Under the pieces are notes generated by a model, which worked only from the letters and a program-made list of their open reading frames with translations, had not been told where the DNA came from and did no database searches. From a virus, in IMG/VR virus record IMGVR_UViG_3300045988_088194: DNA of 64,000 nucleotides, one strand, 5' to 3'. The first letter of the stretch is position 1. Every line of letters begins with the position of its first letter. This document shows, piece after piece, positions 1-64,000 of the stretch. Made by a program: the position numbers and the translations under genes.

Positions 1-8
1 ACTCACAC

Positions 9-197
9 TTGAAGATGTGGCAATACTTACAGGAAATGACTCTAAAAAATTATAAGATGAAACAATTTGAATCACGCTCATTACCAACAGAGGAAGTAAA
101 GTACTCTGTGGAATTCCCTAAAGAGCCTAAATATGCTCTTAGAAGAGGAAGACTCTGTATCTTAATGTGTGTTGTAACAAAGACAAAACATGAATAA
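9..197 (+). CDS. hypothetical protein, probably 5'-truncated by the window edge
   Basis: The frame is open back to nt 3. Stop TAA 195-197 overlaps the next start (ATGAATAA). No motif recognised. Confidence 0.3.
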   Translation: MKMWQYLQEMTLKNYKMKQFESRSLPTEEVKYSVEFPKEPKYALRRGRLCILMCVVTKTKHE

Positions 198-342
198 CAT
201 AGAGCTTCTAGATAACCCTTTTGAAGAGATAACATCAGAAGGGTTAGATTGGGAACCAGAATACAGATGTCCTAATTGTGACAGTATGTATGATGGTTGT
301 TACTGTCAATGCTGTGGATACAATAACAATGGAGGAATGTAA
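190..342 (+). CDS. small Cys-rich zinc-ribbon-like protein (50 aa)
   Basis: Hand-translated ORF below the 60-aa track cutoff: MNNIELLDNPFEEITSEGLDWEPEYRCPNCDSMYDGCYCQCCGYNNNGGM. It has CxxC plus a C-rich tail and is tightly packed between its neighbours. Confidence 0.45.
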   Translation: MNNIELLDNPFEEITSEGLDWEPEYRCPNCDSMYDGCYCQCCGYNNNGGM

Positions 343-343
343 T

Positions 344-1090
344 ATGATGAGATTATGTACAGTAGTATTTCCTGAAAGCAGTTCTTCAAGAACAAAGGAA
401 TACACATTCAAAATTCCAAAGATGCTCTATGTAAGAGAAGGAGACATACTAAGAAACATAAATTATGGAGATGCTCCTATGAAAGTGATGAGAGTATTTG
501 ATTATCCTGTAAATAATGTCTACAATGGATATATACTCAAAGAACTACTACCTTTTGAAACTAAGATAGAGTCACCATCAACAAGATTCAACAACAATCA
601 AACAAACAATAATATGGAAAAAAGAAATATCAAAGTCTCTCTTGAAGAGGCAAGGAATTGGTATAATGGCAAAGACCAGACTCTGCATAAGCTGGCTCTT
701 CAGGCATATACTGAAAAGGAACTGAGGGAACCACAGAGCCTCAAGGAGGTTCTTGAAGCTCTTGGAATACAGAGCCTTAATCTGGACATGAAACTGGGTG
801 GAAAGGATGCTTCGAGCACCATGAAACTCTCCAAGGAAATAGGCAATGCACTTGCTCTTCATATGAAACTAGCTTTCACAGCCAAGTATTTCAATGGCAC
901 ATGGAGGCCAGAGATGGACAAAACCAAGTATTTCTTGGCAAGGACTCCCTATTCCTATGATGTTCCTAACAGCACTAAGCTGGATAATGGCTATTATATA
1001 GGTACACATGAAAGAGTGATGTATCCAGGAATAGTATATTTCCAGAAGCAGGAAGATGTCAAAAAGGCATATGAAATGCTGAAGAGATAA
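344..1090 (+). CDS. hypothetical protein
   Basis: Track ORF 278..1090 trimmed to ATG 344, which is preceded by GGAGGAATGT. No motif recognised. Confidence 0.6.
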   Translation: MMRLCTVVFPESSSSRTKEYTFKIPKMLYVREGDILRNINYGDAPMKVMRVFDYPVNNVYNGYILKELLPFETKIESPSTRFNNNQTNNNMEKRNIKVSLEEARNWYNGKDQTLHKLALQAYTEKELREPQSLKEVLEALGIQSLNLDMKLGGKDASSTMKLSKEIGNALALHMKLAFTAKYFNGTWRPEMDKTKYFLARTPYSYDVPNSTKLDNGYYIGTHERVMYPGIVYFQKQEDVKKAYEMLKR

Positions 1091-1093
1091 AAC

Positions 1094-1188
1094 AAAGGGC
1101 TATTGCTGAATAGTGGAGTTACTTCACTGATAATGAAATAAGTTTTTGGGTACTTAATTATACTCCACAAACTGTTGCATAGCCCTTT
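1094..1188 (+). ncRNA. long hairpin carrying the AGTTACTTC element (copy 1, permuted R-X-L form); possibly also the terminator of the upstream gene
   Basis: Outer stem AAAGGGCTAT/ATAGCCCTTT and inner stem GTGGAGT/ACTCCAC. ACTTC lies at 1121-1125, then a 29-nt apical segment, then TAATTAT. A T-run follows. The stems covary with the copy at 7467-7559. Confidence 0.5.
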
Positions 1189-1250
1189 TTATAATACGTT
1201 CATAAAGTTTAATTTGATGTAACAGTTTTAATTGGTGTGACATTGTTCAC

Positions 1251-1284
1251 AGAACTCACACTGCTGTGAAGCACTGTGAGTTCT
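1251..1284 (+). repeat. 10-bp hairpin, possible degenerate L...R copy of the same element
   Basis: AGAACTCACA-14 nt-TGTGAGTTCT followed by TTACTTTG. It shares ACAGAACTC with the L arm at 7531-7539. Confidence 0.3.
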
Positions 1285-1331
1285 TTACTTTGAAAGTATA
1301 TTAGTACTAATCTCAAAAAAAAAGAAAACAA

Positions 1332-1643
1332 ATGAAAGAAAAAGATTTCAAGTCTCTCTCTGTTGATGAACAGAAAGAGAAAATCAATGAGCTTGTTGCC
1401 TCTTGGTGTGGGCAGGATTCACGCAACAGATGTGCAGTAGTCATCCTGGGTGACAGGAAAGATGAAGAGGATGCGGGAAAATCTTCATGTGCCATGTTAG
1501 GTCCAGGAGACCTCATAGCAGTATCCCTTAGAACTGCATTGGACCATGATAAAGACCTTAGGAAGTTTGTAACTTGTGGTCTAATGGGACCTCTTGGAGG
1601 ACTGCTATCTATGTTTAACAACTCAAAAGAAGAGGAGGAATAG
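1332..1643 (+). CDS. hypothetical protein (tandem paralog 1)
   Basis: ORF with an A-rich leader (AAAAAAAAAGAAAACAAATG). It shares the pattern W..(8-10)R.C.V(I/V)...D...(S)C A.(L/I)G...LI..L..A with the next ORF. Confidence 0.6.
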   Translation: MKEKDFKSLSVDEQKEKINELVASWCGQDSRNRCAVVILGDRKDEEDAGKSSCAMLGPGDLIAVSLRTALDHDKDLRKFVTCGLMGPLGGLLSMFNNSKEEEE

Positions 1644-1645
1644 TC

Positions 1646-1927
1646 ATGGAAGAAAGAACACTGACCAAAGGTGAACAGAAGAGAGTAGATGCCTGCCAAA
1701 AGGTAGTTGAATGGGCTTCTGAAAACAAGAAACACAGAGGATGTATAGTCATTGCAACAGATGAGAAATCATCAACATGTGCAGTGATTGGAGAGAGCCA
1801 AGGTCTTATTTCAGCACTTCTGTCAGCCATAAAGAGTACTCCGAATTTTAGAAATATTCTAAGTACTGTGCTGATGCTTGATATGGTCACTGGTGGTTCA
1901 AAGAGTGACACTGACAAGGACAAGTAG
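1646..1927 (+). CDS. hypothetical protein (tandem paralog 2)
   Basis: Starts 3 nt after the previous stop. Similar length and motif order to 1332..1643. Confidence 0.6.
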   Translation: MEERTLTKGEQKRVDACQKVVEWASENKKHRGCIVIATDEKSSTCAVIGESQGLISALLSAIKSTPNFRNILSTVLMLDMVTGGSKSDTDKDK

Positions 1928-1934
1928 TCTGGCA

Positions 1935-2008
1935 GACTCCATAGCATAATTGGTTAATGCACCACCCTTTTAAGGTGGGTTATCTGGGTTCAAGTCCCAG
2001 TGGAGTCA
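1935..2008 (+). tRNA. tRNA-Lys (anticodon TTT)
   Basis: Hand-folded cloverleaf: acceptor GACTCCA/TGGAGTC, D arm GCAT-AATTGGTTA-ATGC, anticodon arm CCACC-CTTTTAA-GGTGG, T arm CTGGG-TTCAAGT-CCCAG, discriminator A. Confidence 0.9.
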
Positions 2009-2117
2009 CTATTTAACCAAAAAAAAAACAATGTCATGTAACAAAAAAAAAAGAAGGGATTTCTCAAGGAGAAAAGCCCTTCACAGTAGTATCAACATTT
2101 AACAAGGAGGTGCTGAA

Positions 2118-2348
2118 ATGAACAATAAAGTCATAAACATCACCTATGTAGTAAGATGTGGGTGTGGTTCCACTGATGAAGCTAAATATCATGCAATAGT
2201 CCCTGAAGACTATCATGATGTAGAAGATGGTGACATTATTAACTTTGACAAGATGGAAGCACTGGAAAAAGTAGCAGGGGAAATATACTGTGATGAGTAT
2301 AGAGGTTCTGTGAAAGACCATAATCCTAATGATTACTATGTCTGGTGA
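2118..2348 (+). CDS. hypothetical protein
   Basis: ORF preceded by AAGGAGGTGCTGAA. No motif recognised. Confidence 0.55.
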   Translation: MNNKVINITYVVRCGCGSTDEAKYHAIVPEDYHDVEDGDIINFDKMEALEKVAGEIYCDEYRGSVKDHNPNDYYVW

Positions 2349-2727
2349 TTGGACTTATATACTGGCTGTAGCATTGTGTGCAGCCAGTATATCCTATACA
2401 ATAAGTGTTACAAGTATATTTGAATGGCTCAGAAATCTTATAGAAGACCACATAGGTGGAAAGATAGAAGAACTCATTCACTGTCCTTATTGTCTGGGTC
2501 ACTATGTAGTGCTGGTGATTATGTTCACCACAAAAGGTCTGAGATACCATCTTATGCCAATATCAGGAAATATAGTATATGATTTCCTGTTTACTTGGTT
2601 CTGCATAGTATGTGTACTCTCACTACTTCATTATTTTATGAACCTTGCTTATAAACCAATAGCAGAGAATGAAGGTTTAAGAGCAAGACTTAAGGCGCAA
2701 AAACAAAGAAAAGATAAACAATTATGA
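2329..2727 (+). CDS. hypothetical membrane protein
   Basis: Three or four hydrophobic segments and a basic C-terminal tail. The start may be ATG 2338. Confidence 0.55.
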   Translation: MITMSGDWTYILAVALCAASISYTISVTSIFEWLRNLIEDHIGGKIEELIHCPYCLGHYVVLVIMFTTKGLRYHLMPISGNIVYDFLFTWFCIVCVLSLLHYFMNLAYKPIAENEGLRARLKAQKQRKDKQL

Positions 2728-2990
2728 GGTGGACAACAAAAGAAGATAGACTTATTGCTGAAGCATTAGTCAGAAGTCATAATGAAAAAACTGTAGCTTT
2801 TCAGGATGTAGCAAATGTACTGGGTATTTCCAGAAAGGCTGTTGAAGGCAGGTATTACAGAAAATTTCCTGACCTGGACTTATTAGCAAAAGATATTCTT
2901 GAAGAGATAGCATACAAGAACTATAAGGCTCATAAGCCTTGGTATGTAAAACTCTGGAATGCTGTTAAAAGCATGTTGAACTTAAAGTAG
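2724..2990 (+). CDS. Myb/SANT-like DNA-binding protein (putative)
   Basis: N-terminal W-T-x-x-E-D...L pattern (RWTTKEDRLIAEAL) followed by a helix-turn-helix-like ISRKAVEGRYYR. Confidence 0.45.
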   Translation: MRWTTKEDRLIAEALVRSHNEKTVAFQDVANVLGISRKAVEGRYYRKFPDLDLLAKDILEEIAYKNYKAHKPWYVKLWNAVKSMLNLK

Positions 2991-2998
2991 AGATTATC

Positions 2999-3406
2999 AT
3001 GAGCTATTGGTCATTTACACTCAGTGTGCTGCTATGGGTGGGATTTGGTATAGTCTGTAGGGCATGCCTCCCACCTTTTGAGAAGGGAGCAGATAAACTG
3101 CTTAAAACCATGAGTTGGGCCCTCACTATAGCCACACTTGGTCTATGTGTGCTTGTTTCTTACGCAAGCATAGAGACAAACATAAACAAGGCTATTATAG
3201 ATTATGACAGAGGCAAGTACAAAGTAGAACTTAAAGTCAGTGTAGACACTGTTAGAACTATCAAATGCCCAAAGTTGTACAAACATACTGTCCCATATGT
3301 GACAGAACCACAGCCCATGAGATTTATACCACTAATAACTTGGGAGAAAGAGCAGGAATTACAAGATTCCTTACTGCCTTATTCACAGTTGGACTCTCTG
3401 AAATAG
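2999..3406 (+). CDS. hypothetical membrane protein
   Basis: Two N-terminal hydrophobic helices. The 3' third overlaps 3265..3492 in another frame. Confidence 0.45.
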   Translation: MSYWSFTLSVLLWVGFGIVCRACLPPFEKGADKLLKTMSWALTIATLGLCVLVSYASIETNINKAIIDYDRGKYKVELKVSVDTVRTIKCPKLYKHTVPYVTEPQPMRFIPLITWEKEQELQDSLLPYSQLDSLK

Positions 3407-3492
3407 ATGGATACAGGGTATGTGAATGTCTGAATTGTGGTAAGAAAAGACCCATTAGTGGGGACAATGAAAATTTAAGGTTTGGTATGTAA
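3265..3492 (+). CDS. zinc-ribbon protein (putative)
   Basis: CPIC...(40 aa)...CLNCG four-Cys pattern. Overlaps the previous ORF by 142 nt. Confidence 0.45.
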   Translation: MPKVVQTYCPICDRTTAHEIYTTNNLGERAGITRFLTALFTVGLSEIDGYRVCECLNCGKKRPISGDNENLRFGM

Positions 3493-3496
3493 AATT

Positions 3497-3529
3497 ATTT
3501 GGTAACATCAATTATTTTACTTACCTTTG
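3497..3529 (+). promoter_or_regulatory. Bacteroidota-type promoter (-33 TTTG / -7 TAnnTTTG)
   Basis: TTTG at 3497-3500, a 21-nt spacer, then TACCTTTG at 3522-3529, 27 nt upstream of ATG 3556. Confidence 0.5.
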
Positions 3530-3555
3530 TTAAACAATTAAAACATTAGTTTACT

Positions 3556-4965
3556 ATGTCTAAGTTGAATCCAACCATTAAGCCAACATCTAAATTTACA
3601 GATGAAAGACTTGCTGGAGGTAGTGGTGCTCTTGCTGCTAAGCAGTCAAACATTGCTCTCCTTAAAAGACTCACCTTGGCTAATCTTCTTTGGGAAGATG
3701 CTGCCTATTGTGATGGCAAGAAGATTGCTGAAGAGATTGAAAGGCTCATACCTCTGTGTAGTGCAGAAGATGTATATACTGTTGCTTTGGCAGCAAGAAC
3801 TCTACAGAAACTCAGGCACACACCTTTGTTTCTGGCATCTGAAATGTGCAAATACCCTGAACACAGGCTATTTGTAAGAGACTTACTGCCAAAGATTATA
3901 ACAAGGGCAGATATGCTGACTGACTTCCTCTCTATATACTGGAAAGAAGAAAAGAAGCCACTGGCTAATCAGGCAAAGAAAGGACTTGCAGCAGCATTTC
4001 ATAACTTCAATGCTTATAAGTTTGCAAAGTATGACAGAGATGCTGCAATAAAACTCAGAGATGTAATGTTTCTTGTTCACCCAAGACCTTGTGATGAAAA
4101 GGAAGCAGAACTCTTCAAGATGATTGCTTCAAGAACTCTTCCTGTACCTGAAACTTGGGAAACAATGCTCTCTGCTGGTAAAGATAAAAAAGAAACCTGG
4201 ACTAAACTTATCACTGAAGATAAGATTGGAGGTTTAGCTTTCTTGAGAAATCTTAAAAACATGAGGGAAGCTGGTGTAGACAAGAAAGTAATAAAATATG
4301 GCTTTGAAAGTCTTAAGGCTTCAATGCTGTTGCCTATGAATTTCTTGCAAGCAGCCAGAATGAATCCTGAGTTTGAGAGGGATATAGAAGATGCTATGAT
4401 AACTTCATGGTCCAATCTTCCTAAAATCCCTGGTAGGACTCTGTTCATACTTGATGCTTCTGGTTCTATGGAGTGGGCTGAAATCTCAAAAAAGTCCAAA
4501 CTCACAAGGTTTGATGCTGCAAAGGCTATGGCTATGCTTGCTGCAAACCAGTGTGAAGACTTTGAGTTGGTGGTAACTGCTGGTGATGACTATGCCAGAA
4601 AGCATAAATCAGAAGTAATCAAATATCCTTCAAAGGGATTCAACCTTCTAAAGCAGATAGATGAAGCAAAGAAGAGGGTTGGAGGTGGAGGAATCTTCAC
4701 AAGACAATGTCTTGAGTGGTCAAGAGAACAGTTTACTGGAGAGTTTGACAGAATAATCATATTCTCAGACTCACAGGACTGTGACTACCCTGAGAAGAGA
4801 GTTCCAAAGCCTTTTGGAAAACACAACTACATCTGTGATGTATCATCTGAACTGCATGGTGTGAACTATAGGGGTGCTTGGGATGCTGAAATAAGTGGCT
4901 TCTCAGAGCATTTCCTAACTTTCATAGCAGCATATGAAGGTATTGAGAATACTTTTAATGAATGA
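3556..4965 (+). CDS. TROVE (Ro60/Rsr-like) domain protein with C-terminal vWA domain
   Basis: N-terminal AGGSGA...LFLASE...ITRADMLTDF...AYKFAKYDRDAAIKLRDVMFLVHPRP matches the TROVE pattern (..yqlaKY...lRDvlrl.HPkP). The C-terminus has a vWA MIDAS motif, LFILDASGSM, then VVTAGDD and IIIFSDSQD. Confidence 0.75.
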   Translation: MSKLNPTIKPTSKFTDERLAGGSGALAAKQSNIALLKRLTLANLLWEDAAYCDGKKIAEEIERLIPLCSAEDVYTVALAARTLQKLRHTPLFLASEMCKYPEHRLFVRDLLPKIITRADMLTDFLSIYWKEEKKPLANQAKKGLAAAFHNFNAYKFAKYDRDAAIKLRDVMFLVHPRPCDEKEAELFKMIASRTLPVPETWETMLSAGKDKKETWTKLITEDKIGGLAFLRNLKNMREAGVDKKVIKYGFESLKASMLLPMNFLQAARMNPEFERDIEDAMITSWSNLPKIPGRTLFILDASGSMEWAEISKKSKLTRFDAAKAMAMLAANQCEDFELVVTAGDDYARKHKSEVIKYPSKGFNLLKQIDEAKKRVGGGGIFTRQCLEWSREQFTGEFDRIIIFSDSQDCDYPEKRVPKPFGKHNYICDVSSELHGVNYRGAWDAEISGFSEHFLTFIAAYEGIENTFNE

Positions 4966-5207
4966 GACAGACAATAGGAAACATTCAGGGATATGATGTA
5001 ATCTATGTCCCTGAGAAAAGAATCCTATTCTGTAAGAACACTGCTGTTCCTTATGACCTTCTTAAGGAGGCTGTCTATGGTGACATGGACAGGTATGACA
5101 TACCTCAAAAGAATCTGGTCATAAGGAAGAGTGGTGAAATTATAGAGTTTGGATGCTTGACAACAACTATAGAAAAGGCCAAGAGCATATTGGCAAGTGT
5201 TTATTAA
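4962..5207 (+). CDS. hypothetical protein
   Basis: ORF overlapping the upstream stop by 4 nt (ATGA). No motif recognised. Confidence 0.5.
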   Translation: MRQTIGNIQGYDVIYVPEKRILFCKNTAVPYDLLKEAVYGDMDRYDIPQKNLVIRKSGEIIEFGCLTTTIEKAKSILASVY

Positions 5208-5219
5208 GAAAAAAAAACA

Positions 5220-6608
5220 ATGGAACAAACAATTATCCAGAGCACAAAGGATGTGCTTAAGAAGAAAGTAAACTTCTTTGAACAGCAACAGAAAGAGCGT
5301 ATTATCACAGCCTGTAAGTCAGACATGAAGTATGCAGAAGTTCTGGCATTCATCAAAAATGAGATAGAAATGTCTGAACAGGATGTATCACTAAACTACA
5401 ACATCAAATGTTGGAAGACTGATGGTGCATTCCAGTTTAACAAGGCTGTTGAAGAGATATTTGGCTCAGTAAAGGCTGAGAAAGATGCAGGTCCTTCAGG
5501 CTCTGGTAATATCAATACTCTTGATGTTGTCCTTGCTGATGGCTCAAGAACAAAAGTACCTTTTGGTAAGATTTCATTGCCTGAACTTGGTGAGAATTCC
5601 TATATAGAGCTGAACTACTCTAATAGTGCTTCAGAACTGGTTATAACAGGAGTATGCAAATCCAAGTATCAGTCCATGATTGATGATATTGTGGACAGGA
5701 CAAGGGAGCTCATTGCTATAAACTCTATCTACAAGAATCAAGCTCTTGAGATAACAGAGAAAGGCAAAGAGCCTAAGAGACTCAATCTCAGCCATATAGA
5801 TGGTCAGTTGATGGTCTTGTCAAAACAGACAGAGTTTGACCTTCAGCCTTTGAGGTCAAGAATCCTGTATCCTGAGAAATGTCTCAAGGCAGGCATTCCC
5901 CTTAAGTATGGATGTCTGTTTGAAGGGAAATATGGTACTGGAAAGACTCTTCTTGCATTTAAACTTGCAAGAGAGGCTACCAAGAACAACTGGACTTTCA
6001 TCTATCTTAAGAATCCTTCTCTTCTTGCAGAGACCTTGAGGATGGTGAAAATCATAGACAGGTCATGCAATGGAGTGATAGTCTTTGTAGAGGACATTGA
6101 CCAGGTTACAAGAGGGGAGAGGGATGCATCTCTTCAGGATATTCTGAACACTCTTGATGGTGGTGATACCAAAGATATGAATGTCATTACTTTGTTCACC
6201 ACCAACCACATAGAACTTATTGAACCTACATTCCTCAGAGGAAAGAGAATTGGTTCAGTGGTTACTATGGACTGTCTTGATAAGGAGACAGCATTGAGGT
6301 TCATCAAAGAGTCCTTCAAAGATGGATATGAGATTGGTGAACTTAAAGAGTCCCTTGACCTCATAGAGGAGATGGAGATAGCACCTGCATTCATGGCAGA
6401 GATAGTTGAATCTATCAAGAGTAAACTTATCTTTGCAGAGACCAACCTTGTAACTGATGATATTCTCAAAGGTGCTGTCAAGGCTTATAACAGACAGGTA
6501 AACCTCTCAAGAAAGAAGGATATGAGCATGACTCCTGAGAAGGAGTTCTACCAGAGTATGCAAACTATAATGGCTGAAGGAATCAAGCAGGTTCTTAGAG
6601 GCAAATAG
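5220..6608 (+). CDS. AAA+ ATPase (classical AAA family)
   Basis: Walker A GKYGTGKTLL, Walker B VIVFVEDIDQV, sensor-1 LFTTNH and a second region of homology, PTFLRGKRIG. Confidence 0.85.
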   Translation: MEQTIIQSTKDVLKKKVNFFEQQQKERIITACKSDMKYAEVLAFIKNEIEMSEQDVSLNYNIKCWKTDGAFQFNKAVEEIFGSVKAEKDAGPSGSGNINTLDVVLADGSRTKVPFGKISLPELGENSYIELNYSNSASELVITGVCKSKYQSMIDDIVDRTRELIAINSIYKNQALEITEKGKEPKRLNLSHIDGQLMVLSKQTEFDLQPLRSRILYPEKCLKAGIPLKYGCLFEGKYGTGKTLLAFKLAREATKNNWTFIYLKNPSLLAETLRMVKIIDRSCNGVIVFVEDIDQVTRGERDASLQDILNTLDGGDTKDMNVITLFTTNHIELIEPTFLRGKRIGSVVTMDCLDKETALRFIKESFKDGYEIGELKESLDLIEEMEIAPAFMAEIVESIKSKLIFAETNLVTDDILKGAVKAYNRQVNLSRKKDMSMTPEKEFYQSMQTIMAEGIKQVLRGK

Positions 6609-6618
6609 GGGGGTTACT

Positions 6619-6888
6619 ATGAAAATACAGGTCAGTCCAAAAGCATCTGAGTGGATATTGAAGCAGCCTTGGCTATCTCAGTTTGTAGATAACTGTGTAG
6701 CAATTAAGACCCCCCCAGATATGATACTTGCCTATCTTCTTGGTACGGAGTCATACAGCACGATTTTTAGTGCTTTCACCTGGAGTAGTACTCCTGAAGG
6801 TGGAGATTTCTGGAGCAAGATTGATGATGAGATATCAGAGGTTAGTGAGGAGGAAAACTGGGATGATATTACCACTATAGAGATATAG
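6619..6888 (+). CDS. hypothetical acidic protein
   Basis: ORF preceded by GGGGGGTTACT. No motif recognised. Confidence 0.5.
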   Translation: MKIQVSPKASEWILKQPWLSQFVDNCVAIKTPPDMILAYLLGTESYSTIFSAFTWSSTPEGGDFWSKIDDEISEVSEEENWDDITTIEI

Positions 6889-6892
6889 TGAA

Positions 6893-6913
6893 AGAGGCAG
6901 CAAGTCTGCCTCT
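6893..6913 (+). other. 8-bp hairpin between the CDS and the tRNA array (terminator or processing stem?)
   Basis: AGAGGCAG-CAAGT-CTGCCTCT. No T-run follows. Confidence 0.35.
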
Positions 6914-6917
6914 ATAT

Positions 6918-7002
6918 GCAGGGATGGCAGAATGGATTATGCACCAGTCTTCTAAACTGGGTTCTGAATGGAACAATGTGAGTTCGAGTCTCACTCCCTG
7001 TA
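6918..7002 (+). tRNA. type-II (long variable arm) tRNA with anticodon TCT; CCA encoded at 7003-7005
   Basis: - Acceptor: GCAGGGA/TCCCTGT (G1-U72).
- D stem: 3 bp, GCA/TGC.
- Anticodon arm: CCAGT-CTTCTAA-ACTGG.
- Variable arm: 17 nt, GTTC-TGAATG-GAAC-AAT.
- T arm: GTGAG-TTCGAGT-CTCAC.
- Discriminator: A73. Confidence 0.7.
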
Positions 7003-7069
7003 CCAAATAAATTCCTTTTTTGGGGGATGAATATGGACAGGTCTGCTGTGAAGTAAACTTGTTCATTAC

Positions 7070-7143
7070 ACTCACATAGCTCAACTGGTCAGAGCAGGAC
7101 TCTTATACAGTCAAGGTTGGGGGTTCAAGTCCCTCTGTGAGTA
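7070..7143 (+). tRNA. tRNA-Ile (anticodon TAT)
   Basis: Acceptor ACTCACA/TGTGAGT, D arm GCTC-AACTGGTCA-GAGC, anticodon arm GGACT-CTTATAC-AGTCA (one G-A mismatch), T arm GGGGG-TTCAAGT-CCCTC. Confidence 0.85.
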
Positions 7144-7223
7144 CTAAAGAAAGAACAGATGGAAAAGTTAAAGGAATATCTTTGGAATGAGTGGAGATAT
7201 AATAATGCTCCTAAATTCCTCAA

Positions 7224-7270
7224 ATACTTTGAAGAGTAGTTTGAAAACCTCACAGATTTGCAGATACTTC
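7224..7270 (+). repeat. degenerate copy of the AGTTACTTC element
   Basis: ATACTTTGAAGAGTAGTTTG...GCAGATACTTC aligns with TTACTTCTGAAGAGATAGTGTT...GAGAGTTACTTC in the tRNA-Met insert. Confidence 0.3.
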
Positions 7271-7321
7271 AGTATACTGCATAATGGAAGGATACAAGAC
7301 CATTTTATAAGACAACATAAA

Positions 7322-7458
7322 GCATTACATAGTGCGGGGTAGAGTTACTTCAGATTAGATAAATGGTTATATCATAAGATTGTGGTTCTTAAATTTGTTG
7401 GTTCGAGTCCAGCATCTGGCTATAAACACTCTATCAATTATTCTTGTAATGCTTTTTT
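7322..7458 (+). ncRNA. long stem structure (permuted R-X-L element, copy 2) enclosing the tRNA-His-like module
   Basis: Outer stem GCATTAC (7322-7328) / GTAATGC (7446-7452) followed by TTTTTT. Inner stem GGTAGAGT (7338-7345) / ACTCTATC (7428-7435). ACTTC lies at 7347-7351 and TATAAAC at 7421-7427. Confidence 0.5.
7349..7421 (+). tRNA. tRNA-His-like (anticodon GTG), atypical acceptor end
   Basis: D arm GATA-AATGGTTA-TATC, anticodon arm TAAGA-TTGTGGT-TCTTA (perfect) and T arm GTTGG-TTCGAGT-CCAGC. The acceptor TTCAGAT/ATCTGGC has a T1-C72 mismatch and a T2-G71 wobble. There is no G-1/C73. Confidence 0.65.
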
Positions 7459-7466
7459 GAAATATA

Positions 7467-7559
7467 GACACTATTGTTGGTATTTAGAGTTACTTCATCC
7501 ATGATTTAAATTATTGCAAATAACTTTTAACAGAACTCTAAAGATTGTTACATAGTGTC
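7467..7559 (+). ncRNA. long hairpin carrying the AGTTACTTC element (copy 3, permuted R-X-L form)
   Basis: Outer stem GACACTAT/ATAGTGTC, a G-U-rich middle helix and a perfect 9-bp inner stem, TTTAGAGTT (7483-7491) / AACTCTAAA (7534-7542). ACTTC lies at 7492-7496, then a 31-nt apical segment, then TAACAG. Confidence 0.5.
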
Positions 7560-7571
7560 TTCAATATAAAC

Positions 7572-7696
7572 TTCCCTGTAGCTCAATTGGTAGAGCATGT
7601 ATAGAACTGTGAAGAATGTTCCCTAATTGTGGTGATGTTTACAGTTACTTCAGATTTGTAATCTCAGGGTTCTTGGTTCAAGTCCAAGCAGGGAAG
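7572..7696 (+). tRNA. tRNA-Thr (anticodon TGT) interrupted by a 52-nt intervening sequence
   Basis: Acceptor TTCCCTG/CAGGGAA, D arm GCTC-AATTGGTA-GAGC and T arm CTTGG-TTCAAGT-CCAAG. Removing 7600-7651 gives the anticodon arm TGAGA-TTTGTAA-TCTCA and a 73-nt canonical tRNA. Confidence 0.75.
7600..7651 (+). other. 52-nt intervening sequence in tRNA-Thr (between positions 28 and 29)
   Basis: TATAG-[AACTGTGAA]-24 nt-[TTTACAGTT]-ACTTC, a 9-bp hairpin. Homologous to 8810-8864. Confidence 0.65.
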
Positions 7697-7741
7697 TTTT
7701 TTAATAGAAACCTTAATACTATTATATATAATAATGGAGGA

Positions 7742-7840
7742 ATGATTATGATTCAGGTTTTTAGGGCACTGGCAGTGGCTTCTTTGGTATTAGCACTGGT
7801 GTTTATTATCTTTATATCGTCTGGCACGGATGATGATTGA
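7742..7840 (+). CDS. small hydrophobic protein (32 aa)
   Basis: Track ORF 7616..7840 trimmed to ATG 7742, which follows GGAGGA. The upstream part of the track ORF overlaps tRNA-Thr. Single TM-like segment. Confidence 0.4.
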   Translation: MIMIQVFRALAVASLVLALVFIIFISSGTDDD

Positions 7841-7889
7841 CTGGGGTGAACCTGTTGAAATTAAATAACTATGAAAACAATTGAAAATC

Positions 7890-8177
7890 ATGACTAACAA
7901 GGAAATTATAAAGTTTTTGAAAGAATATCCATTGGACAGGTATATTATTCTTACAACACTGTTAGAGGATGATACAATTTCAATTGCAGAACTTGTCAAG
8001 CACAAGGAGGACTCCCTTAAGAAAGTAGTAGGGGAAAAGACAGAAGAATTAGCAAATGCATGTGCACTTATTATAAGGTATAAGGATAAAATAAATACCA
8101 ATACCGTTGAAGCTGATGCACAGAATTTTTTAGAGAATTGCAGCTGCACTGCATTTACTGGATATGGCACTAAATAA
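7890..8177 (+). CDS. hypothetical protein
   Basis: The track ORF starts at TTG 7881. The first ATG is at 7890. No motif recognised. Confidence 0.55.
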   Translation: MTNKEIIKFLKEYPLDRYIILTTLLEDDTISIAELVKHKEDSLKKVVGEKTEELANACALIIRYKDKINTNTVEADAQNFLENCSCTAFTGYGTK

Positions 8178-8194
8178 GTGCAGAAAATTATATT

Positions 8195-8371
8195 ATGATG
8201 ACAGTAAAAAATCTTATTGATGAACTTAAAAAGTTTCCTGAAGATGCAGATGTCCTTATGACTGAGTTGAAACATACAAATGGATATCATAGACTCAAGT
8301 ATATTGGAGGAATGAAGGTACAGGACCCTTCAAATGGTTCTGAATCAACCTGTCCAGTTCTTGTGTTTTAG
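8195..8371 (+). CDS. hypothetical protein (58 aa)
   Basis: Hand-translated ORF below the track cutoff: MMTVKNLIDELKKFPEDADVLMTELKHTNGYHRLKYIGGMKVQDPSNGSESTCPVLVF. Confidence 0.5.
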   Translation: MMTVKNLIDELKKFPEDADVLMTELKHTNGYHRLKYIGGMKVQDPSNGSESTCPVLVF

Positions 8372-8377
8372 TGGAAT

Positions 8378-8785
8378 GGGGGTGTTTTGGTTTTGATTAC
8401 ACTCTATTTGGTAGTACCTTATGCAGTAGATGGGCAGTCTACTATAAAAGAGCCCAAAACAATTAAATGCTAACAAAGTTAGAAAATCAGTTAGAAGCCT
8501 TGTAGATTATATTAAATCTGCTATGCAGGCACCAGCAATTTCAGCTTATGCTGTTGCTGCCTAACAAAAGGCTTTAGTATTTGAGCCTTAATCAAGTACT
8601 TGGTGGAAGATGGGTGGATACCCAAATATGACTGCATGGCCTTGTAATTAGCAGAGGAAGAAGGAGTCAAGGGACGGTTTAATGGGACAGATTTCCATCT
8701 ATAGTAATAATCTGTCATCCTAAGCATATAAATAAAGGTATTATTGAAGGTTTGTAAGACACAGGTTCGAGTCCTGTCACCTCCA
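8378..8785 (+). ncRNA. ssrA: tmRNA (transfer-messenger RNA)
   Basis: - 5' end: GGGGGTGTTTTGGTTTTGA.
- 3' end: ACAGG-TTCGAGT-CCTGT-CACCTCC-A.
- Together these form a tRNA-Ala-like acceptor with G3-U70.
- CCTAAGCATATA box near the 3' domain.
- Internal tag frame: GCT ATG CAG GCA CCA GCA ATT TCA GCT TAT GCT GTT GCT GCC TAA (8520-8564), ending ..AYAVAA. Confidence 0.85.
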
Positions 8786-8794
8786 CTAATAAAT

Positions 8795-8922
8795 GGGGAA
8801 GTAGCATAATAAAAAACTCTTAAGCTTTTACTTCTGAAGAGATAGTGTTATTGAGAGTTACTTCAGGTTAATGCATTAGTTTCATAAGCTAAAGATTGTT
8901 TGTTCAAATCAAACCTTCCCCA
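8795..8922 (+). tRNA. tRNA-Met/Ile2-type (anticodon CAT) interrupted by a 55-nt intervening sequence in the D-loop; CCA encoded at 8923-8925
   Basis: Acceptor GGGGAAG/CTTCCCC, D stem GCAT (8804-8807) / ATGC (8871-8874) separated by 63 nt, anticodon arm TTAGT-TTCATAA-GCTAA and T arm GTTTG-TTCAAAT-CAAAC. Confidence 0.75.
8810..8864 (+). other. 55-nt intervening sequence in the tRNA-Met D-loop
   Basis: TAAAA-[AACTCTTAA]-27 nt-[TTGAGAGTT]-ACTTC. Removal leaves the D-loop AAAGGTTA. Boundaries were set by alignment with 7600-7651. Confidence 0.6.
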
Positions 8923-8958
8923 CCATAGAACAAGGCAGTAATAATAATAAGGGTGCTG

Positions 8959-8990
8959 ACCAGGTTCTCAAGGACACTTCAAAATAAGGT
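8959..8990 (+). terminator. rho-independent terminator after the RNA gene array
   Basis: AAGGACAC-loop-GTGTCCTT followed by TTTATTT. Confidence 0.7.
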
Positions 8991-9026
8991 GTCCTTTTTA
9001 TTTGTAAATCATTAAAATCTTATATT

Positions 9027-9410
9027 ATGATAGAGTATAAAGTTATAACTTGGAACTTCAGTACTGACAGAGTAGAGCATTATGATATAATGCCTTATCT
9101 GTACAGAAGACTTGAAGAGAAAAGAAAGAGGAAGCAGATAGCATTGAAAGACCTCACTTTGGAAAGGTTGAAGGAGTTCATTGATACTGAATCAAAGTAT
9201 CAGTTCTGGGCAAGATGCCAGTATGAAGTGATACTTTCTTCATGGCCTCCAAGAGAGAATGGACATAAGCATAAGATGGATGTATATGAACAGATTCATA
9301 TGAATCTTGACAATATAGCCAAACTTATGTATGATGACCTTCAGAAAGGAAAGTCTGCAAGAGCAACTAAGACTAGCAAGCACATAAGAGTTAAAACTTT
9401 AGATAGTTAA
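9027..9410 (+). CDS. hypothetical protein
   Basis: ORF. No motif recognised. Confidence 0.55.
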   Translation: MIEYKVITWNFSTDRVEHYDIMPYLYRRLEEKRKRKQIALKDLTLERLKEFIDTESKYQFWARCQYEVILSSWPPRENGHKHKMDVYEQIHMNLDNIAKLMYDDLQKGKSARATKTSKHIRVKTLDS

Positions 9411-9781
9411 TGAGCAGTCAGCCAAAAATTCTTCTCTCTATACAAGGTATAGAGGGAGGAACCCTAAGACCCATTGGGAAAAAGAGGGTCAATTGGTCCA
9501 TAACCAAAAAGGATTTGGACCCAAAATATCATGGTAAAGATGCATTTAAGCCAATCAGGAAAGGTCATATGGACATTCCTGAGTTTGAGAGTGTATCTTG
9601 CCAGCAGAGCATTAAACTCACACAGGATGCCTATGACTATATGACATCTTCTGAACAGCCTTACTGGTTCAAAGGTCCTTGGAAACTTATGACCAAGAAA
9701 CAGAGACTTGAGGTTCATCTTCAGAGGATATGTGATGATAGGGGAGGCACAAGTTACACCTATTCAATCCTTGAAGATTAA
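9410..9781 (+). CDS. hypothetical protein
   Basis: ORF with a start/stop overlap (TAATG). No motif recognised. Confidence 0.55.
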   Translation: MSSQPKILLSIQGIEGGTLRPIGKKRVNWSITKKDLDPKYHGKDAFKPIRKGHMDIPEFESVSCQQSIKLTQDAYDYMTSSEQPYWFKGPWKLMTKKQRLEVHLQRICDDRGGTSYTYSILED

Positions 9782-9984
9782 TGAAAGTAAGGACAAAGAA
9801 AGTAATTTTATTTGCACTATGGTCTGTAATAGTATTTCCTGTTTTTGGAATACTTCTTTCAGGCTTAAGTGCTCCATCTACCATCACTAATCTTGCCTCA
9901 ATATTGGCAATAGTTGGATTAGTTTTGATTAGTATAAACACAAAATGTTTCACAAACTTTATAAAAACTAAAACAAATGAGTAA
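9781..9984 (+). CDS. small membrane protein
   Basis: Two hydrophobic helices. Start/stop overlap with the upstream ORF. Confidence 0.5.
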   Translation: MKVRTKKVILFALWSVIVFPVFGILLSGLSAPSTITNLASILAIVGLVLISINTKCFTNFIKTKTNE

Positions 9985-10759
9985 ATCTTTCAAATTTATT
10001 ATGGTTATTGCTGCAATAACCATGATGGCAATGTCCTGTACAAGAATCAATGCAGGATATGAAGGTATCAAGGTCAATCTCTATGGAGACAAGAAGGGAG
10101 TAGATGATGTTACTCTTGTGACTGGTATGGTATGGTACAACCCTATCACTACAGCAGTCTATGAGTATCCTACTTTCATTCAGACAGTTGATTACCCAGC
10201 ATTTACTATCAATGCAAAGGATGGTTCTCAGTTCACCATTGACCCTACTATCAACCTTAACATGATTCCAGGTACTTCTTCTAAGGTATTTGTAAAATAT
10301 AGGAGACCTATGGATGAGGTTATTAAGGAAGTACTATTTACACATGTGAAGAATGCCTATAGGATTAAACTCAGCAATTATACTACAGATGAGTTGGTAT
10401 CCAAGAGGGAAGAATTTGAAAAGACTACAGAAGATTATCTCAGGGAAGTACTGTTTAAGGAGAACTTTGAACTTGGAGAAATGACTTCAGGCCTTAAGTA
10501 TCCTGCTTCACTTGAAGCCTCTATTACAGCTAAGAATGAAGCAGTACAAAAAAGCCAGAAAGCTCAAAATGAATTGGAACTTGTAAAGGCAGAGGCAGAG
10601 AAGATGCTTGTTGCTGCAAGAGCAGAGAAAGAGGCCAACTTGCTTAAGACACAGGCTCTCACACCTCAGGTGCTTGAACAGATGTGGATAGAAAAGTGGA
10701 ATGGTGTTCTGCCTGTATATGGTACAGTTCCTACTCTATTCAAAGATATAACTAAGTAG
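9977..10759 (+). CDS. SPFH/band-7 (prohibitin-like) domain lipoprotein
   Basis: Lipobox-like signal peptide AMSC, then an SPFH-like core (GYEGIKVN..VTGMVWYNP..FTINAKDGSQFTIDPTINL) and an Ala/Glu/Lys-rich coiled-coil tail. Confidence 0.65.
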   Translation: MSKSFKFIMVIAAITMMAMSCTRINAGYEGIKVNLYGDKKGVDDVTLVTGMVWYNPITTAVYEYPTFIQTVDYPAFTINAKDGSQFTIDPTINLNMIPGTSSKVFVKYRRPMDEVIKEVLFTHVKNAYRIKLSNYTTDELVSKREEFEKTTEDYLREVLFKENFELGEMTSGLKYPASLEASITAKNEAVQKSQKAQNELELVKAEAEKMLVAARAEKEANLLKTQALTPQVLEQMWIEKWNGVLPVYGTVPTLFKDITK

Positions 10760-10760
10760 T

Positions 10761-11066
10761 ATGTGGTGGGTATTTATATCTATAGTTTTTGCTCTTATAC
10801 TATATGTAAGCACAAGAAACCTTACAGAGTACAGTTATAAGAGTAAAGACTACATACCAATCAGATTTCCTGTTTGGAAAATGCTGTTGGTAATCTTTTT
10901 TCTGCTCACTCCTGGTCTTAACATCCTAATATTTCTTGTATGTATGTTCGGGATTTTTGCAGCAATATCTATAGGAACTAAAGATGCTCATGATGGGTGG
11001 CAACTCCTGGAGGGGAAGAAGAATTGGGTTTACAGTGTAGTGAGGTTTTTACAGAAAGAAATCTAA
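10761..11066 (+). CDS. membrane protein
   Basis: Three hydrophobic segments. Starts 1 nt after the SPFH gene stop. Confidence 0.5.
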   Translation: MWWVFISIVFALILYVSTRNLTEYSYKSKDYIPIRFPVWKMLLVIFFLLTPGLNILIFLVCMFGIFAAISIGTKDAHDGWQLLEGKKNWVYSVVRFLQKEI

Positions 11067-11093
11067 AAAAAAAATACTGTAACAGAACATAAT

Positions 11094-11124
11094 GAGCACC
11101 TTCTTTAAGAGGGTGCTCTTTTAA
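11094..11124 (+). terminator. rho-independent terminator
   Basis: GAGCACC-loop-GGTGCTC followed by TTTTAAT. Confidence 0.65.
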
Positions 11125-11148
11125 TGAATTTCATAATGAATTAAAACT

Positions 11149-12306
11149 ATGGAAATAAAGATTGTATTGGGGCTTCTCTTTGGAGATGAAGGTAAGGGTA
11201 ACACAGTTCAGTGGCTCTGCAAGAAAGCCTTGGAAGAAGGTAAAAGACCTTGTGTAGTGCGTTTTTCAGGAGGTCCTCAGGCAGGACATACTGTAAGGCA
11301 TAATGGTATTACACATGTATGTTCTTCCTATGGCTCTGGTGTTCTTCTTGGAGTTCCTACACTGTATGTAGGAGGTCTTATTGACCCTCTATGTATATGG
11401 AATGAGAAGAAATCATTAGAAGAGAAAGGAGTGACGGTACCTCCTATCTATATAGGTGGAGAGGTTCCCCTGATAACTCCTTATGATGTAGCAGACCAAC
11501 TTGAGTGGTCTAAAGACCACCCTAACAGAACTTGTGGAAAGGGAGTAATGTCTGCTGTCTTGAGACAGAAAACCCGTCTAAGAGATAGATGTGCAGAGGC
11601 AGCAGACTTTTCTTCAAAGTCTTTTATTGAATATAAGTTAGAGCATATAAGAAAATTCTATGCTGAAGAAGGAATAACTGCTGACAAAGAGGTTGTCAAA
11701 GATTGGACAAAGGCAGGGTTGAACCTATGTAAGGACTTCTTCAAGTACAATATAGAGGATTTTGATGTTCTTATCTTTGAGGGAACTCAAGGACTTCTGT
11801 TAGATTCTGAATGTGGATTCTATCCTTATGTAACTTCAACTAAGGTAGGGCTCAATGGTGTCCCTAAAGAGTATCTTAAAGGTGCTGAAATATACCTTGT
11901 AACAAGGACTTATCTTACAAGACATGGAGAGATGGGACCACTTGAGAGGCAGTGGTTTGAGGGGAGAGAGAAGGAAGTACCTACTGATAAGTTAGAGACT
12001 AATGTCTTCAATGAACATCAGGGAGAGTTCCTTACTGCAAAGTATTATCCAGAACCTTACAAATATGCTGTACAAAGGCACTGTCTTGACAACATGCAGA
12101 AGAGGTATAACCTCACGATGAATCTTGTAGTTACTCATACTGATGTAGACTATTCTGAAGCTGGTGTATGTTTCCCTAAAGGAGACTGCTCTTTCTTTAT
12201 AAATAGTATATCAGGAACTCTTAAAGAGTTTCTTGTTCTACAGAACATTTATACCTCAGATAATCCTAACTCAAACTTTGAACTGTATGACACAAGAATT
12301 AACTGA
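11149..12306 (+). CDS. adenylosuccinate synthetase family protein (PurA/PurZ-like)
   Basis: N-terminal P-loop LLFGDEGKGNTVQW and the RFSGGPQAGHT motif are PurA-family signatures. At 385 aa it is shorter than typical bacterial PurA. Confidence 0.75.
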   Translation: MEIKIVLGLLFGDEGKGNTVQWLCKKALEEGKRPCVVRFSGGPQAGHTVRHNGITHVCSSYGSGVLLGVPTLYVGGLIDPLCIWNEKKSLEEKGVTVPPIYIGGEVPLITPYDVADQLEWSKDHPNRTCGKGVMSAVLRQKTRLRDRCAEAADFSSKSFIEYKLEHIRKFYAEEGITADKEVVKDWTKAGLNLCKDFFKYNIEDFDVLIFEGTQGLLLDSECGFYPYVTSTKVGLNGVPKEYLKGAEIYLVTRTYLTRHGEMGPLERQWFEGREKEVPTDKLETNVFNEHQGEFLTAKYYPEPYKYAVQRHCLDNMQKRYNLTMNLVVTHTDVDYSEAGVCFPKGDCSFFINSISGTLKEFLVLQNIYTSDNPNSNFELYDTRIN

Positions 12307-13534
12307 ACAGAAATGCAGATTGCAGAATGAAATGTCAGATTACCTCAATGAAAGGGGTAATCTGGCTTTACAATGGGCTACTGGAGTAGGCAAATCCAGA
12401 GTGGCAGTAAATGCTGTAATGGATTTGTTTGACCAGTATGGAGAAGAGTTCAGGGCTCTCATTGTAGTAGCAGAAGATGCTCATAAGAATAACTGGAGAG
12501 AAGAGTTCAGAAAAGGACTTAACCCTCTGGTATATGACTGGATAATGCCTCATGTTCAGATTATCTGTTATGCTTCTCTCAAGAACTGGAGAGGTACAAA
12601 GTGGGACCTTATTGTGTTTGATGAGGCTCATCACCTTCAGTCTGATATAAGGAAGGACATTCTGCAAAGTCTCAACTCACCAAGAGTGCTTGCTCTGTCT
12701 GCAACTCTCAAGGAAGATGTCCTTGAGGCTCTCACCAGATGTTTTGGAAGATTTAAAGTGAGCAAGATAACTTTGCAGGATGCCATTGATAAGGGCTTTC
12801 TTCCTGAACCAAAGATAGTCTGTATTCCTCTTGAACTTAAAAGATTTGACAGAACTGAGACTATTGAAATGGACTTGAGAACTGTCAAGTCTGGAGATAA
12901 GGGGATTATAGATGACCTTTGGGGCAACAGGTGGAAGTATATGAGGAACAGAAAGGCATACTTGGGATATGTTCTTAGGTTTTCATGTACTCAGAAAGAA
13001 AAGTATGAGTATATAAATGAGCAGTTTGATTACTGGAAAAAGCAGTACTTTAGGAATCAGGGCAACATAAGGCTTAAGAATATGTGGCTTCAATGGGGAA
13101 CTAAGAGAAAGAGATTCCTTGGTGAACTCAAGACAGGAGAAGCAGAAGAACTTTGTATCAAACTCAATGAGGAAGGTAAGAGGTTCATCTGTTTTTGTTC
13201 TTCTATTACACAGGCTGAGTTCCTTGGAGGAGAGAACTGTATTCACTCAAAGAAGAGAGGTGTAAGAGAGATTATCTCTGCATTCAACTCAGGAAAGACC
13301 AACTCAATCTTTGCAGTAGGAATGCTTCAGGAAGGTCAGAACCTGACCAATATACAGGCAGGTATCATTGTGCAGCTTGATGGAGAAGAGAGAGGATTTA
13401 TACAGAAGTTTGGGCGTAGCCTTAGAGCTACTGACCCAGTTCAGTATATTCTTTATTATAGAGGGACAAGAGATGAAGAGTATCTCCAGAAAGCACTTGA
13501 AGGCATAGATGAAGAATATATAGTGGAGGAATGA
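12287..13534 (+). CDS. superfamily-2 DEAH-box helicase
   Basis: Walker A ATGVGKS, DEAH box (IVFDEAHHL) and motif VI QKFGRSLR. The track ORF was trimmed to ATG 12287; an alternative start is ATG 12332. Confidence 0.8.
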   Translation: MTQELTEQKCRLQNEMSDYLNERGNLALQWATGVGKSRVAVNAVMDLFDQYGEEFRALIVVAEDAHKNNWREEFRKGLNPLVYDWIMPHVQIICYASLKNWRGTKWDLIVFDEAHHLQSDIRKDILQSLNSPRVLALSATLKEDVLEALTRCFGRFKVSKITLQDAIDKGFLPEPKIVCIPLELKRFDRTETIEMDLRTVKSGDKGIIDDLWGNRWKYMRNRKAYLGYVLRFSCTQKEKYEYINEQFDYWKKQYFRNQGNIRLKNMWLQWGTKRKRFLGELKTGEAEELCIKLNEEGKRFICFCSSITQAEFLGGENCIHSKKRGVREIISAFNSGKTNSIFAVGMLQEGQNLTNIQAGIIVQLDGEERGFIQKFGRSLRATDPVQYILYYRGTRDEEYLQKALEGIDEEYIVEE

Positions 13535-14136
13535 AATATGTAATTAGTACAAAAGCACTAAGGGATAGAGGAATCAAGGAAGAAGAGGCTCTTGCTGTAC
13601 TTCTTATAACTGCTTGTGACAACATCTCTGAACTGTTTGAAAGACTTATCAAGAAGGGATATATAAGAAGGACTGAAGGAATCTTTGAGCAAGGCTTTGA
13701 AATAAATGAGACCTTTCTCAATAAAGTTCAGGCAGCCCTTCTTTCTAAAGACCCAGATGTCCCTGAAGAGGATAAGTTGGACACTCTTGCTTCTCAACTT
13801 ATGGAGGTATTTCCAAAAGGAAAGAAGGAAGGAACCACTTCATATTGGAGGGGTAACAGGAAGGAGATAAGAGAGAGGTTGCAGAAGTTCTTCAAACTCT
13901 ATGGAAACAAATACACTGATGAACAAATCCTGAAGGCAACACAGGACTATGTGAGTTCCTTCAATGGAAATTATTCCTATATGAGGGTACTCAAGTACTT
14001 TATTCTGAAGGATGAAAGAAAATCTGATGAGGAAGGTAAACTGATAGTGCAGCAAGTCTCTGACTTGGCAACATTCATTGAGAATGCAGAAGACCTTGAC
14101 CCTGTCAGAAATGATTGGACATCTAACTTGAATTGA
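13531..14136 (+). CDS. hypothetical protein
   Basis: ORF overlapping the upstream stop (ATGA). No motif recognised. Confidence 0.55.
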   Translation: MKYVISTKALRDRGIKEEEALAVLLITACDNISELFERLIKKGYIRRTEGIFEQGFEINETFLNKVQAALLSKDPDVPEEDKLDTLASQLMEVFPKGKKEGTTSYWRGNRKEIRERLQKFFKLYGNKYTDEQILKATQDYVSSFNGNYSYMRVLKYFILKDERKSDEEGKLIVQQVSDLATFIENAEDLDPVRNDWTSNLN

Positions 14137-14137
14137 T

Positions 14138-15304
14138 ATGAAGTTTTCAGAAGTGTTGCAGGACCTTCAAAGGAGAAGAGATAGAGTGATGAATGGACTG
14201 TGGAACTGTATTCCACTGCCATTTCCAAGATTTAAACAGTTACTTCCTGGATTTGAACAGGGGAAGTACATAGTGGTTACTGCCAATCAGAAGGTTGGTA
14301 AGTCAAAACTATGTGATTATCTGTTGGTCTATTCTATCATATTCTTTGCTATGGAACATCCAGAGTTCAAGGCAAAGATTCTCTACTTTACTCTTGAGAT
14401 GAGTCCTAAAGAGAAGTATAATGAGTTCTTATGTCATCTTCTGTTCAGACTTGATGGTATAACCATATCTCCTACAGAACTCAAGAGCACTGATAAGGAC
14501 AAGCCAGTTGACCCTCATATCTTTGAACTTCTTAAAAGTGAAAGGTATCAAGCCTATATAAGGAAGTTTGAAGAAATGGTGGAATATATAGATACTGACA
14601 GAAATCCTACTGGAATAAACAAAAAGTGCAGGGCTTATGCAGAAGAGCATGGTCATTACAATTATAAGACAGTCAAGAGCAAGAACAAACTGACTGGTGA
14701 GGAAGAGGAAATAAGGATACTTGACCCTACTGAGCCTTATACTTCTGATGACCCAGAAGAGTACAAGATTGTCATAGTGGATAATGCTTCTAACATATCT
14801 TTGGAAAAGGGTATGGACAAGAGGGAATCCATTGACAAACTTTCAAAGTATGGTATTACTTTAAGAAATCAGATGCAGTTCATATTTGTGCTTATTCAGC
14901 ATCAGGCTCAAGCCCAAGAAGGCATTGAGAACCAAAAACTGAACAGGCTTAAGCCATCATCAGATGGATTGGCTGACTGTAAGACTACCACCAGAGATGC
15001 AAATCTTGTGATTGGTCTGTACTCACCATTCAAGTATGGAATACCTGATTTTGAAGGATATGACATCAGGAAGTTTAGGAACTATATAAGGTTTATGGAA
15101 GTTATTGAAGATAGGGATTATGGTTCAGCAGGAAACATATGTCCATTGTTCTTCAATGGTGCAGTAAGTACATTCAATGAACTTCCTCTACCAACAGACA
15201 GTGCTGGACTTGAGAGTGTCTATGGCTACATAGATAATCTTAACAAACAGAAGATGAGAAGAAAGGCTAAGTCTTTCTTCATGTATTTGAGAAGAATTTT
15301 TTAA
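14138..15304 (+). CDS. DnaB-like replicative DNA helicase
   Basis: RecA-type core with Walker A TANQKVGKSK and Walker B YKIVIVDNAS. The size and its position beside the primase fit a replicative helicase. Confidence 0.7.
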   Translation: MKFSEVLQDLQRRRDRVMNGLWNCIPLPFPRFKQLLPGFEQGKYIVVTANQKVGKSKLCDYLLVYSIIFFAMEHPEFKAKILYFTLEMSPKEKYNEFLCHLLFRLDGITISPTELKSTDKDKPVDPHIFELLKSERYQAYIRKFEEMVEYIDTDRNPTGINKKCRAYAEEHGHYNYKTVKSKNKLTGEEEEIRILDPTEPYTSDDPEEYKIVIVDNASNISLEKGMDKRESIDKLSKYGITLRNQMQFIFVLIQHQAQAQEGIENQKLNRLKPSSDGLADCKTTTRDANLVIGLYSPFKYGIPDFEGYDIRKFRNYIRFMEVIEDRDYGSAGNICPLFFNGAVSTFNELPLPTDSAGLESVYGYIDNLNKQKMRRKAKSFFMYLRRIF

Positions 15305-15317
15305 GAAATAAGTGTAG

Positions 15318-16061
15318 ATGAAAGCATTAGTGCTTGCAAAAAGTGGATTTGGGAAGAGTACCTCAATTGGTGCTATTCCTGAATTGGGACTTAAAGGGCT
15401 TGACCCAGCCAAGACTTATCTGATTAGCTGTGTGAATAAACCTCTTCCTTTTAGAGGTGCTGCTTCTCAGTATAAGATTGCCAAGGTTAAGAGTCAGCCA
15501 ACAGACAAGACTTTCCCTGCTGAGATAGCATCTGGGAACAGACTTATCTCTAATGATGCAAAGACCATTGCAGCAGTAATTGAACTGCTTGCTGATTCCC
15601 CTTATGAGAACATAGTTCTTGATGATATGAACTACATATCTCAGGACTTCTATATGAAGAATGCTCTCAAGGGAGGATGGGATACCCCAAAGCAGATTGG
15701 CTATGGTATGGGACTTATCTTTGATGCAATCAACAAGATTCCTGAAGATAAGAACATGATTTGTCTTGCTCATTATGAGGAGTACAAGGACAAAAATGGT
15801 GATAGTATCTCTTATAGATATAAGAGTACTGGAAACATGGTTGACCAATATATTACTCCAGAAGGTAAGTTTGAGGTAGTCCTTTATGGAAAAGCCTCAT
15901 ATGATGAGAAAGAAAAGAAGTCTATCAGAGAGTTTGTAACCAATGATGATGGACAGTATCCAGCAAAATCTCCTGTGGGAATGTTTCCATTGTATATACC
16001 TAATGACCTTGGGTATGTTGTGGATACCATGAAGGAGTATTACTTTGGAAGTAACAACTAA
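15318..16061 (+). CDS. P-loop ATPase (small RecA-like/Sak4-like phage ATPase)
   Basis: Walker A LAKSGFGKST at the extreme N-terminus and Walker B NIVLDDMNY. Confidence 0.6.
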   Translation: MKALVLAKSGFGKSTSIGAIPELGLKGLDPAKTYLISCVNKPLPFRGAASQYKIAKVKSQPTDKTFPAEIASGNRLISNDAKTIAAVIELLADSPYENIVLDDMNYISQDFYMKNALKGGWDTPKQIGYGMGLIFDAINKIPEDKNMICLAHYEEYKDKNGDSISYRYKSTGNMVDQYITPEGKFEVVLYGKASYDEKEKKSIREFVTNDDGQYPAKSPVGMFPLYIPNDLGYVVDTMKEYYFGSNN

Positions 16062-16073
16062 AAATAAATACAA

Positions 16074-16463
16074 ATGGAATTAAGTAGATATGAACTTGCT
16101 GCTGTCAAGAGGACAGCACAGATTATTAAGCCTAAGAGAGCTAAAATGGCTAAACTTATTGCCAAGAGGGATGCCCTTGACAATGAAATCAATGCTCTCC
16201 AGAATGAGATTGACCTTTGGGAGGCTCCTATCATAACCAAACATGGTTATTCTTCTGAACAGATTCTTTCAGGAGAGGCTGATGAGATAGCCTCACAGAC
16301 TGAGAATATGTCAGGGGTTTCTGTAGAAACTGTTGATGATACAGAGGAGGCTCCTTTGAGAACTGGTTTCTCAAGGGTAGAAGGGGAAGAAACTGCTGAT
16401 ACAGAGATTGCACATACATCAGTATCTGTGGATGAGGACCCATTCAAAGACCCAGAACTTTAA
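16074..16463 (+). CDS. hypothetical acidic coiled-coil protein
   Basis: ORF. No motif recognised. Confidence 0.5.
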   Translation: MELSRYELAAVKRTAQIIKPKRAKMAKLIAKRDALDNEINALQNEIDLWEAPIITKHGYSSEQILSGEADEIASQTENMSGVSVETVDDTEEAPLRTGFSRVEGEETADTEIAHTSVSVDEDPFKDPEL

Positions 16464-16493
16464 CAGTAAATCAACTAAAAACAAACAAAACAA

Positions 16494-17438
16494 ATGAGTA
16501 GAACTAATAAACTGTTTTTTGCAGTAGCAAAAGGTAAAGTATCCTCTGAGGGAGGAGAAGTCAAGAGGTACATTGGTGTAGCACCAGTATTTGTACTTGC
16601 AGTGAATCCAGACAAGAAGAAGCTGGAGGAGCTCTATGGTAATACTCTTGAGAATGACCCAGTATATGTAGGTGAGGCTGAGGTTGGAGAGGACAAGAAG
16701 AAAGTAGCACAGGTAAGGCTTGACTTTATCCTCAAGATAGATGGTACCAAGTGCAAAGACTCTCAGGGAAATCCTATTGATGCTCTTACCAGAGTGTCAT
16801 TCTTCCTCAGAAACCAGTATAGAACCAACAATGCTGGAGATAAAATTCAGGTGATTGACAAGTATGGAAGGACTGCATGGGTAACCAAGGAGCAGTTTGA
16901 GAAGAAGGAGATTCCTGTATATTCCAATGGTCCTGCAAACCTTGACAAGGACTATAGACCATGCTTCTGGGGAGAGGAGCAGCTCACTAACTTCATAAGG
17001 GCATATCTCAACATTCCTAATGTAATGAAGTATGTCAATAAGCAGTGGGTTCTTATTGACAAGCCAGAGGAGGCAGAAGTAAGGTTGGATGAGATTTCCA
17101 ACTATTTCAAGGGTAACTATTCAGAATTGAATGAAATCCTTACTTATCAGCCTCAGAATAAGGTTAAACTCCTCTTTGGAGTAAGGACAACTGATGACAA
17201 CAAGCAGTTCCAGGCTGTATATACTGAGATGTTCCTCAAGAATAGTGTGACTGACTATTCAAGACTTGACAAGGATGTTCAGGAGAGGAAGAATGCAGGA
17301 GCATATCCTACAACTGAGTTTGAGGTATGTGACCTCAAGGTCTATCAGGTAGGTGCAACTGACCTGAGCAATACAGCAGACACTGGTGACATGCCTGATT
17401 TCACAGGTGCTCCAGCCAATCCTTGGGGAAGCAAATAA
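16494..17438 (+). CDS. hypothetical protein (position compatible with an ssDNA-binding protein; unproven)
   Basis: ORF with an A-rich leader. No motif recognised. Confidence 0.5.
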   Translation: MSRTNKLFFAVAKGKVSSEGGEVKRYIGVAPVFVLAVNPDKKKLEELYGNTLENDPVYVGEAEVGEDKKKVAQVRLDFILKIDGTKCKDSQGNPIDALTRVSFFLRNQYRTNNAGDKIQVIDKYGRTAWVTKEQFEKKEIPVYSNGPANLDKDYRPCFWGEEQLTNFIRAYLNIPNVMKYVNKQWVLIDKPEEAEVRLDEISNYFKGNYSELNEILTYQPQNKVKLLFGVRTTDDNKQFQAVYTEMFLKNSVTDYSRLDKDVQERKNAGAYPTTEFEVCDLKVYQVGATDLSNTADTGDMPDFTGAPANPWGSK

Positions 17439-17465
17439 AGAACAAACTACAAATAATATATCCAT

Positions 17466-18443
17466 ATGGTAGCAAGAGGTTCAGACAGTACTTCCATTGA
17501 GAAGGTCAATGACCTATATTCAGACTTTGATATTGCACACAAGTATTTAGGTATTACTTGTGTTCCCGAAGTAATCAATTCCCCACTCAGACAGGACAAT
17601 AACCCTTCATTGGGATTGTTCATAAACAACAAGACCAATGGTCTGTGGTTCAAAGATTTTGGAAGTGGAGAAAAAGGAAGTCTGTATGACCTTCTTGCCA
17701 AAATGTGGAATGTCTCCAAAGACAAGGTGTATGATAGAATCCTTAAAGATATGCCTGCTCCAGCCCTCATAAGAAAGCATGGAGCAAAAGTGTACAGGAA
17801 GTCAGCAGGCAAAGTTGAAGTCAGAGTCAGAGAATGGAAGGACTATGATATTGCCTATTGGGATTCCTATGGAATATCACTTCCTTGGCTTAAATTTGGA
17901 GAAATATATCCCATATCTCATATTATCTTTACCAAGAATGGACACTCTTATCCTATTCCAGCAGAGAAGTATGCTTATGTATATGTAGAAAGGAAAGATG
18001 GTATAGTCTCATTCAAGATTTACCAGCCTTACTCAAAAGAGTATAAGTGGATGTCTAAGCATGACTCTTCTGTATGGGATTTATGGACTAAGATTCCAGA
18101 GAAAGGTGATAAACTGATTATCACTTCATCAAGAAAAGATGCCCTTGCTATATGGTCCAATACAGGTATTCCTGCCCTTAGCTTGCAGGGGGAAGGTTAT
18201 ATACCAAAGGAGCATGTAGTCCAACAGTTGAAAGACAGATATAATAAGGTTTATGTACTTTATGATAATGACTTTCAAAGTGAAGAGAATCATGGAAGGA
18301 TGTATGGTAAGATGATTGCTGAGAGATTTAATATTACTCAGATTGAAATACCTGAGAAGTGGGGGAGCAAGGACCCTTCAGACTTAGTAAAAAATCATGG
18401 AAGAGAAGTTCTGAGAGAGGTCATAAATGAATTAGTAAACTAA
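17466..18443 (+). CDS. DnaG-like DNA primase (TOPRIM)
   Basis: Degenerate zinc-finger region NPSLGLF..WFKDFGSGEKGSLYDLL. TOPRIM-like LIITSSRKDALA and VYVLYDNDF acidic motifs. Confidence 0.65.
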   Translation: MVARGSDSTSIEKVNDLYSDFDIAHKYLGITCVPEVINSPLRQDNNPSLGLFINNKTNGLWFKDFGSGEKGSLYDLLAKMWNVSKDKVYDRILKDMPAPALIRKHGAKVYRKSAGKVEVRVREWKDYDIAYWDSYGISLPWLKFGEIYPISHIIFTKNGHSYPIPAEKYAYVYVERKDGIVSFKIYQPYSKEYKWMSKHDSSVWDLWTKIPEKGDKLIITSSRKDALAIWSNTGIPALSLQGEGYIPKEHVVQQLKDRYNKVYVLYDNDFQSEENHGRMYGKMIAERFNITQIEIPEKWGSKDPSDLVKNHGREVLREVINELVN

Positions 18444-18455
18444 AAAAAAGAAACA

Positions 18456-19118
18456 ATGAGTAGAAAAGTTACTGTGCTTGTAGAGAGCACACAGAGCAAA
18501 GTTGTGTTTGAGTCAAATGCTACCACCCTTGGTGAGCTTAAGAATGAACTGAGAGAGAGACAGGTAAGGTATGACTCAGATTGTGTATTCAAGGAGGCTG
18601 CTTCAAAGACCATCCTTACATCTGATGAGTCCATCCTTCCTTCTAACATTCCTTGGAAGGGTCAGGTAACTAATGACCTTGTGTTCATGGTTACTGCACC
18701 TCAGAAGAAAATCAGGTCTGGTGCTATGGACAGGAAGGAAGCCTATACAAGAGTTAAGGAGCTTGGTCTTCAGGGGAAGATTCAGGAACATGAGGGAAAG
18801 AACTTCACTCAGTGTTCAACTGCTATTCTTATCTCCTATATAGAGGATGAGAAGAAAAAGGCAGTCAAGAAGACTCCTAAACATACTCCTGCTCCTATAG
18901 CAAAGGAGAAAGTAGTTAAAGCAGATGCCTACACTATGCCAGCATCAGGAAAAGAAATGGTGTCTAATCTTAGAAACCTTCTTGATGAGATGGTATCTAA
19001 GGGAGTTCTCATGCAGCATGATGCTAATAACATCTGGGGTGTTGCCAATGGTCAGCCTGCTCTTCCTGTAGAAAGGGAGCAGTCCTATGATGAACTTGCT
19101 GAACAGTTTAACTTCTAA
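18456..19118 (+). CDS. hypothetical protein with N-terminal ubiquitin-like (beta-grasp) pattern
   Basis: The first ~88 aa (KVTVLVES..SKVVFES..TLGELKNELRERQ..LVFMVTAPQKKIRSG) mimic the ubiquitin strand/helix order and end in R-S-G. A 130-aa extension follows. Confidence 0.35.
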   Translation: MSRKVTVLVESTQSKVVFESNATTLGELKNELRERQVRYDSDCVFKEAASKTILTSDESILPSNIPWKGQVTNDLVFMVTAPQKKIRSGAMDRKEAYTRVKELGLQGKIQEHEGKNFTQCSTAILISYIEDEKKKAVKKTPKHTPAPIAKEKVVKADAYTMPASGKEMVSNLRNLLDEMVSKGVLMQHDANNIWGVANGQPALPVEREQSYDELAEQFNF

Positions 19119-19122
19119 TAAT

Positions 19123-19171
19123 GAGGGATAAGGGTCAGGATGAACTTCCTCTCCCTTATCCCCTTTTTTTA
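19123..19171 (+). terminator. rho-independent terminator
   Basis: GAGGGATAAGGG-loop-CCCTTATCCCC followed by TTTTTTT. Confidence 0.7.
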
Positions 19172-19176
19172 TAGGG

Positions 19177-20352
19177 ATGAATATGACAGATGAACAGAAA
19201 AAAGAATGGGAAAATCTGTATGACAGCCTGATGGAGAAACCAAGAAGAATCCTTGAAATATTCAGTGATTATTTTGGAGAAGATAAAGTGGATATGCAAG
19301 GATTCCGCACTAAGGAGGACTTCTGTAAAAATAAATCATTAGGGAAGGGTAATACAGATGCTATATTACTCCCAAGTGGTATATTTATACTTGTATGGTT
19401 TCCTCAAGTGAGAGTCACTAATGAGTATAACAGGTCTGTAGATATACAGGACCTTTATGCTAAAGTGAAGATTGATACAGAGGGACAACTCATAGGAAAG
19501 TTCTATCTCAATAGAGCTACTTATCCATTAAGTCATATGAGGGCTGGATATATGCATTCCCATATTCCAGGAATAAATACCCGTGACTTCTCAGACTTTC
19601 TTACACCTTGTACTGGAAGTGGACCCATCAATGCTACTATTGGAGGTCTTAACAGGGAGTTTGATGAAGATATGTGGCAGTTATTCTGTAGTGAACTTGA
19701 AGACTTTACTCAAGTAGAGTCAGTTGTAGGGGTTCCTTATAGAAGACTTGAGAATATAGGTGCCAGCCAGTCTTGTAGTGTGACACAGAAGTTCTTTTAT
19801 GTAGTCAGAGGATTTTATGGAAAGGTAGCAAGACCTCCATATGAATCAAGGAGTGTAGACCTTGGAATCATACCAGATTTTACAAGATACCTACTTAAGA
19901 ATGTCTCTCTTCCTATGGAATACTCAAATGGAACATACTGTCTTGGAATGTCTTATTATGATGCTACCATCTTGATTAGTAATAAGTTCATAGAATGGTT
20001 CAATCTTGAAGACAATCCATATAGGAGATTGTATGATTTTCAGTATTTGAAGAACAGGAGAATCCTTGGAGAGTATATAGTAGTTGATGGTAAAATCTAT
20101 ACTATTGGGGATGCTGAAAGTATCAATAGTTATAGGGACTATGAGGGTAAATTTGTATGTAAATTCAAAGGAAAAGAAATTAGATTACATATAGATAATG
20201 GTCTTTCCTCTGAACAGTATCCAGCTACCCTATTGGAAGAAAATGTTTTAAAGGATATAGTATCAGCTATCTGTAAAGTTGTAAATTTAAGATATGGAAG
20301 AAAAGAAGGAGAAGAAGAGTCTGAGCTTGATAGACAGACATTCTATGTATAA
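19177..20352 (+). CDS. hypothetical protein, possible E2/UBC-like fold
   Basis: A helix, then four predicted strands, then MHSHIPGI...(15 aa)...TPCTGSG. This resembles the HPN-flap plus catalytic Cys layout of E2 enzymes. Weak evidence. Confidence 0.3.
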   Translation: MNMTDEQKKEWENLYDSLMEKPRRILEIFSDYFGEDKVDMQGFRTKEDFCKNKSLGKGNTDAILLPSGIFILVWFPQVRVTNEYNRSVDIQDLYAKVKIDTEGQLIGKFYLNRATYPLSHMRAGYMHSHIPGINTRDFSDFLTPCTGSGPINATIGGLNREFDEDMWQLFCSELEDFTQVESVVGVPYRRLENIGASQSCSVTQKFFYVVRGFYGKVARPPYESRSVDLGIIPDFTRYLLKNVSLPMEYSNGTYCLGMSYYDATILISNKFIEWFNLEDNPYRRLYDFQYLKNRRILGEYIVVDGKIYTIGDAESINSYRDYEGKFVCKFKGKEIRLHIDNGLSSEQYPATLLEENVLKDIVSAICKVVNLRYGRKEGEEESELDRQTFYV

Positions 20353-21439
20353 ACTTATAATACCTGATTCAGTTCAGAGAAAGATAAGGGAGTGGTGTTA
20401 TCATTTCCCTACCAAAGAGTGGTCTGGAACACTGTTCTATACAGTAGAGGGTTCTTTTGAGGATGGTTCTTTGGTTATTACCTGTAAGGATATTTATGTA
20501 TCTGACATAGGTTCTGCTACCTATACAGAGTTTGACCATAGTGCTGATATTGTTACTTATCAGGCAATGAATGACCTGCTTGACTGCTATACGGGACTTA
20601 TCCACTCACATAACCAAATGGCAACATTCTTCAGTGGAACAGATAGAAACACTCTTATAGAGGAAGGTATGGATATGCCTCATTTCCTCTCTCTTATAGT
20701 GAATAATGCAGGTGTATATACTGCCAAGATTACCAGAAGGGTGAGTCTTCAGACCTCTAAGATAACCTATCCTACCTTTGGTGGAGAAAGTAAGTCTGAG
20801 GAAGTGGAATCTACTGTCAATGAATATCTTGAGGCATTTCCTCTTGAGATAGATGTACAGGAAGATACATCTATCAGGGATGAGGTTGCTCAGAGAATCA
20901 AAGAGATAGAAGCAGAGAAGACCGCTGTAAGAAGAACTAACTTTCTTTCTTATACCAAGAAGGAAGATGCACCCTTTAAAAGAGAAGAGGAAGTATCATT
21001 TACTAAGGAGTTCCCCTCACAGAGAACACCAGTACAGCCAACATTGTTCCCTGCTGACAGAATATCCCCTTCAGAAACAGATGGGAGTTGGGTCAATATT
21101 GAAGTCCCTCAAGAGTTGGCTCAGAAACTACTTGTACAGTTAGTAACTGGCTCTATCACAACTGGTTATAGTGACAAGTTTGATATAGAGAAGTGGTGTT
21201 CATCTATGATGGAGAAGGCTTTCCTCAGAAGGTTCCCTAACCCTCAGGACCTTGAGAACTGGCTTGACCTCTATACAGAGTTCCTTACATGGTACACTTG
21301 CTGGAAGGAAGTTGAAGATGAGGATTGTGATGTGATAGCCCAGGCTGTGGCAGCTAAATTGCTTAGTATGTGTGAGCAATTACCTGATAACAAGATACTT
21401 GATGTTATCAAGTCTAAACTTGAGGAGATAATGGCATGA
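20345..21439 (+). CDS. JAB/MPN (JAMM) metalloprotease domain protein
   Basis: EWSGTLFY...HSHNQMATFFSGTD matches the JAMM motif E...HxH-x7-S-xx-D. Track ORF trimmed to ATG 20345, which overlaps the upstream stop. Confidence 0.75.
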   Translation: MYKLIIPDSVQRKIREWCYHFPTKEWSGTLFYTVEGSFEDGSLVITCKDIYVSDIGSATYTEFDHSADIVTYQAMNDLLDCYTGLIHSHNQMATFFSGTDRNTLIEEGMDMPHFLSLIVNNAGVYTAKITRRVSLQTSKITYPTFGGESKSEEVESTVNEYLEAFPLEIDVQEDTSIRDEVAQRIKEIEAEKTAVRRTNFLSYTKKEDAPFKREEEVSFTKEFPSQRTPVQPTLFPADRISPSETDGSWVNIEVPQELAQKLLVQLVTGSITTGYSDKFDIEKWCSSMMEKAFLRRFPNPQDLENWLDLYTEFLTWYTCWKEVEDEDCDVIAQAVAAKLLSMCEQLPDNKILDVIKSKLEEIMA

Positions 21440-22395
21440 CACAGAATATACAACAGGCTGTACAACAGGATATAGCACTTAGACTGACTGAGGCAATTAA
21501 TGGTCTTGTAGACCAGGTCAGTGTTGAGCATACTGGGGCTGCTGTTTCAGAGAATACTTCTGAAGAGATAGAAGAGCAGGCTGCATATCCGGAGTATCCA
21601 AGTATAAGCAGTGAAACTACTGTTCCTGAGCAGGCTCATGATAGGATTCCTACCAACTCTGAGACTATTACCATTGACATGAGCACTTCAAGGTTTAGTG
21701 GTGCAGTGTGGTATAATAAAGTGCAGGAGAAGACAATCACTCTTGCAGGTTTGGGTGGTATAGGTTCTTATGTGGCTTTCCTTCTCTCAAGAATGAAGCC
21801 TAATCACATAAGACTCTATGATGATGATACTGTAGAATTGGCAAATATGTCAGGGCAGTTCTACAGTGTTCTTGACATCAACAAGACTAAGGCTCAAGCC
21901 ATGACTGACATGATGCACAATTACAGTAATTATTGTTCCATAACCTCTGTCAATGAGAGGTTCACAACAGATTCCCCTGCTACTGACATCATGATTTGTG
22001 GATTTGACAATATGACTGCCAGAAGGATATTCTACAGTGTATGGAAACACCATGTGATGAGTATACCTGAAGAACTAAGAAAGCATTGCCTGTTCATAGA
22101 TGGAAGGCTTGCAGCAGAGGAGTTTCAGGTTCTGTGTATACAGGGTGGTGACAGTTATAATATGAAGAGGTATGAGAAAGACTGGCTGTTCTCAGATGAT
22201 GAGGCTGATGCCACACTCTGTAGTTATAAGCAGACAACCTTCATGGCTAATATGATTGGCTCTATCATGACTAATCTCTTTGTGAACTTTTGTGCCAATG
22301 ACCTTGAAGGTGATGAAAAGCCTATGATAGATAGGAGTCTTCCATTCCTTACATCATATGATGCTTCTTTGATGATGTTTACTACGGAGGCTTGA
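21436..22395 (+). CDS. ThiF/MoeB/E1-like adenylyltransferase
   Basis: Rossmann motif TLAGLGGIGSYVAFLL followed by IRLYDDDTVELANMSGQFY, matching the E1 pattern GxGGxG...D.D.V..sNl.RQ. Confidence 0.75.
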   Translation: MTQNIQQAVQQDIALRLTEAINGLVDQVSVEHTGAAVSENTSEEIEEQAAYPEYPSISSETTVPEQAHDRIPTNSETITIDMSTSRFSGAVWYNKVQEKTITLAGLGGIGSYVAFLLSRMKPNHIRLYDDDTVELANMSGQFYSVLDINKTKAQAMTDMMHNYSNYCSITSVNERFTTDSPATDIMICGFDNMTARRIFYSVWKHHVMSIPEELRKHCLFIDGRLAAEEFQVLCIQGGDSYNMKRYEKDWLFSDDEADATLCSYKQTTFMANMIGSIMTNLFVNFCANDLEGDEKPMIDRSLPFLTSYDASLMMFTTEA

Positions 22396-23159
22396 TTATG
22401 GTTGCAACAATTTACAATGACCTCATTACTCATCCCTTCAATACCGTGTATGCAAGTACAGGTATGTTTATTGCATATTCCTCCTGTCTTGAAGAGCATG
22501 ATATACTGAATGGATACATATGTACAGATGTGAATCATACTGGTTCATTTGAAGTACCTATGGTTATGCTTCCTTATCTTGAGACCATCTTGATACAGCC
22601 AGAGATAAAGTGGAAGCAGATTGCTATGCCTCTATATTATGGAAATACTGCTGTAAAGAACACTTCTGATGCTATCATAAAACATTTCTTCAGAAACATT
22701 CAAGCAGGTTGTGAAAGACTCTCTAAGATTGTGACAAAGAAAGGAGAGGTTTATTATGGGGGAAATGGGATGATATTTGACCAACATATGAAACCTCTTG
22801 TCCTGTATACTGCTACTGTTACAGGTATGACTCCTGTAACTGTTCCTCACAGGCCAGTAAGAATGAAGACAACCATTTCTGCCCTTAATGTGAGAGTGTC
22901 CCCTCAGGTGCTTCTTAAGGATGATATGCTCAAGAAGAATATAATCTCCAAGGTTATACCTTCACTTGTATCAAGGAGTTTTACAAGTATAAGAGGTGTA
23001 GTGTTTGATAAGCCTATAACTCCTAAGATTATCATTGAGGACCTTTCAGAGTGGATTAAAAGACCTGCAAAAGTAGGCAGTCCTCAGACCTTCAAGGAGG
23101 ATATGCAGAAGTTCTTGTCAAGAGAGGATATTATTCAGGATATAGTAGAATGCCTATGA
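22392..23159 (+). CDS. hypothetical protein
   Basis: ORF overlapping the E1-like stop (ATGA). No motif recognised. Confidence 0.55.
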   Translation: MIMVATIYNDLITHPFNTVYASTGMFIAYSSCLEEHDILNGYICTDVNHTGSFEVPMVMLPYLETILIQPEIKWKQIAMPLYYGNTAVKNTSDAIIKHFFRNIQAGCERLSKIVTKKGEVYYGGNGMIFDQHMKPLVLYTATVTGMTPVTVPHRPVRMKTTISALNVRVSPQVLLKDDMLKKNIISKVIPSLVSRSFTSIRGVVFDKPITPKIIIEDLSEWIKRPAKVGSPQTFKEDMQKFLSREDIIQDIVECL

Positions 23160-23794
23160 CTTGGAGTGGCATAGTATCAACAGATAGTATGGCTATTCCT
23201 TGGTCTAAGGTCATGAAATCTGGAAGACCTTTTTGTCCTGATAAGAATGACATTTTCAAGGCATTCTCATACTGTAGTCCTGATGACTGCAAGGTGGTAT
23301 TTCTTGGACAAGACCCATATCCTCAGAAGGGTGTTGCAACTGGTATACTGTTTGCAAATAAGTCAGAAACTTTGCCTGAACAACTATCTCCTTCATTGAA
23401 GGTTATCAAAAATTCTTTGTTTGAAGATTTGCATATTTCAGAAAAAGACTTTAACTTTGACCCTTCATTAATATCCTGGGCAGAACAGGGGATACTTATG
23501 ATTAACTCTGCACTTACTGTAGAGGTGAACAAGATAGGTTCTCATGTTATGATATGGAGACCTTTCATATCAAAACTTCTGAGGAATCTGTCTCTGTACA
23601 ATCCAGATATACTGTTTGTTTTGTTTGGTTCACAAGCAGGCACATTCAGACCTTATATCAACAAGGAGAGTACTGTTCTTGAGATACCTCACCCTGCATA
23701 TAGTGCAAGAACTGGAGAAAAGTTTCCTCTTATCTTCAATGCAATAAATGAAATTCTTGCAAAGAAAGGTAAGAAGAAGATACATTGGATTTAA
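23150..23794 (+). CDS. uracil-DNA glycosylase-like protein
   Basis: VVFLGQDPYPQKGVATGILF (UNG motif GQDPY) and IPHPAYSA (HPSPLS-like). Confidence 0.7.
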   Translation: MPMTWSGIVSTDSMAIPWSKVMKSGRPFCPDKNDIFKAFSYCSPDDCKVVFLGQDPYPQKGVATGILFANKSETLPEQLSPSLKVIKNSLFEDLHISEKDFNFDPSLISWAEQGILMINSALTVEVNKIGSHVMIWRPFISKLLRNLSLYNPDILFVLFGSQAGTFRPYINKESTVLEIPHPAYSARTGEKFPLIFNAINEILAKKGKKKIHWI

Positions 23795-23808
23795 CATTTT
23801 ATTTAATT

Positions 23809-24366
23809 ATGGGAATTAAATTTATAACTAAAGAAGGAAAAAAGGTTTCTCTTGGAGAACCTATTAGTATTACTGCTACTCTAGAGAAGGAGGGAGTGAA
23901 GACAACCTATATATTCAGGAGTGACAGGCTTACTTCCTCACAGGCAAAAATGCTTGTAATGAAGGGAATACTAAAGGAAGAGAAGCCTCTTGACAAGGTA
24001 GAGAAAAAACCTAAGGTTCCTACCACTGATGAGGTATTTGCTCTTGTAAGTACATGGCTTATGGGCACTCCTCATGAAAAGGATACAGCAAGAGAGTTCC
24101 TTGCTGCAATGCCTGACTATGCAAGGTTCTCAGTTATACTCAGAGCTCTTGCAGTTTTGATAGACAGGAAATATCCTGACCACATCAACAATGCTGATGT
24201 TGATAAGTATTTCACTATTGACATGACTAATGGAAGAGTATGTGAAGTTCCTAAAGGTAAAATCAAGAACTTTAGAAACTTTGCTGCATTCAGAAGCATT
24301 GATGACATCAAGATTGCCACTAAGATTCTGAGACCTTTCATTAAGGAACTGTGGCCTAATGAATAA
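23809..24366 (+). CDS. hypothetical protein
   Basis: The track ORF starts at TTG 23785. The first ATG is at 23809. Confidence 0.5.
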   Translation: MGIKFITKEGKKVSLGEPISITATLEKEGVKTTYIFRSDRLTSSQAKMLVMKGILKEEKPLDKVEKKPKVPTTDEVFALVSTWLMGTPHEKDTAREFLAAMPDYARFSVILRALAVLIDRKYPDHINNADVDKYFTIDMTNGRVCEVPKGKIKNFRNFAAFRSIDDIKIATKILRPFIKELWPNE

Positions 24367-24778
24367 GAAAGTAGTCAATGCTACAGCTGTACTTAGGGAC
24401 AATATAAAGTTCAGAAGTAAGGCTGAAGCAAAGATGTATGAACTGTTGAAGGATTCAGGGCTCTGGTTTGAATATGAACCAGACCCTATAGTCCTTCAAG
24501 AAAGTTTCTATCCTATGGGATGGTATGAAGGTACAAAGTACAGGGAAGACAAGATTAGGGCCATTACCTATACACCTGACTTTATTGTAAAGGTTCCAGA
24601 TAAAAACTGGTTCTTTATAGTGGAAGTAAAAGGTTTTATTACTGACAGATACCCTCTCAAAAGGAAGATGCTTATCAATCACATAGATAATTCAGAGAAT
24701 AATTATGTGTTTGCAGAGGTTCATACCAAAAGAGATATGGAGTTTATAATAGCAGAAATAAAGAAGTTTTCAAGATGA
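24359..24778 (+). CDS. PD-(D/E)XK endonuclease (DUF1064-like, putative structure-specific nuclease or resolvase)
   Basis: FRSKAEAKMYELL...YTPDFIV...FIVEVKG...KRKML matches the S.E..y..L...YtPDF...EvKG...K pattern. Confidence 0.6.
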   Translation: MNKKVVNATAVLRDNIKFRSKAEAKMYELLKDSGLWFEYEPDPIVLQESFYPMGWYEGTKYREDKIRAITYTPDFIVKVPDKNWFFIVEVKGFITDRYPLKRKMLINHIDNSENNYVFAEVHTKRDMEFIIAEIKKFSR

Positions 24779-25047
24779 GTACACCCGTCCAAAGAATCAA
24801 ACAGTTGCTTTCCTGTGTACCAGAGAAAGACATTCCTTATGCAAATAAGTTCATTAAGGAGAGAGATTTTGAAGCCCTTAGAGATTTAGTCAAGTCTGAT
24901 ATACAGATACTTCTTAAGAAGAAGGATGAGTCCCTTGAGGAGCAGATAGACAATCTGAGACTTCTTAAAACTGAGATAGACTCCTATCTGCTTTTGTTAG
25001 GTCTTGAAGATGATGATGAAATTGAAACAGATTTTTGGGAAGGATGA
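24775..25047 (+). CDS. hypothetical protein
   Basis: ORF. No motif recognised. Confidence 0.5.
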   Translation: MSTPVQRIKQLLSCVPEKDIPYANKFIKERDFEALRDLVKSDIQILLKKKDESLEEQIDNLRLLKTEIDSYLLLLGLEDDDEIETDFWEG

Positions 25048-25671
25048 TAATGAAATCATTGAAAGACATATCATGGAATGTAACAGAAGACCAGTATAGG
25101 GCTGATTCAGCATTGTCTTATTCTACTCTTTCAAGATTCAATAGAGAGGGGTTTGACAATCTTGTTCATCTGTTTGATAAGACAGAAAGTCCTTCACTTC
25201 TTTTTGGTAGTGTAGTTGATACTCTACTTACAGGAACCAAGGAGGAATTTGATGAGAGGTTTTTCATAGCAGATTTTCCTGAACTGCCTGATAAACAGAA
25301 GGAAGTAGTCACTGTACTGTTTAATGCTGTGGGAGGTAGAGTCTCTTGGAAGGACTTGCCAGATGGACCACTTATTACTGCTATAGAAGCAGTTAATTAT
25401 CAACCTAACTGGAGAGATGATACCAGAGTGAAGGTCATTAGGGAGGTAGGTGGGGAATATTATGACTTACTTACACTTGCTGATGGAAAGACAGTGGTAT
25501 CACAGAAATTGTATCAGGATGCTCTGGATTGTGTAGAGATATTGAGAAAGTCTGAAAGCACCAAGTGGTATTTTGAAGTAGACAATCCTTTCAACAAGAC
25601 TATTGAAAGACTGTATCAATTGAAGTTCAGAGGAAGTTATGAGGGCATAGACCTCAGATGTATGGCGGATT
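25035..25671 (+). CDS. PD-(D/E)XK (RecB/Cas4-like) exonuclease, exon 1
   Basis: The ORF ends ..GIDLRCMAD at an in-frame TAA created by the intron. The nuclease core motif continues in exon 2. Confidence 0.7.
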
Positions 25672-25711
25672 AACAAAAAATAATAATTATTTATAAATAT
25701 TTTCTTAACTT

Positions 25712-25743
25712 TATTGTATTTTTAATCAATTATTATTACCTTT
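25712..25743 (+). promoter_or_regulatory. Bacteroidota-type promoter inside the intron, upstream of the homing endonuclease gene
   Basis: ATTG at 25712-25715, a 20-nt spacer, then TACCTTTG at 25736-25743, 22 nt before ATG 25765. Confidence 0.45.
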
Positions 25744-25764
25744 GCCCATATAACTATATGTAAT

Positions 25765-26550
25765 ATGAGTAAAAAATTAGGAATAAAAATTGATGAAATT
25801 GTTACTTTATATAATCAAGGTAACACTCCAGCACAAATAGCAGAGAGATACGGATGTTGTACTTCTAATATAACAAGAAGGCTTAAAAAAGTAGGAATAG
25901 AGTTTAAAAGAGACTACTTAAAAACTCGTCACAATAGAAATGGTAGACACAAAATAGATACAGATTTCTTTAAATGTATAAATACAGAAGAGAAAGCTTA
26001 TTTTTTAGGTATTATGTATTCTGATGGAAGTGTATCTGATAATCAATTCTATTTAAAACTTAAAGATGAGGATGTTGTAGTTAAATTTAAAAAGGCTTTA
26101 AAGTGTGATTATCCAATAATACATAATGAAAGTCCTTATTATAACTATATTTTACAAGTAAGTAGTAAAGAAATGTGTAGAGATTTAATAAATTTAGGTT
26201 GCTATAAAAATAAAACTAGAATTATTAAATTTCCAGATATTGACCCTTCTTTATTTAAGCATTTTATTAGAGGATTCTTTGATGGTGATGGTTGTGTAAG
26301 AGTTGGTAAAACTAAAGGAACTTGTATGTTTGATATAACATCTGCTTCTTACACTTTTATAATGCAGTTAAAAACCATTTTAACACCTATAGCTTATCAT
26401 ATAGGTATATCTAAAGAATCTAAATATGATGTATGGCATCTTAGGTGTGGAGGAAAGCAAGTACAACAAATTTTAGATTGGTTATATGAAGGTAGCACAG
26501 TCTATATGCAAAGAAAATATTTTAAATATCAATTATTAAGTTCGCTTTAA
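25765..26550 (+). CDS. LAGLIDADG homing endonuclease (double-motif) with N-terminal HTH
   Basis: Two LAGLIDADG motifs, YFLGIMYSDGSV and FIRGFFDGDGCV. N-terminal HTH-like TPAQIAERYGCCTSNITRRL. Confidence 0.85.
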   Translation: MSKKLGIKIDEIVTLYNQGNTPAQIAERYGCCTSNITRRLKKVGIEFKRDYLKTRHNRNGRHKIDTDFFKCINTEEKAYFLGIMYSDGSVSDNQFYLKLKDEDVVVKFKKALKCDYPIIHNESPYYNYILQVSSKEMCRDLINLGCYKNKTRIIKFPDIDPSLFKHFIRGFFDGDGCVRVGKTKGTCMFDITSASYTFIMQLKTILTPIAYHIGISKESKYDVWHLRCGGKQVQQILDWLYEGSTVYMQRKYFKYQLLSSL

Positions 26551-26760
26551 ATTGGGTTAAAAAGGGGAAGCCTTAGTTGGTAATCCTTTGCCAAGCTATA
26601 ATTTAAATGATTATAGAAGGCCAAACGACTAATAGGTGAAACTACTGTATAGTAGAATATAATCCTAACACGAAATCCCAATACTAGAAATAGTAAAGAT
26701 ATAGTCTGAACTACAGATATAAAATGAAACTGTAGAATAAGAGGATAAACAGCCTCTTAG

Positions 26761-27182
26761 ATAACAAAATGTTAATTATAGTAGACCATGAGAAGAAGAT
26801 AGTATATCCTTGTGACCTTAAGACTTCTTTCAAACCTGAATGGAGATTCTACAAGTCCTTCATGGAATGGGGATATTGGATTCAAGCCCAACTGTACTGG
26901 TATCTTATCAGGCAGACTATGGATAAAGATGAATACTTCAAGGACTTCAAACTGGCAGATTACAGGTTTATTGTCATAAGTAACAGGACAAGAAAACCTC
27001 TTGTGTGGGAATTTCCACAGACTCAGGCTATTACTGACCTTAAACTTGGGGAACATAAACTCAGGAACTGGAGAGGTATAGCAAAAGAACTTTATACTTA
27101 CCTTATCAAGGACTATGAAGTTCCAGTGGATATTAACATGAATTTAATCAACAATATAAGCAAGTGGTTGGAGAATGAATGA
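26761..27182 (+). CDS. PD-(D/E)XK (RecB/Cas4-like) exonuclease, exon 2
   Basis: IIVDHEKKIVYPCDLKTS...WIQAQLYWY matches D-x(n)-(D/E)xK plus the QxxxY motif. It is in frame with exon 1 when T25671 is joined to A26761 (..MAD-Y-NKMLIIVD..). Confidence 0.7.
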
Positions 27183-29340
27183 GCATAAAGTAGTTAAGAG
27201 AGATGGCACCCTTGCAGAGTTTGATGAAGAAAAGATTATCAATGCAGTTGCTGCTGCATTTGAATCAGTGGGACAGACTCTGCCACCAAGACTTATGAGG
27301 TCTTTTATCAAGGCAATTGGAGTCAATCTCCCTAATCCTGTAGGAGTAGAGGAGATACAGAATAGGGTTGAAAGATACCTTATGGACAACAAATATTTTC
27401 AGGCAGCAAAATCTTTCATTCTATATAGAGAGAAGCATAAGGAGGATAGGATACTTAAGGATAGACTGTCCTATATGATGCAATATGTTAATTCAAAAGA
27501 GAATGCTGCAACTTCTTCTGAAGAGGATTCAAATGCCAATGTTTCAGTAAAGAATGTTGCCAATCTCAATGGAGAGACATATAAGAACACCAATAGAAGG
27601 CTTCAGAGAATGTGGATGAGAAACAAACTTAAGGAAATGTTTCCTGAAGTTGCTTCTCAATATGAGAAAGACTTGGAAAGTCACATCATATATACGCATG
27701 ATGAAAGTTCTTTCCCTGTTCCTACCAACTATTGTGAGGCAGTATCACTCTACCCTCTTCTTATGGATGGAACATCTTCTATGGATGGATTGAGAACTAC
27801 TCCTCCTCATAACCTGAACTCTTTCTGTGGACAGTTAATTAACCTTACATTCCTGCTTGCAGCACAATGCAAAGGAGCAGTTGCCTTTGGAGAGTTCTTC
27901 AACTTCTTTGACTATTTCTGTGTTAAAGAATGGGGACCAAAGTGGCACATGAAGTTGGGACTGAGTGCTACTACAGAAGTCTGTGAGAAGCAGAGGACTG
28001 TCAGAGACATTATCATTCAGGCATTTCAGCAGATTGTATATTCATGGAATCAGCCTGCTGGAAACAGAAGTTACCAAAGTCCTTTTATCAACATATCATA
28101 TTTTGATTCAAACTACTGGAAGGCTCTCTTTGAAGATTTTGTCTTCCCAGATGGTTCAAAGCCTGAGTGGGAAAGAGTGGATGTACTTCAAAGAATGTTT
28201 CTTGACTGGTTTAACTCTGAAAGGAAGAAAACTCTTCTTACATTCCCTGTTGAGACAATGTCTCTTCTTACAGATGGAGAGGATGTGATTGATAAAGATT
28301 ATAAGAAACTCACCTGTGAGATGTGGGCTAAAGGACATTCATTCTTCCTCTATAACTCAGATAGTCCTGATAACCTTGCTTCATGTTGCAGATTGAGGAA
28401 TGAACTTGGTAAGAATGAGTTCAGTTTCACCAATGGTCTTACTGGGATAAGAACTGGAAGCTGTAATGTCATTACCCTTAATCTCAGTAGGATAATCCAG
28501 AATTTTGTAAGAGAGAAATATGGAGTCCCAAGAGTCCATCTTTCTTCAGAGGTATATCCTGAAATGAAAGAATATCTTGGTGAGATACTTGACAGGGTGT
28601 ATAAGTATCATACTGCCTACAAGACTATGCTCTATGAACTCGAGGAGGCAGGTATGCTTACTGCAAGTAAAGCAGGGTACATATATATGCAGGATTTATT
28701 CTCTACAATAGGTATCAATGGTCTCAATGATGCAGCAGAGTTCATAGGTCTGGAGTGTAATGACAACCCTGATTATGAGTTGTTTGTTCAGACTATCACT
28801 GGATTTATTTCTGAGCAGAACAGAGCTCATAGTTCTAAGAAGTTCAGATTCAATCAGGAGTTTGTACCTGCTGAACAGTTAAGTTCAAGAAACTATAACT
28901 GGGATAAGGAAAATGGGTATTGGGTTAATCCAAACAGAAATCTCTATAACTCATATATCTATCTTGCAGATGATGAGAAAACCTCTATTCTTGACAGGAT
29001 AAGACTTCATGGAAAGAGGTACACTGGACTTATGGATGGAGGTGTAGGCTGTCACAACAATCTTAGTGAACACTTATCTGAAGAACAGTATGCCAAAGTT
29101 CTTGAATATGCTATCAAGGAAGGATGTTCATACTATACATTCAATGTTCCAAACACTGAGTGCCTAAGTTGTGGACATATAGAGAAGATACCTGTGGAGA
29201 AGTGCCCTGTCTGTGGAAGTACTAACCTTACACATTGGGTCAGAGTGATTGGATATTTGAGACCGGTCAGGTTCTTTGACAAGTATAGAAGAGAGGAAGA
29301 AAAGACAAGAGTATATCATTCTAAAGAGAATCTATCATGA
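27175..29340 (+). CDS. nrdD: anaerobic ribonucleoside-triphosphate reductase (class III)
   Basis: N-terminal ATP-cone (VVKRDGTLAEFDEEKIINAV), C-terminal Zn site CLSCGH...CPVCGS and glycyl-radical motif RVIGYLRPV. Confidence 0.9.
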   Translation: MNEHKVVKRDGTLAEFDEEKIINAVAAAFESVGQTLPPRLMRSFIKAIGVNLPNPVGVEEIQNRVERYLMDNKYFQAAKSFILYREKHKEDRILKDRLSYMMQYVNSKENAATSSEEDSNANVSVKNVANLNGETYKNTNRRLQRMWMRNKLKEMFPEVASQYEKDLESHIIYTHDESSFPVPTNYCEAVSLYPLLMDGTSSMDGLRTTPPHNLNSFCGQLINLTFLLAAQCKGAVAFGEFFNFFDYFCVKEWGPKWHMKLGLSATTEVCEKQRTVRDIIIQAFQQIVYSWNQPAGNRSYQSPFINISYFDSNYWKALFEDFVFPDGSKPEWERVDVLQRMFLDWFNSERKKTLLTFPVETMSLLTDGEDVIDKDYKKLTCEMWAKGHSFFLYNSDSPDNLASCCRLRNELGKNEFSFTNGLTGIRTGSCNVITLNLSRIIQNFVREKYGVPRVHLSSEVYPEMKEYLGEILDRVYKYHTAYKTMLYELEEAGMLTASKAGYIYMQDLFSTIGINGLNDAAEFIGLECNDNPDYELFVQTITGFISEQNRAHSSKKFRFNQEFVPAEQLSSRNYNWDKENGYWVNPNRNLYNSYIYLADDEKTSILDRIRLHGKRYTGLMDGGVGCHNNLSEHLSEEQYAKVLEYAIKEGCSYYTFNVPNTECLSCGHIEKIPVEKCPVCGSTNLTHWVRVIGYLRPVRFFDKYRREEEKTRVYHSKENLS

Positions 29341-29825
29341 GATATGCAGATGCTAAAGTAGTATTCTCTGAAGTCCCTGATGAAATCACTCTTGCAGTGA
29401 GTATCTCAGGATGTCCTGGTACATGTGAAGGATGTCACTCCCCTTGGCTTAGAGAAGATAAGGGGGAAGAGCTTGATAAGACATCACTACATAAACTTAT
29501 AGAGGATAACCCTGGAATATCATGTATCTGTCTTATGGGAGGAGACCAGAATACAGCTTATCTTATGACTATGTTCCATTGGCTGAAGACCAAACATCCT
29601 GAACTCAAGACAGCATGGTATAGTGGATTGGATAAACCTGATGATACCAGCATACTCAAGTATCTTGATTATCTGAAGGTTGGACCCTATAGAAAGAATT
29701 TAGGTCCTTTGAATAGCCCTACCACTAATCAGAGATTCTATAAGATAATACATACTTCTGTACCTTCTACACTGTTAGTAGACCAAACACATCTATTTTG
29801 GAAAAAAGATTCCTCAGAAAAGTAA
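29337..29825 (+). CDS. nrdG: anaerobic RNR activating protein (radical SAM)
   Basis: CPGTCEGC (CxxxCxxC) cluster motif. Overlaps the nrdD stop. Confidence 0.85.
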   Translation: MRYADAKVVFSEVPDEITLAVSISGCPGTCEGCHSPWLREDKGEELDKTSLHKLIEDNPGISCICLMGGDQNTAYLMTMFHWLKTKHPELKTAWYSGLDKPDDTSILKYLDYLKVGPYRKNLGPLNSPTTNQRFYKIIHTSVPSTLLVDQTHLFWKKDSSEK

Positions 29826-30013
29826 TTGGGGAGAAGACATTCCCAAGATGCCATTATACAAGAAAGAAGCACAGATGGAAGCCTAAAGTTCCTTATGTCT
29901 CTATGCAAGCAGCTGAACTCTTTATTGAAGAGAGAAAGTTAGAGAATTATGAGGCTTACAAATGTCCTATATGTGGTAAATGGCATATTGGATTTCATAA
30001 AAGAGAAGAGTAG
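29798..30013 (+). CDS. small basic zinc-finger-like protein
   Basis: ..C-H...CPICGKWH pattern. Overlaps the nrdG 3' end by 28 nt. Confidence 0.4.
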   Translation: MEKRFLRKVIGEKTFPRCHYTRKKHRWKPKVPYVSMQAAELFIEERKLENYEAYKCPICGKWHIGFHKREE

Positions 30014-30017
30014 AACA

Positions 30018-30043
30018 AGCCCTCAGAAATGAGGGCTTTTATT
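30018..30043 (+). terminator. rho-independent terminator
   Basis: AGCCCTCA-GAAA-TGAGGGCT followed by TTTTATT. Confidence 0.75.
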
Positions 30044-30053
30044 ATGTAGTGTT

Positions 30054-30272
30054 ATGAAAATAGAAACAAGATTTAATATTGATGATGGAGTCTGGGTTAT
30101 CTCTAATAATCAGGTGAAAAAAGGTTACATTAATGAGATTACCTTCAAATGTAAATCTGTAATTGGAGAAAATGAGATACTCTATAATGTGGCTGTTGGT
30201 TCTTCCCTAAGTTGTACAAGAACAGAAGGTCAGGTGTTTGCATCTAAAGAAGAACTTCTTAAATCATTATGA
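30054..30272 (+). CDS. hypothetical protein
   Basis: ORF. No motif recognised. Confidence 0.5.
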   Translation: MKIETRFNIDDGVWVISNNQVKKGYINEITFKCKSVIGENEILYNVAVGSSLSCTRTEGQVFASKEELLKSL

Positions 30273-30739
30273 AACTGAAGATAAAAGTAAAAACATTTGC
30301 AGGTCAGGTACTTCCTAAAATCATAGACAAGGGAGACTGGATAGATTTGAGAGCAACAGCAGACTACAATCTTAATCCAGGAGAATATAGACTTCTCAAT
30401 TTGGGTGTAGCAATGGAACTTCCTAAAGGTTTTGAAGCCATAGTGGTTCCAAGAAGTTCTACATTCAGGAATTATGGCATCCTATGTGCCAACTCCTTTG
30501 GTGTGATAGACTATAGTTACAATGGAGATATGGATGAGTGGAAATTCCCAGCATTTTCTCCTAAGGGAAGTATGATACTGGCTGGAGACAGAATATGCCA
30601 GTTTAGAATACAGTTGTCACAGAAGGCAACAGTTTGGCAGAAGATTAAATGGTTCCTGAGCAATGGAATAAAGATTGAAAAAGTAGAAAGATTGAATACC
30701 ATTAACAGAGGTGGGGTTGGAAGCACAGGAAAGAGATAA
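30269..30739 (+). CDS. dut: dUTP diphosphatase (trimeric dUTPase)
   Basis: Motifs PRSS, GVIDYSYNG, DRICQFRI and C-terminal RGGVGSTG. Confidence 0.85.
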   Translation: MKLKIKVKTFAGQVLPKIIDKGDWIDLRATADYNLNPGEYRLLNLGVAMELPKGFEAIVVPRSSTFRNYGILCANSFGVIDYSYNGDMDEWKFPAFSPKGSMILAGDRICQFRIQLSQKATVWQKIKWFLSNGIKIEKVERLNTINRGGVGSTGKR

Positions 30740-30774
30740 CCTGTGCTATTGTTGGACAGAAAATAAAAAAGAAA

Positions 30775-31269
30775 ATGGTATTGACTTTAATAATTTGTTT
30801 CTTAGTTGCAGTAATAATAGCATTCAGTAGGGATGCACTTAACCTATGGCTATCTAAAAAGGTAGGGTTTTCTCTTAAGGAGACTATGACTGATATAGGT
30901 GTTCCCATAGTTACCCTGAAGAACGGGGAAAAAGAATTTAACTTCATTCTTGATACTGGAAGTGATATATCTCATATAGACTCTAATATTAAGGACTCTC
31001 TATCTAATATAGAGGAGGTTGAAGGTGATAATCTTACTGTTACTACTGCAAATGGTTCAGTTGAAGGTAACAACAACTGGATTAGAGTTCCTCTGAACTA
31101 TAAGAAACAGAGCTTTATTGAGGATTTCATGCCTTTGGACTTGCATGATTCCTTTGAGGTCCTAAGAGAAGATACAGGAATACAGTTGCATGGTATTCTT
31201 GGTGGTACCTTCCTTAGAAAGTACAGATATGTACTTGACTATGTTGATTTAGTTGCATATACAAAATGA
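30775..31269 (+). CDS. membrane-anchored retropepsin-like aspartic protease
   Basis: N-terminal TM helix. LDTGSD active-site motif and a GILGGTFL flap-like motif. Confidence 0.6.
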   Translation: MVLTLIICFLVAVIIAFSRDALNLWLSKKVGFSLKETMTDIGVPIVTLKNGEKEFNFILDTGSDISHIDSNIKDSLSNIEEVEGDNLTVTTANGSVEGNNNWIRVPLNYKKQSFIEDFMPLDLHDSFEVLREDTGIQLHGILGGTFLRKYRYVLDYVDLVAYTK

Positions 31270-33590
31270 ATAATATCTATCTTGTATCACAGCAGATATT
31301 GCCTCCCTCAGATACTTACAAAAGGATAAGTGTTGAGGAGTCTCTACAGTTGCTTGAAACTATCTCTGTTGTGGGTCTTGATACTGAGACTATGGGCTTT
31401 GACCCATATACAAAACAACTCCTTATGCTTCAGTTGGGCTGTTATGACTTTCAAGTAGTCATAGACTGTACCACAGTAAGTCTTGAACTCTACAGAAGTT
31501 ATCTTGAATCTGATAGGCTGTTCATTGGATGGAATATAAAGTTTGACTTGAAGTTCCTGTTCCATCAGAGAATAGTACTTAAGAATGTCTATGATGGGTT
31601 CCTTGCAGAGAAACTCATGTGGTTGGGTTATCCTGCTGGTACTCATTCTATGAGTCTTAAGGCAGCAGGGGAGAGATATTGTGGGGTTGAACTTGACAAG
31701 ACAGTCAGAGGCCAGATTATGTGGGCAGGACTTTCAGATGCAGTCATTGACTATGCTGCAAATGATGTAAAGTGGCTGTCTATGATTATGGAGAAGCAGG
31801 CTATAGAACTTGAGAAACAAGGTCTGGCAAATGCTCTTGTTTATGAGAATAAGTCTGTTATCTGGCTTGCCTATACTGAGTATTGTGGAGTGCTTCTTAG
31901 TAGAGAAAGATGGAGGAGAAAGATGGACTTGGACAGAATGAATGTCCAAGTGTTTGAAGATGCTCTCAATAAGTGGGTAATAAGTTCTTATAAAGGAGAA
32001 GAGTACTCCTATCATTATCTTCAGACAGAAGGTATTCCAGAAGATGACCTTAATAAGATGAGGTCTAAAATGGAAGGGGAGAGAGCACCAGAGGCTGATA
32101 TAAAAGGAGAAAAGAGAGGCTATTATGAAGCATATAAAGTTCCTATAGGAGTTAAGGTTCCTGAAGATTTTGTCATTGATGACCCTCAAGGAGACCTATT
32201 CTCTGGTTGGGACAATGCTGTTCAGTGTAATATAAACTGGAACAGTCCTATGCAGGTGATAAGACTTTTCAAGTTCCTTGGATTCAATCTGTTGGTTCAA
32301 GACCCTGAGACTGGTGAAATGAAGGATAGTATTGAGTCAAAAGTGATAGAGCCTCAGAAAGAGAGGTCTACTTTGGCTTATCTATATCTTCAGTATAAGG
32401 CTGCCACAAAGGTTACTTCTACCTATGGAGAGAATGTACTCAGGCAGATTAATGAGACCAGTGGAAGGCTTCATACCAACTTCAATCAGTTAGGAACTGA
32501 TACAGGAAGATTGAGTTCTGGAGGAAAGGATAAGAAGGCAGGACTTGAGTACCTGAACTTTCAGAACTTTCCTGCTGACCCTGAGACCAGAGCCTGTTTT
32601 ATATCTGGTCCTGGAATGAAGTGGATTAGCTGTGACTACAGTGGACAGGAGTCAAGGATTATAGCAGACATAACCAATGATGCTGCTATGCTTGACCTGT
32701 TCAACAATGGTTGTGGAGACATTCATTCTCTGGTAGCAAAGATGGCATATCCAGAAATTATTGGAGATTGCCCTATTGAGGAAATCAAACACAAGTTCAA
32801 GCATTGGAGAAGTGAGGCAAAGGGTGTTGAGTTTGCCATAAATTATGGTGGAGATGCCAACACTATCAAGTCAAATAAAGGTCTGCCTATACAAGAGGCT
32901 CAGAAGATATATGACAGTTATATGAAAGGTTTCAAGGGTATGAAGGCATATCAGGACAGACAGAGAAAGTTTGTCATGGAAAATGGCTTTATCATCCTTA
33001 ACCCAATAAGCCAACATAAGGCATATATCTATGACTATGACCTTCTGATGAAACTTAAGTCCAAGTTTACATCAGACTTTTGGTCTGATTATAGACTGTG
33101 TAAGGGTAAAGAGACCAAGAATCTGCCAAAAGTAGTGAAGCAGGAGCTCTATAAGAGGTTTGCTGAATGTACTGATATAAGGCAGGTTACAGGGCAATAT
33201 CCTTATACAAAGAAGGTAGGACAGAAGGAAGAACATTGTACAGCAGTAGTTACTCTGGAAGATGCCTATGTACATCCTGTCAAGCATTTCTTCAAAAGAA
33301 AGGCTGCTTCTGAAAAGCAGGCAATCAACTATCCTTGTCAGGGTACAGGAGCTGTCATGTTCAAGACAGCCTCATGTTTCTTGTGGGATTATCTTGTTAA
33401 ACATGACTTAGTATTCAAAGTCAAACTCTGTATTCCAGCACATGATGAATGGAATATAGAGGTTCCAGAGGAACTTGCTGATGAAATGACCAAAGTATTG
33501 CAGGACTGTATGGCTAAAGCAGGAGGATATTTCTGTAGAAAGCTTGAACTTCCAGCAGATGCGGAGGTAAACACATATTGGATACATTAA
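31266..33590 (+). CDS. family A DNA polymerase with 3'-5' exonuclease domain
   Basis: ExoI VGLDTET, motif A ISCDYSGQESRI, motif B RSEAKGVEFAINYGG and motif C IPAHDEW. Confidence 0.9.
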   Translation: MNNIYLVSQQILPPSDTYKRISVEESLQLLETISVVGLDTETMGFDPYTKQLLMLQLGCYDFQVVIDCTTVSLELYRSYLESDRLFIGWNIKFDLKFLFHQRIVLKNVYDGFLAEKLMWLGYPAGTHSMSLKAAGERYCGVELDKTVRGQIMWAGLSDAVIDYAANDVKWLSMIMEKQAIELEKQGLANALVYENKSVIWLAYTEYCGVLLSRERWRRKMDLDRMNVQVFEDALNKWVISSYKGEEYSYHYLQTEGIPEDDLNKMRSKMEGERAPEADIKGEKRGYYEAYKVPIGVKVPEDFVIDDPQGDLFSGWDNAVQCNINWNSPMQVIRLFKFLGFNLLVQDPETGEMKDSIESKVIEPQKERSTLAYLYLQYKAATKVTSTYGENVLRQINETSGRLHTNFNQLGTDTGRLSSGGKDKKAGLEYLNFQNFPADPETRACFISGPGMKWISCDYSGQESRIIADITNDAAMLDLFNNGCGDIHSLVAKMAYPEIIGDCPIEEIKHKFKHWRSEAKGVEFAINYGGDANTIKSNKGLPIQEAQKIYDSYMKGFKGMKAYQDRQRKFVMENGFIILNPISQHKAYIYDYDLLMKLKSKFTSDFWSDYRLCKGKETKNLPKVVKQELYKRFAECTDIRQVTGQYPYTKKVGQKEEHCTAVVTLEDAYVHPVKHFFKRKAASEKQAINYPCQGTGAVMFKTASCFLWDYLVKHDLVFKVKLCIPAHDEWNIEVPEELADEMTKVLQDCMAKAGGYFCRKLELPADAEVNTYWIH

Positions 33591-33603
33591 AATGTTTGGG
33601 AAA

Positions 33604-33701
33604 AAGGGGCTGTAGTACCTTAAGCCTTACCTGAGCCCCTGAACCTTTCAGGTGACAGACCATTGGGTAATTCCATAGGAGTGCAGTAGTAAGGCTTTTT
33701 A
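33604..33701 (+). terminator. structured intergenic region ending in a terminator-like stem plus T-run
   Basis: The helices AGGGGCT (33605-33611) / AGCCCCT (33634-33640) and AAGCCTTAC (33622-33630) / GTAAGGCTT (33689-33697) interleave. TTTTAT follows. Confidence 0.4.
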
Positions 33702-33714
33702 TAAAGAAAAAAAA

Positions 33715-34017
33715 ATGAATGAAACGAGCAATGCTATAATTGATAATATACTCAGCCAGTATACAAAGCCAATAGAAGAAGTTCTCCATGGTTGGATTAT
33801 TCTTATAGATGGTCAGGTATGGAAATCTCCTGCAAGAGGTTTTATATTTAACTCAAGGAAACAGGCAGTTGCTGCTTTTTATAATGGGATGAGGTGGAGA
33901 GTAACAAGCTCTATGGGAAGAGCTGAAGGCAATGACCACTATTGGAGTGACACTTCAATGTATTGGGCAAGGTTTAAGGAAGCCTTGAAAGATAGAATGG
34001 AAATAAGACAGATTTAA
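33715..34017 (+). CDS. hypothetical protein
   Basis: ORF with an A-rich leader. No motif recognised. Confidence 0.55.
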   Translation: MNETSNAIIDNILSQYTKPIEEVLHGWIILIDGQVWKSPARGFIFNSRKQAVAAFYNGMRWRVTSSMGRAEGNDHYWSDTSMYWARFKEALKDRMEIRQI

Positions 34018-34018
34018 C

Positions 34019-34300
34019 ATGGAAACAAGAGAATATCTATTGAATCGGGGAGAAAAGGCAGAGAAAGATATGGTTAATCATCCAGACCATTATAATATCA
34101 ATGGCATGGAATGTATTGATGTTATGGAAAAACTGTTTGGTATAGATTGGACATATCATTTCTGTGTACTTAATGCTTTCAAATATCAGTTTAGGTTTAA
34201 TAATAAAGGCAAGGCTCAGGAAGATTTGAGAAAGGCTGCATGGTATAATACTAAGGCAGCAGAACTTCTTGAGAAGATGGAGGGAGAAGACAATGGCTGA
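34019..34300 (+). CDS. DUF3310-like phage protein
   Basis: HPDHYN..MECIDVMEK...LNAFKYQFR...DLRKAAWY matches the DUF3310 pattern HP.HY...E.idv...KY..R...DL.KA. Confidence 0.6.
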   Translation: METREYLLNRGEKAEKDMVNHPDHYNINGMECIDVMEKLFGIDWTYHFCVLNAFKYQFRFNNKGKAQEDLRKAAWYNTKAAELLEKMEGEDNG

Positions 34301-34982
34301 ATACCAGAAAATACAGACACTATTTCTCAGGGATGATAAGAACATTATCATTCCTGACCAGTTCACTTATCCAGAGTTTGAGTATCTTAAAGATAATAAA
34401 TGGGAGTGTACTGAGAAGATTGATGGAACCAACATTAGAATAGAACTTGACTTCTATGTCCATGATGATGGAGTAAAAGAGGTAAATGTCAATTTCAGAG
34501 GAAGAACTGATAAGGCTAATATACCTGAACATTTGTACAGAAAGCTTAAAGAACTGTTTGACAATGTTGATTGGTTTAAGATATTTGATATCACAGGTAC
34601 CACATCCATTACCCTCTATGGTGAAGGCTATGGAGCCAAGATTCAGAAAGGAGGTAACTACATAAGTTCTGATGTAGATTTTATCCTCTTTGATGTTAAA
34701 GTTGGTAAATGGTGGCTGCAAAGGGATGCTGTTGAAGATATTGCAGATGAACTCAACATCAAAGTAGTCCCTCTTATAGGATATATGACTATCCCTGAGG
34801 CAATTGAGTATGTCAAGAAAGGCTTTAAGTCTACTATTGCAGAGAATGAGGATTATGATGCTGAAGGTCTTGTTCTTAAGACTCCTACAGGACTCCTGAG
34901 AAGGAATGGAGAAAGGCTTGTAACCAAAATCAAGACAGTTGACTTCAGAAAATACAGAGATAGTCAAGTGATGAAATCATGA
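34293..34982 (+). CDS. ATP-dependent RNA ligase (nucleotidyltransferase superfamily)
   Basis: Motif I EKIDGTN, motif III TLYGEGYG, motif IV FILFDV and motif V EGLVLK...KIK. Track ORF trimmed to ATG 34293. Confidence 0.75.
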   Translation: MAEYQKIQTLFLRDDKNIIIPDQFTYPEFEYLKDNKWECTEKIDGTNIRIELDFYVHDDGVKEVNVNFRGRTDKANIPEHLYRKLKELFDNVDWFKIFDITGTTSITLYGEGYGAKIQKGGNYISSDVDFILFDVKVGKWWLQRDAVEDIADELNIKVVPLIGYMTIPEAIEYVKKGFKSTIAENEDYDAEGLVLKTPTGLLRRNGERLVTKIKTVDFRKYRDSQVMKS

Positions 34983-35167
34983 AGCAGTGGACATCAAGAG
35001 AGTTTCTAAGGATGCTTAGAAAGAATGGATATACTTACAGCAGACATAATGGGGACCATCATATCTATGTAAGTGAGGGAGGAAGGCATATATCTGTACC
35101 TCAGAAACTTGAGTGTGTCATTGCAAGAAGACTAATTAAAGAATATAATTTGAATATTGAACTATGA
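34979..35167 (+). CDS. hicA: HicA-like mRNA interferase (toxin-type RNase)
   Basis: The 62-aa sequence TSREFLRMLRKNGYTYSRHNGDHHIYV..GRHISVPQK...ARRLIKEYNL matches the HicA/YcfA pattern, including the G(S/D)HH motif. Confidence 0.7.
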   Translation: MKQWTSREFLRMLRKNGYTYSRHNGDHHIYVSEGGRHISVPQKLECVIARRLIKEYNLNIEL

Positions 35168-35406
35168 GTTTAGGAGGATACCCATTGGGAGCTGACCAGG
35201 ACCCAAGAGCTCCCTGGAAAGAAAAAGATGTCTTTGTAGATGCTACAGTAAGTATCACATATCATAAGACTATAAGGGTCAAACTTAATGAGCATTATGA
35301 TACTCCTGACCTCTACAATGCTGCACAGGATGAGGTCTATGATGATGTAAAAGCACTTTCTGACAATGGCTGGTATGAGGATGAATTTGAAGTGGTAGAA
35401 GAGTAA
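35164..35406 (+). CDS. hypothetical acidic protein (positional candidate HicA partner)
   Basis: Overlaps the hicA-like stop. No HicB motif recognised. Confidence 0.4.
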   Translation: MSLGGYPLGADQDPRAPWKEKDVFVDATVSITYHKTIRVKLNEHYDTPDLYNAAQDEVYDDVKALSDNGWYEDEFEVVEE

Positions 35407-35987
35407 TGGCAACAGTTTATTTCATATCAGATGCTCACTTTGGACATAAGAACTTGAGTGAGAGATTTAGAGGAATGTCTGTTGAAGAGTCAGATGAATT
35501 GTTAATCAGGAATTGGAATAACAAGGTAAAGAAGAAAGATGATATTGTCTATTATCTTGGTGACTTTTCAATGGATGCTCCTGAACTTCTTGAGAAGTAT
35601 CTTGACAAATTGAATGGAAAGATATACATCATAGGAGGAAACCATGATACAAGAAGAGTGTGTACCAAATTCAAAGAGTTAGGCATTACTGTACTTGGAT
35701 GTATGGAATATAAGGGCTATATGCTCACTCATATGCCTGTAGATAGAAGGATGATTAAGGAAGGTCCATTCAGAAGATATAGAGGAAACATACATGGGCA
35801 TATCCATGCTTATGAACTTGTTTCCCCAGACTATATTTCTGTGGCTGCTGACCTCAATAATCTTACTCCTATGACTTTTGAGGAGATTATTGAGAAGCAG
35901 AAGAAGAAACATCAATTGAAAGTCAAACTCAAGAACTTCCTTATGTATGTTACCTTTTTGTTTAACAAAACTTTTAAGAAGAAATGA
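35406..35987 (+). CDS. calcineurin-like metallophosphoesterase
   Basis: Motifs SDAHFGH, LGDF, GGNHD and HGHIH. Confidence 0.8.
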   Translation: MATVYFISDAHFGHKNLSERFRGMSVEESDELLIRNWNNKVKKKDDIVYYLGDFSMDAPELLEKYLDKLNGKIYIIGGNHDTRRVCTKFKELGITVLGCMEYKGYMLTHMPVDRRMIKEGPFRRYRGNIHGHIHAYELVSPDYISVAADLNNLTPMTFEEIIEKQKKKHQLKVKLKNFLMYVTFLFNKTFKKK

Positions 35988-36670
35988 GAATATTGGTTAT
36001 AGGTGACATACATGGTCACAATGGCTGGGATAAAATAGTCTTCAAGGAGGATTGGGATAAAGTAGTCTTCCTTGGAGATTATTTTGACAATTATAAGAAT
36101 ACTCCTGGAAAAGAGCAAGTTACTAACTTCAAGGAGATACTTGCAATGAAGGCTACTCACCCTGATAAGGTAGAACTTCTTTATGGAAATCATGACCATT
36201 CCTATCTTAACAAGGAGATGTGCAGTGGTTATAAATGGCAAAATCAACTTATTTATGAAGAAGTACTTAAGGGAGCTAAGGATAAAGGTTGGCTTAAACC
36301 TGTGTATATTCATGATGACATTATCTTCTCTCATGCAGGAGTGTCTTCATATTGGCTCAAAGAGGTAGCCCAATTAGCACATCCTCAGGATATTACTTGG
36401 GAGAATGTTCCTCTTGATAAGTTCAACTTCAATGGACTTACTGGATACAATTCATTTGGAGATACACCTTCACAGAGTCCTATCTGGATTAGACCTACAT
36501 CTCTTCTGCAATACCCTATTGATGGATACAGGCAGGTAGTAGGACATACTCATATGGGGGCTCCTGTGAATAGAGATGGAGTATGGTTCAATGATATGAT
36601 GCCTAAGTATTATATCATTATTGAAGATGGCAACATAGAATTTAAGGAGAATAAATATGAGATTAATTAA
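35984..36670 (+). CDS. metallophosphoesterase (lambda-phosphatase-like)
   Basis: Motifs IGDIHGH, LGDYFD, YGNHDH and VGHTH. Confidence 0.8.
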   Translation: MRILVIGDIHGHNGWDKIVFKEDWDKVVFLGDYFDNYKNTPGKEQVTNFKEILAMKATHPDKVELLYGNHDHSYLNKEMCSGYKWQNQLIYEEVLKGAKDKGWLKPVYIHDDIIFSHAGVSSYWLKEVAQLAHPQDITWENVPLDKFNFNGLTGYNSFGDTPSQSPIWIRPTSLLQYPIDGYRQVVGHTHMGAPVNRDGVWFNDMMPKYYIIIEDGNIEFKENKYEIN

Positions 36671-37499
36671 ACCTTCTTATGAAATATGGGAGCAGGAGTC
36701 TGGTCTTGAAGGTGTCTATAAGATGATAGAGAAGGTAGGTAGAGTCTGTTATAAATCAGAAGATAAGATAGCAGAAGGAACTGCAAAGTCTTTTGTAGAC
36801 AGACTTATGAAATCAGGACATGGTGCTATGTTGGAACATGGTACTATATATCTGATGATTCCAAATGACCACCAAGCATATAATTTCTTCGGAGATAATT
36901 GGGTAAGAGACACCTATGGTGCATCTCCTTATTCTTCAGTAGTTTGGGATAGTGATAAAATTTACATTACAACTAACTTAAGAGTGCTGGTGGAGAATGG
37001 TTGGCTTGATGACTTGAAGTATCTTTGTGAACCTACTGAGTATCATGTTAAGAGAGTTACTGTACACTTTGTATGTGATAGAGGAGTATCCCATGAATTT
37101 GTAAGACATAGAGTGTTTAGCTTTGCTCAGGAGAGTACAAGATATTGCAATTATTCTAAGGATAAGTTTGGTAATGAAGTTACTTTCATTGAACCTTGCT
37201 GGTACAATACCTCTAAATCAAATGACCTTGCTGATGAGTATTTTATTAATAGTTTAAAAGATGCTGAACGGTTATATTTTAATCTATTAGACAATGGGTG
37301 GAAACCTCAGGAAGCAAGAGCAGTATTACCTAATGCTTTGAAGACAGAACTTGTAATGACAGGTTTTGTGGATGAATCTGGATGGATAAACTTCTTTAAT
37401 CTTAGAGCATTGGGGACTACAGGTGCACCACATCCTCAGGCTAAAGAACTTGCTGAACCACTCTTTGAAGAGTTTAAAGCCAAAGGGCTTATTAAATAA
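36657..37499 (+). CDS. thyX: flavin-dependent thymidylate synthase
   Basis: ThyX signature RHRVFSFAQESTRY (RHRxxSxxxxSxR). Confidence 0.9.
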   Translation: MRLIKPSYEIWEQESGLEGVYKMIEKVGRVCYKSEDKIAEGTAKSFVDRLMKSGHGAMLEHGTIYLMIPNDHQAYNFFGDNWVRDTYGASPYSSVVWDSDKIYITTNLRVLVENGWLDDLKYLCEPTEYHVKRVTVHFVCDRGVSHEFVRHRVFSFAQESTRYCNYSKDKFGNEVTFIEPCWYNTSKSNDLADEYFINSLKDAERLYFNLLDNGWKPQEARAVLPNALKTELVMTGFVDESGWINFFNLRALGTTGAPHPQAKELAEPLFEEFKAKGLIK

Positions 37500-37516
37500 T
37501 CACTAAAAAAAAAACA

Positions 37517-38149
37517 ATGACAACATTTATGAATAGGGATAAATTAAAAGTTGGTAATATACTTTCTGAGACAACTCACTACAAGGTAGTAGCAAAGTTT
37601 GGAGACCATATTGACTGTATTCTTCAGGAAAGTGGAGATAAAGTAAGTCTTGGAAATGACTATGCCTTGAAGTATTGTTCTTCAGGAGATGTCTATGAAG
37701 AAATCAAGGAGGTAACCAAGGAGGATAAGGCTGATGGAACTCCAGGTATAAGGTCTATCTTTGAGAACATCCATTCTTCTGAGGTATTTACAGTGGTATT
37801 CAAAAAGCAGGATAAAAAGAAGACCAGAAAGCAGATAGCAGAGGAGAAGAACTCTCAGATAAATGAGGCTATTGCTATGATTAACAGAGCCAAAGAGCAG
37901 AAGAAGTCTATGGCTGTAGCCTATACTGAAGCTCTTCAGTTCATTCAGAACAATCCTGTTCAGGATTATATTGAAGGAGAGAGTAGAACTCTCAGAGGAT
38001 ACAAGATTCAGTTCCAATCAAGAGATGGAAGATATGACTGTGTGGATATGGACATTGAAAGAACTGATACTGAGAGTGGTATAAGACCAGTTAATATCAA
38101 CACCATCAGCTCTTTAATCTATAAAGGTGTAAAATATGTAGTGAAATAA
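37517..38149 (+). CDS. hypothetical protein
   Basis: ORF with the leader AAAAAAAAAACAATG. No motif recognised. Confidence 0.55.
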   Translation: MTTFMNRDKLKVGNILSETTHYKVVAKFGDHIDCILQESGDKVSLGNDYALKYCSSGDVYEEIKEVTKEDKADGTPGIRSIFENIHSSEVFTVVFKKQDKKKTRKQIAEEKNSQINEAIAMINRAKEQKKSMAVAYTEALQFIQNNPVQDYIEGESRTLRGYKIQFQSRDGRYDCVDMDIERTDTESGIRPVNINTISSLIYKGVKYVVK

Positions 38150-38192
38150 AAATATACATAGAAATTCACTTACGGAATAATTAGATTTATTG

Positions 38193-38225
38193 GGGAGACT
38201 AATAAAGTCTCCCTTATTTTTTCTT
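38193..38225 (+). terminator. rho-independent terminator
   Basis: GGGAGAC-TAATAAA-GTCTCCC followed by TTATTTTTT. Confidence 0.7.
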
Positions 38226-38274
38226 TATAAAATTAGTAATCAAATTAGAGAGTATGTAGATTAATACTTAATAA

Positions 38275-38306
38275 CTTGGTTAATTAAAATTAAATACTTA
38301 TCTTTG
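38275..38306 (+). promoter_or_regulatory. Bacteroidota-type promoter upstream of the giant ORF
   Basis: CTTG at 38275-38278, a 20-nt spacer, then TATCTTTG at 38299-38306, 27 nt before ATG 38333. Confidence 0.5.
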
Positions 38307-38332
38307 TCCTAAATCTAAATTATTATAATAAT

Positions 38333-41300
38333 ATGGCTTGTGTAAACACAAAGGAAAAAAGTTTTAAAGAGCTAGTTTCTAAATATGGTGCTTCATCAGG
38401 AACTGTAGAAAATGCCATTAAAATTTATATGGATAAAAATAATCTTGAGACCTATGATACTAATTCTCAAGATTTCATAGACCATATGGATTCTTATTTT
38501 CAGCTTAAAAGCAGTAATTTCTACTCTTCTAAAGGTAAGTACAATAGAGCTCATGCTCTTTGGGAAAAAATAAATCCTACACAAAATGTAGCAGATATAA
38601 AGACTGCTACTAAAGAGTATAATGCTCTTGTTGAAATATTTGGAGAAAATAATGTTACTGTTTTTGAAACTTCAGATGGAGGATTTAGAGTTAGGGCAGC
38701 TGAGCCTATATTTGGTGACGGTATTACTTCAGATAAGAAATTATTGAAGGAAATGTCTGACATTCTTTCTAAAGCTCCTAGAGATAAAAATGGTAATCTA
38801 TTAGCTCCTAATGGTAAAAAGTCTAATTTAACTGAAAGACAATATGCTCAAGTAAGAACTAAAGCTTTTAAAGAGTGGTTTGGTGATTGGGAAACATTAG
38901 CAGAAGGACATAATAAAAAACTTAATTTACCTGATAAACCATCTGGTCTTACTGATACTTGGATAAAAGATAATATAGTAGAATTTAAAGGTTTATCTAC
39001 GGGAACTAAATATAATATAGGCTATTCTGGTGGAAGATATTTTATCGTTATAAATATTAATGGAATTAATGTTCCATTCTATAAATCCTCAGGTTTAGGT
39101 GGAAAAAAGAATGTTGAAGCAGGTAAATGGTATCCATTTTTTGGGATATCTAAAAAAGGATGGTTAAATAAGACTACTGAGGAGGAAATAAACAACTACT
39201 ATAATAGTCAAGTACTTGAATTAATTTCTAATAAACTAGATTCATTATTTAATAATGAAGACTATGGTATAGAAATAGTAAATGGTATTCCAGTAAAGAA
39301 GGGTAAACAAGCTAATAACGCTATAGATTTAAACTTTACAGACGGAGAAAAAGTCATAAATAAAGACCTTAATCCTACTGAAAATCATAAAGATAATACT
39401 GTAAATATAGTAAATAGTAATATTGAAAAAGTTAAAAGGAGTATATCTTATACTACTTTAAATAATAAAGTCTCAAAAGTAGTAGATGAAAATGGTGAAC
39501 CTTTGGTTGTTTATCATTATACAGATAATGAAAGTCTGACTAAATTTAGTACAGAGTTTGATAATTATTTCTCAAAGGAAGGTGGTACTAAGAAAGCTAT
39601 ATTCTTTACAACAGATAATGTTGTACCTGGTAGTGAAGATAACTTCTTAACTAATAGAAAAGCTAAGCTGGCATTATTCTTAAATATAAAAAACTTAGAA
39701 GAGTTTCATGGTACTAAAGAAGATTTGCATAAACAAGGAACTTCTTATAGAGAAATAGTAAATAAATCTTCTGAAAGAGCAGGTCTTGAAAATGGTATAG
39801 TATTTACTGGTTTTGATGATAACAAGAAGGAGAATCAAACTATATATGTTGTTCATAATCCAAATCAAATTAAATCAGCTACTAGTAATACAGGAGCTTT
39901 TTCTAAAATTAATGATAGAATAGACGATTTTGAAAGTAATGTAAAAGTTACTGTTGAATATACTCCTATAGGAAAAAGTAGACAAACTTATACTATTAGA
40001 GGGAACAAAATCTTTAATAAAGAAGGTAAAGAAGTCTTTAAGACAGACAGTGTAGATAGAAACAAGATTTTTGCCAATCTTGCAGTACAGCAAGGTAGAG
40101 CAGTAGTAGTAAATCATAAGAATAAAGAGTATGTTGTAAACAACAGAAATCAGATTATCTCTGTTACTACTGGTAAAATGATGCAGTGGGATGAAAAGAA
40201 TGGAGATAGAAATGCAATCATTAAAGCTGCTCAGGAAAAGTTTAGTAAAAACAAACCCTCTGAAAGTATTCAAAAATCTGCGTCTTTTAATTGGGGAAGA
40301 ACTTCAGATAATAATTATGAAGTATCTTCAAAAGGAGATAAAAGATTTTCTGCTCTTAATGCTACCTTTAAGAAAGGTACTGTTATAGATGGAGTAGATG
40401 TAGGAGGAATGACCATTGAAGATGTATATCAGAAGGTCATTAAAAAGAGTGGTAAAGGTAAAGCTCCTGCTGTAGATAGTAAGTTAAATATTTCTTACAG
40501 AGTAAGTACCGAAGGAATTACTAAGCAATATGGAGTAGTAATAGATAAAAATTTAAAAAGAAATTATAGTGAATGGCAAAATGCTAATCCAAATGGTATA
40601 GTTGCGTATAGAGTTAATTATAGTAAATACAATACCCCTGAAGAAGCACAAGCTGGTAGAATAGGTAATCCATTTTCTGAAGGTATAGGACAAGCTAATA
40701 AAGGGGAAGATACTGTACAAAAGTTCTTTATTTGGCTTACTACTGGAAATAACTTTGGTAATCCAAAAGCTACTGAAGAATATAGACAAGCCATTCTTCA
40801 TAAACTAATTAGTACTCCAAAAGGAACTAATATATTATATTATACTGAACTCAATAGACCATCTCATGCAACTGTATTAGGTTATTTAATTAATCATAAG
40901 GAATTTATAACAAACTATAAAGATAGTGCAGAAGATTTCTCTTATACTGAAGGTTATTTACCATTGTGGCAAGAATGGGCTAAACAAAACCCTGAATTAA
41001 TAGAGGAACTAAGAACTAAAGCAGCAGGTAAAACTCTTACTGACCAGTTTGCTAATACAAGAGTAAGTCAGGCAAGAGCTTTGGCTGATATTCTTAATTC
41101 TACTAATACTAAGTCAGAAACTATAGAAGAAGCTCCTATATTTGAAGAAGAAAATAATAATATGCAATCTGCTAAAGAACTTGTAGATAGGATGATAGCA
41201 GATTCAAGAGAGCATATTAAATTTAACAAAGAGGACCATTCCTATATAGTAGATGGAAAAAAGGCTGATACCAGTGTTACTCAGTTTATACATGGTAAGA

Positions 41301-44300
41301 AAGACCTTGGTCAATGGGGAACAGCAGCCTCTGCCATAGGTACAACAGCAGACAGTGTCACAAGAGACTTCTTCAAAGGTGAGCTGAAAGATGAATATCC
41401 AAACTTGTCAGATAAGGACCTTTCCTTTCTCAAGCATGACTTGAAGAGCCTTAGGAACTTCTTTGACAAGAAGTTTGGAAAGGACAAATATACAGTAGTG
41501 ACTGAAGAGTTCCCAATAGCCTCAAAGTATACATACACTGACAAGGATGGAAAACTTAAGGGAGGTGTAATGGCAGGAACTATGGATATGCTTATCTATG
41601 ATAATGAAGGTAACTTCTATATCTATGATATGAAGACTTCAAGAAGTGGTCTCAATGAGAACAAGGTTGCTGGATATGCAAAGCAGCTGACACTCTATAA
41701 GGCTATTCTTGAGGCCAATTATCCAGAGCTGAGAGGCAAGATAAAGGAGCTTAAACTTATTCAGTTTAGGGTAGGTTATCCACAACCTGGAGCTGACTTC
41801 ATCTATTCAGCAACTGATGGTCAGTTATATCTTAATAATGTTCCTATTCAGGAGACTGAAGACTACTATGCACCTCACTTGGATTTTACTGGAAACAGTC
41901 TTGACAATCAGGTGCTTGTTCCAGTAGAACCTGTAAGTATGGATATTCACTTTGAAGGTATGACTGAAGATGAGGTAGAATCAATGAGGGAGGAAACAAG
42001 AGAGCCAGAGAGTACTGAGTTCTCACAGAATGAAGTAGATAGCCAGAGAGATAACCTCTATGGAAACCCTCTGCTTTCAGCTACAGAGAGAACATTCCTT
42101 GCTAACAATGTAATGAGTCTTACTTCCTTTATTGTTACTCACTTACAGACAAATCCTGAGGCTAATCAGTTCTATTTTGGAGACCAATTCAGTAGGCTCA
42201 ACTTTACTAAGATGTCAAGAGAAGACATCATAAGTACTGTTGGGGTAACAAAGATATTTGAGTATATAAAGGAAAGATGGTATAATCCTGATAACAGGAC
42301 TGACATTGATGATTTTGATACTCTTGACAAGTTACAGATAGCCTATGACAACTGGGCAGCCCTTGTGAAGTCTGCCTATGCAAAACTTATAACTCTTGAA
42401 GGTGTTACAGTAGTTGCTGCAAGACCTGATGAAATAAGTAGAGAGGATATTGAGACCTCTTTTCAAGAACAGATAGATGCTGGTGAACTTGAAGAGAAAG
42501 AAAGGGAGTATTGGCAGCTTGGTATAAGAAACATATCAGCAAGGTCAAGTCTTAGTGGTGATATAAGAAGGTCATTTGAAAGGCTCTTTGCCATAGACTC
42601 CAATGGAAATCCTATAAAGGACAAGTTTGGTTTCAATTTTGATACTTTTGTAGATTCTGGTGTTGCTGTAAATAGTATCCTTGAATGGACCAGAACTGCT
42701 ACAACTGTAGAAGAGATGGAGGAGATACTTGATGGAATGAAGGACTCTTATCCTTGGCTTAACTCTATCCTCAATAAGATAAAGGAAGAACCTTTCAGGT
42801 CTCAATTCTTTCAGAATTTCAGAAAGGACTTTACACAGTATAGTATTGTAACTGTGGAAAGGGATGAGAAAGGAAATAAGGTATATCAGACTCAAATAAT
42901 TAACACTAAGGGAGCATCACAGTCTGTACTTGATGAGATTACTACCTATTATAATTCAGGACTTATGCAGAACATCATAATCACTGCTGATGGTATTGAA
43001 GGTAAGGGTAGGGTTAATGTCAAGAATGTTGAGGCTCTTAAGGCTGAGAAGGACAAAATAGTATCTGACCTTAAGGGTGCATTCACTGCTGTGAGAAAGG
43101 AAGTATATAATAACACTCTCAAGAACTCTGTACCTAAGATTACAAAACTCCTAAATGAGTTAGGAATAAGAGTAGATGCCAAGACAGTCTCTAATACCAT
43201 AGTTGGTAAAGAAAGACCTAAGGACATTAATAACTCCCCAGTAATGAAACTTCTGAGTGAAATGTCCTATATGTTTGATGCCTTGCTATCAAAGAAGGAC
43301 TCTACCTCATATAATCCTCTTCTTAAAGGGGAGGAGAAGAACATCTATGGAAATTATAAATCTATAGTTGGACTTATGAGCAAGTATATTCAGGACAGTA
43401 TTGAGTCATCATCCTATGAGAATGGCAAGATGCACTACTCTTTTGTAACTCCTTCTTATATGGGAAAACTTATTCTCAATCTGAAAGATGCCATTGGCAA
43501 TCCAAGCAAGTTCAATTCATTTATGGAAGAGAATTATGGGTCATATAGATGGTTCAGGGAAGAGGATGGAACTTGGAATAATGCATGGCTTGAGTTGATT
43601 TCTGAAAGTAAGGATGCAAGACAAGGCTTGGAACATAAAGTTCAGTTGTCATTTGATGGAACTCCTTACACTGATTTGAGTGAGTTGGGATATACTCTAT
43701 CTCTTATGAGTGAGTACTTCTATGATAAGGGAAGTAGAGGAAAAGGTCCTCAGTGGGCATGGTACAGAGTTCCTATGCTTTCAAATAAACCTTCTTCCGA
43801 ATTTATAAGGTTCAAGAGATACTCAGGTTCTGAATATAAGAGAAGAATCAAGAGGGGACTCAAAATGGTTCTCAATCAGGAAGTTCTTAGGTTCAGAGCT
43901 GTACTTGAAAGAAGTGTGAATGCAAACATTGAACCTATCTCAAACTTTGATATAAGTTCTAAAGTCCTGAAGAAGAATCCTCAGATTGAGGCTAAGATGA
44001 GAGCTGGAGAACCTCTTACTCATGATGACCTTGTGAAGAATGGAAAACTTATAACTGCTGCAAGTGGAGCTTCCTTTAAGTTCCTTGAAGCTTTCAATCA
44101 AAATATAGTTGAAGGTGATGAGCTTGGAATGATGCTTATAGACAAGATAAATGGTGTCAGTGTAAATGAGGATTCTTTTGACAAGTTAGTCAATCAGAAC
44201 CTTGATTCTTACATGGACATTATAGTAAGCAAGGAGATTTCACAGTGGGAGAAGATTGGTCTATTTGATACAGAGGAAGTCAGAAGGGGCGAAGATGTTG

Positions 44301-47300
44301 AAACAAGATATAAGTACATATCTAATCTTACAAGGTCATACTCAACTATAAAGAAAGAACTGTTTGGAAAGGAGAGAAGACTCTCCAAGGAACAGAAGTC
44401 TGAGATAATGCAGGTTATGGAGTCTGAGGCTAAGGCTAATCTTGAAGAGTATGTATGGAATGATATGTTTGCAACTATAAACATAATCCAACTTACTGCT
44501 ACAGACCTTGCCTATTACAAGAATGTAGAGGACTTCCAGAAGAGGTATGCTCAAGTCCATTCTCCTGCAATGAGATTGAATATAACTGCAAGGGATTCAA
44601 AGGGTAGACTCTATTCTGCTGATGGAATGGAAAGAACCATGTACATTACAGATTATGAGGTAGAGTCTGACATAATTCCTAATGTTGAAGAGATATTTGA
44701 CCAGAGGATTTCTTCAATCTCTGACCCTTCTGAAAAGGCTAACATGAAAATGATGAAGGACCTCATAGTTGATTCTTTCAGGAAGATTAATGTAGCAGAT
44801 GCTCAGGGGTATTCATCACCTACTTCATACAGAAAGAAGATGGGTATGATGGGTAAGTGGTCTGATGAAATGGAAGAGGCTTATAATAGAATCAAGAGAG
44901 GAGACTTCAATGTCAATGACCTTGGTGTTGTCTGGCAGCCCTTAAAACCTTTTGTCTATTCCCAGATTAGGAAACCAGGAGGTTCAGATGCTCTTTCTGA
45001 ACTTAAGGTTCCTGTTCAGAACAAGAACTCTGAATATCTTCTCCTCCTTGCAGATGCACTTATGAGAGGGGGAAAGAAGCAGAGCAAACTTGCTGCTATC
45101 TTTGATTTCATGGAGGAATCTGCCTATGATGGCAGAGAGACCCAATTCAATCCAAAGACCAACACTTATGAGGTTGTAAAGGAAGGTACATACAATGGAA
45201 AGGGTATTGATACTGTCCAGTTTGAATCATCTGTGAAGTCAGGAAAGTCTGGAGTTGTGAACATAAATAAGGTAGAATCATATGAGGAAATTAAGAATAT
45301 CCTTAATGAGGCTACATATATCAATTCTGACAGAACTGCTTCTTCTGATAATAATAATGACAGATATAATGTCAATTACATCCATACAATCCCTTTTGAA
45401 GATTATGGCATTCAGCAGGAAGTTCCTGCCCACTTGGTAGACCATGAGCAGCTCATGGGTTCTCAGATGAGAATACTTAGTATAAGTGACATTACCCCAG
45501 GTACTGAGTTCCAGATAGGAGATGAACATCTTAAGAGTGATGAACTTATCAGTGAGTATCAGAATCTTATAAAAGAAAACATTGAGCAGAGTTTTGAAAG
45601 ACTGTGTAAAGATTTCAAGGTCAGAGGAACAAGGCTTGAAAGGAATAAGGCACTTGAGAAAATACTTCAGGAAGCTATTGAAAAGGACCAGAGGTATGGT
45701 GCTGATATACAGAGAGCTTGTTCTCTTGATAAGAATGGAGAATTTATAATCCCACTTAGTGACCCTATACAGTCTATCAGAATACAGCAACTTCTCAATT
45801 CTATTATAAAGAGCAGGATAAACAAGCAGAAGGTAACTGGTGGTCCAGTAGTTCAGGCTTCAGTATTTGGTATGTCAGATGACCTTTCAATAAGATTCAA
45901 GGACAAAGATGGAAATCTCATTGAAACTTATAGTGAGTTTGTAGAGAAGAGGGGTTTCTCAAAGGATAAATCTTCAGCAGCTAAATATAAGAAGTTCATT
46001 AATGACAAACAGGCTTCTGTGGCATACTTTGAGTGCTATATGCCTATTCCTTCTTCTGAACTTGAAGAAGCTCTTACAAGATATGATAAGGATGGACATG
46101 CATACATAATATCAATGGAAGAAGCAGTTAAGGAAGGTATAATTCCTGAAGAAATGAGAAAGGCTATTGGATATAGAATTCCTACAGAGGATAAGTATTC
46201 TATGGCTCCTCTCTATATAAAAGGATTTCTTCCTAAAGCAGCTGGAGAGGCAGTGATGCTCCCTAAAGAGATTACTCTTCTTTCAGGTTCTGACTTTGAT
46301 ATTGACAAGCTGTATGTGATGCTTAAGACTTTCACTCTCAAGAGGAGAACTGATTGGGGTAAACTTGAAAAAGATATTCTCAAATCAAGCAAGGCTAAAG
46401 GAGAAGAGAGAAAGAAGAGAAAGGAAGCCTTGAGGATAGTCATTGAGCAGATTAAGGCTGGAATGGAGTTTAGTGAAGGCACCTTTGAAATGGCTGTGCA
46501 TGACTATTATTATGACCATAGAGACAGGTATGATAGAGCTTCTTTTGAACTGTCTGATGGTGGTACTGATAGAAGGAACAACAGGATATTTGACCTTCAG
46601 TGGGCTGTTCTCACTAACCCTGACACAATGAGCAAGATGTTTAATCCTGGTTCATTTGATGTACAGAAGAAGACTGCAAGAATTGTAAGGATACTTCAGG
46701 AGACAAAGGGTCATACCTATCAGGAGTTGAGCAAGCTTAATCTTGACCAGCTTGATGAAATACTTGACTCTTCAACTGACAGGAATATCATCTACTCAAC
46801 TTCTCAGGTGTACTTCCATAAGCAGAATATGACTGCTGGCAAGTTGATTGGTATATTTGCTAATAATAACACCAGTCACGCATTTATTTCTATGCAGGGA
46901 ATAGACTTAAAGTTAGGAGATGACCTTAAGTTTACATTTGATGGAGTCACAGTAGATGAGAATCAAAATAATAGATTGGACCCACTGAAAGGAAAAAATG
47001 GTAGTTTAATTAGTAAAACTATTGCAGGTTTTCTTGCAGCCTCTGTGGATGCTGTGAAGGACCCAGTACTTAACTTTATGAATCTTAATACATTTACTTC
47101 TGGACCAGCAATGGTTCTGGCAAGACTTGGTTTTGATTCTGACAGTATAGGTCTGCTTCTCTCTCAGCCTATTATAAGAAGGGTGACTGATGAATACTTC
47201 AGGAGGAACAATGAGGGTTACATCTCAGCTGAGGACCTAATTGATGAGTTTCTTGAACAGGACAAGAATGCAAAGGGTTATGAAAAGACTCTTACTCTAA

Positions 47301-48856
47301 CTAACTTCTCTAAAGAAGAACTTGCTCAGGGTATATCACTTAATAGTGATAAAGGAGACTTTCAGACAAGAGCACTTATTTTGTTCAAGAGGTTGTCAAA
47401 AATATCACAGGACTTTGGCACACTTACATTCCTTACTAAGTTCAACTCAGTAACCAATGCTGTTGGTCCAACCATTGCAGATACCCTTGTAATGAAGCAG
47501 AGATATAAGAAGTTCCTTGACAAGTTTGAGGATGGCAATGCAATCTTCTCAGATAATGCAAAGAATGTCATTCAGAACTCTCCTATTCTTGATGCCTTCT
47601 ATACAACCACAGTATCTGATACTGGGGCTTCTCAGTTGATATTCCAGGGATATTTCCCTCAGTACTCTGATAAATTCAATCAGGTTCTTGGAAAGTTCAG
47701 AGAAACCACAAAGGCAAATGTAGATAGCAAGACTATCAATTCCCTTGTCAGTGACTTTGTTCTTTACAAACTTACTGGAGGACCAAACCCAGTTCTTAAT
47801 TCAGATGGAAAGGTAAGAGAAGAGTTCATCCATGACTTTATAGTAGAGTTTAAGGAGAAGGCTGCTGGAATAGTAGATAATGAACTTATCAAGATTATAA
47901 CTGTTAAACCTTCTACTGGAAAATGTCCTGTTCCAACTTTGGAAGCAAAGACTGGTGGATATACTCAGGATGTTCAAGAGAGAGTAAGAGATGCTTGGAC
48001 AAATCTTATAACAAATGAAAGTACAAGAGACCTTGGAGTCAAACTATTCTTCTACAATATGTACAGAACAGGACTTTCATTCAGTCCTAAGACTTTCCTT
48101 CACCTTGCTTCAACTGATGTGAAACTTGCAATTCCAGGATATGTTGAAAGTATTAGGGATATCAATTATAATGACTCCTTTGATGTGAATGACTTCCTTC
48201 TTCAGTATAGAAGGAATCATACAGACAACTTCAGGGTTGTTCCTCATATAACACAGAGAAAGGGAATTGCATCTTCTATCACTGAAGATAGAGCTGGTAA
48301 CAGGAAGATAACCTTCACATTTGCTTCAGACAGTGCTTCTTCACAGTTCATTGTCAAGAAGGTAAAAAGGGGAAGTGGAAAAGTATCTACTAAAGAGACA
48401 ATAGCTGCTCCTGTTATCCTCTATAATGATAAGGTGTATTTCAATCCTGAAATCAACTCAGATGGTTCTATTACTTATACTGAAACAACAACTCTTGGTA
48501 ATACCAACAACTTCCTTGAATATGATATGAATGAATCTGGAAGTGAGATAAGAACTTCTATTCAGAGAACTTCTGAAGAAGATGTACATGAGAAGGAGGT
48601 TCAGGAGTCTCCAGCAAGAGAAGTTCCTGAGGATGATGGAGAGACTGAAGCAGTAGAGCTCTCAGAGACTGATATTGAGAATATACTCAGTGAGATATTT
48701 GATGAGGGTGAACTGGACAGTCTTATGACATCTCTTGTCAAAGGACAATCAAAGAAGGTAGACAAGTATAAGAGTATGATTGAAGAGCACACAGACTCTG
48801 AGACTGCTTCTAAGGTTATGAAGAAAATGATAGATATTGTAAAGGGAATTTGCTAA
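38333..48856 (+). CDS. giant virion-RNAP-like protein (crAss-type) with a fused N-terminal polyvalent-protein-like module
   Basis: - Uninterrupted 3507-aa ORF.
- GSDFDIDK (DFDID at nt 46292-46306) resembles the DxDxD metal loop of double-psi-beta-barrel RNAPs described for crAss-like virion RNAPs.
- PD-(D/E)XK-like MDMLIYD..IYDMKTS..QLTLYKAIL at nt ~41577-41710.
- The N-terminal 943 aa are AT-rich and carry WFGDWE, VVYHYT..FFTT..QIKSA and GNPF motifs. Confidence 0.75.
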   Translation: MACVNTKEKSFKELVSKYGASSGTVENAIKIYMDKNNLETYDTNSQDFIDHMDSYFQLKSSNFYSSKGKYNRAHALWEKINPTQNVADIKTATKEYNALVEIFGENNVTVFETSDGGFRVRAAEPIFGDGITSDKKLLKEMSDILSKAPRDKNGNLLAPNGKKSNLTERQYAQVRTKAFKEWFGDWETLAEGHNKKLNLPDKPSGLTDTWIKDNIVEFKGLSTGTKYNIGYSGGRYFIVININGINVPFYKSSGLGGKKNVEAGKWYPFFGISKKGWLNKTTEEEINNYYNSQVLELISNKLDSLFNNEDYGIEIVNGIPVKKGKQANNAIDLNFTDGEKVINKDLNPTENHKDNTVNIVNSNIEKVKRSISYTTLNNKVSKVVDENGEPLVVYHYTDNESLTKFSTEFDNYFSKEGGTKKAIFFTTDNVVPGSEDNFLTNRKAKLALFLNIKNLEEFHGTKEDLHKQGTSYREIVNKSSERAGLENGIVFTGFDDNKKENQTIYVVHNPNQIKSATSNTGAFSKINDRIDDFESNVKVTVEYTPIGKSRQTYTIRGNKIFNKEGKEVFKTDSVDRNKIFANLAVQQGRAVVVNHKNKEYVVNNRNQIISVTTGKMMQWDEKNGDRNAIIKAAQEKFSKNKPSESIQKSASFNWGRTSDNNYEVSSKGDKRFSALNATFKKGTVIDGVDVGGMTIEDVYQKVIKKSGKGKAPAVDSKLNISYRVSTEGITKQYGVVIDKNLKRNYSEWQNANPNGIVAYRVNYSKYNTPEEAQAGRIGNPFSEGIGQANKGEDTVQKFFIWLTTGNNFGNPKATEEYRQAILHKLISTPKGTNILYYTELNRPSHATVLGYLINHKEFITNYKDSAEDFSYTEGYLPLWQEWAKQNPELIEELRTKAAGKTLTDQFANTRVSQARALADILNSTNTKSETIEEAPIFEEENNNMQSAKELVDRMIADSREHIKFNKEDHSYIVDGKKADTSVTQFIHGKKDLGQWGTAASAIGTTADSVTRDFFKGELKDEYPNLSDKDLSFLKHDLKSLRNFFDKKFGKDKYTVVTEEFPIASKYTYTDKDGKLKGGVMAGTMDMLIYDNEGNFYIYDMKTSRSGLNENKVAGYAKQLTLYKAILEANYPELRGKIKELKLIQFRVGYPQPGADFIYSATDGQLYLNNVPIQETEDYYAPHLDFTGNSLDNQVLVPVEPVSMDIHFEGMTEDEVESMREETREPESTEFSQNEVDSQRDNLYGNPLLSATERTFLANNVMSLTSFIVTHLQTNPEANQFYFGDQFSRLNFTKMSREDIISTVGVTKIFEYIKERWYNPDNRTDIDDFDTLDKLQIAYDNWAALVKSAYAKLITLEGVTVVAARPDEISREDIETSFQEQIDAGELEEKEREYWQLGIRNISARSSLSGDIRRSFERLFAIDSNGNPIKDKFGFNFDTFVDSGVAVNSILEWTRTATTVEEMEEILDGMKDSYPWLNSILNKIKEEPFRSQFFQNFRKDFTQYSIVTVERDEKGNKVYQTQIINTKGASQSVLDEITTYYNSGLMQNIIITADGIEGKGRVNVKNVEALKAEKDKIVSDLKGAFTAVRKEVYNNTLKNSVPKITKLLNELGIRVDAKTVSNTIVGKERPKDINNSPVMKLLSEMSYMFDALLSKKDSTSYNPLLKGEEKNIYGNYKSIVGLMSKYIQDSIESSSYENGKMHYSFVTPSYMGKLILNLKDAIGNPSKFNSFMEENYGSYRWFREEDGTWNNAWLELISESKDARQGLEHKVQLSFDGTPYTDLSELGYTLSLMSEYFYDKGSRGKGPQWAWYRVPMLSNKPSSEFIRFKRYSGSEYKRRIKRGLKMVLNQEVLRFRAVLERSVNANIEPISNFDISSKVLKKNPQIEAKMRAGEPLTHDDLVKNGKLITAASGASFKFLEAFNQNIVEGDELGMMLIDKINGVSVNEDSFDKLVNQNLDSYMDIIVSKEISQWEKIGLFDTEEVRRGEDVETRYKYISNLTRSYSTIKKELFGKERRLSKEQKSEIMQVMESEAKANLEEYVWNDMFATINIIQLTATDLAYYKNVEDFQKRYAQVHSPAMRLNITARDSKGRLYSADGMERTMYITDYEVESDIIPNVEEIFDQRISSISDPSEKANMKMMKDLIVDSFRKINVADAQGYSSPTSYRKKMGMMGKWSDEMEEAYNRIKRGDFNVNDLGVVWQPLKPFVYSQIRKPGGSDALSELKVPVQNKNSEYLLLLADALMRGGKKQSKLAAIFDFMEESAYDGRETQFNPKTNTYEVVKEGTYNGKGIDTVQFESSVKSGKSGVVNINKVESYEEIKNILNEATYINSDRTASSDNNNDRYNVNYIHTIPFEDYGIQQEVPAHLVDHEQLMGSQMRILSISDITPGTEFQIGDEHLKSDELISEYQNLIKENIEQSFERLCKDFKVRGTRLERNKALEKILQEAIEKDQRYGADIQRACSLDKNGEFIIPLSDPIQSIRIQQLLNSIIKSRINKQKVTGGPVVQASVFGMSDDLSIRFKDKDGNLIETYSEFVEKRGFSKDKSSAAKYKKFINDKQASVAYFECYMPIPSSELEEALTRYDKDGHAYIISMEEAVKEGIIPEEMRKAIGYRIPTEDKYSMAPLYIKGFLPKAAGEAVMLPKEITLLSGSDFDIDKLYVMLKTFTLKRRTDWGKLEKDILKSSKAKGEERKKRKEALRIVIEQIKAGMEFSEGTFEMAVHDYYYDHRDRYDRASFELSDGGTDRRNNRIFDLQWAVLTNPDTMSKMFNPGSFDVQKKTARIVRILQETKGHTYQELSKLNLDQLDEILDSSTDRNIIYSTSQVYFHKQNMTAGKLIGIFANNNTSHAFISMQGIDLKLGDDLKFTFDGVTVDENQNNRLDPLKGKNGSLISKTIAGFLAASVDAVKDPVLNFMNLNTFTSGPAMVLARLGFDSDSIGLLLSQPIIRRVTDEYFRRNNEGYISAEDLIDEFLEQDKNAKGYEKTLTLTNFSKEELAQGISLNSDKGDFQTRALILFKRLSKISQDFGTLTFLTKFNSVTNAVGPTIADTLVMKQRYKKFLDKFEDGNAIFSDNAKNVIQNSPILDAFYTTTVSDTGASQLIFQGYFPQYSDKFNQVLGKFRETTKANVDSKTINSLVSDFVLYKLTGGPNPVLNSDGKVREEFIHDFIVEFKEKAAGIVDNELIKIITVKPSTGKCPVPTLEAKTGGYTQDVQERVRDAWTNLITNESTRDLGVKLFFYNMYRTGLSFSPKTFLHLASTDVKLAIPGYVESIRDINYNDSFDVNDFLLQYRRNHTDNFRVVPHITQRKGIASSITEDRAGNRKITFTFASDSASSQFIVKKVKRGSGKVSTKETIAAPVILYNDKVYFNPEINSDGSITYTETTTLGNTNNFLEYDMNESGSEIRTSIQRTSEEDVHEKEVQESPAREVPEDDGETEAVELSETDIENILSEIFDEGELDSLMTSLVKGQSKKVDKYKSMIEEHTDSETASKVMKKMIDIVKGIC

Positions 48857-48857
48857 T

Positions 48858-51800
48858 ATGGTTAAATCTTGTGTTTATGTTCCTACAGTGAAAGTAGGAA
48901 ACCAGGAAGTGGATAGCCAGCTCTTTAGGGAGCTGGTTACCTACACTGGTAATAGAGAATCAGCAAAGTACATTTGGGGACTTACTCAGGTTCCTGAGTT
49001 CATGAGTTCTCTTAAGGGTATTGAGAAGGATAAGAATGGAGAACCTACTCTTTCTTCTCTCACTAAGGCTATTGATATAGACAGTCTATTAGATGAAGGT
49101 ATATCAATAGAAGGTGCTAAGAAAGAACTTGGTGCTATAAATAGTAAAGGGGAACCTGTTATACATTCTTCTACTGATGAGATTATCAACTCAGTAGTTA
49201 AATTCAATAAGAACCATCCAAAGATGGTTGCTGATATTGGAAGTAAAGATGGAGGATATGTAATAAATGTTGAGCCTAAGACTCCTCAGAATGCAACCTC
49301 TCCTGAAAAGCTTGTATTCAACAGTTCTCTTAACAATCAGTTGAGGGGTATCCTTAGAAGGCTTGGGTTTGATGTTGAGGTACTCAGTACTCCAAGATTC
49401 AATGCTATGTTCAGTCCTGAGAATGCAAGAACAAATGCAGAAGGATTAAAGACAGTCATACAGATAGCCAAAGGTCAGAGAGGGGAAGATGCCTTTCCCG
49501 AAGAGTTCAGCCATCTTATGATAGAAGGACTTATCAACCAGCCTTTAGTTCAGAGGCTTGTAAATTCTGTAGGTTCTTATGAAGTCCTAAAGGAAATTCT
49601 TGGTGAAAACTTTGATACCTATGTAAGGCTTTATAAAGGAGATATGGAATCTCTCCAGAAGGAAGCTGCTGGACAACTGCTTCAGAAGTATATCACTGGT
49701 GAGAGTCTTCCTGTAAGTAGGCCTTCTCTGCTTGAAAGACTTTGGAATTGGATTAAGTCCAAGTTTGGCAGTATGTCTGAAGATGATGTTGATAATATCA
49801 TACTACAGGCCAATAGAGACGCTTCTCAGGTAGCAAGTTCTATCCTTGATGAGTCTATACTTCCATTAGTAGATAAAGACCTTATAGTTAATGCAAAGAC
49901 CTTGTACAATGTAGAGAGGTCTGTATCTGGAATGGAGGAACTGGCTCAGAAGGCTCTTGAGGTTGCAAGTAAGAGACTTGAGATTTTAAGATTAAGAAGT
50001 AGAAGTGGTAGATATAGTGAAGATGACCTTAAGTCAATAAAGAATCTTCAGGACCTTATTGAAAAGAAGAAATACTCCAAGAGCTGTCTTGCTTTTCTTT
50101 CAGATAGCCTTCAACAGTTAGAACAACTGAATACCAACTTAAGTAAACTTGATGCTAACAACCTTAGTGAAGAGTCAGACTTGAACAGAATCAGAAAGAT
50201 TAGTTCTACTCTAAGGAAAATTAAGGAGTTCTCAGATGCATATGAGCCTATCATCAAACAGATGATGAGTATAGATGCTATGAAGGAGAGAGGAGAGGTT
50301 GAACTGTCTGCTGAAGATGCTGCTACTATTGCAGACAAGGCTTCCTCTGTATTCAGAATAATCACCAAGATTAACTCTGGGTATAAGAGCATGAGGTTCA
50401 ATACTCTTTACAGCTTCCTTAAGATGTACTGGGGGGAGGATAAGATTATTGATTCTGGAAAAGATAAGGGCAAGAGAATTACTCTTGAAATGATAATGAA
50501 GATGGCTGATAAGGATATTAACTTCCTTGACAGATATATCAGTTCAATGAGTGATGCATCAGACCCAATGCTGTCTCTTGTAGATAAGGTAGTCAAATCT
50601 ACACAGTCTAAGAGGGATTCAGTGCTTGAGGAGGTTCTTGCAGGAGTGAGAAGTGCCCATACTAAACTTTCACAGGCTGGATATACTACAGACTTTATGT
50701 ATGAGAGAGACAAGAATGGAAAGCTTACTGGAAGAATAATAAGTGATATTGACTTTGTTAAGTTTAAGGAGGAGTATGATGCTGAGAAGAAGAGACTTAT
50801 GGATGAAAAACTTCCTTACTATACAGTCAAGTCAAAACTTGATGCATGGGAAAGAAGACATACTGAAACTGTTCTTATAGATGCAGACTCAGGTAGAAAG
50901 GAAGAACTTCCTAAGAAGAGTCTTTATGGTGTTGACAGAATAAGTAAACTTGCACCTGCACAGAGAGAGTATTACAACACTATGATTAACCTTAAGGCTA
51001 CTCTTGACTCTCTAATACCAGCAAGGTTTGCAAATACTTTCAATGCAGTCCAGATAAGGAATGATGTTACTGAAGCCATCATGGATAATGTGACCAATCC
51101 TAAGAAGTCTGGGAAGATGGTTATAGAGAACCTCAAGGACAGTTTCCTCAGAAGAAGTGATGACACTGACTGGGGAGATACAACAGTTCTTGGTGATGGA
51201 GAATCCCCTATTCTTACTAAGGCAAAGAAGATAGGTCTGGATTTCTCAGGTAATCCTATACAGAAACTGCCAGTGTACTATACAACTCCTCTTGAAGATA
51301 TGGAGAGGCTGAGTACAGATTTCACCTCATCTATTATGGCATACGCATCTATGGCAATAAACTATAATGAGATGAGTAAAGTGATTGATGTACTTGAACT
51401 TACAAGAGACCTTATCAAAGAGAGGGAAGTTCAGCAGATGTCTGGAGACTCAAAACTGATAGATGCTTTCAAGGTTGTCCATAAGAAGTTCAGTAAGAAC
51501 TATACCAAGTCTGGAGAAAGAACTAACATTGGAGAGAGAATAGATGATTATTATGCTTCTGTTCTGTATGGTCAGCATAAGAAAGATGAAGGAGCTTGGA
51601 ATGTTTTTGGTAAGGAGATAGATAAAGCCAAGACTATGGATGCTTTGAAGAGTTATACAGGAGCACTTGGACTTGGTCTTAACCTGTTCTCTGCTATAAG
51701 CAATGTCACTATGGGTAAGATGCAGTTGTTCATAGAGGCTATGTCTGGAGAATACTTCAATATGAAAGACTCAGCCATAGGTAAGAAGAACTACTATGCA

Positions 51801-52937
51801 CTTCTTCCACAGTATATGGCAGAACTTAACTCTACAAAGAAAACAAGTAAGCTTGGTCTCCTTATAGACAAGTTTGATGCTCTTGAAGAGTTCTATGGAA
51901 ACCTTAAATCACAAGGGTATTACAAAGGACCTTTGTCAAGAATTATAGGTTCTGCAAATATATTCTTCCTTAACAACATGGGAGAGCACTATCTTCACAG
52001 TAGGAATATGCTGGCTATGCTCAATAATGTCAAAGTAAAGGACAGAAGTGGAAAAGAGATGAGCCTGTTTGATGCTTTTGAAGTAAAGACAGACCCTGAA
52101 GGGGCATCAAAGATAGTCCTTAAGGAGGGAACAAAAGACCTTGATGGTAATCTTCTTTCTACAGAAGGGCTTGACAGGAACTCTGAATTGTATGAAGAAG
52201 TGGAGAAGAGATATGATGACTTCATTACAAACCAGAAACTAAGGATTGGAAAGGTCAATCAATCTCTTAATGGTGCATTCAATGAGACTGACAAAGGAGC
52301 TATCCATAGATATTCTCTTGGAAGACTTGCTATGCAGTTTAGACAGTGGATGCCTGCCCATTACTCAAGAAGGTTCTCAAGTGCAAGTTATGATGCCAAA
52401 CTTGACCATTGGAGAGAAGGTTATTACAGAACTATAGCAAGATTTGCTATAAACCTTATGAAAGATATAGGCAGAGCAAAGTTTGACCTTGCAACCAACT
52501 GGAACAGTCTTAGCACCCATGAGAAGGCAAACATAAGAAGGGCTTTAACAGAACTTGGAATGTTTGCTACACTTTCAGCACTTATTGCCATGATAGGACC
52601 TGAGAAGGATAAGAAAGGCAGATGGGGCGAGAGAATGATTGTATATCAGCTTAAGAGAATGCAACTTGAGACTGGTGCCTCTATACCTTGGTTCTCAGCC
52701 ATTGAGAATGCATGGACCATATTACAAAGTCCAGCAGCAGCCATAAACAGTTTCAATGGACTGCTTGATTTGGTTAAGTTCTGGAACATGTTTAATGAAC
52801 TTGAATCTGGAAGATACAAGGGGTGGAGTGAGTGGGAGAGAGATGCTTCACAGGCAATTCCTCTTTATGGTCAGCTTAGGAAGATAGCAGACCTCTCTGA
52901 GGAAGATTATATGTACACTATATTTGCTGATAGATAA
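48858..52937 (+). CDS. large virion-associated protein (RNAP partner or ejection protein?), function unknown
   Basis: 1359-aa ORF starting 1 nt after the giant ORF stop. It has C-terminal hydrophobic segments (LGLGLNLFSAISNV, MFATLSALIAMIG). The call is positional only. Confidence 0.5.
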   Translation: MVKSCVYVPTVKVGNQEVDSQLFRELVTYTGNRESAKYIWGLTQVPEFMSSLKGIEKDKNGEPTLSSLTKAIDIDSLLDEGISIEGAKKELGAINSKGEPVIHSSTDEIINSVVKFNKNHPKMVADIGSKDGGYVINVEPKTPQNATSPEKLVFNSSLNNQLRGILRRLGFDVEVLSTPRFNAMFSPENARTNAEGLKTVIQIAKGQRGEDAFPEEFSHLMIEGLINQPLVQRLVNSVGSYEVLKEILGENFDTYVRLYKGDMESLQKEAAGQLLQKYITGESLPVSRPSLLERLWNWIKSKFGSMSEDDVDNIILQANRDASQVASSILDESILPLVDKDLIVNAKTLYNVERSVSGMEELAQKALEVASKRLEILRLRSRSGRYSEDDLKSIKNLQDLIEKKKYSKSCLAFLSDSLQQLEQLNTNLSKLDANNLSEESDLNRIRKISSTLRKIKEFSDAYEPIIKQMMSIDAMKERGEVELSAEDAATIADKASSVFRIITKINSGYKSMRFNTLYSFLKMYWGEDKIIDSGKDKGKRITLEMIMKMADKDINFLDRYISSMSDASDPMLSLVDKVVKSTQSKRDSVLEEVLAGVRSAHTKLSQAGYTTDFMYERDKNGKLTGRIISDIDFVKFKEEYDAEKKRLMDEKLPYYTVKSKLDAWERRHTETVLIDADSGRKEELPKKSLYGVDRISKLAPAQREYYNTMINLKATLDSLIPARFANTFNAVQIRNDVTEAIMDNVTNPKKSGKMVIENLKDSFLRRSDDTDWGDTTVLGDGESPILTKAKKIGLDFSGNPIQKLPVYYTTPLEDMERLSTDFTSSIMAYASMAINYNEMSKVIDVLELTRDLIKEREVQQMSGDSKLIDAFKVVHKKFSKNYTKSGERTNIGERIDDYYASVLYGQHKKDEGAWNVFGKEIDKAKTMDALKSYTGALGLGLNLFSAISNVTMGKMQLFIEAMSGEYFNMKDSAIGKKNYYALLPQYMAELNSTKKTSKLGLLIDKFDALEEFYGNLKSQGYYKGPLSRIIGSANIFFLNNMGEHYLHSRNMLAMLNNVKVKDRSGKEMSLFDAFEVKTDPEGASKIVLKEGTKDLDGNLLSTEGLDRNSELYEEVEKRYDDFITNQKLRIGKVNQSLNGAFNETDKGAIHRYSLGRLAMQFRQWMPAHYSRRFSSASYDAKLDHWREGYYRTIARFAINLMKDIGRAKFDLATNWNSLSTHEKANIRRALTELGMFATLSALIAMIGPEKDKKGRWGERMIVYQLKRMQLETGASIPWFSAIENAWTILQSPAAAINSFNGLLDLVKFWNMFNELESGRYKGWSEWERDASQAIPLYGQLRKIADLSEEDYMYTIFADR

Positions 52938-52980
52938 AAAAAAGAGGAAGTAGTTATTCTACTTCCTCTTTTTTTTTCTT
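52936..52980. terminator. bidirectional terminator at the convergence point
   Basis: A-run, AGAGGAAGTAG-TTATT-CTACTTCCTCT, T-run. Confidence 0.8.
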
Positions 52981-52992
52981 TTTGTAGTATCT

Positions 52993-55900
52993 CTATCTAC
53001 AATTCTTTATAGTGTCAATAAGACTGTTGAATGCTTCTGCTGAGGTTATAGTCTCAGGACTTGGAAGATTATTCTCTGGATTTCTTATGAAGTCCATAAA
53101 CTCTTCAACATTCTTAAATCCAAGCTCTCTGAGAACTCCCCTATTTCCTCTTATATAAGATGAAATCTGTAGTTTGGTTTCATCAGATATTGGAGTGAAG
53201 GATTCAGTAAGAGTAAATGTAGGTTTTGACACTTTGGTTTCTGGTGCTTTCTTTACTGGCTTTGAAGCTTCTTCTCCTCCAAGGATAGCCATAGCAAGTT
53301 CATCAGATATAGTCTCCATTGAGATTCCATCTTCAGAGTCTGCTGGTTCTTCCTTTGCTATTTCCTGCTTTGGAACTTTGTCAGAAACTCCATACTGAGA
53401 TTCAAGATATGAAAGATTAGCACCTTCAGCAGCTTCCATTGCAAGTGCAGTTTCCCCTACTTTCCTGTTCTGAAGTTCTTTCTTATGAAGCTTCTCTGCC
53501 TTACTCTTAAGTTCCTTCAGAGAGTTTCCTGTCTTGACAACTCCATTGACTATACCAAACTCTGTACTATCATTGGTATAAACTCCTAAGTAAAGTCTCT
53601 TACTACCTGAAACTGGATTTATCAAGCCTTGGTTTATCTTGGAAAGTAAGGTGAGTTCATCTATACTATTCTGATTTGAAACTACCTCTCCCTTATCATC
53701 ATAGATATTACCTTCTGAATCTATACTATAACTCTTGCTGTTAAGAGTCAATGTAGTCCTATTGAGAACATTCTGTATTCCCCTCTTTCCAGTATGACCT
53801 TTAAGAGCAATCTCACCTCCTTTAACAGATGGCTTACCTTCTGAATCAACTGGTGCAATATCAAAACTTGCATTAACATTACCAGGCTGATATAAATCAG
53901 TGGTAAGTATGCCAGACTTGAGTATATCCTCTTGATACTGAGGGTCAGTAAGTTCTGAAGTAACTACATTGAATCTTAATCCAAGTTCATCACTTTGGAG
54001 TGCCTGAACCAGAAGTGCTGTTGCTTCATCCAAAGAGGTTGCTCCCCCAGTTATATTCTCTATAATTCCTGGTATAGATACAATATTTCCCTTCTTTGAG
54101 AAGGCTATATCAATCCCTTCTGGAAAATGCAGAACTTCCTTAAGGTCATACTTGGCAAGAGACTTCTGATATTGAGTGCTTTCTGGATTTACAAGAACTT
54201 CAGCATCCCTTCCTATCCTTTCAACTATTGGGGAGTCTCCCCATACATCAAGTGGATATTCAGTTTCTGTGAACCTCTTTGCCCTTAGATGTTTAGGATA
54301 CCACCTTCCATCAGCCTCCTTGGTCATGAGCCATATAGAACCAGCCCTTGGATTCTGATTATTAGTATTAAGTGGAACTATTTCAACATTATCAAGACCT
54401 GGAGTTTCAAATCTTGTATTATTGTAATAGATACCAATCCTAAGAGGTCTTCCTCTAAGAAACTCCTTTGTGAGGTCTTTATTCTCAACTGGTGAGTCTT
54501 CTGTAGACTTGACCATTCTTCCACTGTATATGTGGGTTACCTTAGTATAATAGGATGAAACAAATGCACTTCCTTCATTACTTTCAGAAGCAGAATACTC
54601 ATCATTTACTGCATCCACTATATCATTGTAGTTCTTTATGGACTCCTTATTATTCTTATTGAAACCAAGGACTCCTACTACCTGATACCTCTTTCCATCA
54701 CTTCCCTCTATTGGATTCAGAGATTTGTCTTTTTCTCCTATTTCTACAGCAAGCAGTATATGACTGTTAAGTCTGCTATCTGAAGATATGATAAGATGTA
54801 TTGGCAAATCTTCATTTGCATCAACTCTATCTGCAAGATAGCCTTCATCCACATACTGAAAAGCTCCTAATTCCTGTAAGGCATTCACTATTGGATTGTT
54901 CCTTAATACAGCCTTTCTCTCTCTTCTATTCTTAAGAGGATTAAATTCATACTCAGTCTCAACCCAGCTTCTAAGTCCCTGTGTAATACCACTATCTTCA
55001 GGAGATGCATTATCCTCAACTTCCACATTACTCTCCTCACCAGCAGCAGGAAGAAGTCTGTTGTCATGTATCTTTGCAGCAAGTCTTCTTAGAGCAGTAT
55101 TATCTTCCTTTGGAAGGGAAGCATCACCCTTCTTGGCTATATCTACAAGCTCATCCTGACTCTTTTCTTCAAGTCTTCCCTCAAGACTTTCTGGTTCTTC
55201 CTTAGAAGGTTTTTCTTTACCTTCCTTCTCACCTTCAGCTTCTTCCTCAGATAGAGCATCCTTAACATCTGGAGAATCAGACAACATATCAAAGAACCCT
55301 TTCTTTCCAGCTTTCTTAGGCTTGTTCTTTGATTTCTTTGTATCCTTTCTTGAAGTTTTCCCTGACTTCTTCTGCTCTATGAACTTATCAACTATCTCTT
55401 GAAGAGTAGCCTTTACTTCTTCTGGTATAGAAGAGTCCTGTGCTTGGTCAAGAGTGGTAAGTATATCATCAAGTGATTCAGCATTCTCAAGAGCATCCTG
55501 TATGATGTTCTTAGCTGATATTACTTCGGGAGAAGGCTCTGTAGCAGACAGAATATCTGTGAATATAGCAGAAGACTCATCAAGGTCTTCATAAGTCTCT
55601 GCCAACTTCTTGAGAGTGTCATTACCACCATTCTTCAATGATTCTATTATATCCTTCTTTTGTTCAGGATAATTAGAGAATATTTCCCTAAGGTCATTAA
55701 CTGAAGTTGCTGAGTCTGCTTTAAGTTTTGCTTCATCAAGAATCCTCTTCACATTATCTTCCTTGACAGCTTTTATAGAATCCTGTACCTGCTGTGAGAA
55801 GAGCTCTGGATTCTTTGAAAGTGCAGTGTACTTATCAATGAACTCATTTCTTGCTTCATATATTTTAAGCATATCAGATAAGTCCATGAAAAGTTTCATG

Positions 55901-58299
55901 TTCCTTAATGATTTATCCTTATCTTTATCAGCAAGAACTTTCTCATCAGATAGAGCATCCCTGACTGCCTTTCTATTGAGAGTATTCAGCAAAGATTCAG
56001 CTGTAATATCAGTCAGTTCTCCTATCTTCTGGTTTGCATTTGCTCCAAAGAACCTTTTATCCCTATCCCCAATAACCTGAGAAGCTCCCTTCTTCACTTC
56101 TTCAAAGAGGGACTTGAATCTTGACTCCCAATCATCAATTTGAGTCATCATCCAAGTCATCTCCTCAAGATAGTCATCAGCCATATCTTCTCCATAGAGT
56201 GTCTTGAGGTTAGTAGAGATTTCAGAATACTTCTGAAGTTTGGTCTTTGCATCCCTGACCTGCTTATTAACATGGTCAATTACTTCCTGGTCTGACTTAC
56301 CTTCAAAGATTGACTTCCCTGTATTCTTATCAACTGCAAGATTTCTTATATCATCTACATCATCCTGAGTTACATTTCCTGCCTCCTCTATAATGTCATA
56401 TAAGTCCTGCAATCTTCCAGCCTTTTCAAACATTATAGCATCTGAAATAAACTGGGAATGCTCTGCATTCTTATAATCAAAGTTACTTCCATTTGCAAGG
56501 GCAGCCTCCATATCATTCTGATATTTCTGATGCCTTATGAAGCCTTGATAATAGTTTAGGAACTCTGGACTTTGTACTCTCTGATTAAGGGCATCTACAA
56601 GGGATTGTGCCTGCTTCTTCTCTTCTCTGACATCAGAGATTCCTTCCCACAGTTCACCTTCCAGAGATAGTTTTACTTTCTTCTTACCATTTTCTCCCTT
56701 CACTCTTGAGAGTTTAGGTATTCCAAGAAGTCCTGTAAGACCTCCTATGAAACCTTCCTCCCAGTTATCAGCATCTCCATATATATTAGAGAACCCCTTG
56801 ACCATTGAGTTGAGGAATGTTGAAGTCTCTTCCTCAGCTTCAGGATTAACCTTTGCTCCATAGAAACTGTTGAGTTTTGAAGATTGCTGTAATCCTGTTC
56901 CCTCTGAGAACCAAGACTGCATCATCTCCTCATTCATCTCAGCCAGTGGGTTTGAAAGGGCTCTTGCCCATTTCTTTGCTATATTACCCTTTGATATAGA
57001 GAAACCATCCTTTGCACTTCCTTTTATAATACCATTGGCAAGCTTTCCTGTGTTATAACCTCCAGATAGGAACCTTCCAAACTGCCATATGTTTGAGGCA
57101 GAAAGCATTACAGTATTAAGTCCAAAGTCAGCATTAGCCATAGCAGCTCTATACTCAGCAAGCTTGGCTATTGAGTCATTGTATCTTGTATCAATCTGGT
57201 TCTTTATATTAGCCCACTCAGCTTGTCCTTCAGGAGATACAAGTCTTCTTTCATACCTTATACCTGTCTCAGGTGAACCAGTCTGAACAAAAGAGAACCA
57301 CTCTGGGTGTTCCTCAAACAAGGCATTCTCAATATTTGAAATATCCTTTTGATATTGGTCATTAAGGAGTTGCCTATGATATGTTTCCCATTCCTTACTA
57401 TTTCCAATGGCCTCAATTCTTCCCTCACCCATAGCTGCATTTACTGCACCTACAGTCTTAAGAGTCCATTCAGCATTCCTCAACTGCTTGGCAGCCTTTC
57501 CTAAGTCTTCAGTGAGCTTTATTCCATCCATGAAGGCATCTCCAGACTTATAGGCCTTTGCTATCTCTGAAGCTGTATTCAGGGTTCTTCCTGATGCTGT
57601 AGTAACAGCTCCCTTGAAGGCATCCCTCACACCTTTCAGTCCCATAGCCTTTGACACTGCACCTGCTGTGAGTTTACCTGAATATGCAGCACCTACGGTA
57701 AATCCAAGGTTCTTGAGGAACTTGTCTCCTATGAAGTTTGCTGAGAATATATGTTCCCACCATGGGTCTTCTTGTTCTGCTTTTGTATAGTAGTTTGGAA
57801 GGGCTGACTCAACCTTCTCATTGATGTCCTGCATAAGTACACTGAATGGGTTACTTATGAACAAGTTACCAATCTCCCTCATAGGACTGTCACTTTCAGA
57901 AATCTTGTCTGTGTTCCCAAGAATGTTCAATGCTCCAGCTATAGTTCCAAGGACTCCATCAGCAAAGGTAGTGGCAGCAAGGACAGAGCCTTTAAGTATG
58001 CCTGCACCTATCTGGTCATACCAAGGCTGTATGTTGGCTCTTGATTCATTCAGGTCTGCAAGCTCCCCAAGCTGGGTCATCCTCTTATCATACCTACTTT
58101 CTCCAAAATCCTCAACTCCAACATTTTCAACTGGACCTCTTTGAATGAGGTCCAGTTTCCTTGCTGTATTATCTCTCCAGTCTGGTCTGAAGTTCTGGAA
58201 CATTGACACATAATCTGTACCATCTGCTGACTTGGTATTCAAGCCTTTAAGTCCAGATACACCCATCTTTCTTGGGTCCTTTATTTCATTTTCTCCCAT
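52993..58299 (-). CDS. large virion/tail-associated protein, function unknown
   Basis: 1768-aa ORF with an ATG start at 58299. Acidic and Lys-rich central linker. No catalytic motif recognised. Confidence 0.6.
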   Translation of the reverse strand: MGENEIKDPRKMGVSGLKGLNTKSADGTDYVSMFQNFRPDWRDNTARKLDLIQRGPVENVGVEDFGESRYDKRMTQLGELADLNESRANIQPWYDQIGAGILKGSVLAATTFADGVLGTIAGALNILGNTDKISESDSPMREIGNLFISNPFSVLMQDINEKVESALPNYYTKAEQEDPWWEHIFSANFIGDKFLKNLGFTVGAAYSGKLTAGAVSKAMGLKGVRDAFKGAVTTASGRTLNTASEIAKAYKSGDAFMDGIKLTEDLGKAAKQLRNAEWTLKTVGAVNAAMGEGRIEAIGNSKEWETYHRQLLNDQYQKDISNIENALFEEHPEWFSFVQTGSPETGIRYERRLVSPEGQAEWANIKNQIDTRYNDSIAKLAEYRAAMANADFGLNTVMLSASNIWQFGRFLSGGYNTGKLANGIIKGSAKDGFSISKGNIAKKWARALSNPLAEMNEEMMQSWFSEGTGLQQSSKLNSFYGAKVNPEAEEETSTFLNSMVKGFSNIYGDADNWEEGFIGGLTGLLGIPKLSRVKGENGKKKVKLSLEGELWEGISDVREEKKQAQSLVDALNQRVQSPEFLNYYQGFIRHQKYQNDMEAALANGSNFDYKNAEHSQFISDAIMFEKAGRLQDLYDIIEEAGNVTQDDVDDIRNLAVDKNTGKSIFEGKSDQEVIDHVNKQVRDAKTKLQKYSEISTNLKTLYGEDMADDYLEEMTWMMTQIDDWESRFKSLFEEVKKGASQVIGDRDKRFFGANANQKIGELTDITAESLLNTLNRKAVRDALSDEKVLADKDKDKSLRNMKLFMDLSDMLKIYEARNEFIDKYTALSKNPELFSQQVQDSIKAVKEDNVKRILDEAKLKADSATSVNDLREIFSNYPEQKKDIIESLKNGGNDTLKKLAETYEDLDESSAIFTDILSATEPSPEVISAKNIIQDALENAESLDDILTTLDQAQDSSIPEEVKATLQEIVDKFIEQKKSGKTSRKDTKKSKNKPKKAGKKGFFDMLSDSPDVKDALSEEEAEGEKEGKEKPSKEEPESLEGRLEEKSQDELVDIAKKGDASLPKEDNTALRRLAAKIHDNRLLPAAGEESNVEVEDNASPEDSGITQGLRSWVETEYEFNPLKNRRERKAVLRNNPIVNALQELGAFQYVDEGYLADRVDANEDLPIHLIISSDSRLNSHILLAVEIGEKDKSLNPIEGSDGKRYQVVGVLGFNKNNKESIKNYNDIVDAVNDEYSASESNEGSAFVSSYYTKVTHIYSGRMVKSTEDSPVENKDLTKEFLRGRPLRIGIYYNNTRFETPGLDNVEIVPLNTNNQNPRAGSIWLMTKEADGRWYPKHLRAKRFTETEYPLDVWGDSPIVERIGRDAEVLVNPESTQYQKSLAKYDLKEVLHFPEGIDIAFSKKGNIVSIPGIIENITGGATSLDEATALLVQALQSDELGLRFNVVTSELTDPQYQEDILKSGILTTDLYQPGNVNASFDIAPVDSEGKPSVKGGEIALKGHTGKRGIQNVLNRTTLTLNSKSYSIDSEGNIYDDKGEVVSNQNSIDELTLLSKINQGLINPVSGSKRLYLGVYTNDSTEFGIVNGVVKTGNSLKELKSKAEKLHKKELQNRKVGETALAMEAAEGANLSYLESQYGVSDKVPKQEIAKEEPADSEDGISMETISDELAMAILGGEEASKPVKKAPETKVSKPTFTLTESFTPISDETKLQISSYIRGNRGVLRELGFKNVEEFMDFIRNPENNLPSPETITSAEAFNSLIDTIKNCR

Positions 58300-58311
58300 A
58301 AAATTTCATCT

Positions 58312-60120
58312 TTATAAAGGAAATGTTGAAACCTTTGAACTTGTCTTTGATGCTTCTGGTGCTGCACCATTGTATGAATTATACAATGCCCCATAGAAGG
58401 TATTCAACATATTGTCCATAGCCATCTTTGCCTCATTGCTGTTGGTGTCATATTGAGAAGACTGTGCAAAGTTTGTAATCATCTCCAGGAACTCATCTCC
58501 AGGAATTACCCCAACAGGTGTTGGAACTCCTATGTTATGGAATGCTGCTGAGTTATCTATTTCATAACTTCCATAGGAACCTTCTATAATGGACTTTCCA
58601 GTGACAGGATTAAACTGTATTGTTGCAGCACTGTCATTGAATATCTTGGACAGGGTTTCTTCATCAGGAGCAGCCTTACTGTCTCCTAACTTATGAATCC
58701 TCTTTCTGACTTCCTTCTTATCTGACCTATCCTCTATTCCAGACAGAATAGCTGCTCTCAGTTCCCTCATTGCAAGGTCAGATTGAGTAGTCTTGAACTT
58801 TGCATACTTATTTACAGCTACAGCCTTCTTCAATGATAATTCCTGTTCTTTTATAAGAGAGTCAATATCATCTGTTCCATACTGTTTAGAGAGGTTAGTA
58901 TAAGAGTTATATACAGGGTTTTCAGTCCTATACTCCTTATCCATCTTTGGAGTACTCCCTCCAACCATAGCGTATGAATCAAGGCTCCTCTTTAAGTCAG
59001 CTTGTAGATTCTTAAGTCCTATATCAGTATCAGGATTCCATTCTGGATTTTCATTCTGCCTTTTTGCTATATAGCTCTCAATTCTCTTTGCCTTGTCATC
59101 CAATACCCTGTTGGCATAGCCCATCCTTGATGTATAAGGAGATACAGTCTCTCCTCTATCTATTGAGTCTTTATATGCCCTAAGATTCTTAAGGTCCTCA
59201 TTCAGTTGTTTAGCATTGGCATCCCTGTCAATATTAAGCTCAGTTCCTACATAATCATAGAAGATAGGCTGCTGAGAATCTTTTTCTCTCATCTTCCACC
59301 TTTCATAAGGTGAAAGGAAGTTTCTATCCTGTAGGGTATCATACTTAGTAGTACCAATAGCATTATAGAGACCACTTGTTATATAGTCTATTGCTCTCTT
59401 CTTTGTACTATTATCAGCCCAAGAATCAATTCCTGAAGACTCATAAACCTGCTTTATTATATTTCTGAGTTCCTCCGGAGCATCCTTGTTAAATTGAGAA
59501 GCAAGGACTATCTCTTCAGGAGTATATCCTGATTTTTCCATAGTCTGCCAGTATTGTCCACCAAGTATGTGTTCCCACTTCCTTGGGTCTGACCTCATAG
59601 ATTTAGCAAGATTAGAAGCCATATCTCCAGCCTGCTTAGCAAGTACTGCTCCTGAATAGGATGCTCCATAATCAATCTCTGGATTTGCAATGAAGTCATC
59701 AAGACTCATAGTAGAAGCATCCCTCTGATACATGAGGGTAGGATTCTCAGCAAGTGCCTTTCTTTGCTCATCAGCAAGCTGTCTCCTTCTTGTATAAGCC
59801 TGCTCTATTGGAGTTATCTCCTGAGAATATCTGCCCTTCATTTTCAGAAGGTTCTGTCTGCTTACCTGAGTAAGTCCTTGACTGGCAAGAGCATCAGCCT
59901 GACTCTTAAGGTCTTCAGAGTATCTCTTGTACATCTGATAGGCTTTAGGGTCAGTCTGCTCATTTGCTATATTCTCCCATACACTTGCTTTAGTATCAAG
60001 GTCTGCATATTCAGTCTCAAGAGCCTGATGTGCTACTGTAGCTTCCTGCAAGGGTCTTACCAACTCATCATAAGAGAATGGTCTGAACTTACTTCCTATA
60101 GTTACATATGATGTTGCCAT
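58312..60120 (-). CDS. virion structural protein, function unknown
   Basis: 602-aa ORF. Its start overlaps the upstream stop (TAATG on the minus strand). Confidence 0.6.
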   Translation of the reverse strand: MATSYVTIGSKFRPFSYDELVRPLQEATVAHQALETEYADLDTKASVWENIANEQTDPKAYQMYKRYSEDLKSQADALASQGLTQVSRQNLLKMKGRYSQEITPIEQAYTRRRQLADEQRKALAENPTLMYQRDASTMSLDDFIANPEIDYGASYSGAVLAKQAGDMASNLAKSMRSDPRKWEHILGGQYWQTMEKSGYTPEEIVLASQFNKDAPEELRNIIKQVYESSGIDSWADNSTKKRAIDYITSGLYNAIGTTKYDTLQDRNFLSPYERWKMREKDSQQPIFYDYVGTELNIDRDANAKQLNEDLKNLRAYKDSIDRGETVSPYTSRMGYANRVLDDKAKRIESYIAKRQNENPEWNPDTDIGLKNLQADLKRSLDSYAMVGGSTPKMDKEYRTENPVYNSYTNLSKQYGTDDIDSLIKEQELSLKKAVAVNKYAKFKTTQSDLAMRELRAAILSGIEDRSDKKEVRKRIHKLGDSKAAPDEETLSKIFNDSAATIQFNPVTGKSIIEGSYGSYEIDNSAAFHNIGVPTPVGVIPGDEFLEMITNFAQSSQYDTNSNEAKMAMDNMLNTFYGALYNSYNGAAPEASKTSSKVSTFPL

Positions 60121-62393
60121 TATCTTCTCCTCCTGTTCCTCTTAGTAAGCATTCCACCTCTCTTATTCTTATATCCTACTGTTCCCCTACCATTGGTATA
60201 ATAGTAGAGCAGACTTGGGTTAGAGGCTATCTGATTCATTATGAAGTTCTCTTGTCCAACAGCACCAAGGTTGTCAAAGAAATTAGTAAGGTTCATACTC
60301 TTTGAATTGGCAAGAGCTGTATCTGTTGCCTCCCTCATTCCAGCAGCAGAAGTTATACCTGCAAGTCTCATCCTGTCTCTCATAGATGCTAATTGTGCAT
60401 TTTGTGCAGCAGCCTTCATGGCAGCCTGTGAGTTATACTGGTTAGTTCCTCTATTGAACTGTTCCACTGCCTGTCTCTGCTGCTCATTATACATATCCAT
60501 CTTCATAAGAGTGTCTCCTACAGCATTCTGAGCATTATAGTCTGCTGCAAGAAGTCCAGCCATAACTTGTCCAGGATTACTTCCTGAATTTCTCAGTGCT
60601 GCTCTTGTTGCACCAGCCTGTCCTTGAAGTTTGCTAAGGTAATAATTCCTGTCAAGAGGTTTATAAGTGAGGTAGTTGTTTATAGGTCTGCTACTTACCC
60701 TATCTCTTGAAAGGTTATTTACTACATTAAGTATGAGGTCAGAGTTAGTATAATCTGGTTTCTCAAATACACTTGAGAGTGCTCCAATTGCTGAACCAAC
60801 TATAGGAGCATATCTTGCAAAAGTAGATAATGGTTTTTGTTTTGGGTCTGTATCTGTAGAAGATTTAATAGATTTATGAGGAGTAGGAACTTGTAAGGTT
60901 CCAGCTCTTTCAGCCTCTATTATATCTGGGTTAATTCCAGTTTTAGCATCATCTATTAACTGTTGTTCATGCAGCATTTCATCCACTACATCTGGATTCC
61001 ATCCTTTATACTCAGGGGGATTATTTAAGCCTTCTATATCCCAAGGACCTGCATACTTCCTACCACCAAATGCCATCATCTGTTGGGTTCCTTTCTTTCC
61101 TTTCTTCATTCTCTGCTGTTCCTGTAGAAGTGCAAGCTTCCCAAGTGAATCCTGTAGCCCCCTTTGACTTATAGGGTCATTAGGTCTTTCTGAGGACTCC
61201 TTGCTCATATCTTCTGCTATGAGTGCAAAAGTATATCCCCTATATTTGTTAGGAAGTCTTGACTCCTTAAGTTGCTTATCTGAAGGGTGAAGCCTATTTG
61301 AAAATACATAATCATTGAAAATTACTTCTCCCTCTTCTACAAGATTTGGTTGTCCATCTGGAGCAATCCCCATAGGAACTCCTTCATGTGGATTATCTTC
61401 ATGTGTTCCACCAGCTCCTACCATAGTTACTCCATTGAGAAAGTCTCCTCCATGAGTCTGATAGGCAGGAATGTCTGAATATAGATTACCTCCATCTTCA
61501 AACATATATCCCCCTAATGAGTGCTTCCATTTGCTTGCATTCCTTGCAAAGTTTGCTCTCTTTACCAAGGTAGAACTGTAGTCATCCTTATTGGCTAACA
61601 CATGTCTTGCAAACTCCTGTACTCCCATTCCAGCTCTCTTTGCTGAGGCAGTAAACTTCCCTCTATTACTCTTCTTTATATGAATGGCTCCTCCATCTTT
61701 TGCATAGGCAGCCATCATTGCATTTCTTGCATTATCTTTCATAACACTATCTGCTTGATAATCAAAGGCATCAATAGCTCTATTATTAGCATCTTTTGCT
61801 GCTAAATTGAGCATTTTTGCTTTCTTTCTTGCCTTACTGTTACCTGTGAATATCCCAGCAAGAGCACCGCCAAGACCTACAGCAGCACCTGCTACAGCAC
61901 CCCAAGGACCTCCAACAGAAGCACCAGCAGAAGCACCTGAGCCAATTGCTGATAGAGTGTTCATAGCCATTTCCCCTCCAGATACTCCTCTAATATCCTT
62001 CATAGAGTAGTTATCCTTCTGGAAGTTTATACTATTGTAAGCATCAAGAAGTGAATCACTGTCTGTGGCTTCAGAGAAAGTCTCATCCTTAAGTTCCTGT
62101 ATATTACTTTCTATTCCAGTGGTATCAGCAGTCTGAGCATTTTTCATGGCAGAGTCTACTATGGAAGTAACTCCTCCAACTACAGACCCAACACTATTAA
62201 TAGCACTTCCTACATTAGAGAAGGAACTTTTCAAAGCATCTCCAGATGCCTTATTCCAGCCTAATCCCTTCTCCTTGCCATTATAGTCTAATATACCACC
62301 AAAATCTAATCTTCTTGATAATGGTCTATACCTTATTCCTGTAGAAAGGTCAAGTGTTTTACTATGCCTTCTTTTAATATTATACTTAGCCAT
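60120..62393 (-). CDS. virion protein with a Gly/Ala-rich hydrophobic segment (ejection or tape-measure-like?), function unknown
   Basis: The track ORF starts at TTG 62441. The first ATG is at 62393 (MAKYNIKRR). It contains GSGASAGASVGGPWGAVAGAAVGLGGALAGIFTG. Confidence 0.55.
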   Translation of the reverse strand: MAKYNIKRRHSKTLDLSTGIRYRPLSRRLDFGGILDYNGKEKGLGWNKASGDALKSSFSNVGSAINSVGSVVGGVTSIVDSAMKNAQTADTTGIESNIQELKDETFSEATDSDSLLDAYNSINFQKDNYSMKDIRGVSGGEMAMNTLSAIGSGASAGASVGGPWGAVAGAAVGLGGALAGIFTGNSKARKKAKMLNLAAKDANNRAIDAFDYQADSVMKDNARNAMMAAYAKDGGAIHIKKSNRGKFTASAKRAGMGVQEFARHVLANKDDYSSTLVKRANFARNASKWKHSLGGYMFEDGGNLYSDIPAYQTHGGDFLNGVTMVGAGGTHEDNPHEGVPMGIAPDGQPNLVEEGEVIFNDYVFSNRLHPSDKQLKESRLPNKYRGYTFALIAEDMSKESSERPNDPISQRGLQDSLGKLALLQEQQRMKKGKKGTQQMMAFGGRKYAGPWDIEGLNNPPEYKGWNPDVVDEMLHEQQLIDDAKTGINPDIIEAERAGTLQVPTPHKSIKSSTDTDPKQKPLSTFARYAPIVGSAIGALSSVFEKPDYTNSDLILNVVNNLSRDRVSSRPINNYLTYKPLDRNYYLSKLQGQAGATRAALRNSGSNPGQVMAGLLAADYNAQNAVGDTLMKMDMYNEQQRQAVEQFNRGTNQYNSQAAMKAAAQNAQLASMRDRMRLAGITSAAGMREATDTALANSKSMNLTNFFDNLGAVGQENFIMNQIASNPSLLYYYTNGRGTVGYKNKRGGMLTKRNRRRR

Positions 62394-62409
62394 TATATAA
62401 TCATTTGCT

Positions 62410-62442
62410 GCAAATGTAAGAAAAATAATTGACTTAAACAAT
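62410..62442 (-). promoter_or_regulatory. Bacteroidota-type promoter (minus strand)
   Basis: Minus strand: ATTG (62442-62439), a 21-nt spacer, then TACATTTG (62417-62410), 17 nt upstream of ATG 62393. Confidence 0.45.
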
Positions 62443-62450
62443 AAGGTATA

Positions 62451-62491
62451 TAAAATGATAAAAGAGTAGTAAGTAAATTACTTACTACTCT
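62451..62491 (-). terminator. rho-independent terminator (minus strand)
   Basis: Perfect 13-bp palindrome AGAGTAGTAAGTA-AAT-TACTTACTACTCT, followed on the minus strand by TTTATCATTTTA. Confidence 0.7.
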
Positions 62492-62496
62492 CTTAA

Positions 62497-64000
62497 CTAT
62501 TCAAAATATCTTACTGCCAAATCATGGAACTCCATTCTTTCATTAGAAAGAGTTGGAGTCTTGGACAGTTTAAGATATATCCAAGGGTTTCTTATTCTGT
62601 TCAATCCATAAGGATTGTCAGGACCTTTCTTATCTCTTGGAATATCCATTCTCCATATTCTGAACTTCCTTCTTACATCAGGATATTTATCCCTTACATT
62701 AAAAGAATATAGAGGAGAAGTAGAGTCACCTATAGAAATCTTGTTTCCCTGATATTCATTCCATACTTCAAGAGTATCAAAGGTATCTCCTGTAAGTTTT
62801 CCCTCACCAGGCATATAAGGATTATAATCTGGGTCACTCATATCAAACATGTCAGCCCTATATTCAAGACAACTGAATGTTTTGTCTCCATAAGGGTCAG
62901 GAGTAATTCTGTATAACATATGATAGCCTTGCAGGTTTCCAAACAGATTATTAAACTCTCCTTCACCCTGTATCCACAATTTATTTACTCCCTTGTTATC
63001 CTCTTTGAATGCTACAAATTTATCCTGAATATTAACCATCATTGGGACTTTTCCATAACTGAAGAATGATGTAAATTGTCCAAGCATTTCATTATAGCAC
63101 AGCACATCCTGTTGTTCCTCTTCATTCCCTCTAAGGAAGTAGACATCATCATTCACCCTATCCCAGTAAGCAACAAAGTTATTGAAGTCCGCAGGATTCC
63201 ATAAATCAGTAGAATTGTTTCTTCCTATCCAATCCTTGAACCCCTTCTCATCAGAGAGAGATTTCACAGTTCCTGTAAACAGACTAAGTGAACTATTGAT
63301 ATTATCTATGAAGTAGATACCATTCTTGGTTTCAACTATAGACCACTTGTTGATACATCCAGCCTTGTCAGTAATATACCTCTTTCCATCAACCTTACCT
63401 GAGTTGGCAATCTCAATAGGTACTCCTTGCTGGGTTCCAATCTGAGTTCTTGAATTAAAGAGTATCTCAGCAATACCCTTATCCTGGAATGCTATAAGTG
63501 AGTTCTGGAACCTTCTTATGGCTCTAAGTGGTCCCTTATCACCATCAAGAGACTCTATTGATGCTAAAGTCAGATTAGTCCAAGTATCAATCTGCTCCCC
63601 TAAAGTCTTAGTTTTGGTCCAAGTGAACTGAGTAGGATACAGAGAATCAGTGCTACTACTATCAATTACAGCAGAAGTATTGAATGAATCTTGTCTGGTG
63701 TATAACTCATTTATACTGTTAAAGGTTTTAGTATTTATAAGAGTATAGTCAGAAGTAAACATATTCTTGTCTGTTTTACCATTCAGATTTATTCTACTTT
63801 CAACCATTCCAGAGAATATTTCAATAATACTGTTCTCCTTATTTTCTGCATAAGGCATAGTCTTCAAGACATCATACCTTTGATAATATGAATCTCCTTC
63901 AACTCCATAGAGAAGGTTAGTCTGTGTAATGTCTGTAACAACTCCACAGTCTACAAAGATATTCTTCTTGAGAGCATCTTCTTCTATACCTCCATATCTG
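62497..64000 (-). CDS. tail/virion structural protein, 5'-truncated by the window edge
   Basis: The frame stays open from 63867 to nt 64000 (..RYGGIEEDALKKNIFVDCGVVTDITQTNLLYGVEGDSYYQRYDVLKT..). The track start at 63867 is a TTG, so the true start is probably beyond the window. Confidence 0.6.
   Translation of the reverse strand, partial: RYGGIEEDALKKNIFVDCGVVTDITQTNLLYGVEGDSYYQRYDVLKTMPYAENKENSIIEIFSGMVESRINLNGKTDKNMFTSDYTLINTKTFNSINELYTRQDSFNTSAVIDSSSTDSLYPTQFTWTKTKTLGEQIDTWTNLTLASIESLDGDKGPLRAIRRFQNSLIAFQDKGIAEILFNSRTQIGTQQGVPIEIANSGKVDGKRYITDKAGCINKWSIVETKNGIYFIDNINSSLSLFTGTVKSLSDEKGFKDWIGRNNSTDLWNPADFNNFVAYWDRVNDDVYFLRGNEEEQQDVLCYNEMLGQFTSFFSYGKVPMMVNIQDKFVAFKEDNKGVNKLWIQGEGEFNNLFGNLQGYHMLYRITPDPYGDKTFSCLEYRADMFDMSDPDYNPYMPGEGKLTGDTFDTLEVWNEYQGNKISIGDSTSPLYSFNVRDKYPDVRRKFRIWRMDIPRDKKGPDNPYGLNRIRNPWIYLKLSKTPTLSNERMEFHDLAVRYFE

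Follow-up and report, generated by a model that had tools for sequence, protein, structure and literature searches.

Polyvalent proteins (Iyer et al. 2017, PMC5512222) carry several effector-type domains on one polypeptide, show extensive mosaic domain shuffling and are predicted to be injected with the phage DNA. The prototype of one of their domains, ART-PolyVal, is fused to an N4-like virion RNA polymerase (PMC5512222); in Roseovarius Plymouth podovirus 1, this ADP-ribosyltransferase (ART) is the signature enzyme and the polymerase to which it is joined is packaged in the virion. The locus analysed here resembles them in these respects, packaging and injection being predicted. It lies in a stretch of 64,000 nucleotides (IMG/VR record IMGVR_UViG_3300045988_088194, the window in what follows) from a phage that is crAss-like (Steigviridae-like). 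The polymerase is, however, of the crAss type with two barrels (the phi14:2 gp66 / 6VR4 family) and is unrelated to the T7-like N4 enzyme; also unlike the N4-like case, the array of additional domains has a set place in the protein, preceded by a lineage-specific N domain and followed by a PD-(D/E)XK nuclease. Counting ART-PolyVal, X, Y, Z, a DUF4326-like domain, PD-(D/E)XK and RNAP, the 3507-aa product has the domain make-up of a polyvalent protein sensu Iyer et al. 2017 (at least two effector-type domains per polypeptide), whereas the other hallmark of this class, packaging in the virion and transfer to the host on invasion, is predicted from homology and gene neighbourhood.

Among crAss-type enzymes, crAss001 gp50 and phi14:2 gp66 are homologous to the body of the present protein from aa ~1336 onwards, share its DFDID motif and are adjoined by the cargo genes C1 and C2, but the crAss001 enzyme begins near that residue (tblastn), whereas ~1335 additional N-terminal residues, comprising the array and the nuclease, are found here. 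An N domain, an ART-PolyVal (aa 248-376, E 4e-13) and a polymerase also share one 2507-aa ORF in cr116_1 gp051 (Pamirivirus faecium, NC_055882), which is annotated just as VOG3903/hypothetical and is the nearest polymerase in the phage collection (35% identity). It differs from the present protein in that it is 37% identical over aa 1-534, has no X, and yielded no Y, Z or DUF4326-like domain by BLAST. A functional model is provided by Alt of phage T4, a capsid ART injected with the DNA that modifies the host RNA polymerase and further proteins (PMC5512222, PMC9503650); Alt differs in belonging to another ART clade (R-S-E) and in being a stand-alone head protein without polymerase fusion. Polymorphic toxin systems, finally, likewise pair a constant delivery part with enzymatic cassettes that can be swapped through recombination at conserved junctions, and strain-level polymorphism is the rule in them, as it is here. 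Unlike in these toxins, the variable part is internal rather than C-terminal and delivery would be by virion ejection; neither immunity genes nor silent cassette arrays, as found in polymorphic toxins, were seen. Polyvalent proteins and the fusion of an ART to a virion RNAP in N4-like phages are thus already known; an ART array on the unrelated crAss polymerase, with cassettes differing between strains, is new. In a literature search of incomplete coverage, no account of crAss polymerases bearing ART or polyvalent cassettes was found.

The giant polymerase and its resident parts

The giant polymerase is tripartite: its N-terminal head domain is conserved, the slot that follows varies, and the body, formed by a nuclease and a two-barrel RNAP, is constant (Table 1). 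The frame is unbroken over all 3507 codons. In this strain the slot is filled by in-frame cassettes that together make up an array of ~800 aa: one made of a linker motif, X and ART-PolyVal, followed by Y and by Z. An exact look-up of the 3507-aa product found no record, and megablast of the 36-50 kb region against GenBank phages gave a short ThyX match only, indicating that no close genome has been published. Genes adjoining the ORF encode crAss_CARGO2 and crAss_CARG1. In the upstream intergenic region (38150-38332), the terminator-like hairpin is identical in the relatives L004 and L006, and the sequence around it is nearly identical in L004. No protease domain was detected in the array (which lacks an MPTase) or in the neighbouring cargo genes, the latter showing neither a zincin protease nor any other family.

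Table 1. Coordinates of the giant polymerase gene, its domains and the upstream hairpin in the window.
Feature	Position	Strand	Remarks
Terminator-like hairpin and T-run closing the upstream unit	38192..38223	+	9-bp stem, 5 GC pairs
Giant ORF: cassette array, PD-(D/E)XK nuclease and crAss-type virion RNA polymerase	38333..48856	+	3507 aa
N domain, conserved head of these giant polymerases	38333..38740	+	aa 1-136
Linker motif (..APNGKKSNLTERQYAQVRTKAFKEWFGDWE)	38741..38893	+	aa 137-187; phrog_30335 E 2e-10
Insert X, extra domain between linker motif and ART	38894..39466	+	aa 188-378; phrog_32390 E 6e-10
ART-PolyVal ADP-ribosyltransferase domain	39467..39943	+	Pfam PF18760 match aa 385-523
Domain Y, mobile on its own	39944..40273	+	aa 538-647
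Domain Z, N-terminal half	40274..40486	+	aa 648-718
Domain nested in Z	40487..40912	+	aa 719-860; weakly DUF4326-like
Domain Z, C-terminal half	40913..41110	+	aa 861-926
Junction linker (..TKSETIEEAPIFEEENNN)	41111..41161	+	aa 927-943; 3' recombination boundary
PD-(D/E)XK nuclease-like domain	41162..41932	+	aa 944-~1200; ..IYDMK.. at 1097
Virion RNA polymerase body	42338..48856	+	aa ~1336-3507

The C-terminal part is recognisable as a crAss-type virion RNA polymerase by its homology to PDB 6VR4 (phi14:2 gp66, E 9.6e-37) and by the catalytic DFDID at aa 2654-2658 (nt 46292-46306), in agreement with the original prediction of an in-frame fusion to a virion-RNAP-like protein. The body is 33-35% identical over ~2000 aa to the 'putative RNA polymerase' of crAss001 and of cr116_1 (tblastn). 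Ahead of it, the nuclease domain is matched by PF12705 (positions 110..205 counted from aa 944; 27.4 bits against a cut-off of 22) and by PHROG exonuclease families at E 1e-7, and its motif ..MDMLIYD..IYDMK.. fits D...(D/E)xK. This domain belongs to the resident protein: it has the native composition and is also present in L004-L008, L021 and L022.

The N domain gave no usable Pfam match and no PHROG match. A search of 1.84 billion proteins returned 30 representatives; in 28 the match lies at residues 1-~130, and 14 are proteins of 1774-4332 aa. The present copy is a low-GC allele, 97% identical in nucleotides to that of L022 and 60% identical in amino acids to that of L004. All of the relatives L004-L008 and P0240-P0263 keep a homologue of aa 1-127 in frame at their N-terminus, and L004 and L005, which are 96% identical downstream, have a Thr at the position of M944. 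The proposal that the ancestral gene started at M944, with relatives beginning at the equivalent residue, is therefore rejected. The A-rich stretch said to precede M944 does exist, but rather than a leader it is the coding sequence of a conserved linker, EEENNN.

A foreign block made of separable cassettes

An AT-rich first ~2.8 kb, with the codon preference of the homing endonuclease gene, had been predicted, and analysis of GC and codon usage in sliding windows revealed a sharp step of this kind. GC is 0.27-0.32 over 38.2-41.2 kb and 0.36-0.40 on both sides. The shift lies almost wholly at third codon positions, GC1 and GC2 being nearly flat: GC3 is 0.15 for codons 1-~950 against 0.35 for the rest of the ORF and the other genes of the window (by segment, 0.12-0.19 over aa 1-900 and 0.27-0.43 after that). 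The maximum-likelihood GC3 change point falls at codon 952 (2-lnL support interval 941-990), with a gain of 71 lnL units compared to a maximum of 8.8 in 200 permutations, and in the remaining ORF and 14 other genes GC3 stays at 0.27 or above in every window of equal size. The sole other gene with such a composition is indeed that of the LAGLIDADG endonuclease (25765..26550, GC3 0.137). Relative synonymous codon usage of the block correlates at 0.75-0.77 with its own genome and at 0.93-0.95 with low-GC crAss-like genomes. A translational effect at the 5' end was rejected as the source of the low GC, because the block matches other genomes at 88-97% nt identity; it is also 2.7 kb long and missing in sister phages. 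The foreign block spans about nt 38349-41083/41165 (aa ~6-926), and an allelic replacement of the N domain is included in it.

The original prediction of a 943-aa foreign module holds for the composition but not for the unity of the module: as judged from the sequence comparisons, the block consists of at least three cassettes exchangeable separately, with two nested insertions. On both flanks, the sister phages L004-L006 and L022 are 91-97% identical to the window, nucleotide identity of L004-L006 being given by the closer comparison as 94-98%. The ORFs of L004-L006 nevertheless encode just 2708-2732 aa, the N domain being joined almost directly to the nuclease without any array, so that relatives do not uniformly carry the same N-terminal region. 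L022 shares N (97% nt) and Y (96.6% nt), the latter coming straight after the N domain there, but has no cassette of linker, X and ART and carries an HExxH domain and a SLOG-like domain in place of Z. Because near-identical sister phages have no array or a different one, the array is a recent acquisition. Its cassettes probably came from lower-GC crAss-like phages: 1143 nt of the cassette comprising linker, X and ART are 88% identical to L002, a 26%-GC phage contig, and the linker and ART, without X, are 86-88% identical in nucleotides to a cassette within a gp49-like cargo protein of L003, likewise a low-GC3 island, in a phage whose polymerase is merely 27% identical in amino acids. Across 14+ giant polymerases, the distance from N domain to body ranges from ~20 to ~1470 aa and the arrays of other giants carry NADAR, cpYpsA, DUF7831 or ART; P0240 (3299 aa) and cr116_1 gp051 are independent in-frame fusions of N domain, ART and polymerase. 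In every case seen, cassettes were found within cargo proteins only. The dN/dS of the array domains is 0.16-0.24, showing that they are under purifying selection.

Cassettes would be swapped by recombination at conserved domain edges, namely the N domain, the FKxWFGDWE motif and the EEAPIFEEENNN linker. The linker motif recurs between domains in polyvalent proteins, where the pattern FKxWFGD[SW] occurs 157 times across 113 of 239 homologues. On its 5' side the mobile ART cassette is delimited by this motif, which adjoins the ART in most homologues; the block shared with L002 at 88% identity begins at 38759. On its own the linker had no usable Pfam match, and phrog_30335 is a family without known function. 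At the other end, the junction linker is common to L006, L022 and P0240, and identity is regained at 41084 in L006 and at 41166 in L004.

Domains of the array

The ART, recognised in the original prediction from its motifs, matches PF18760 over the full profile (1-140/140; 52.8 bits against a cut-off of 31.2, E 9.3e-14), and the quoted motifs are all present (FKEWFGDWE at aa 179, AIFFTT at 422, VHNPNQIKSA at 507 and GNPFS at 778), together with VVYHYT at aa 392. The active site of ART-PolyVal is of the H-Y-D type, with His on strand 1, Tyr on strand 2 and Asp on strand 5 (Iyer 2017, PMC5512222). The corresponding residues here would be H395 within VVYHYT, F424 at the usual Tyr position and D495/D496. 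Phe is found at this position throughout the clade and in several further family members, and the alignment column of the Asp candidates is not conserved across the ART family. Catalysis is thus not assured, because Phe replaces Tyr and the acidic residue is not confidently placed. The domain is 85% identical in amino acids to that of 1527-1595-aa proteins on ~100-kb contigs, and its motif is strongly conserved across dozens of genomes of this size. A sequence and profile search of the PDB with the ART family gave no credible match.

Insert X is missing in most homologues. Its dS to L002 is just 0.11, compared to 0.72-0.77 for the flanking segments, which suggests a very recent spread. Its core matches gp039, a 1957-aa 'structural protein' of Cellulophaga phage phi17:2, and its homologues are ordinary domains of other large phage proteins. 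X (aa 188-378) had no Pfam match at E<10 and phrog_32390 carries no functional annotation; insertion as an intein or homing endonuclease was rejected, with no Hint or endonuclease Pfam match and no splice-junction residues. Domain Y, which also has a 64% identical copy in the L021 polymerase, had no Pfam, PHROG or PDB match. The two halves of Z are contiguous in most homologues, and when spliced (648-718+861-943) they match phrog_9995, a family without known function, end to end at E 1e-26, with no usable Pfam match. PDB searches with the whole module, the spliced Z, the Z family and the Y family gave no credible match.

The nested domain is at best 'DUF4326-like'. The resemblance to DUF4326 put forward for the segment around GNPF stands as a weak one: hhalign with three DUF4326 sequences gave 67.6% over 41 columns around this motif, and PF14216 matched one of 12 close homologues (E 0.0033, below cut-off). 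The PF14216 profile did not, however, match aa 719-860 even at E<10, Pfam and PHROG scans of the isolated domain gave nothing usable, and the C-x-C ... C-H-G-D motif of DUF4326 is absent, the aligned region being ILYYTELNRPSHATV, with SHAT where DUF4326 has C..CHGD and Cys replaced in 12 of 12 family members. The alignment of aa 644-943 was made on a reduced sequence set. AF2 models had a pLDDT of 90.7 for Z with the nested domain and 86.6 for the nested domain. Foldseek searches of the PDB with both models returned nothing at E<0.3, Z with the nested domain having no PDB neighbour; the top matches of the nested domain were DUSP26 and the rhodanese SseA, weak at E 1.1-2.5. DUF4326 is considered to have a rhodanese-phosphatase-like fold (PMC9503650). 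Five DUF4326 proteins were among the top 26 BFVD matches, at sub-threshold E 0.6-3.3 and rmsd 2.3-25.1 A, four of them as short local alignments at 2.3-7.8 A. Apart from these, BFVD yielded only uncharacterized Z-like phage proteins, which align across the insertion at E 7e-4 (Foldseek).

Proposed delivery of the array and its significance

We propose, with a probability of roughly 70%, that the array is a set of exchangeable effector cassettes delivered by the virion polymerase. The whole polypeptide would be made late, packaged in the capsid beside other cargo proteins and ejected into the Bacteroidota host before or along with the DNA, whereupon the RNAP body would transcribe early genes while the array works as a polyvalent effector. 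Packaging is suggested by the homology of the body to phi14:2 gp66 and crAss001 gp50 and by the adjoining crAss cargo genes. In crAss001, gp47/49/50 were found in virions by mass spectrometry and their ejection was proposed (PMC10172136), and in phi14:2 early genes are transcribed by the translocated gp66 (bioRxiv 10.1101/2020.03.07.982082); by analogy, we reasonably infer that the array is delivered with the DNA. For the ART domain, ADP-ribosylation of some macromolecule of the host is predicted. Fusion of their relatives to NADAR, SLOG and DUF4326 domains makes it plausible that Z and the DUF4326-like domain process molecules derived from NAD+/ADP-ribose. Since sister phages lack or replace the array, the injected polymerase probably carries variable anti-host enzymes too.

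Alternatively, the array may act in cis on the phage machinery, by keeping the polymerase inactive up to ejection, by helping its packaging or refolding, or by modifying phage DNA or proteins. In the polypeptide it immediately precedes the nuclease-polymerase body, the gp66 enzyme of phi14:2 inhibits itself before it is packaged and may depend on proteolysis or refolding (bioRxiv 10.1101/2020.03.07.982082), and the strictly N-terminal position of the N domain suggests a packaging or ejection role of that end. We nevertheless consider a role in cis unlikely: L004-L006 do without the array, which is thus not needed for polymerase function, L003 has the same ART cassette in another cargo protein, and the repertoire of ART, NADAR, SLOG and DUF4326-like domains is tied to host-directed NAD/ADP-ribose conflict systems (PMC9503650). 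The array might also stay out of the virion, either because translation starts a second time at M944 or because the array is cut off in the producing cell, and its enzymes would then act late. The A-rich stretch before M944, the conservation of NNNMQSA in the window, L006, L022 and P0240, and the view that some crAss phages cleave fused cargo polyproteins (bioRxiv 10.1101/2020.03.07.982082) would be in line with this, but the Met is missing in L004/L005, the A-rich stretch codes for a conserved acidic/Asn linker and no terminator or distinctive promoter signal rises above the AT-rich background near 41.1 kb. Moreover, the confinement of cassettes to cargo proteins would be hard to explain unless co-packaging matters, and an undelivered array seems improbable.

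The cassettes could also be selfish in-frame mobile DNA that spreads between cargo genes without benefit to the phage. A foreign-composition island, conserved at 86-88% nt identity across backbones 27% identical in amino acids and similar in composition to the LAGLIDADG homing endonuclease gene, would be expected from such an element, as would the low dS of X. We think it quite improbable, as no homing endonuclease, intein (Hint) or transposase signature was found in or beside the block, the dN/dS values show selection on the encoded proteins and the ART motif is conserved in dozens of ~100-kb genomes. Lastly, it is very improbable that the metagenome assembler joined the low-GC block to the rest at short shared sequences. 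Both junctions, one at the beginning of the N domain and one in the EEAPIFEEENNN linker, do fall within sequence common to other phages and the exact product is on record nowhere else, but the frame is intact throughout, L022, from another sample, has the same 5' junction (native intergenic sequence and the N allele at 97%), L006 and P0240 have the same 3' junction sequence before the nuclease, and fusions arose independently in P0240 and in cr116_1 gp051, the latter from a published complete genome.

Beyond delivery by the polymerase, it is tempting to speculate, at somewhat less than even odds, that crAss-like phages draw on a common pool of low-GC in-frame effector cassettes, for which injected cargo proteins (polymerase, gp49-like) serve as chassis. 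The cassettes would move between very distant phages by recombination at conserved linker peptides, so that co-circulating, otherwise near-identical strains would differ mainly in the injected counter-defence enzymes that target NAD+/ADP-ribose. If true, such a pool would be the phage counterpart of polymorphic toxins and could account in part for host range at the strain level and for the positive selection reported on RNAP genes of crAssphage. Polyvalent proteins and the fusion of an ART to a virion polymerase are established in other phages, which limits the surprise. The widespread domains N, X, Y, Z and the DUF4326-like family gain a concrete context, and natural near-isogenic strains with no array, the present array or a different one constitute a ready-made experiment on the action of the array domains. 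The locus suggests that the virion polymerase doubles as a delivery vehicle for exchangeable enzymes and, Crassvirales being the most abundant human gut phages, it bears on how Bacteroides defences are overcome.

Composition and domain content of the giant ORF

The N-terminal part of the giant ORF had been predicted to be compositionally foreign from hand counts of GC, and sliding-window GC and codon-usage analysis show a stronger shift than estimated. GC is 0.27-0.32 at ~38.2-41.2 kb vs 0.36-0.40 on either side, and GC3 is 0.12-0.19 for aa 1-900 and 0.27-0.43 beyond, with GC1 and GC2 nearly constant: the shift is almost wholly synonymous. A likelihood change-point in GC3 falls at codon 952 (support interval 941-990; lnL gain 71 vs ≤8.8 in permutations), and no same-length stretch of the remaining ORF or of 14 other genes has a GC3 below 0.27. 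In codon usage the array block is closer to low-GC crAss-like genomes (correlation 0.93-0.95) than to its own genome (0.75-0.77); for the polymerase body and the window's other genes the correlation is 0.98. The sole other gene with array-like composition encodes a LAGLIDADG homing endonuclease (25765..26550, GC3 0.137; PF14528, E 2e-10). It sits within a local low-GC stretch (25-27 kb), and its codon usage correlates with that of the array at 0.90.

Features of the giant ORF
Feature	Position	Strand	Basis or remark
Giant ORF	38333..48856	+	single uninterrupted open frame, 3507 aa
N domain	aa 1-136		homologue mapping
Linker motif	aa 137-187		homologue mapping; FKEWFGDWE at its end
Insert X	aa 188-378		homologue mapping
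ART domain	aa 379-537		homologue mapping
ART-PolyVal Pfam match	aa 385-523		full profile coverage, 52.8 bits vs cut-off 31.2
Y	aa 538-647		homologue mapping
Z	after Y		homologue mapping
PD-(D/E)XK nuclease-like domain	aa 944-~1200		native composition
crAss-type virion RNA polymerase	C-terminal two thirds, ~aa 1336 onward		tblastn, 6VR4 match, DFDID

The low-GC part is thus made up of several domains in a row, here called the array, and their borders were drawn by mapping 239 database homologues onto the sequence. In most of them the linker motif directly adjoins the ART domain, so that X is an extra insertion at this junction. The ADP-ribosyltransferase-like domain of the original prediction is confirmed by Pfam as ART-PolyVal. 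In this clade, the position of the Tyr in the H-Y-D configuration is occupied by Phe (F424), and the acidic catalytic residue has no confident placement. Diphtheria-toxin-type ARTs tolerate Phe in place of Tyr at their stacking position. No protease was found in the array of this strain or in the neighbouring cargo genes.

AlphaFold2 models aa 644-943 with confidence (pLDDT 90.7, pTM 0.80); the closest viral structures are those of small, uncharacterized phage proteins that align across the insertion (E 7e-4 to 9e-3). In other proteins, Z is fused to canonical DUF4326, cpYpsA, NADAR, DUF7831 or DUF1848. The Z loop (insertion site 40486/40487 and 40912/40913) is an insertion hotspot, because in other proteins it carries inserts that are quite different and ~30 to ~290 aa long, one of them SLOG/LOG-like ('FVFGSN..GRHGAGAA'). 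The insert present here (aa 719-860) had been likened to DUF4326. It has no Pfam match, even at E<10, and only 1 of 12 close homologues matches PF14216 (E 0.0033). When compared profile to profile with three genuine DUF4326 sequences, the domain scores a probability of 67.6%, covering the GNPF motif and the next helix. In the PDB its model comes closest to a dual-specificity phosphatase and a rhodanese (E above 1); the top 26 BFVD matches include five DUF4326 proteins, all sub-threshold; and YY...SHAT stands where DUF4326 has its C-x-C...C-H-G-D motif. We therefore call the nested domain DUF4326-like rather than a member of the family.

From ~aa 1336, tblastn finds 33-35% identity to the 'putative RNA polymerase' of crAss001, cr116_1 and others; phi14:2 gp66, the solved enzyme (6VR4), matches at E 9.6e-37, and aa 2654-2658 form the catalytic DFDID motif. 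Genes for crAss cargo proteins 2 and 1 lie nearby on the opposite strand. GC and AT skew both flip sign at ~53 kb (within 52-54 kb), where + strand genes give way to the - strand cargo genes (52993..63867).

Gain, loss and exchange of the array between sister phages

Close relatives were retrieved by scanning IMG/VR with the nuclease-polymerase junction. Two of them, L004 and L005, are 94-98% identical to the window in nucleotide sequence on either flank and lack the array: their 2708-aa ORF runs from an N domain (60% aa identity to window aa 1-127; GC3 0.39) through a 17-residue linker to the equivalent of aa 944 onward, and aa 927-3507 are 95.9% identical. Another, L006, is similar and retains a remnant of the Z tail and linker, ADILNSTNTKSEAVEEAPVFEEENNNMQSA. 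The DNA of the window and L004 is near-identical from the intergenic region to ~16 nt into the ORF and then diverges; identity returns at 41166 with L004 and at 41084 with L006. The block is therefore foreign to this genome lineage, as predicted, and these sequence comparisons show it to be a recent gain. The suggestion that M944 (nt 41162) was the ancestral start does not survive: all relatives start upstream with an in-frame N domain, and L004 and L005 encode Thr at this position.

The ENA contig L022 carries the N allele of the window strain (97% nt identity) and Y (96.6%), without linker, X and ART. After Y, an HExxH domain and a SLOG-like domain stand in the place of Z, followed by NNNMQSAKELVDR and the nuclease-polymerase (91% identity). 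At L022 1086-1700 the N+Y ORF ends and the array goes on in the +1 frame, with the Y tail partly duplicated (..QEKFNSNKSKSQKQQ..) before the zincin-like HExxH domain (ILHEAIHAV); possible causes of the frame change are a recombination scar, a sequencing error and a programmed frameshift.

Upstream of the giant ORF lie genes for a calcineurin-like metallophosphoesterase (35984..36670) and the thymidylate synthase ThyX (36657..37499). Relative to the window, L004 and L005 have ~780 nt extra at 33344/33345, inside or beside ORF 31266..33590, and 700-1000 nt extra at 37475-37530, between ThyX and a 210-aa ORF; L006 differs again at 35442-35942. These are more indel or mobile-element polymorphisms.

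Origin of the cassettes and the variable slot

The segment comprising linker motif, X and ART (nt 38759-39901) is 88% identical to the viral contig L002 (21-30% GC), ending exactly at the Pfam domain boundary; in L002 the shared block lies within an 824-aa ORF downstream of ThyX, between unrelated flanks. The position of ThyX relative to the ART-containing ORF is similar in L002 and the window. Linker and ART are also 86-88% identical in nucleotide sequence to a segment of L003, a ~99-kb crAss-like contig whose polymerase shares only 27% aa identity with that of the window. There the cassette lies inside a gp49-like cargo protein of 1531 aa and is likewise a low-GC3 island (0.17-0.19 vs 0.35-0.41); the window homologue (48858..52937) is without it. 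Within L003 10001-14596 it occupies a loop between conserved backbone segments (GLK.VI.I.K..R ... EEW/F.H..). ART-bearing cargo proteins of 1527-1595 aa are present in dozens of ~100-kb contigs. When the window is compared with L002 or L022, every sub-block has a dN/dS of 0.16-0.24. Since dS to L002 is far lower in X (38894-39466; 0.11) than in the flanking linker motif and ART (0.72-0.77), the cassette is itself a mosaic, and the spread or conversion of X seems to postdate that of the cassette around it.

Searched exhaustively for the N domain with HMMER, 1.84 billion proteins yielded only 30 cluster representatives, 28 of which match at residues 1-~130. They include 14 giants (1774-4332 aa), in which the polymerase/nuclease body starts ~20 to ~1470 residues past the N domain. 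One relative, P0240 (3299 aa), is an independent in-frame analogue, with N, linker, ART, Y, a different cassette, EEAPVFEEENDNMQSA and the body; the L003 array contains NADAR, cpYpsA and DUF7831, and the published cr116_1 gp051 contains ART-PolyVal. In L003 (614-9994) these three domains begin the 3126-aa polymerase, in a stretch of lower GC3. Cassette borders are marked by two peptide motifs: FKxWFGD[SW] occurs 157 times, in 113 of the 239 homologues, and EEAP[IV]FE is lineage-specific (window, L006, L022 and four homologues). Most of the low-GC viral contigs L009-L020 (IMG/VR) have ORFs of 2356-2396 aa that bear, close to the C-terminus, a PD-(D/E)XK domain with 32-35% identity to aa 925-1152; a Pfam scan of one of them, L009, gave no match over the ~1970 residues ahead of this domain.

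Proposed function and significance

Virions of crAss001 contain gp47, gp49 and gp50, which are modelled as cargo that is ejected (PMC10172136). The phi14:2 gp66 polymerase is packaged, enters the cell and transcribes the early genes. Polyvalent proteins are predicted to be injected, ART-PolyVal being their commonest modifying enzyme family; in its prototype the partner is an N4-like virion polymerase, and T4 Alt provides the functional model (PMC5512222). For this locus, we infer that the 3507-aa protein would be packaged and then ejected, that the ART domain would ADP-ribosylate a host target early in infection, and that NAD+/ADP-ribose-derived molecules would be substrates of Z and its DUF4326-like domain. 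Given its strictly N-terminal position, the N domain may act in packaging or go first in ejection.

An assembly chimera joining the array to this genome is unlikely, as each junction is found again in independent contigs and the reading frame is intact. A role of the array in cis, in regulating the polymerase, is weakened by the sister phages that do without it and by the presence of the same cassette in another cargo protein. That the array is a purely selfish element is disfavoured by the purifying selection on it and by the absence of mobility genes. It is possible that the array is not delivered, owing to an internal start or cleavage.

In the literature searched, of which coverage was incomplete, no account of crAss polymerases bearing ART or polyvalent cassettes came up. 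Already known were polyvalent proteins, the fusion of ART to a virion polymerase, and mosaicism. What differs here is the chassis, a two-barrel crAss polymerase unrelated to the N4-like one, together with its partner cargo protein; the defined slot behind a dedicated N domain; the nesting of domains inside domains; and the direct evidence of cassette gain, loss and swap between near-identical strains, and of transfer between phages whose cores are ~27% identical.
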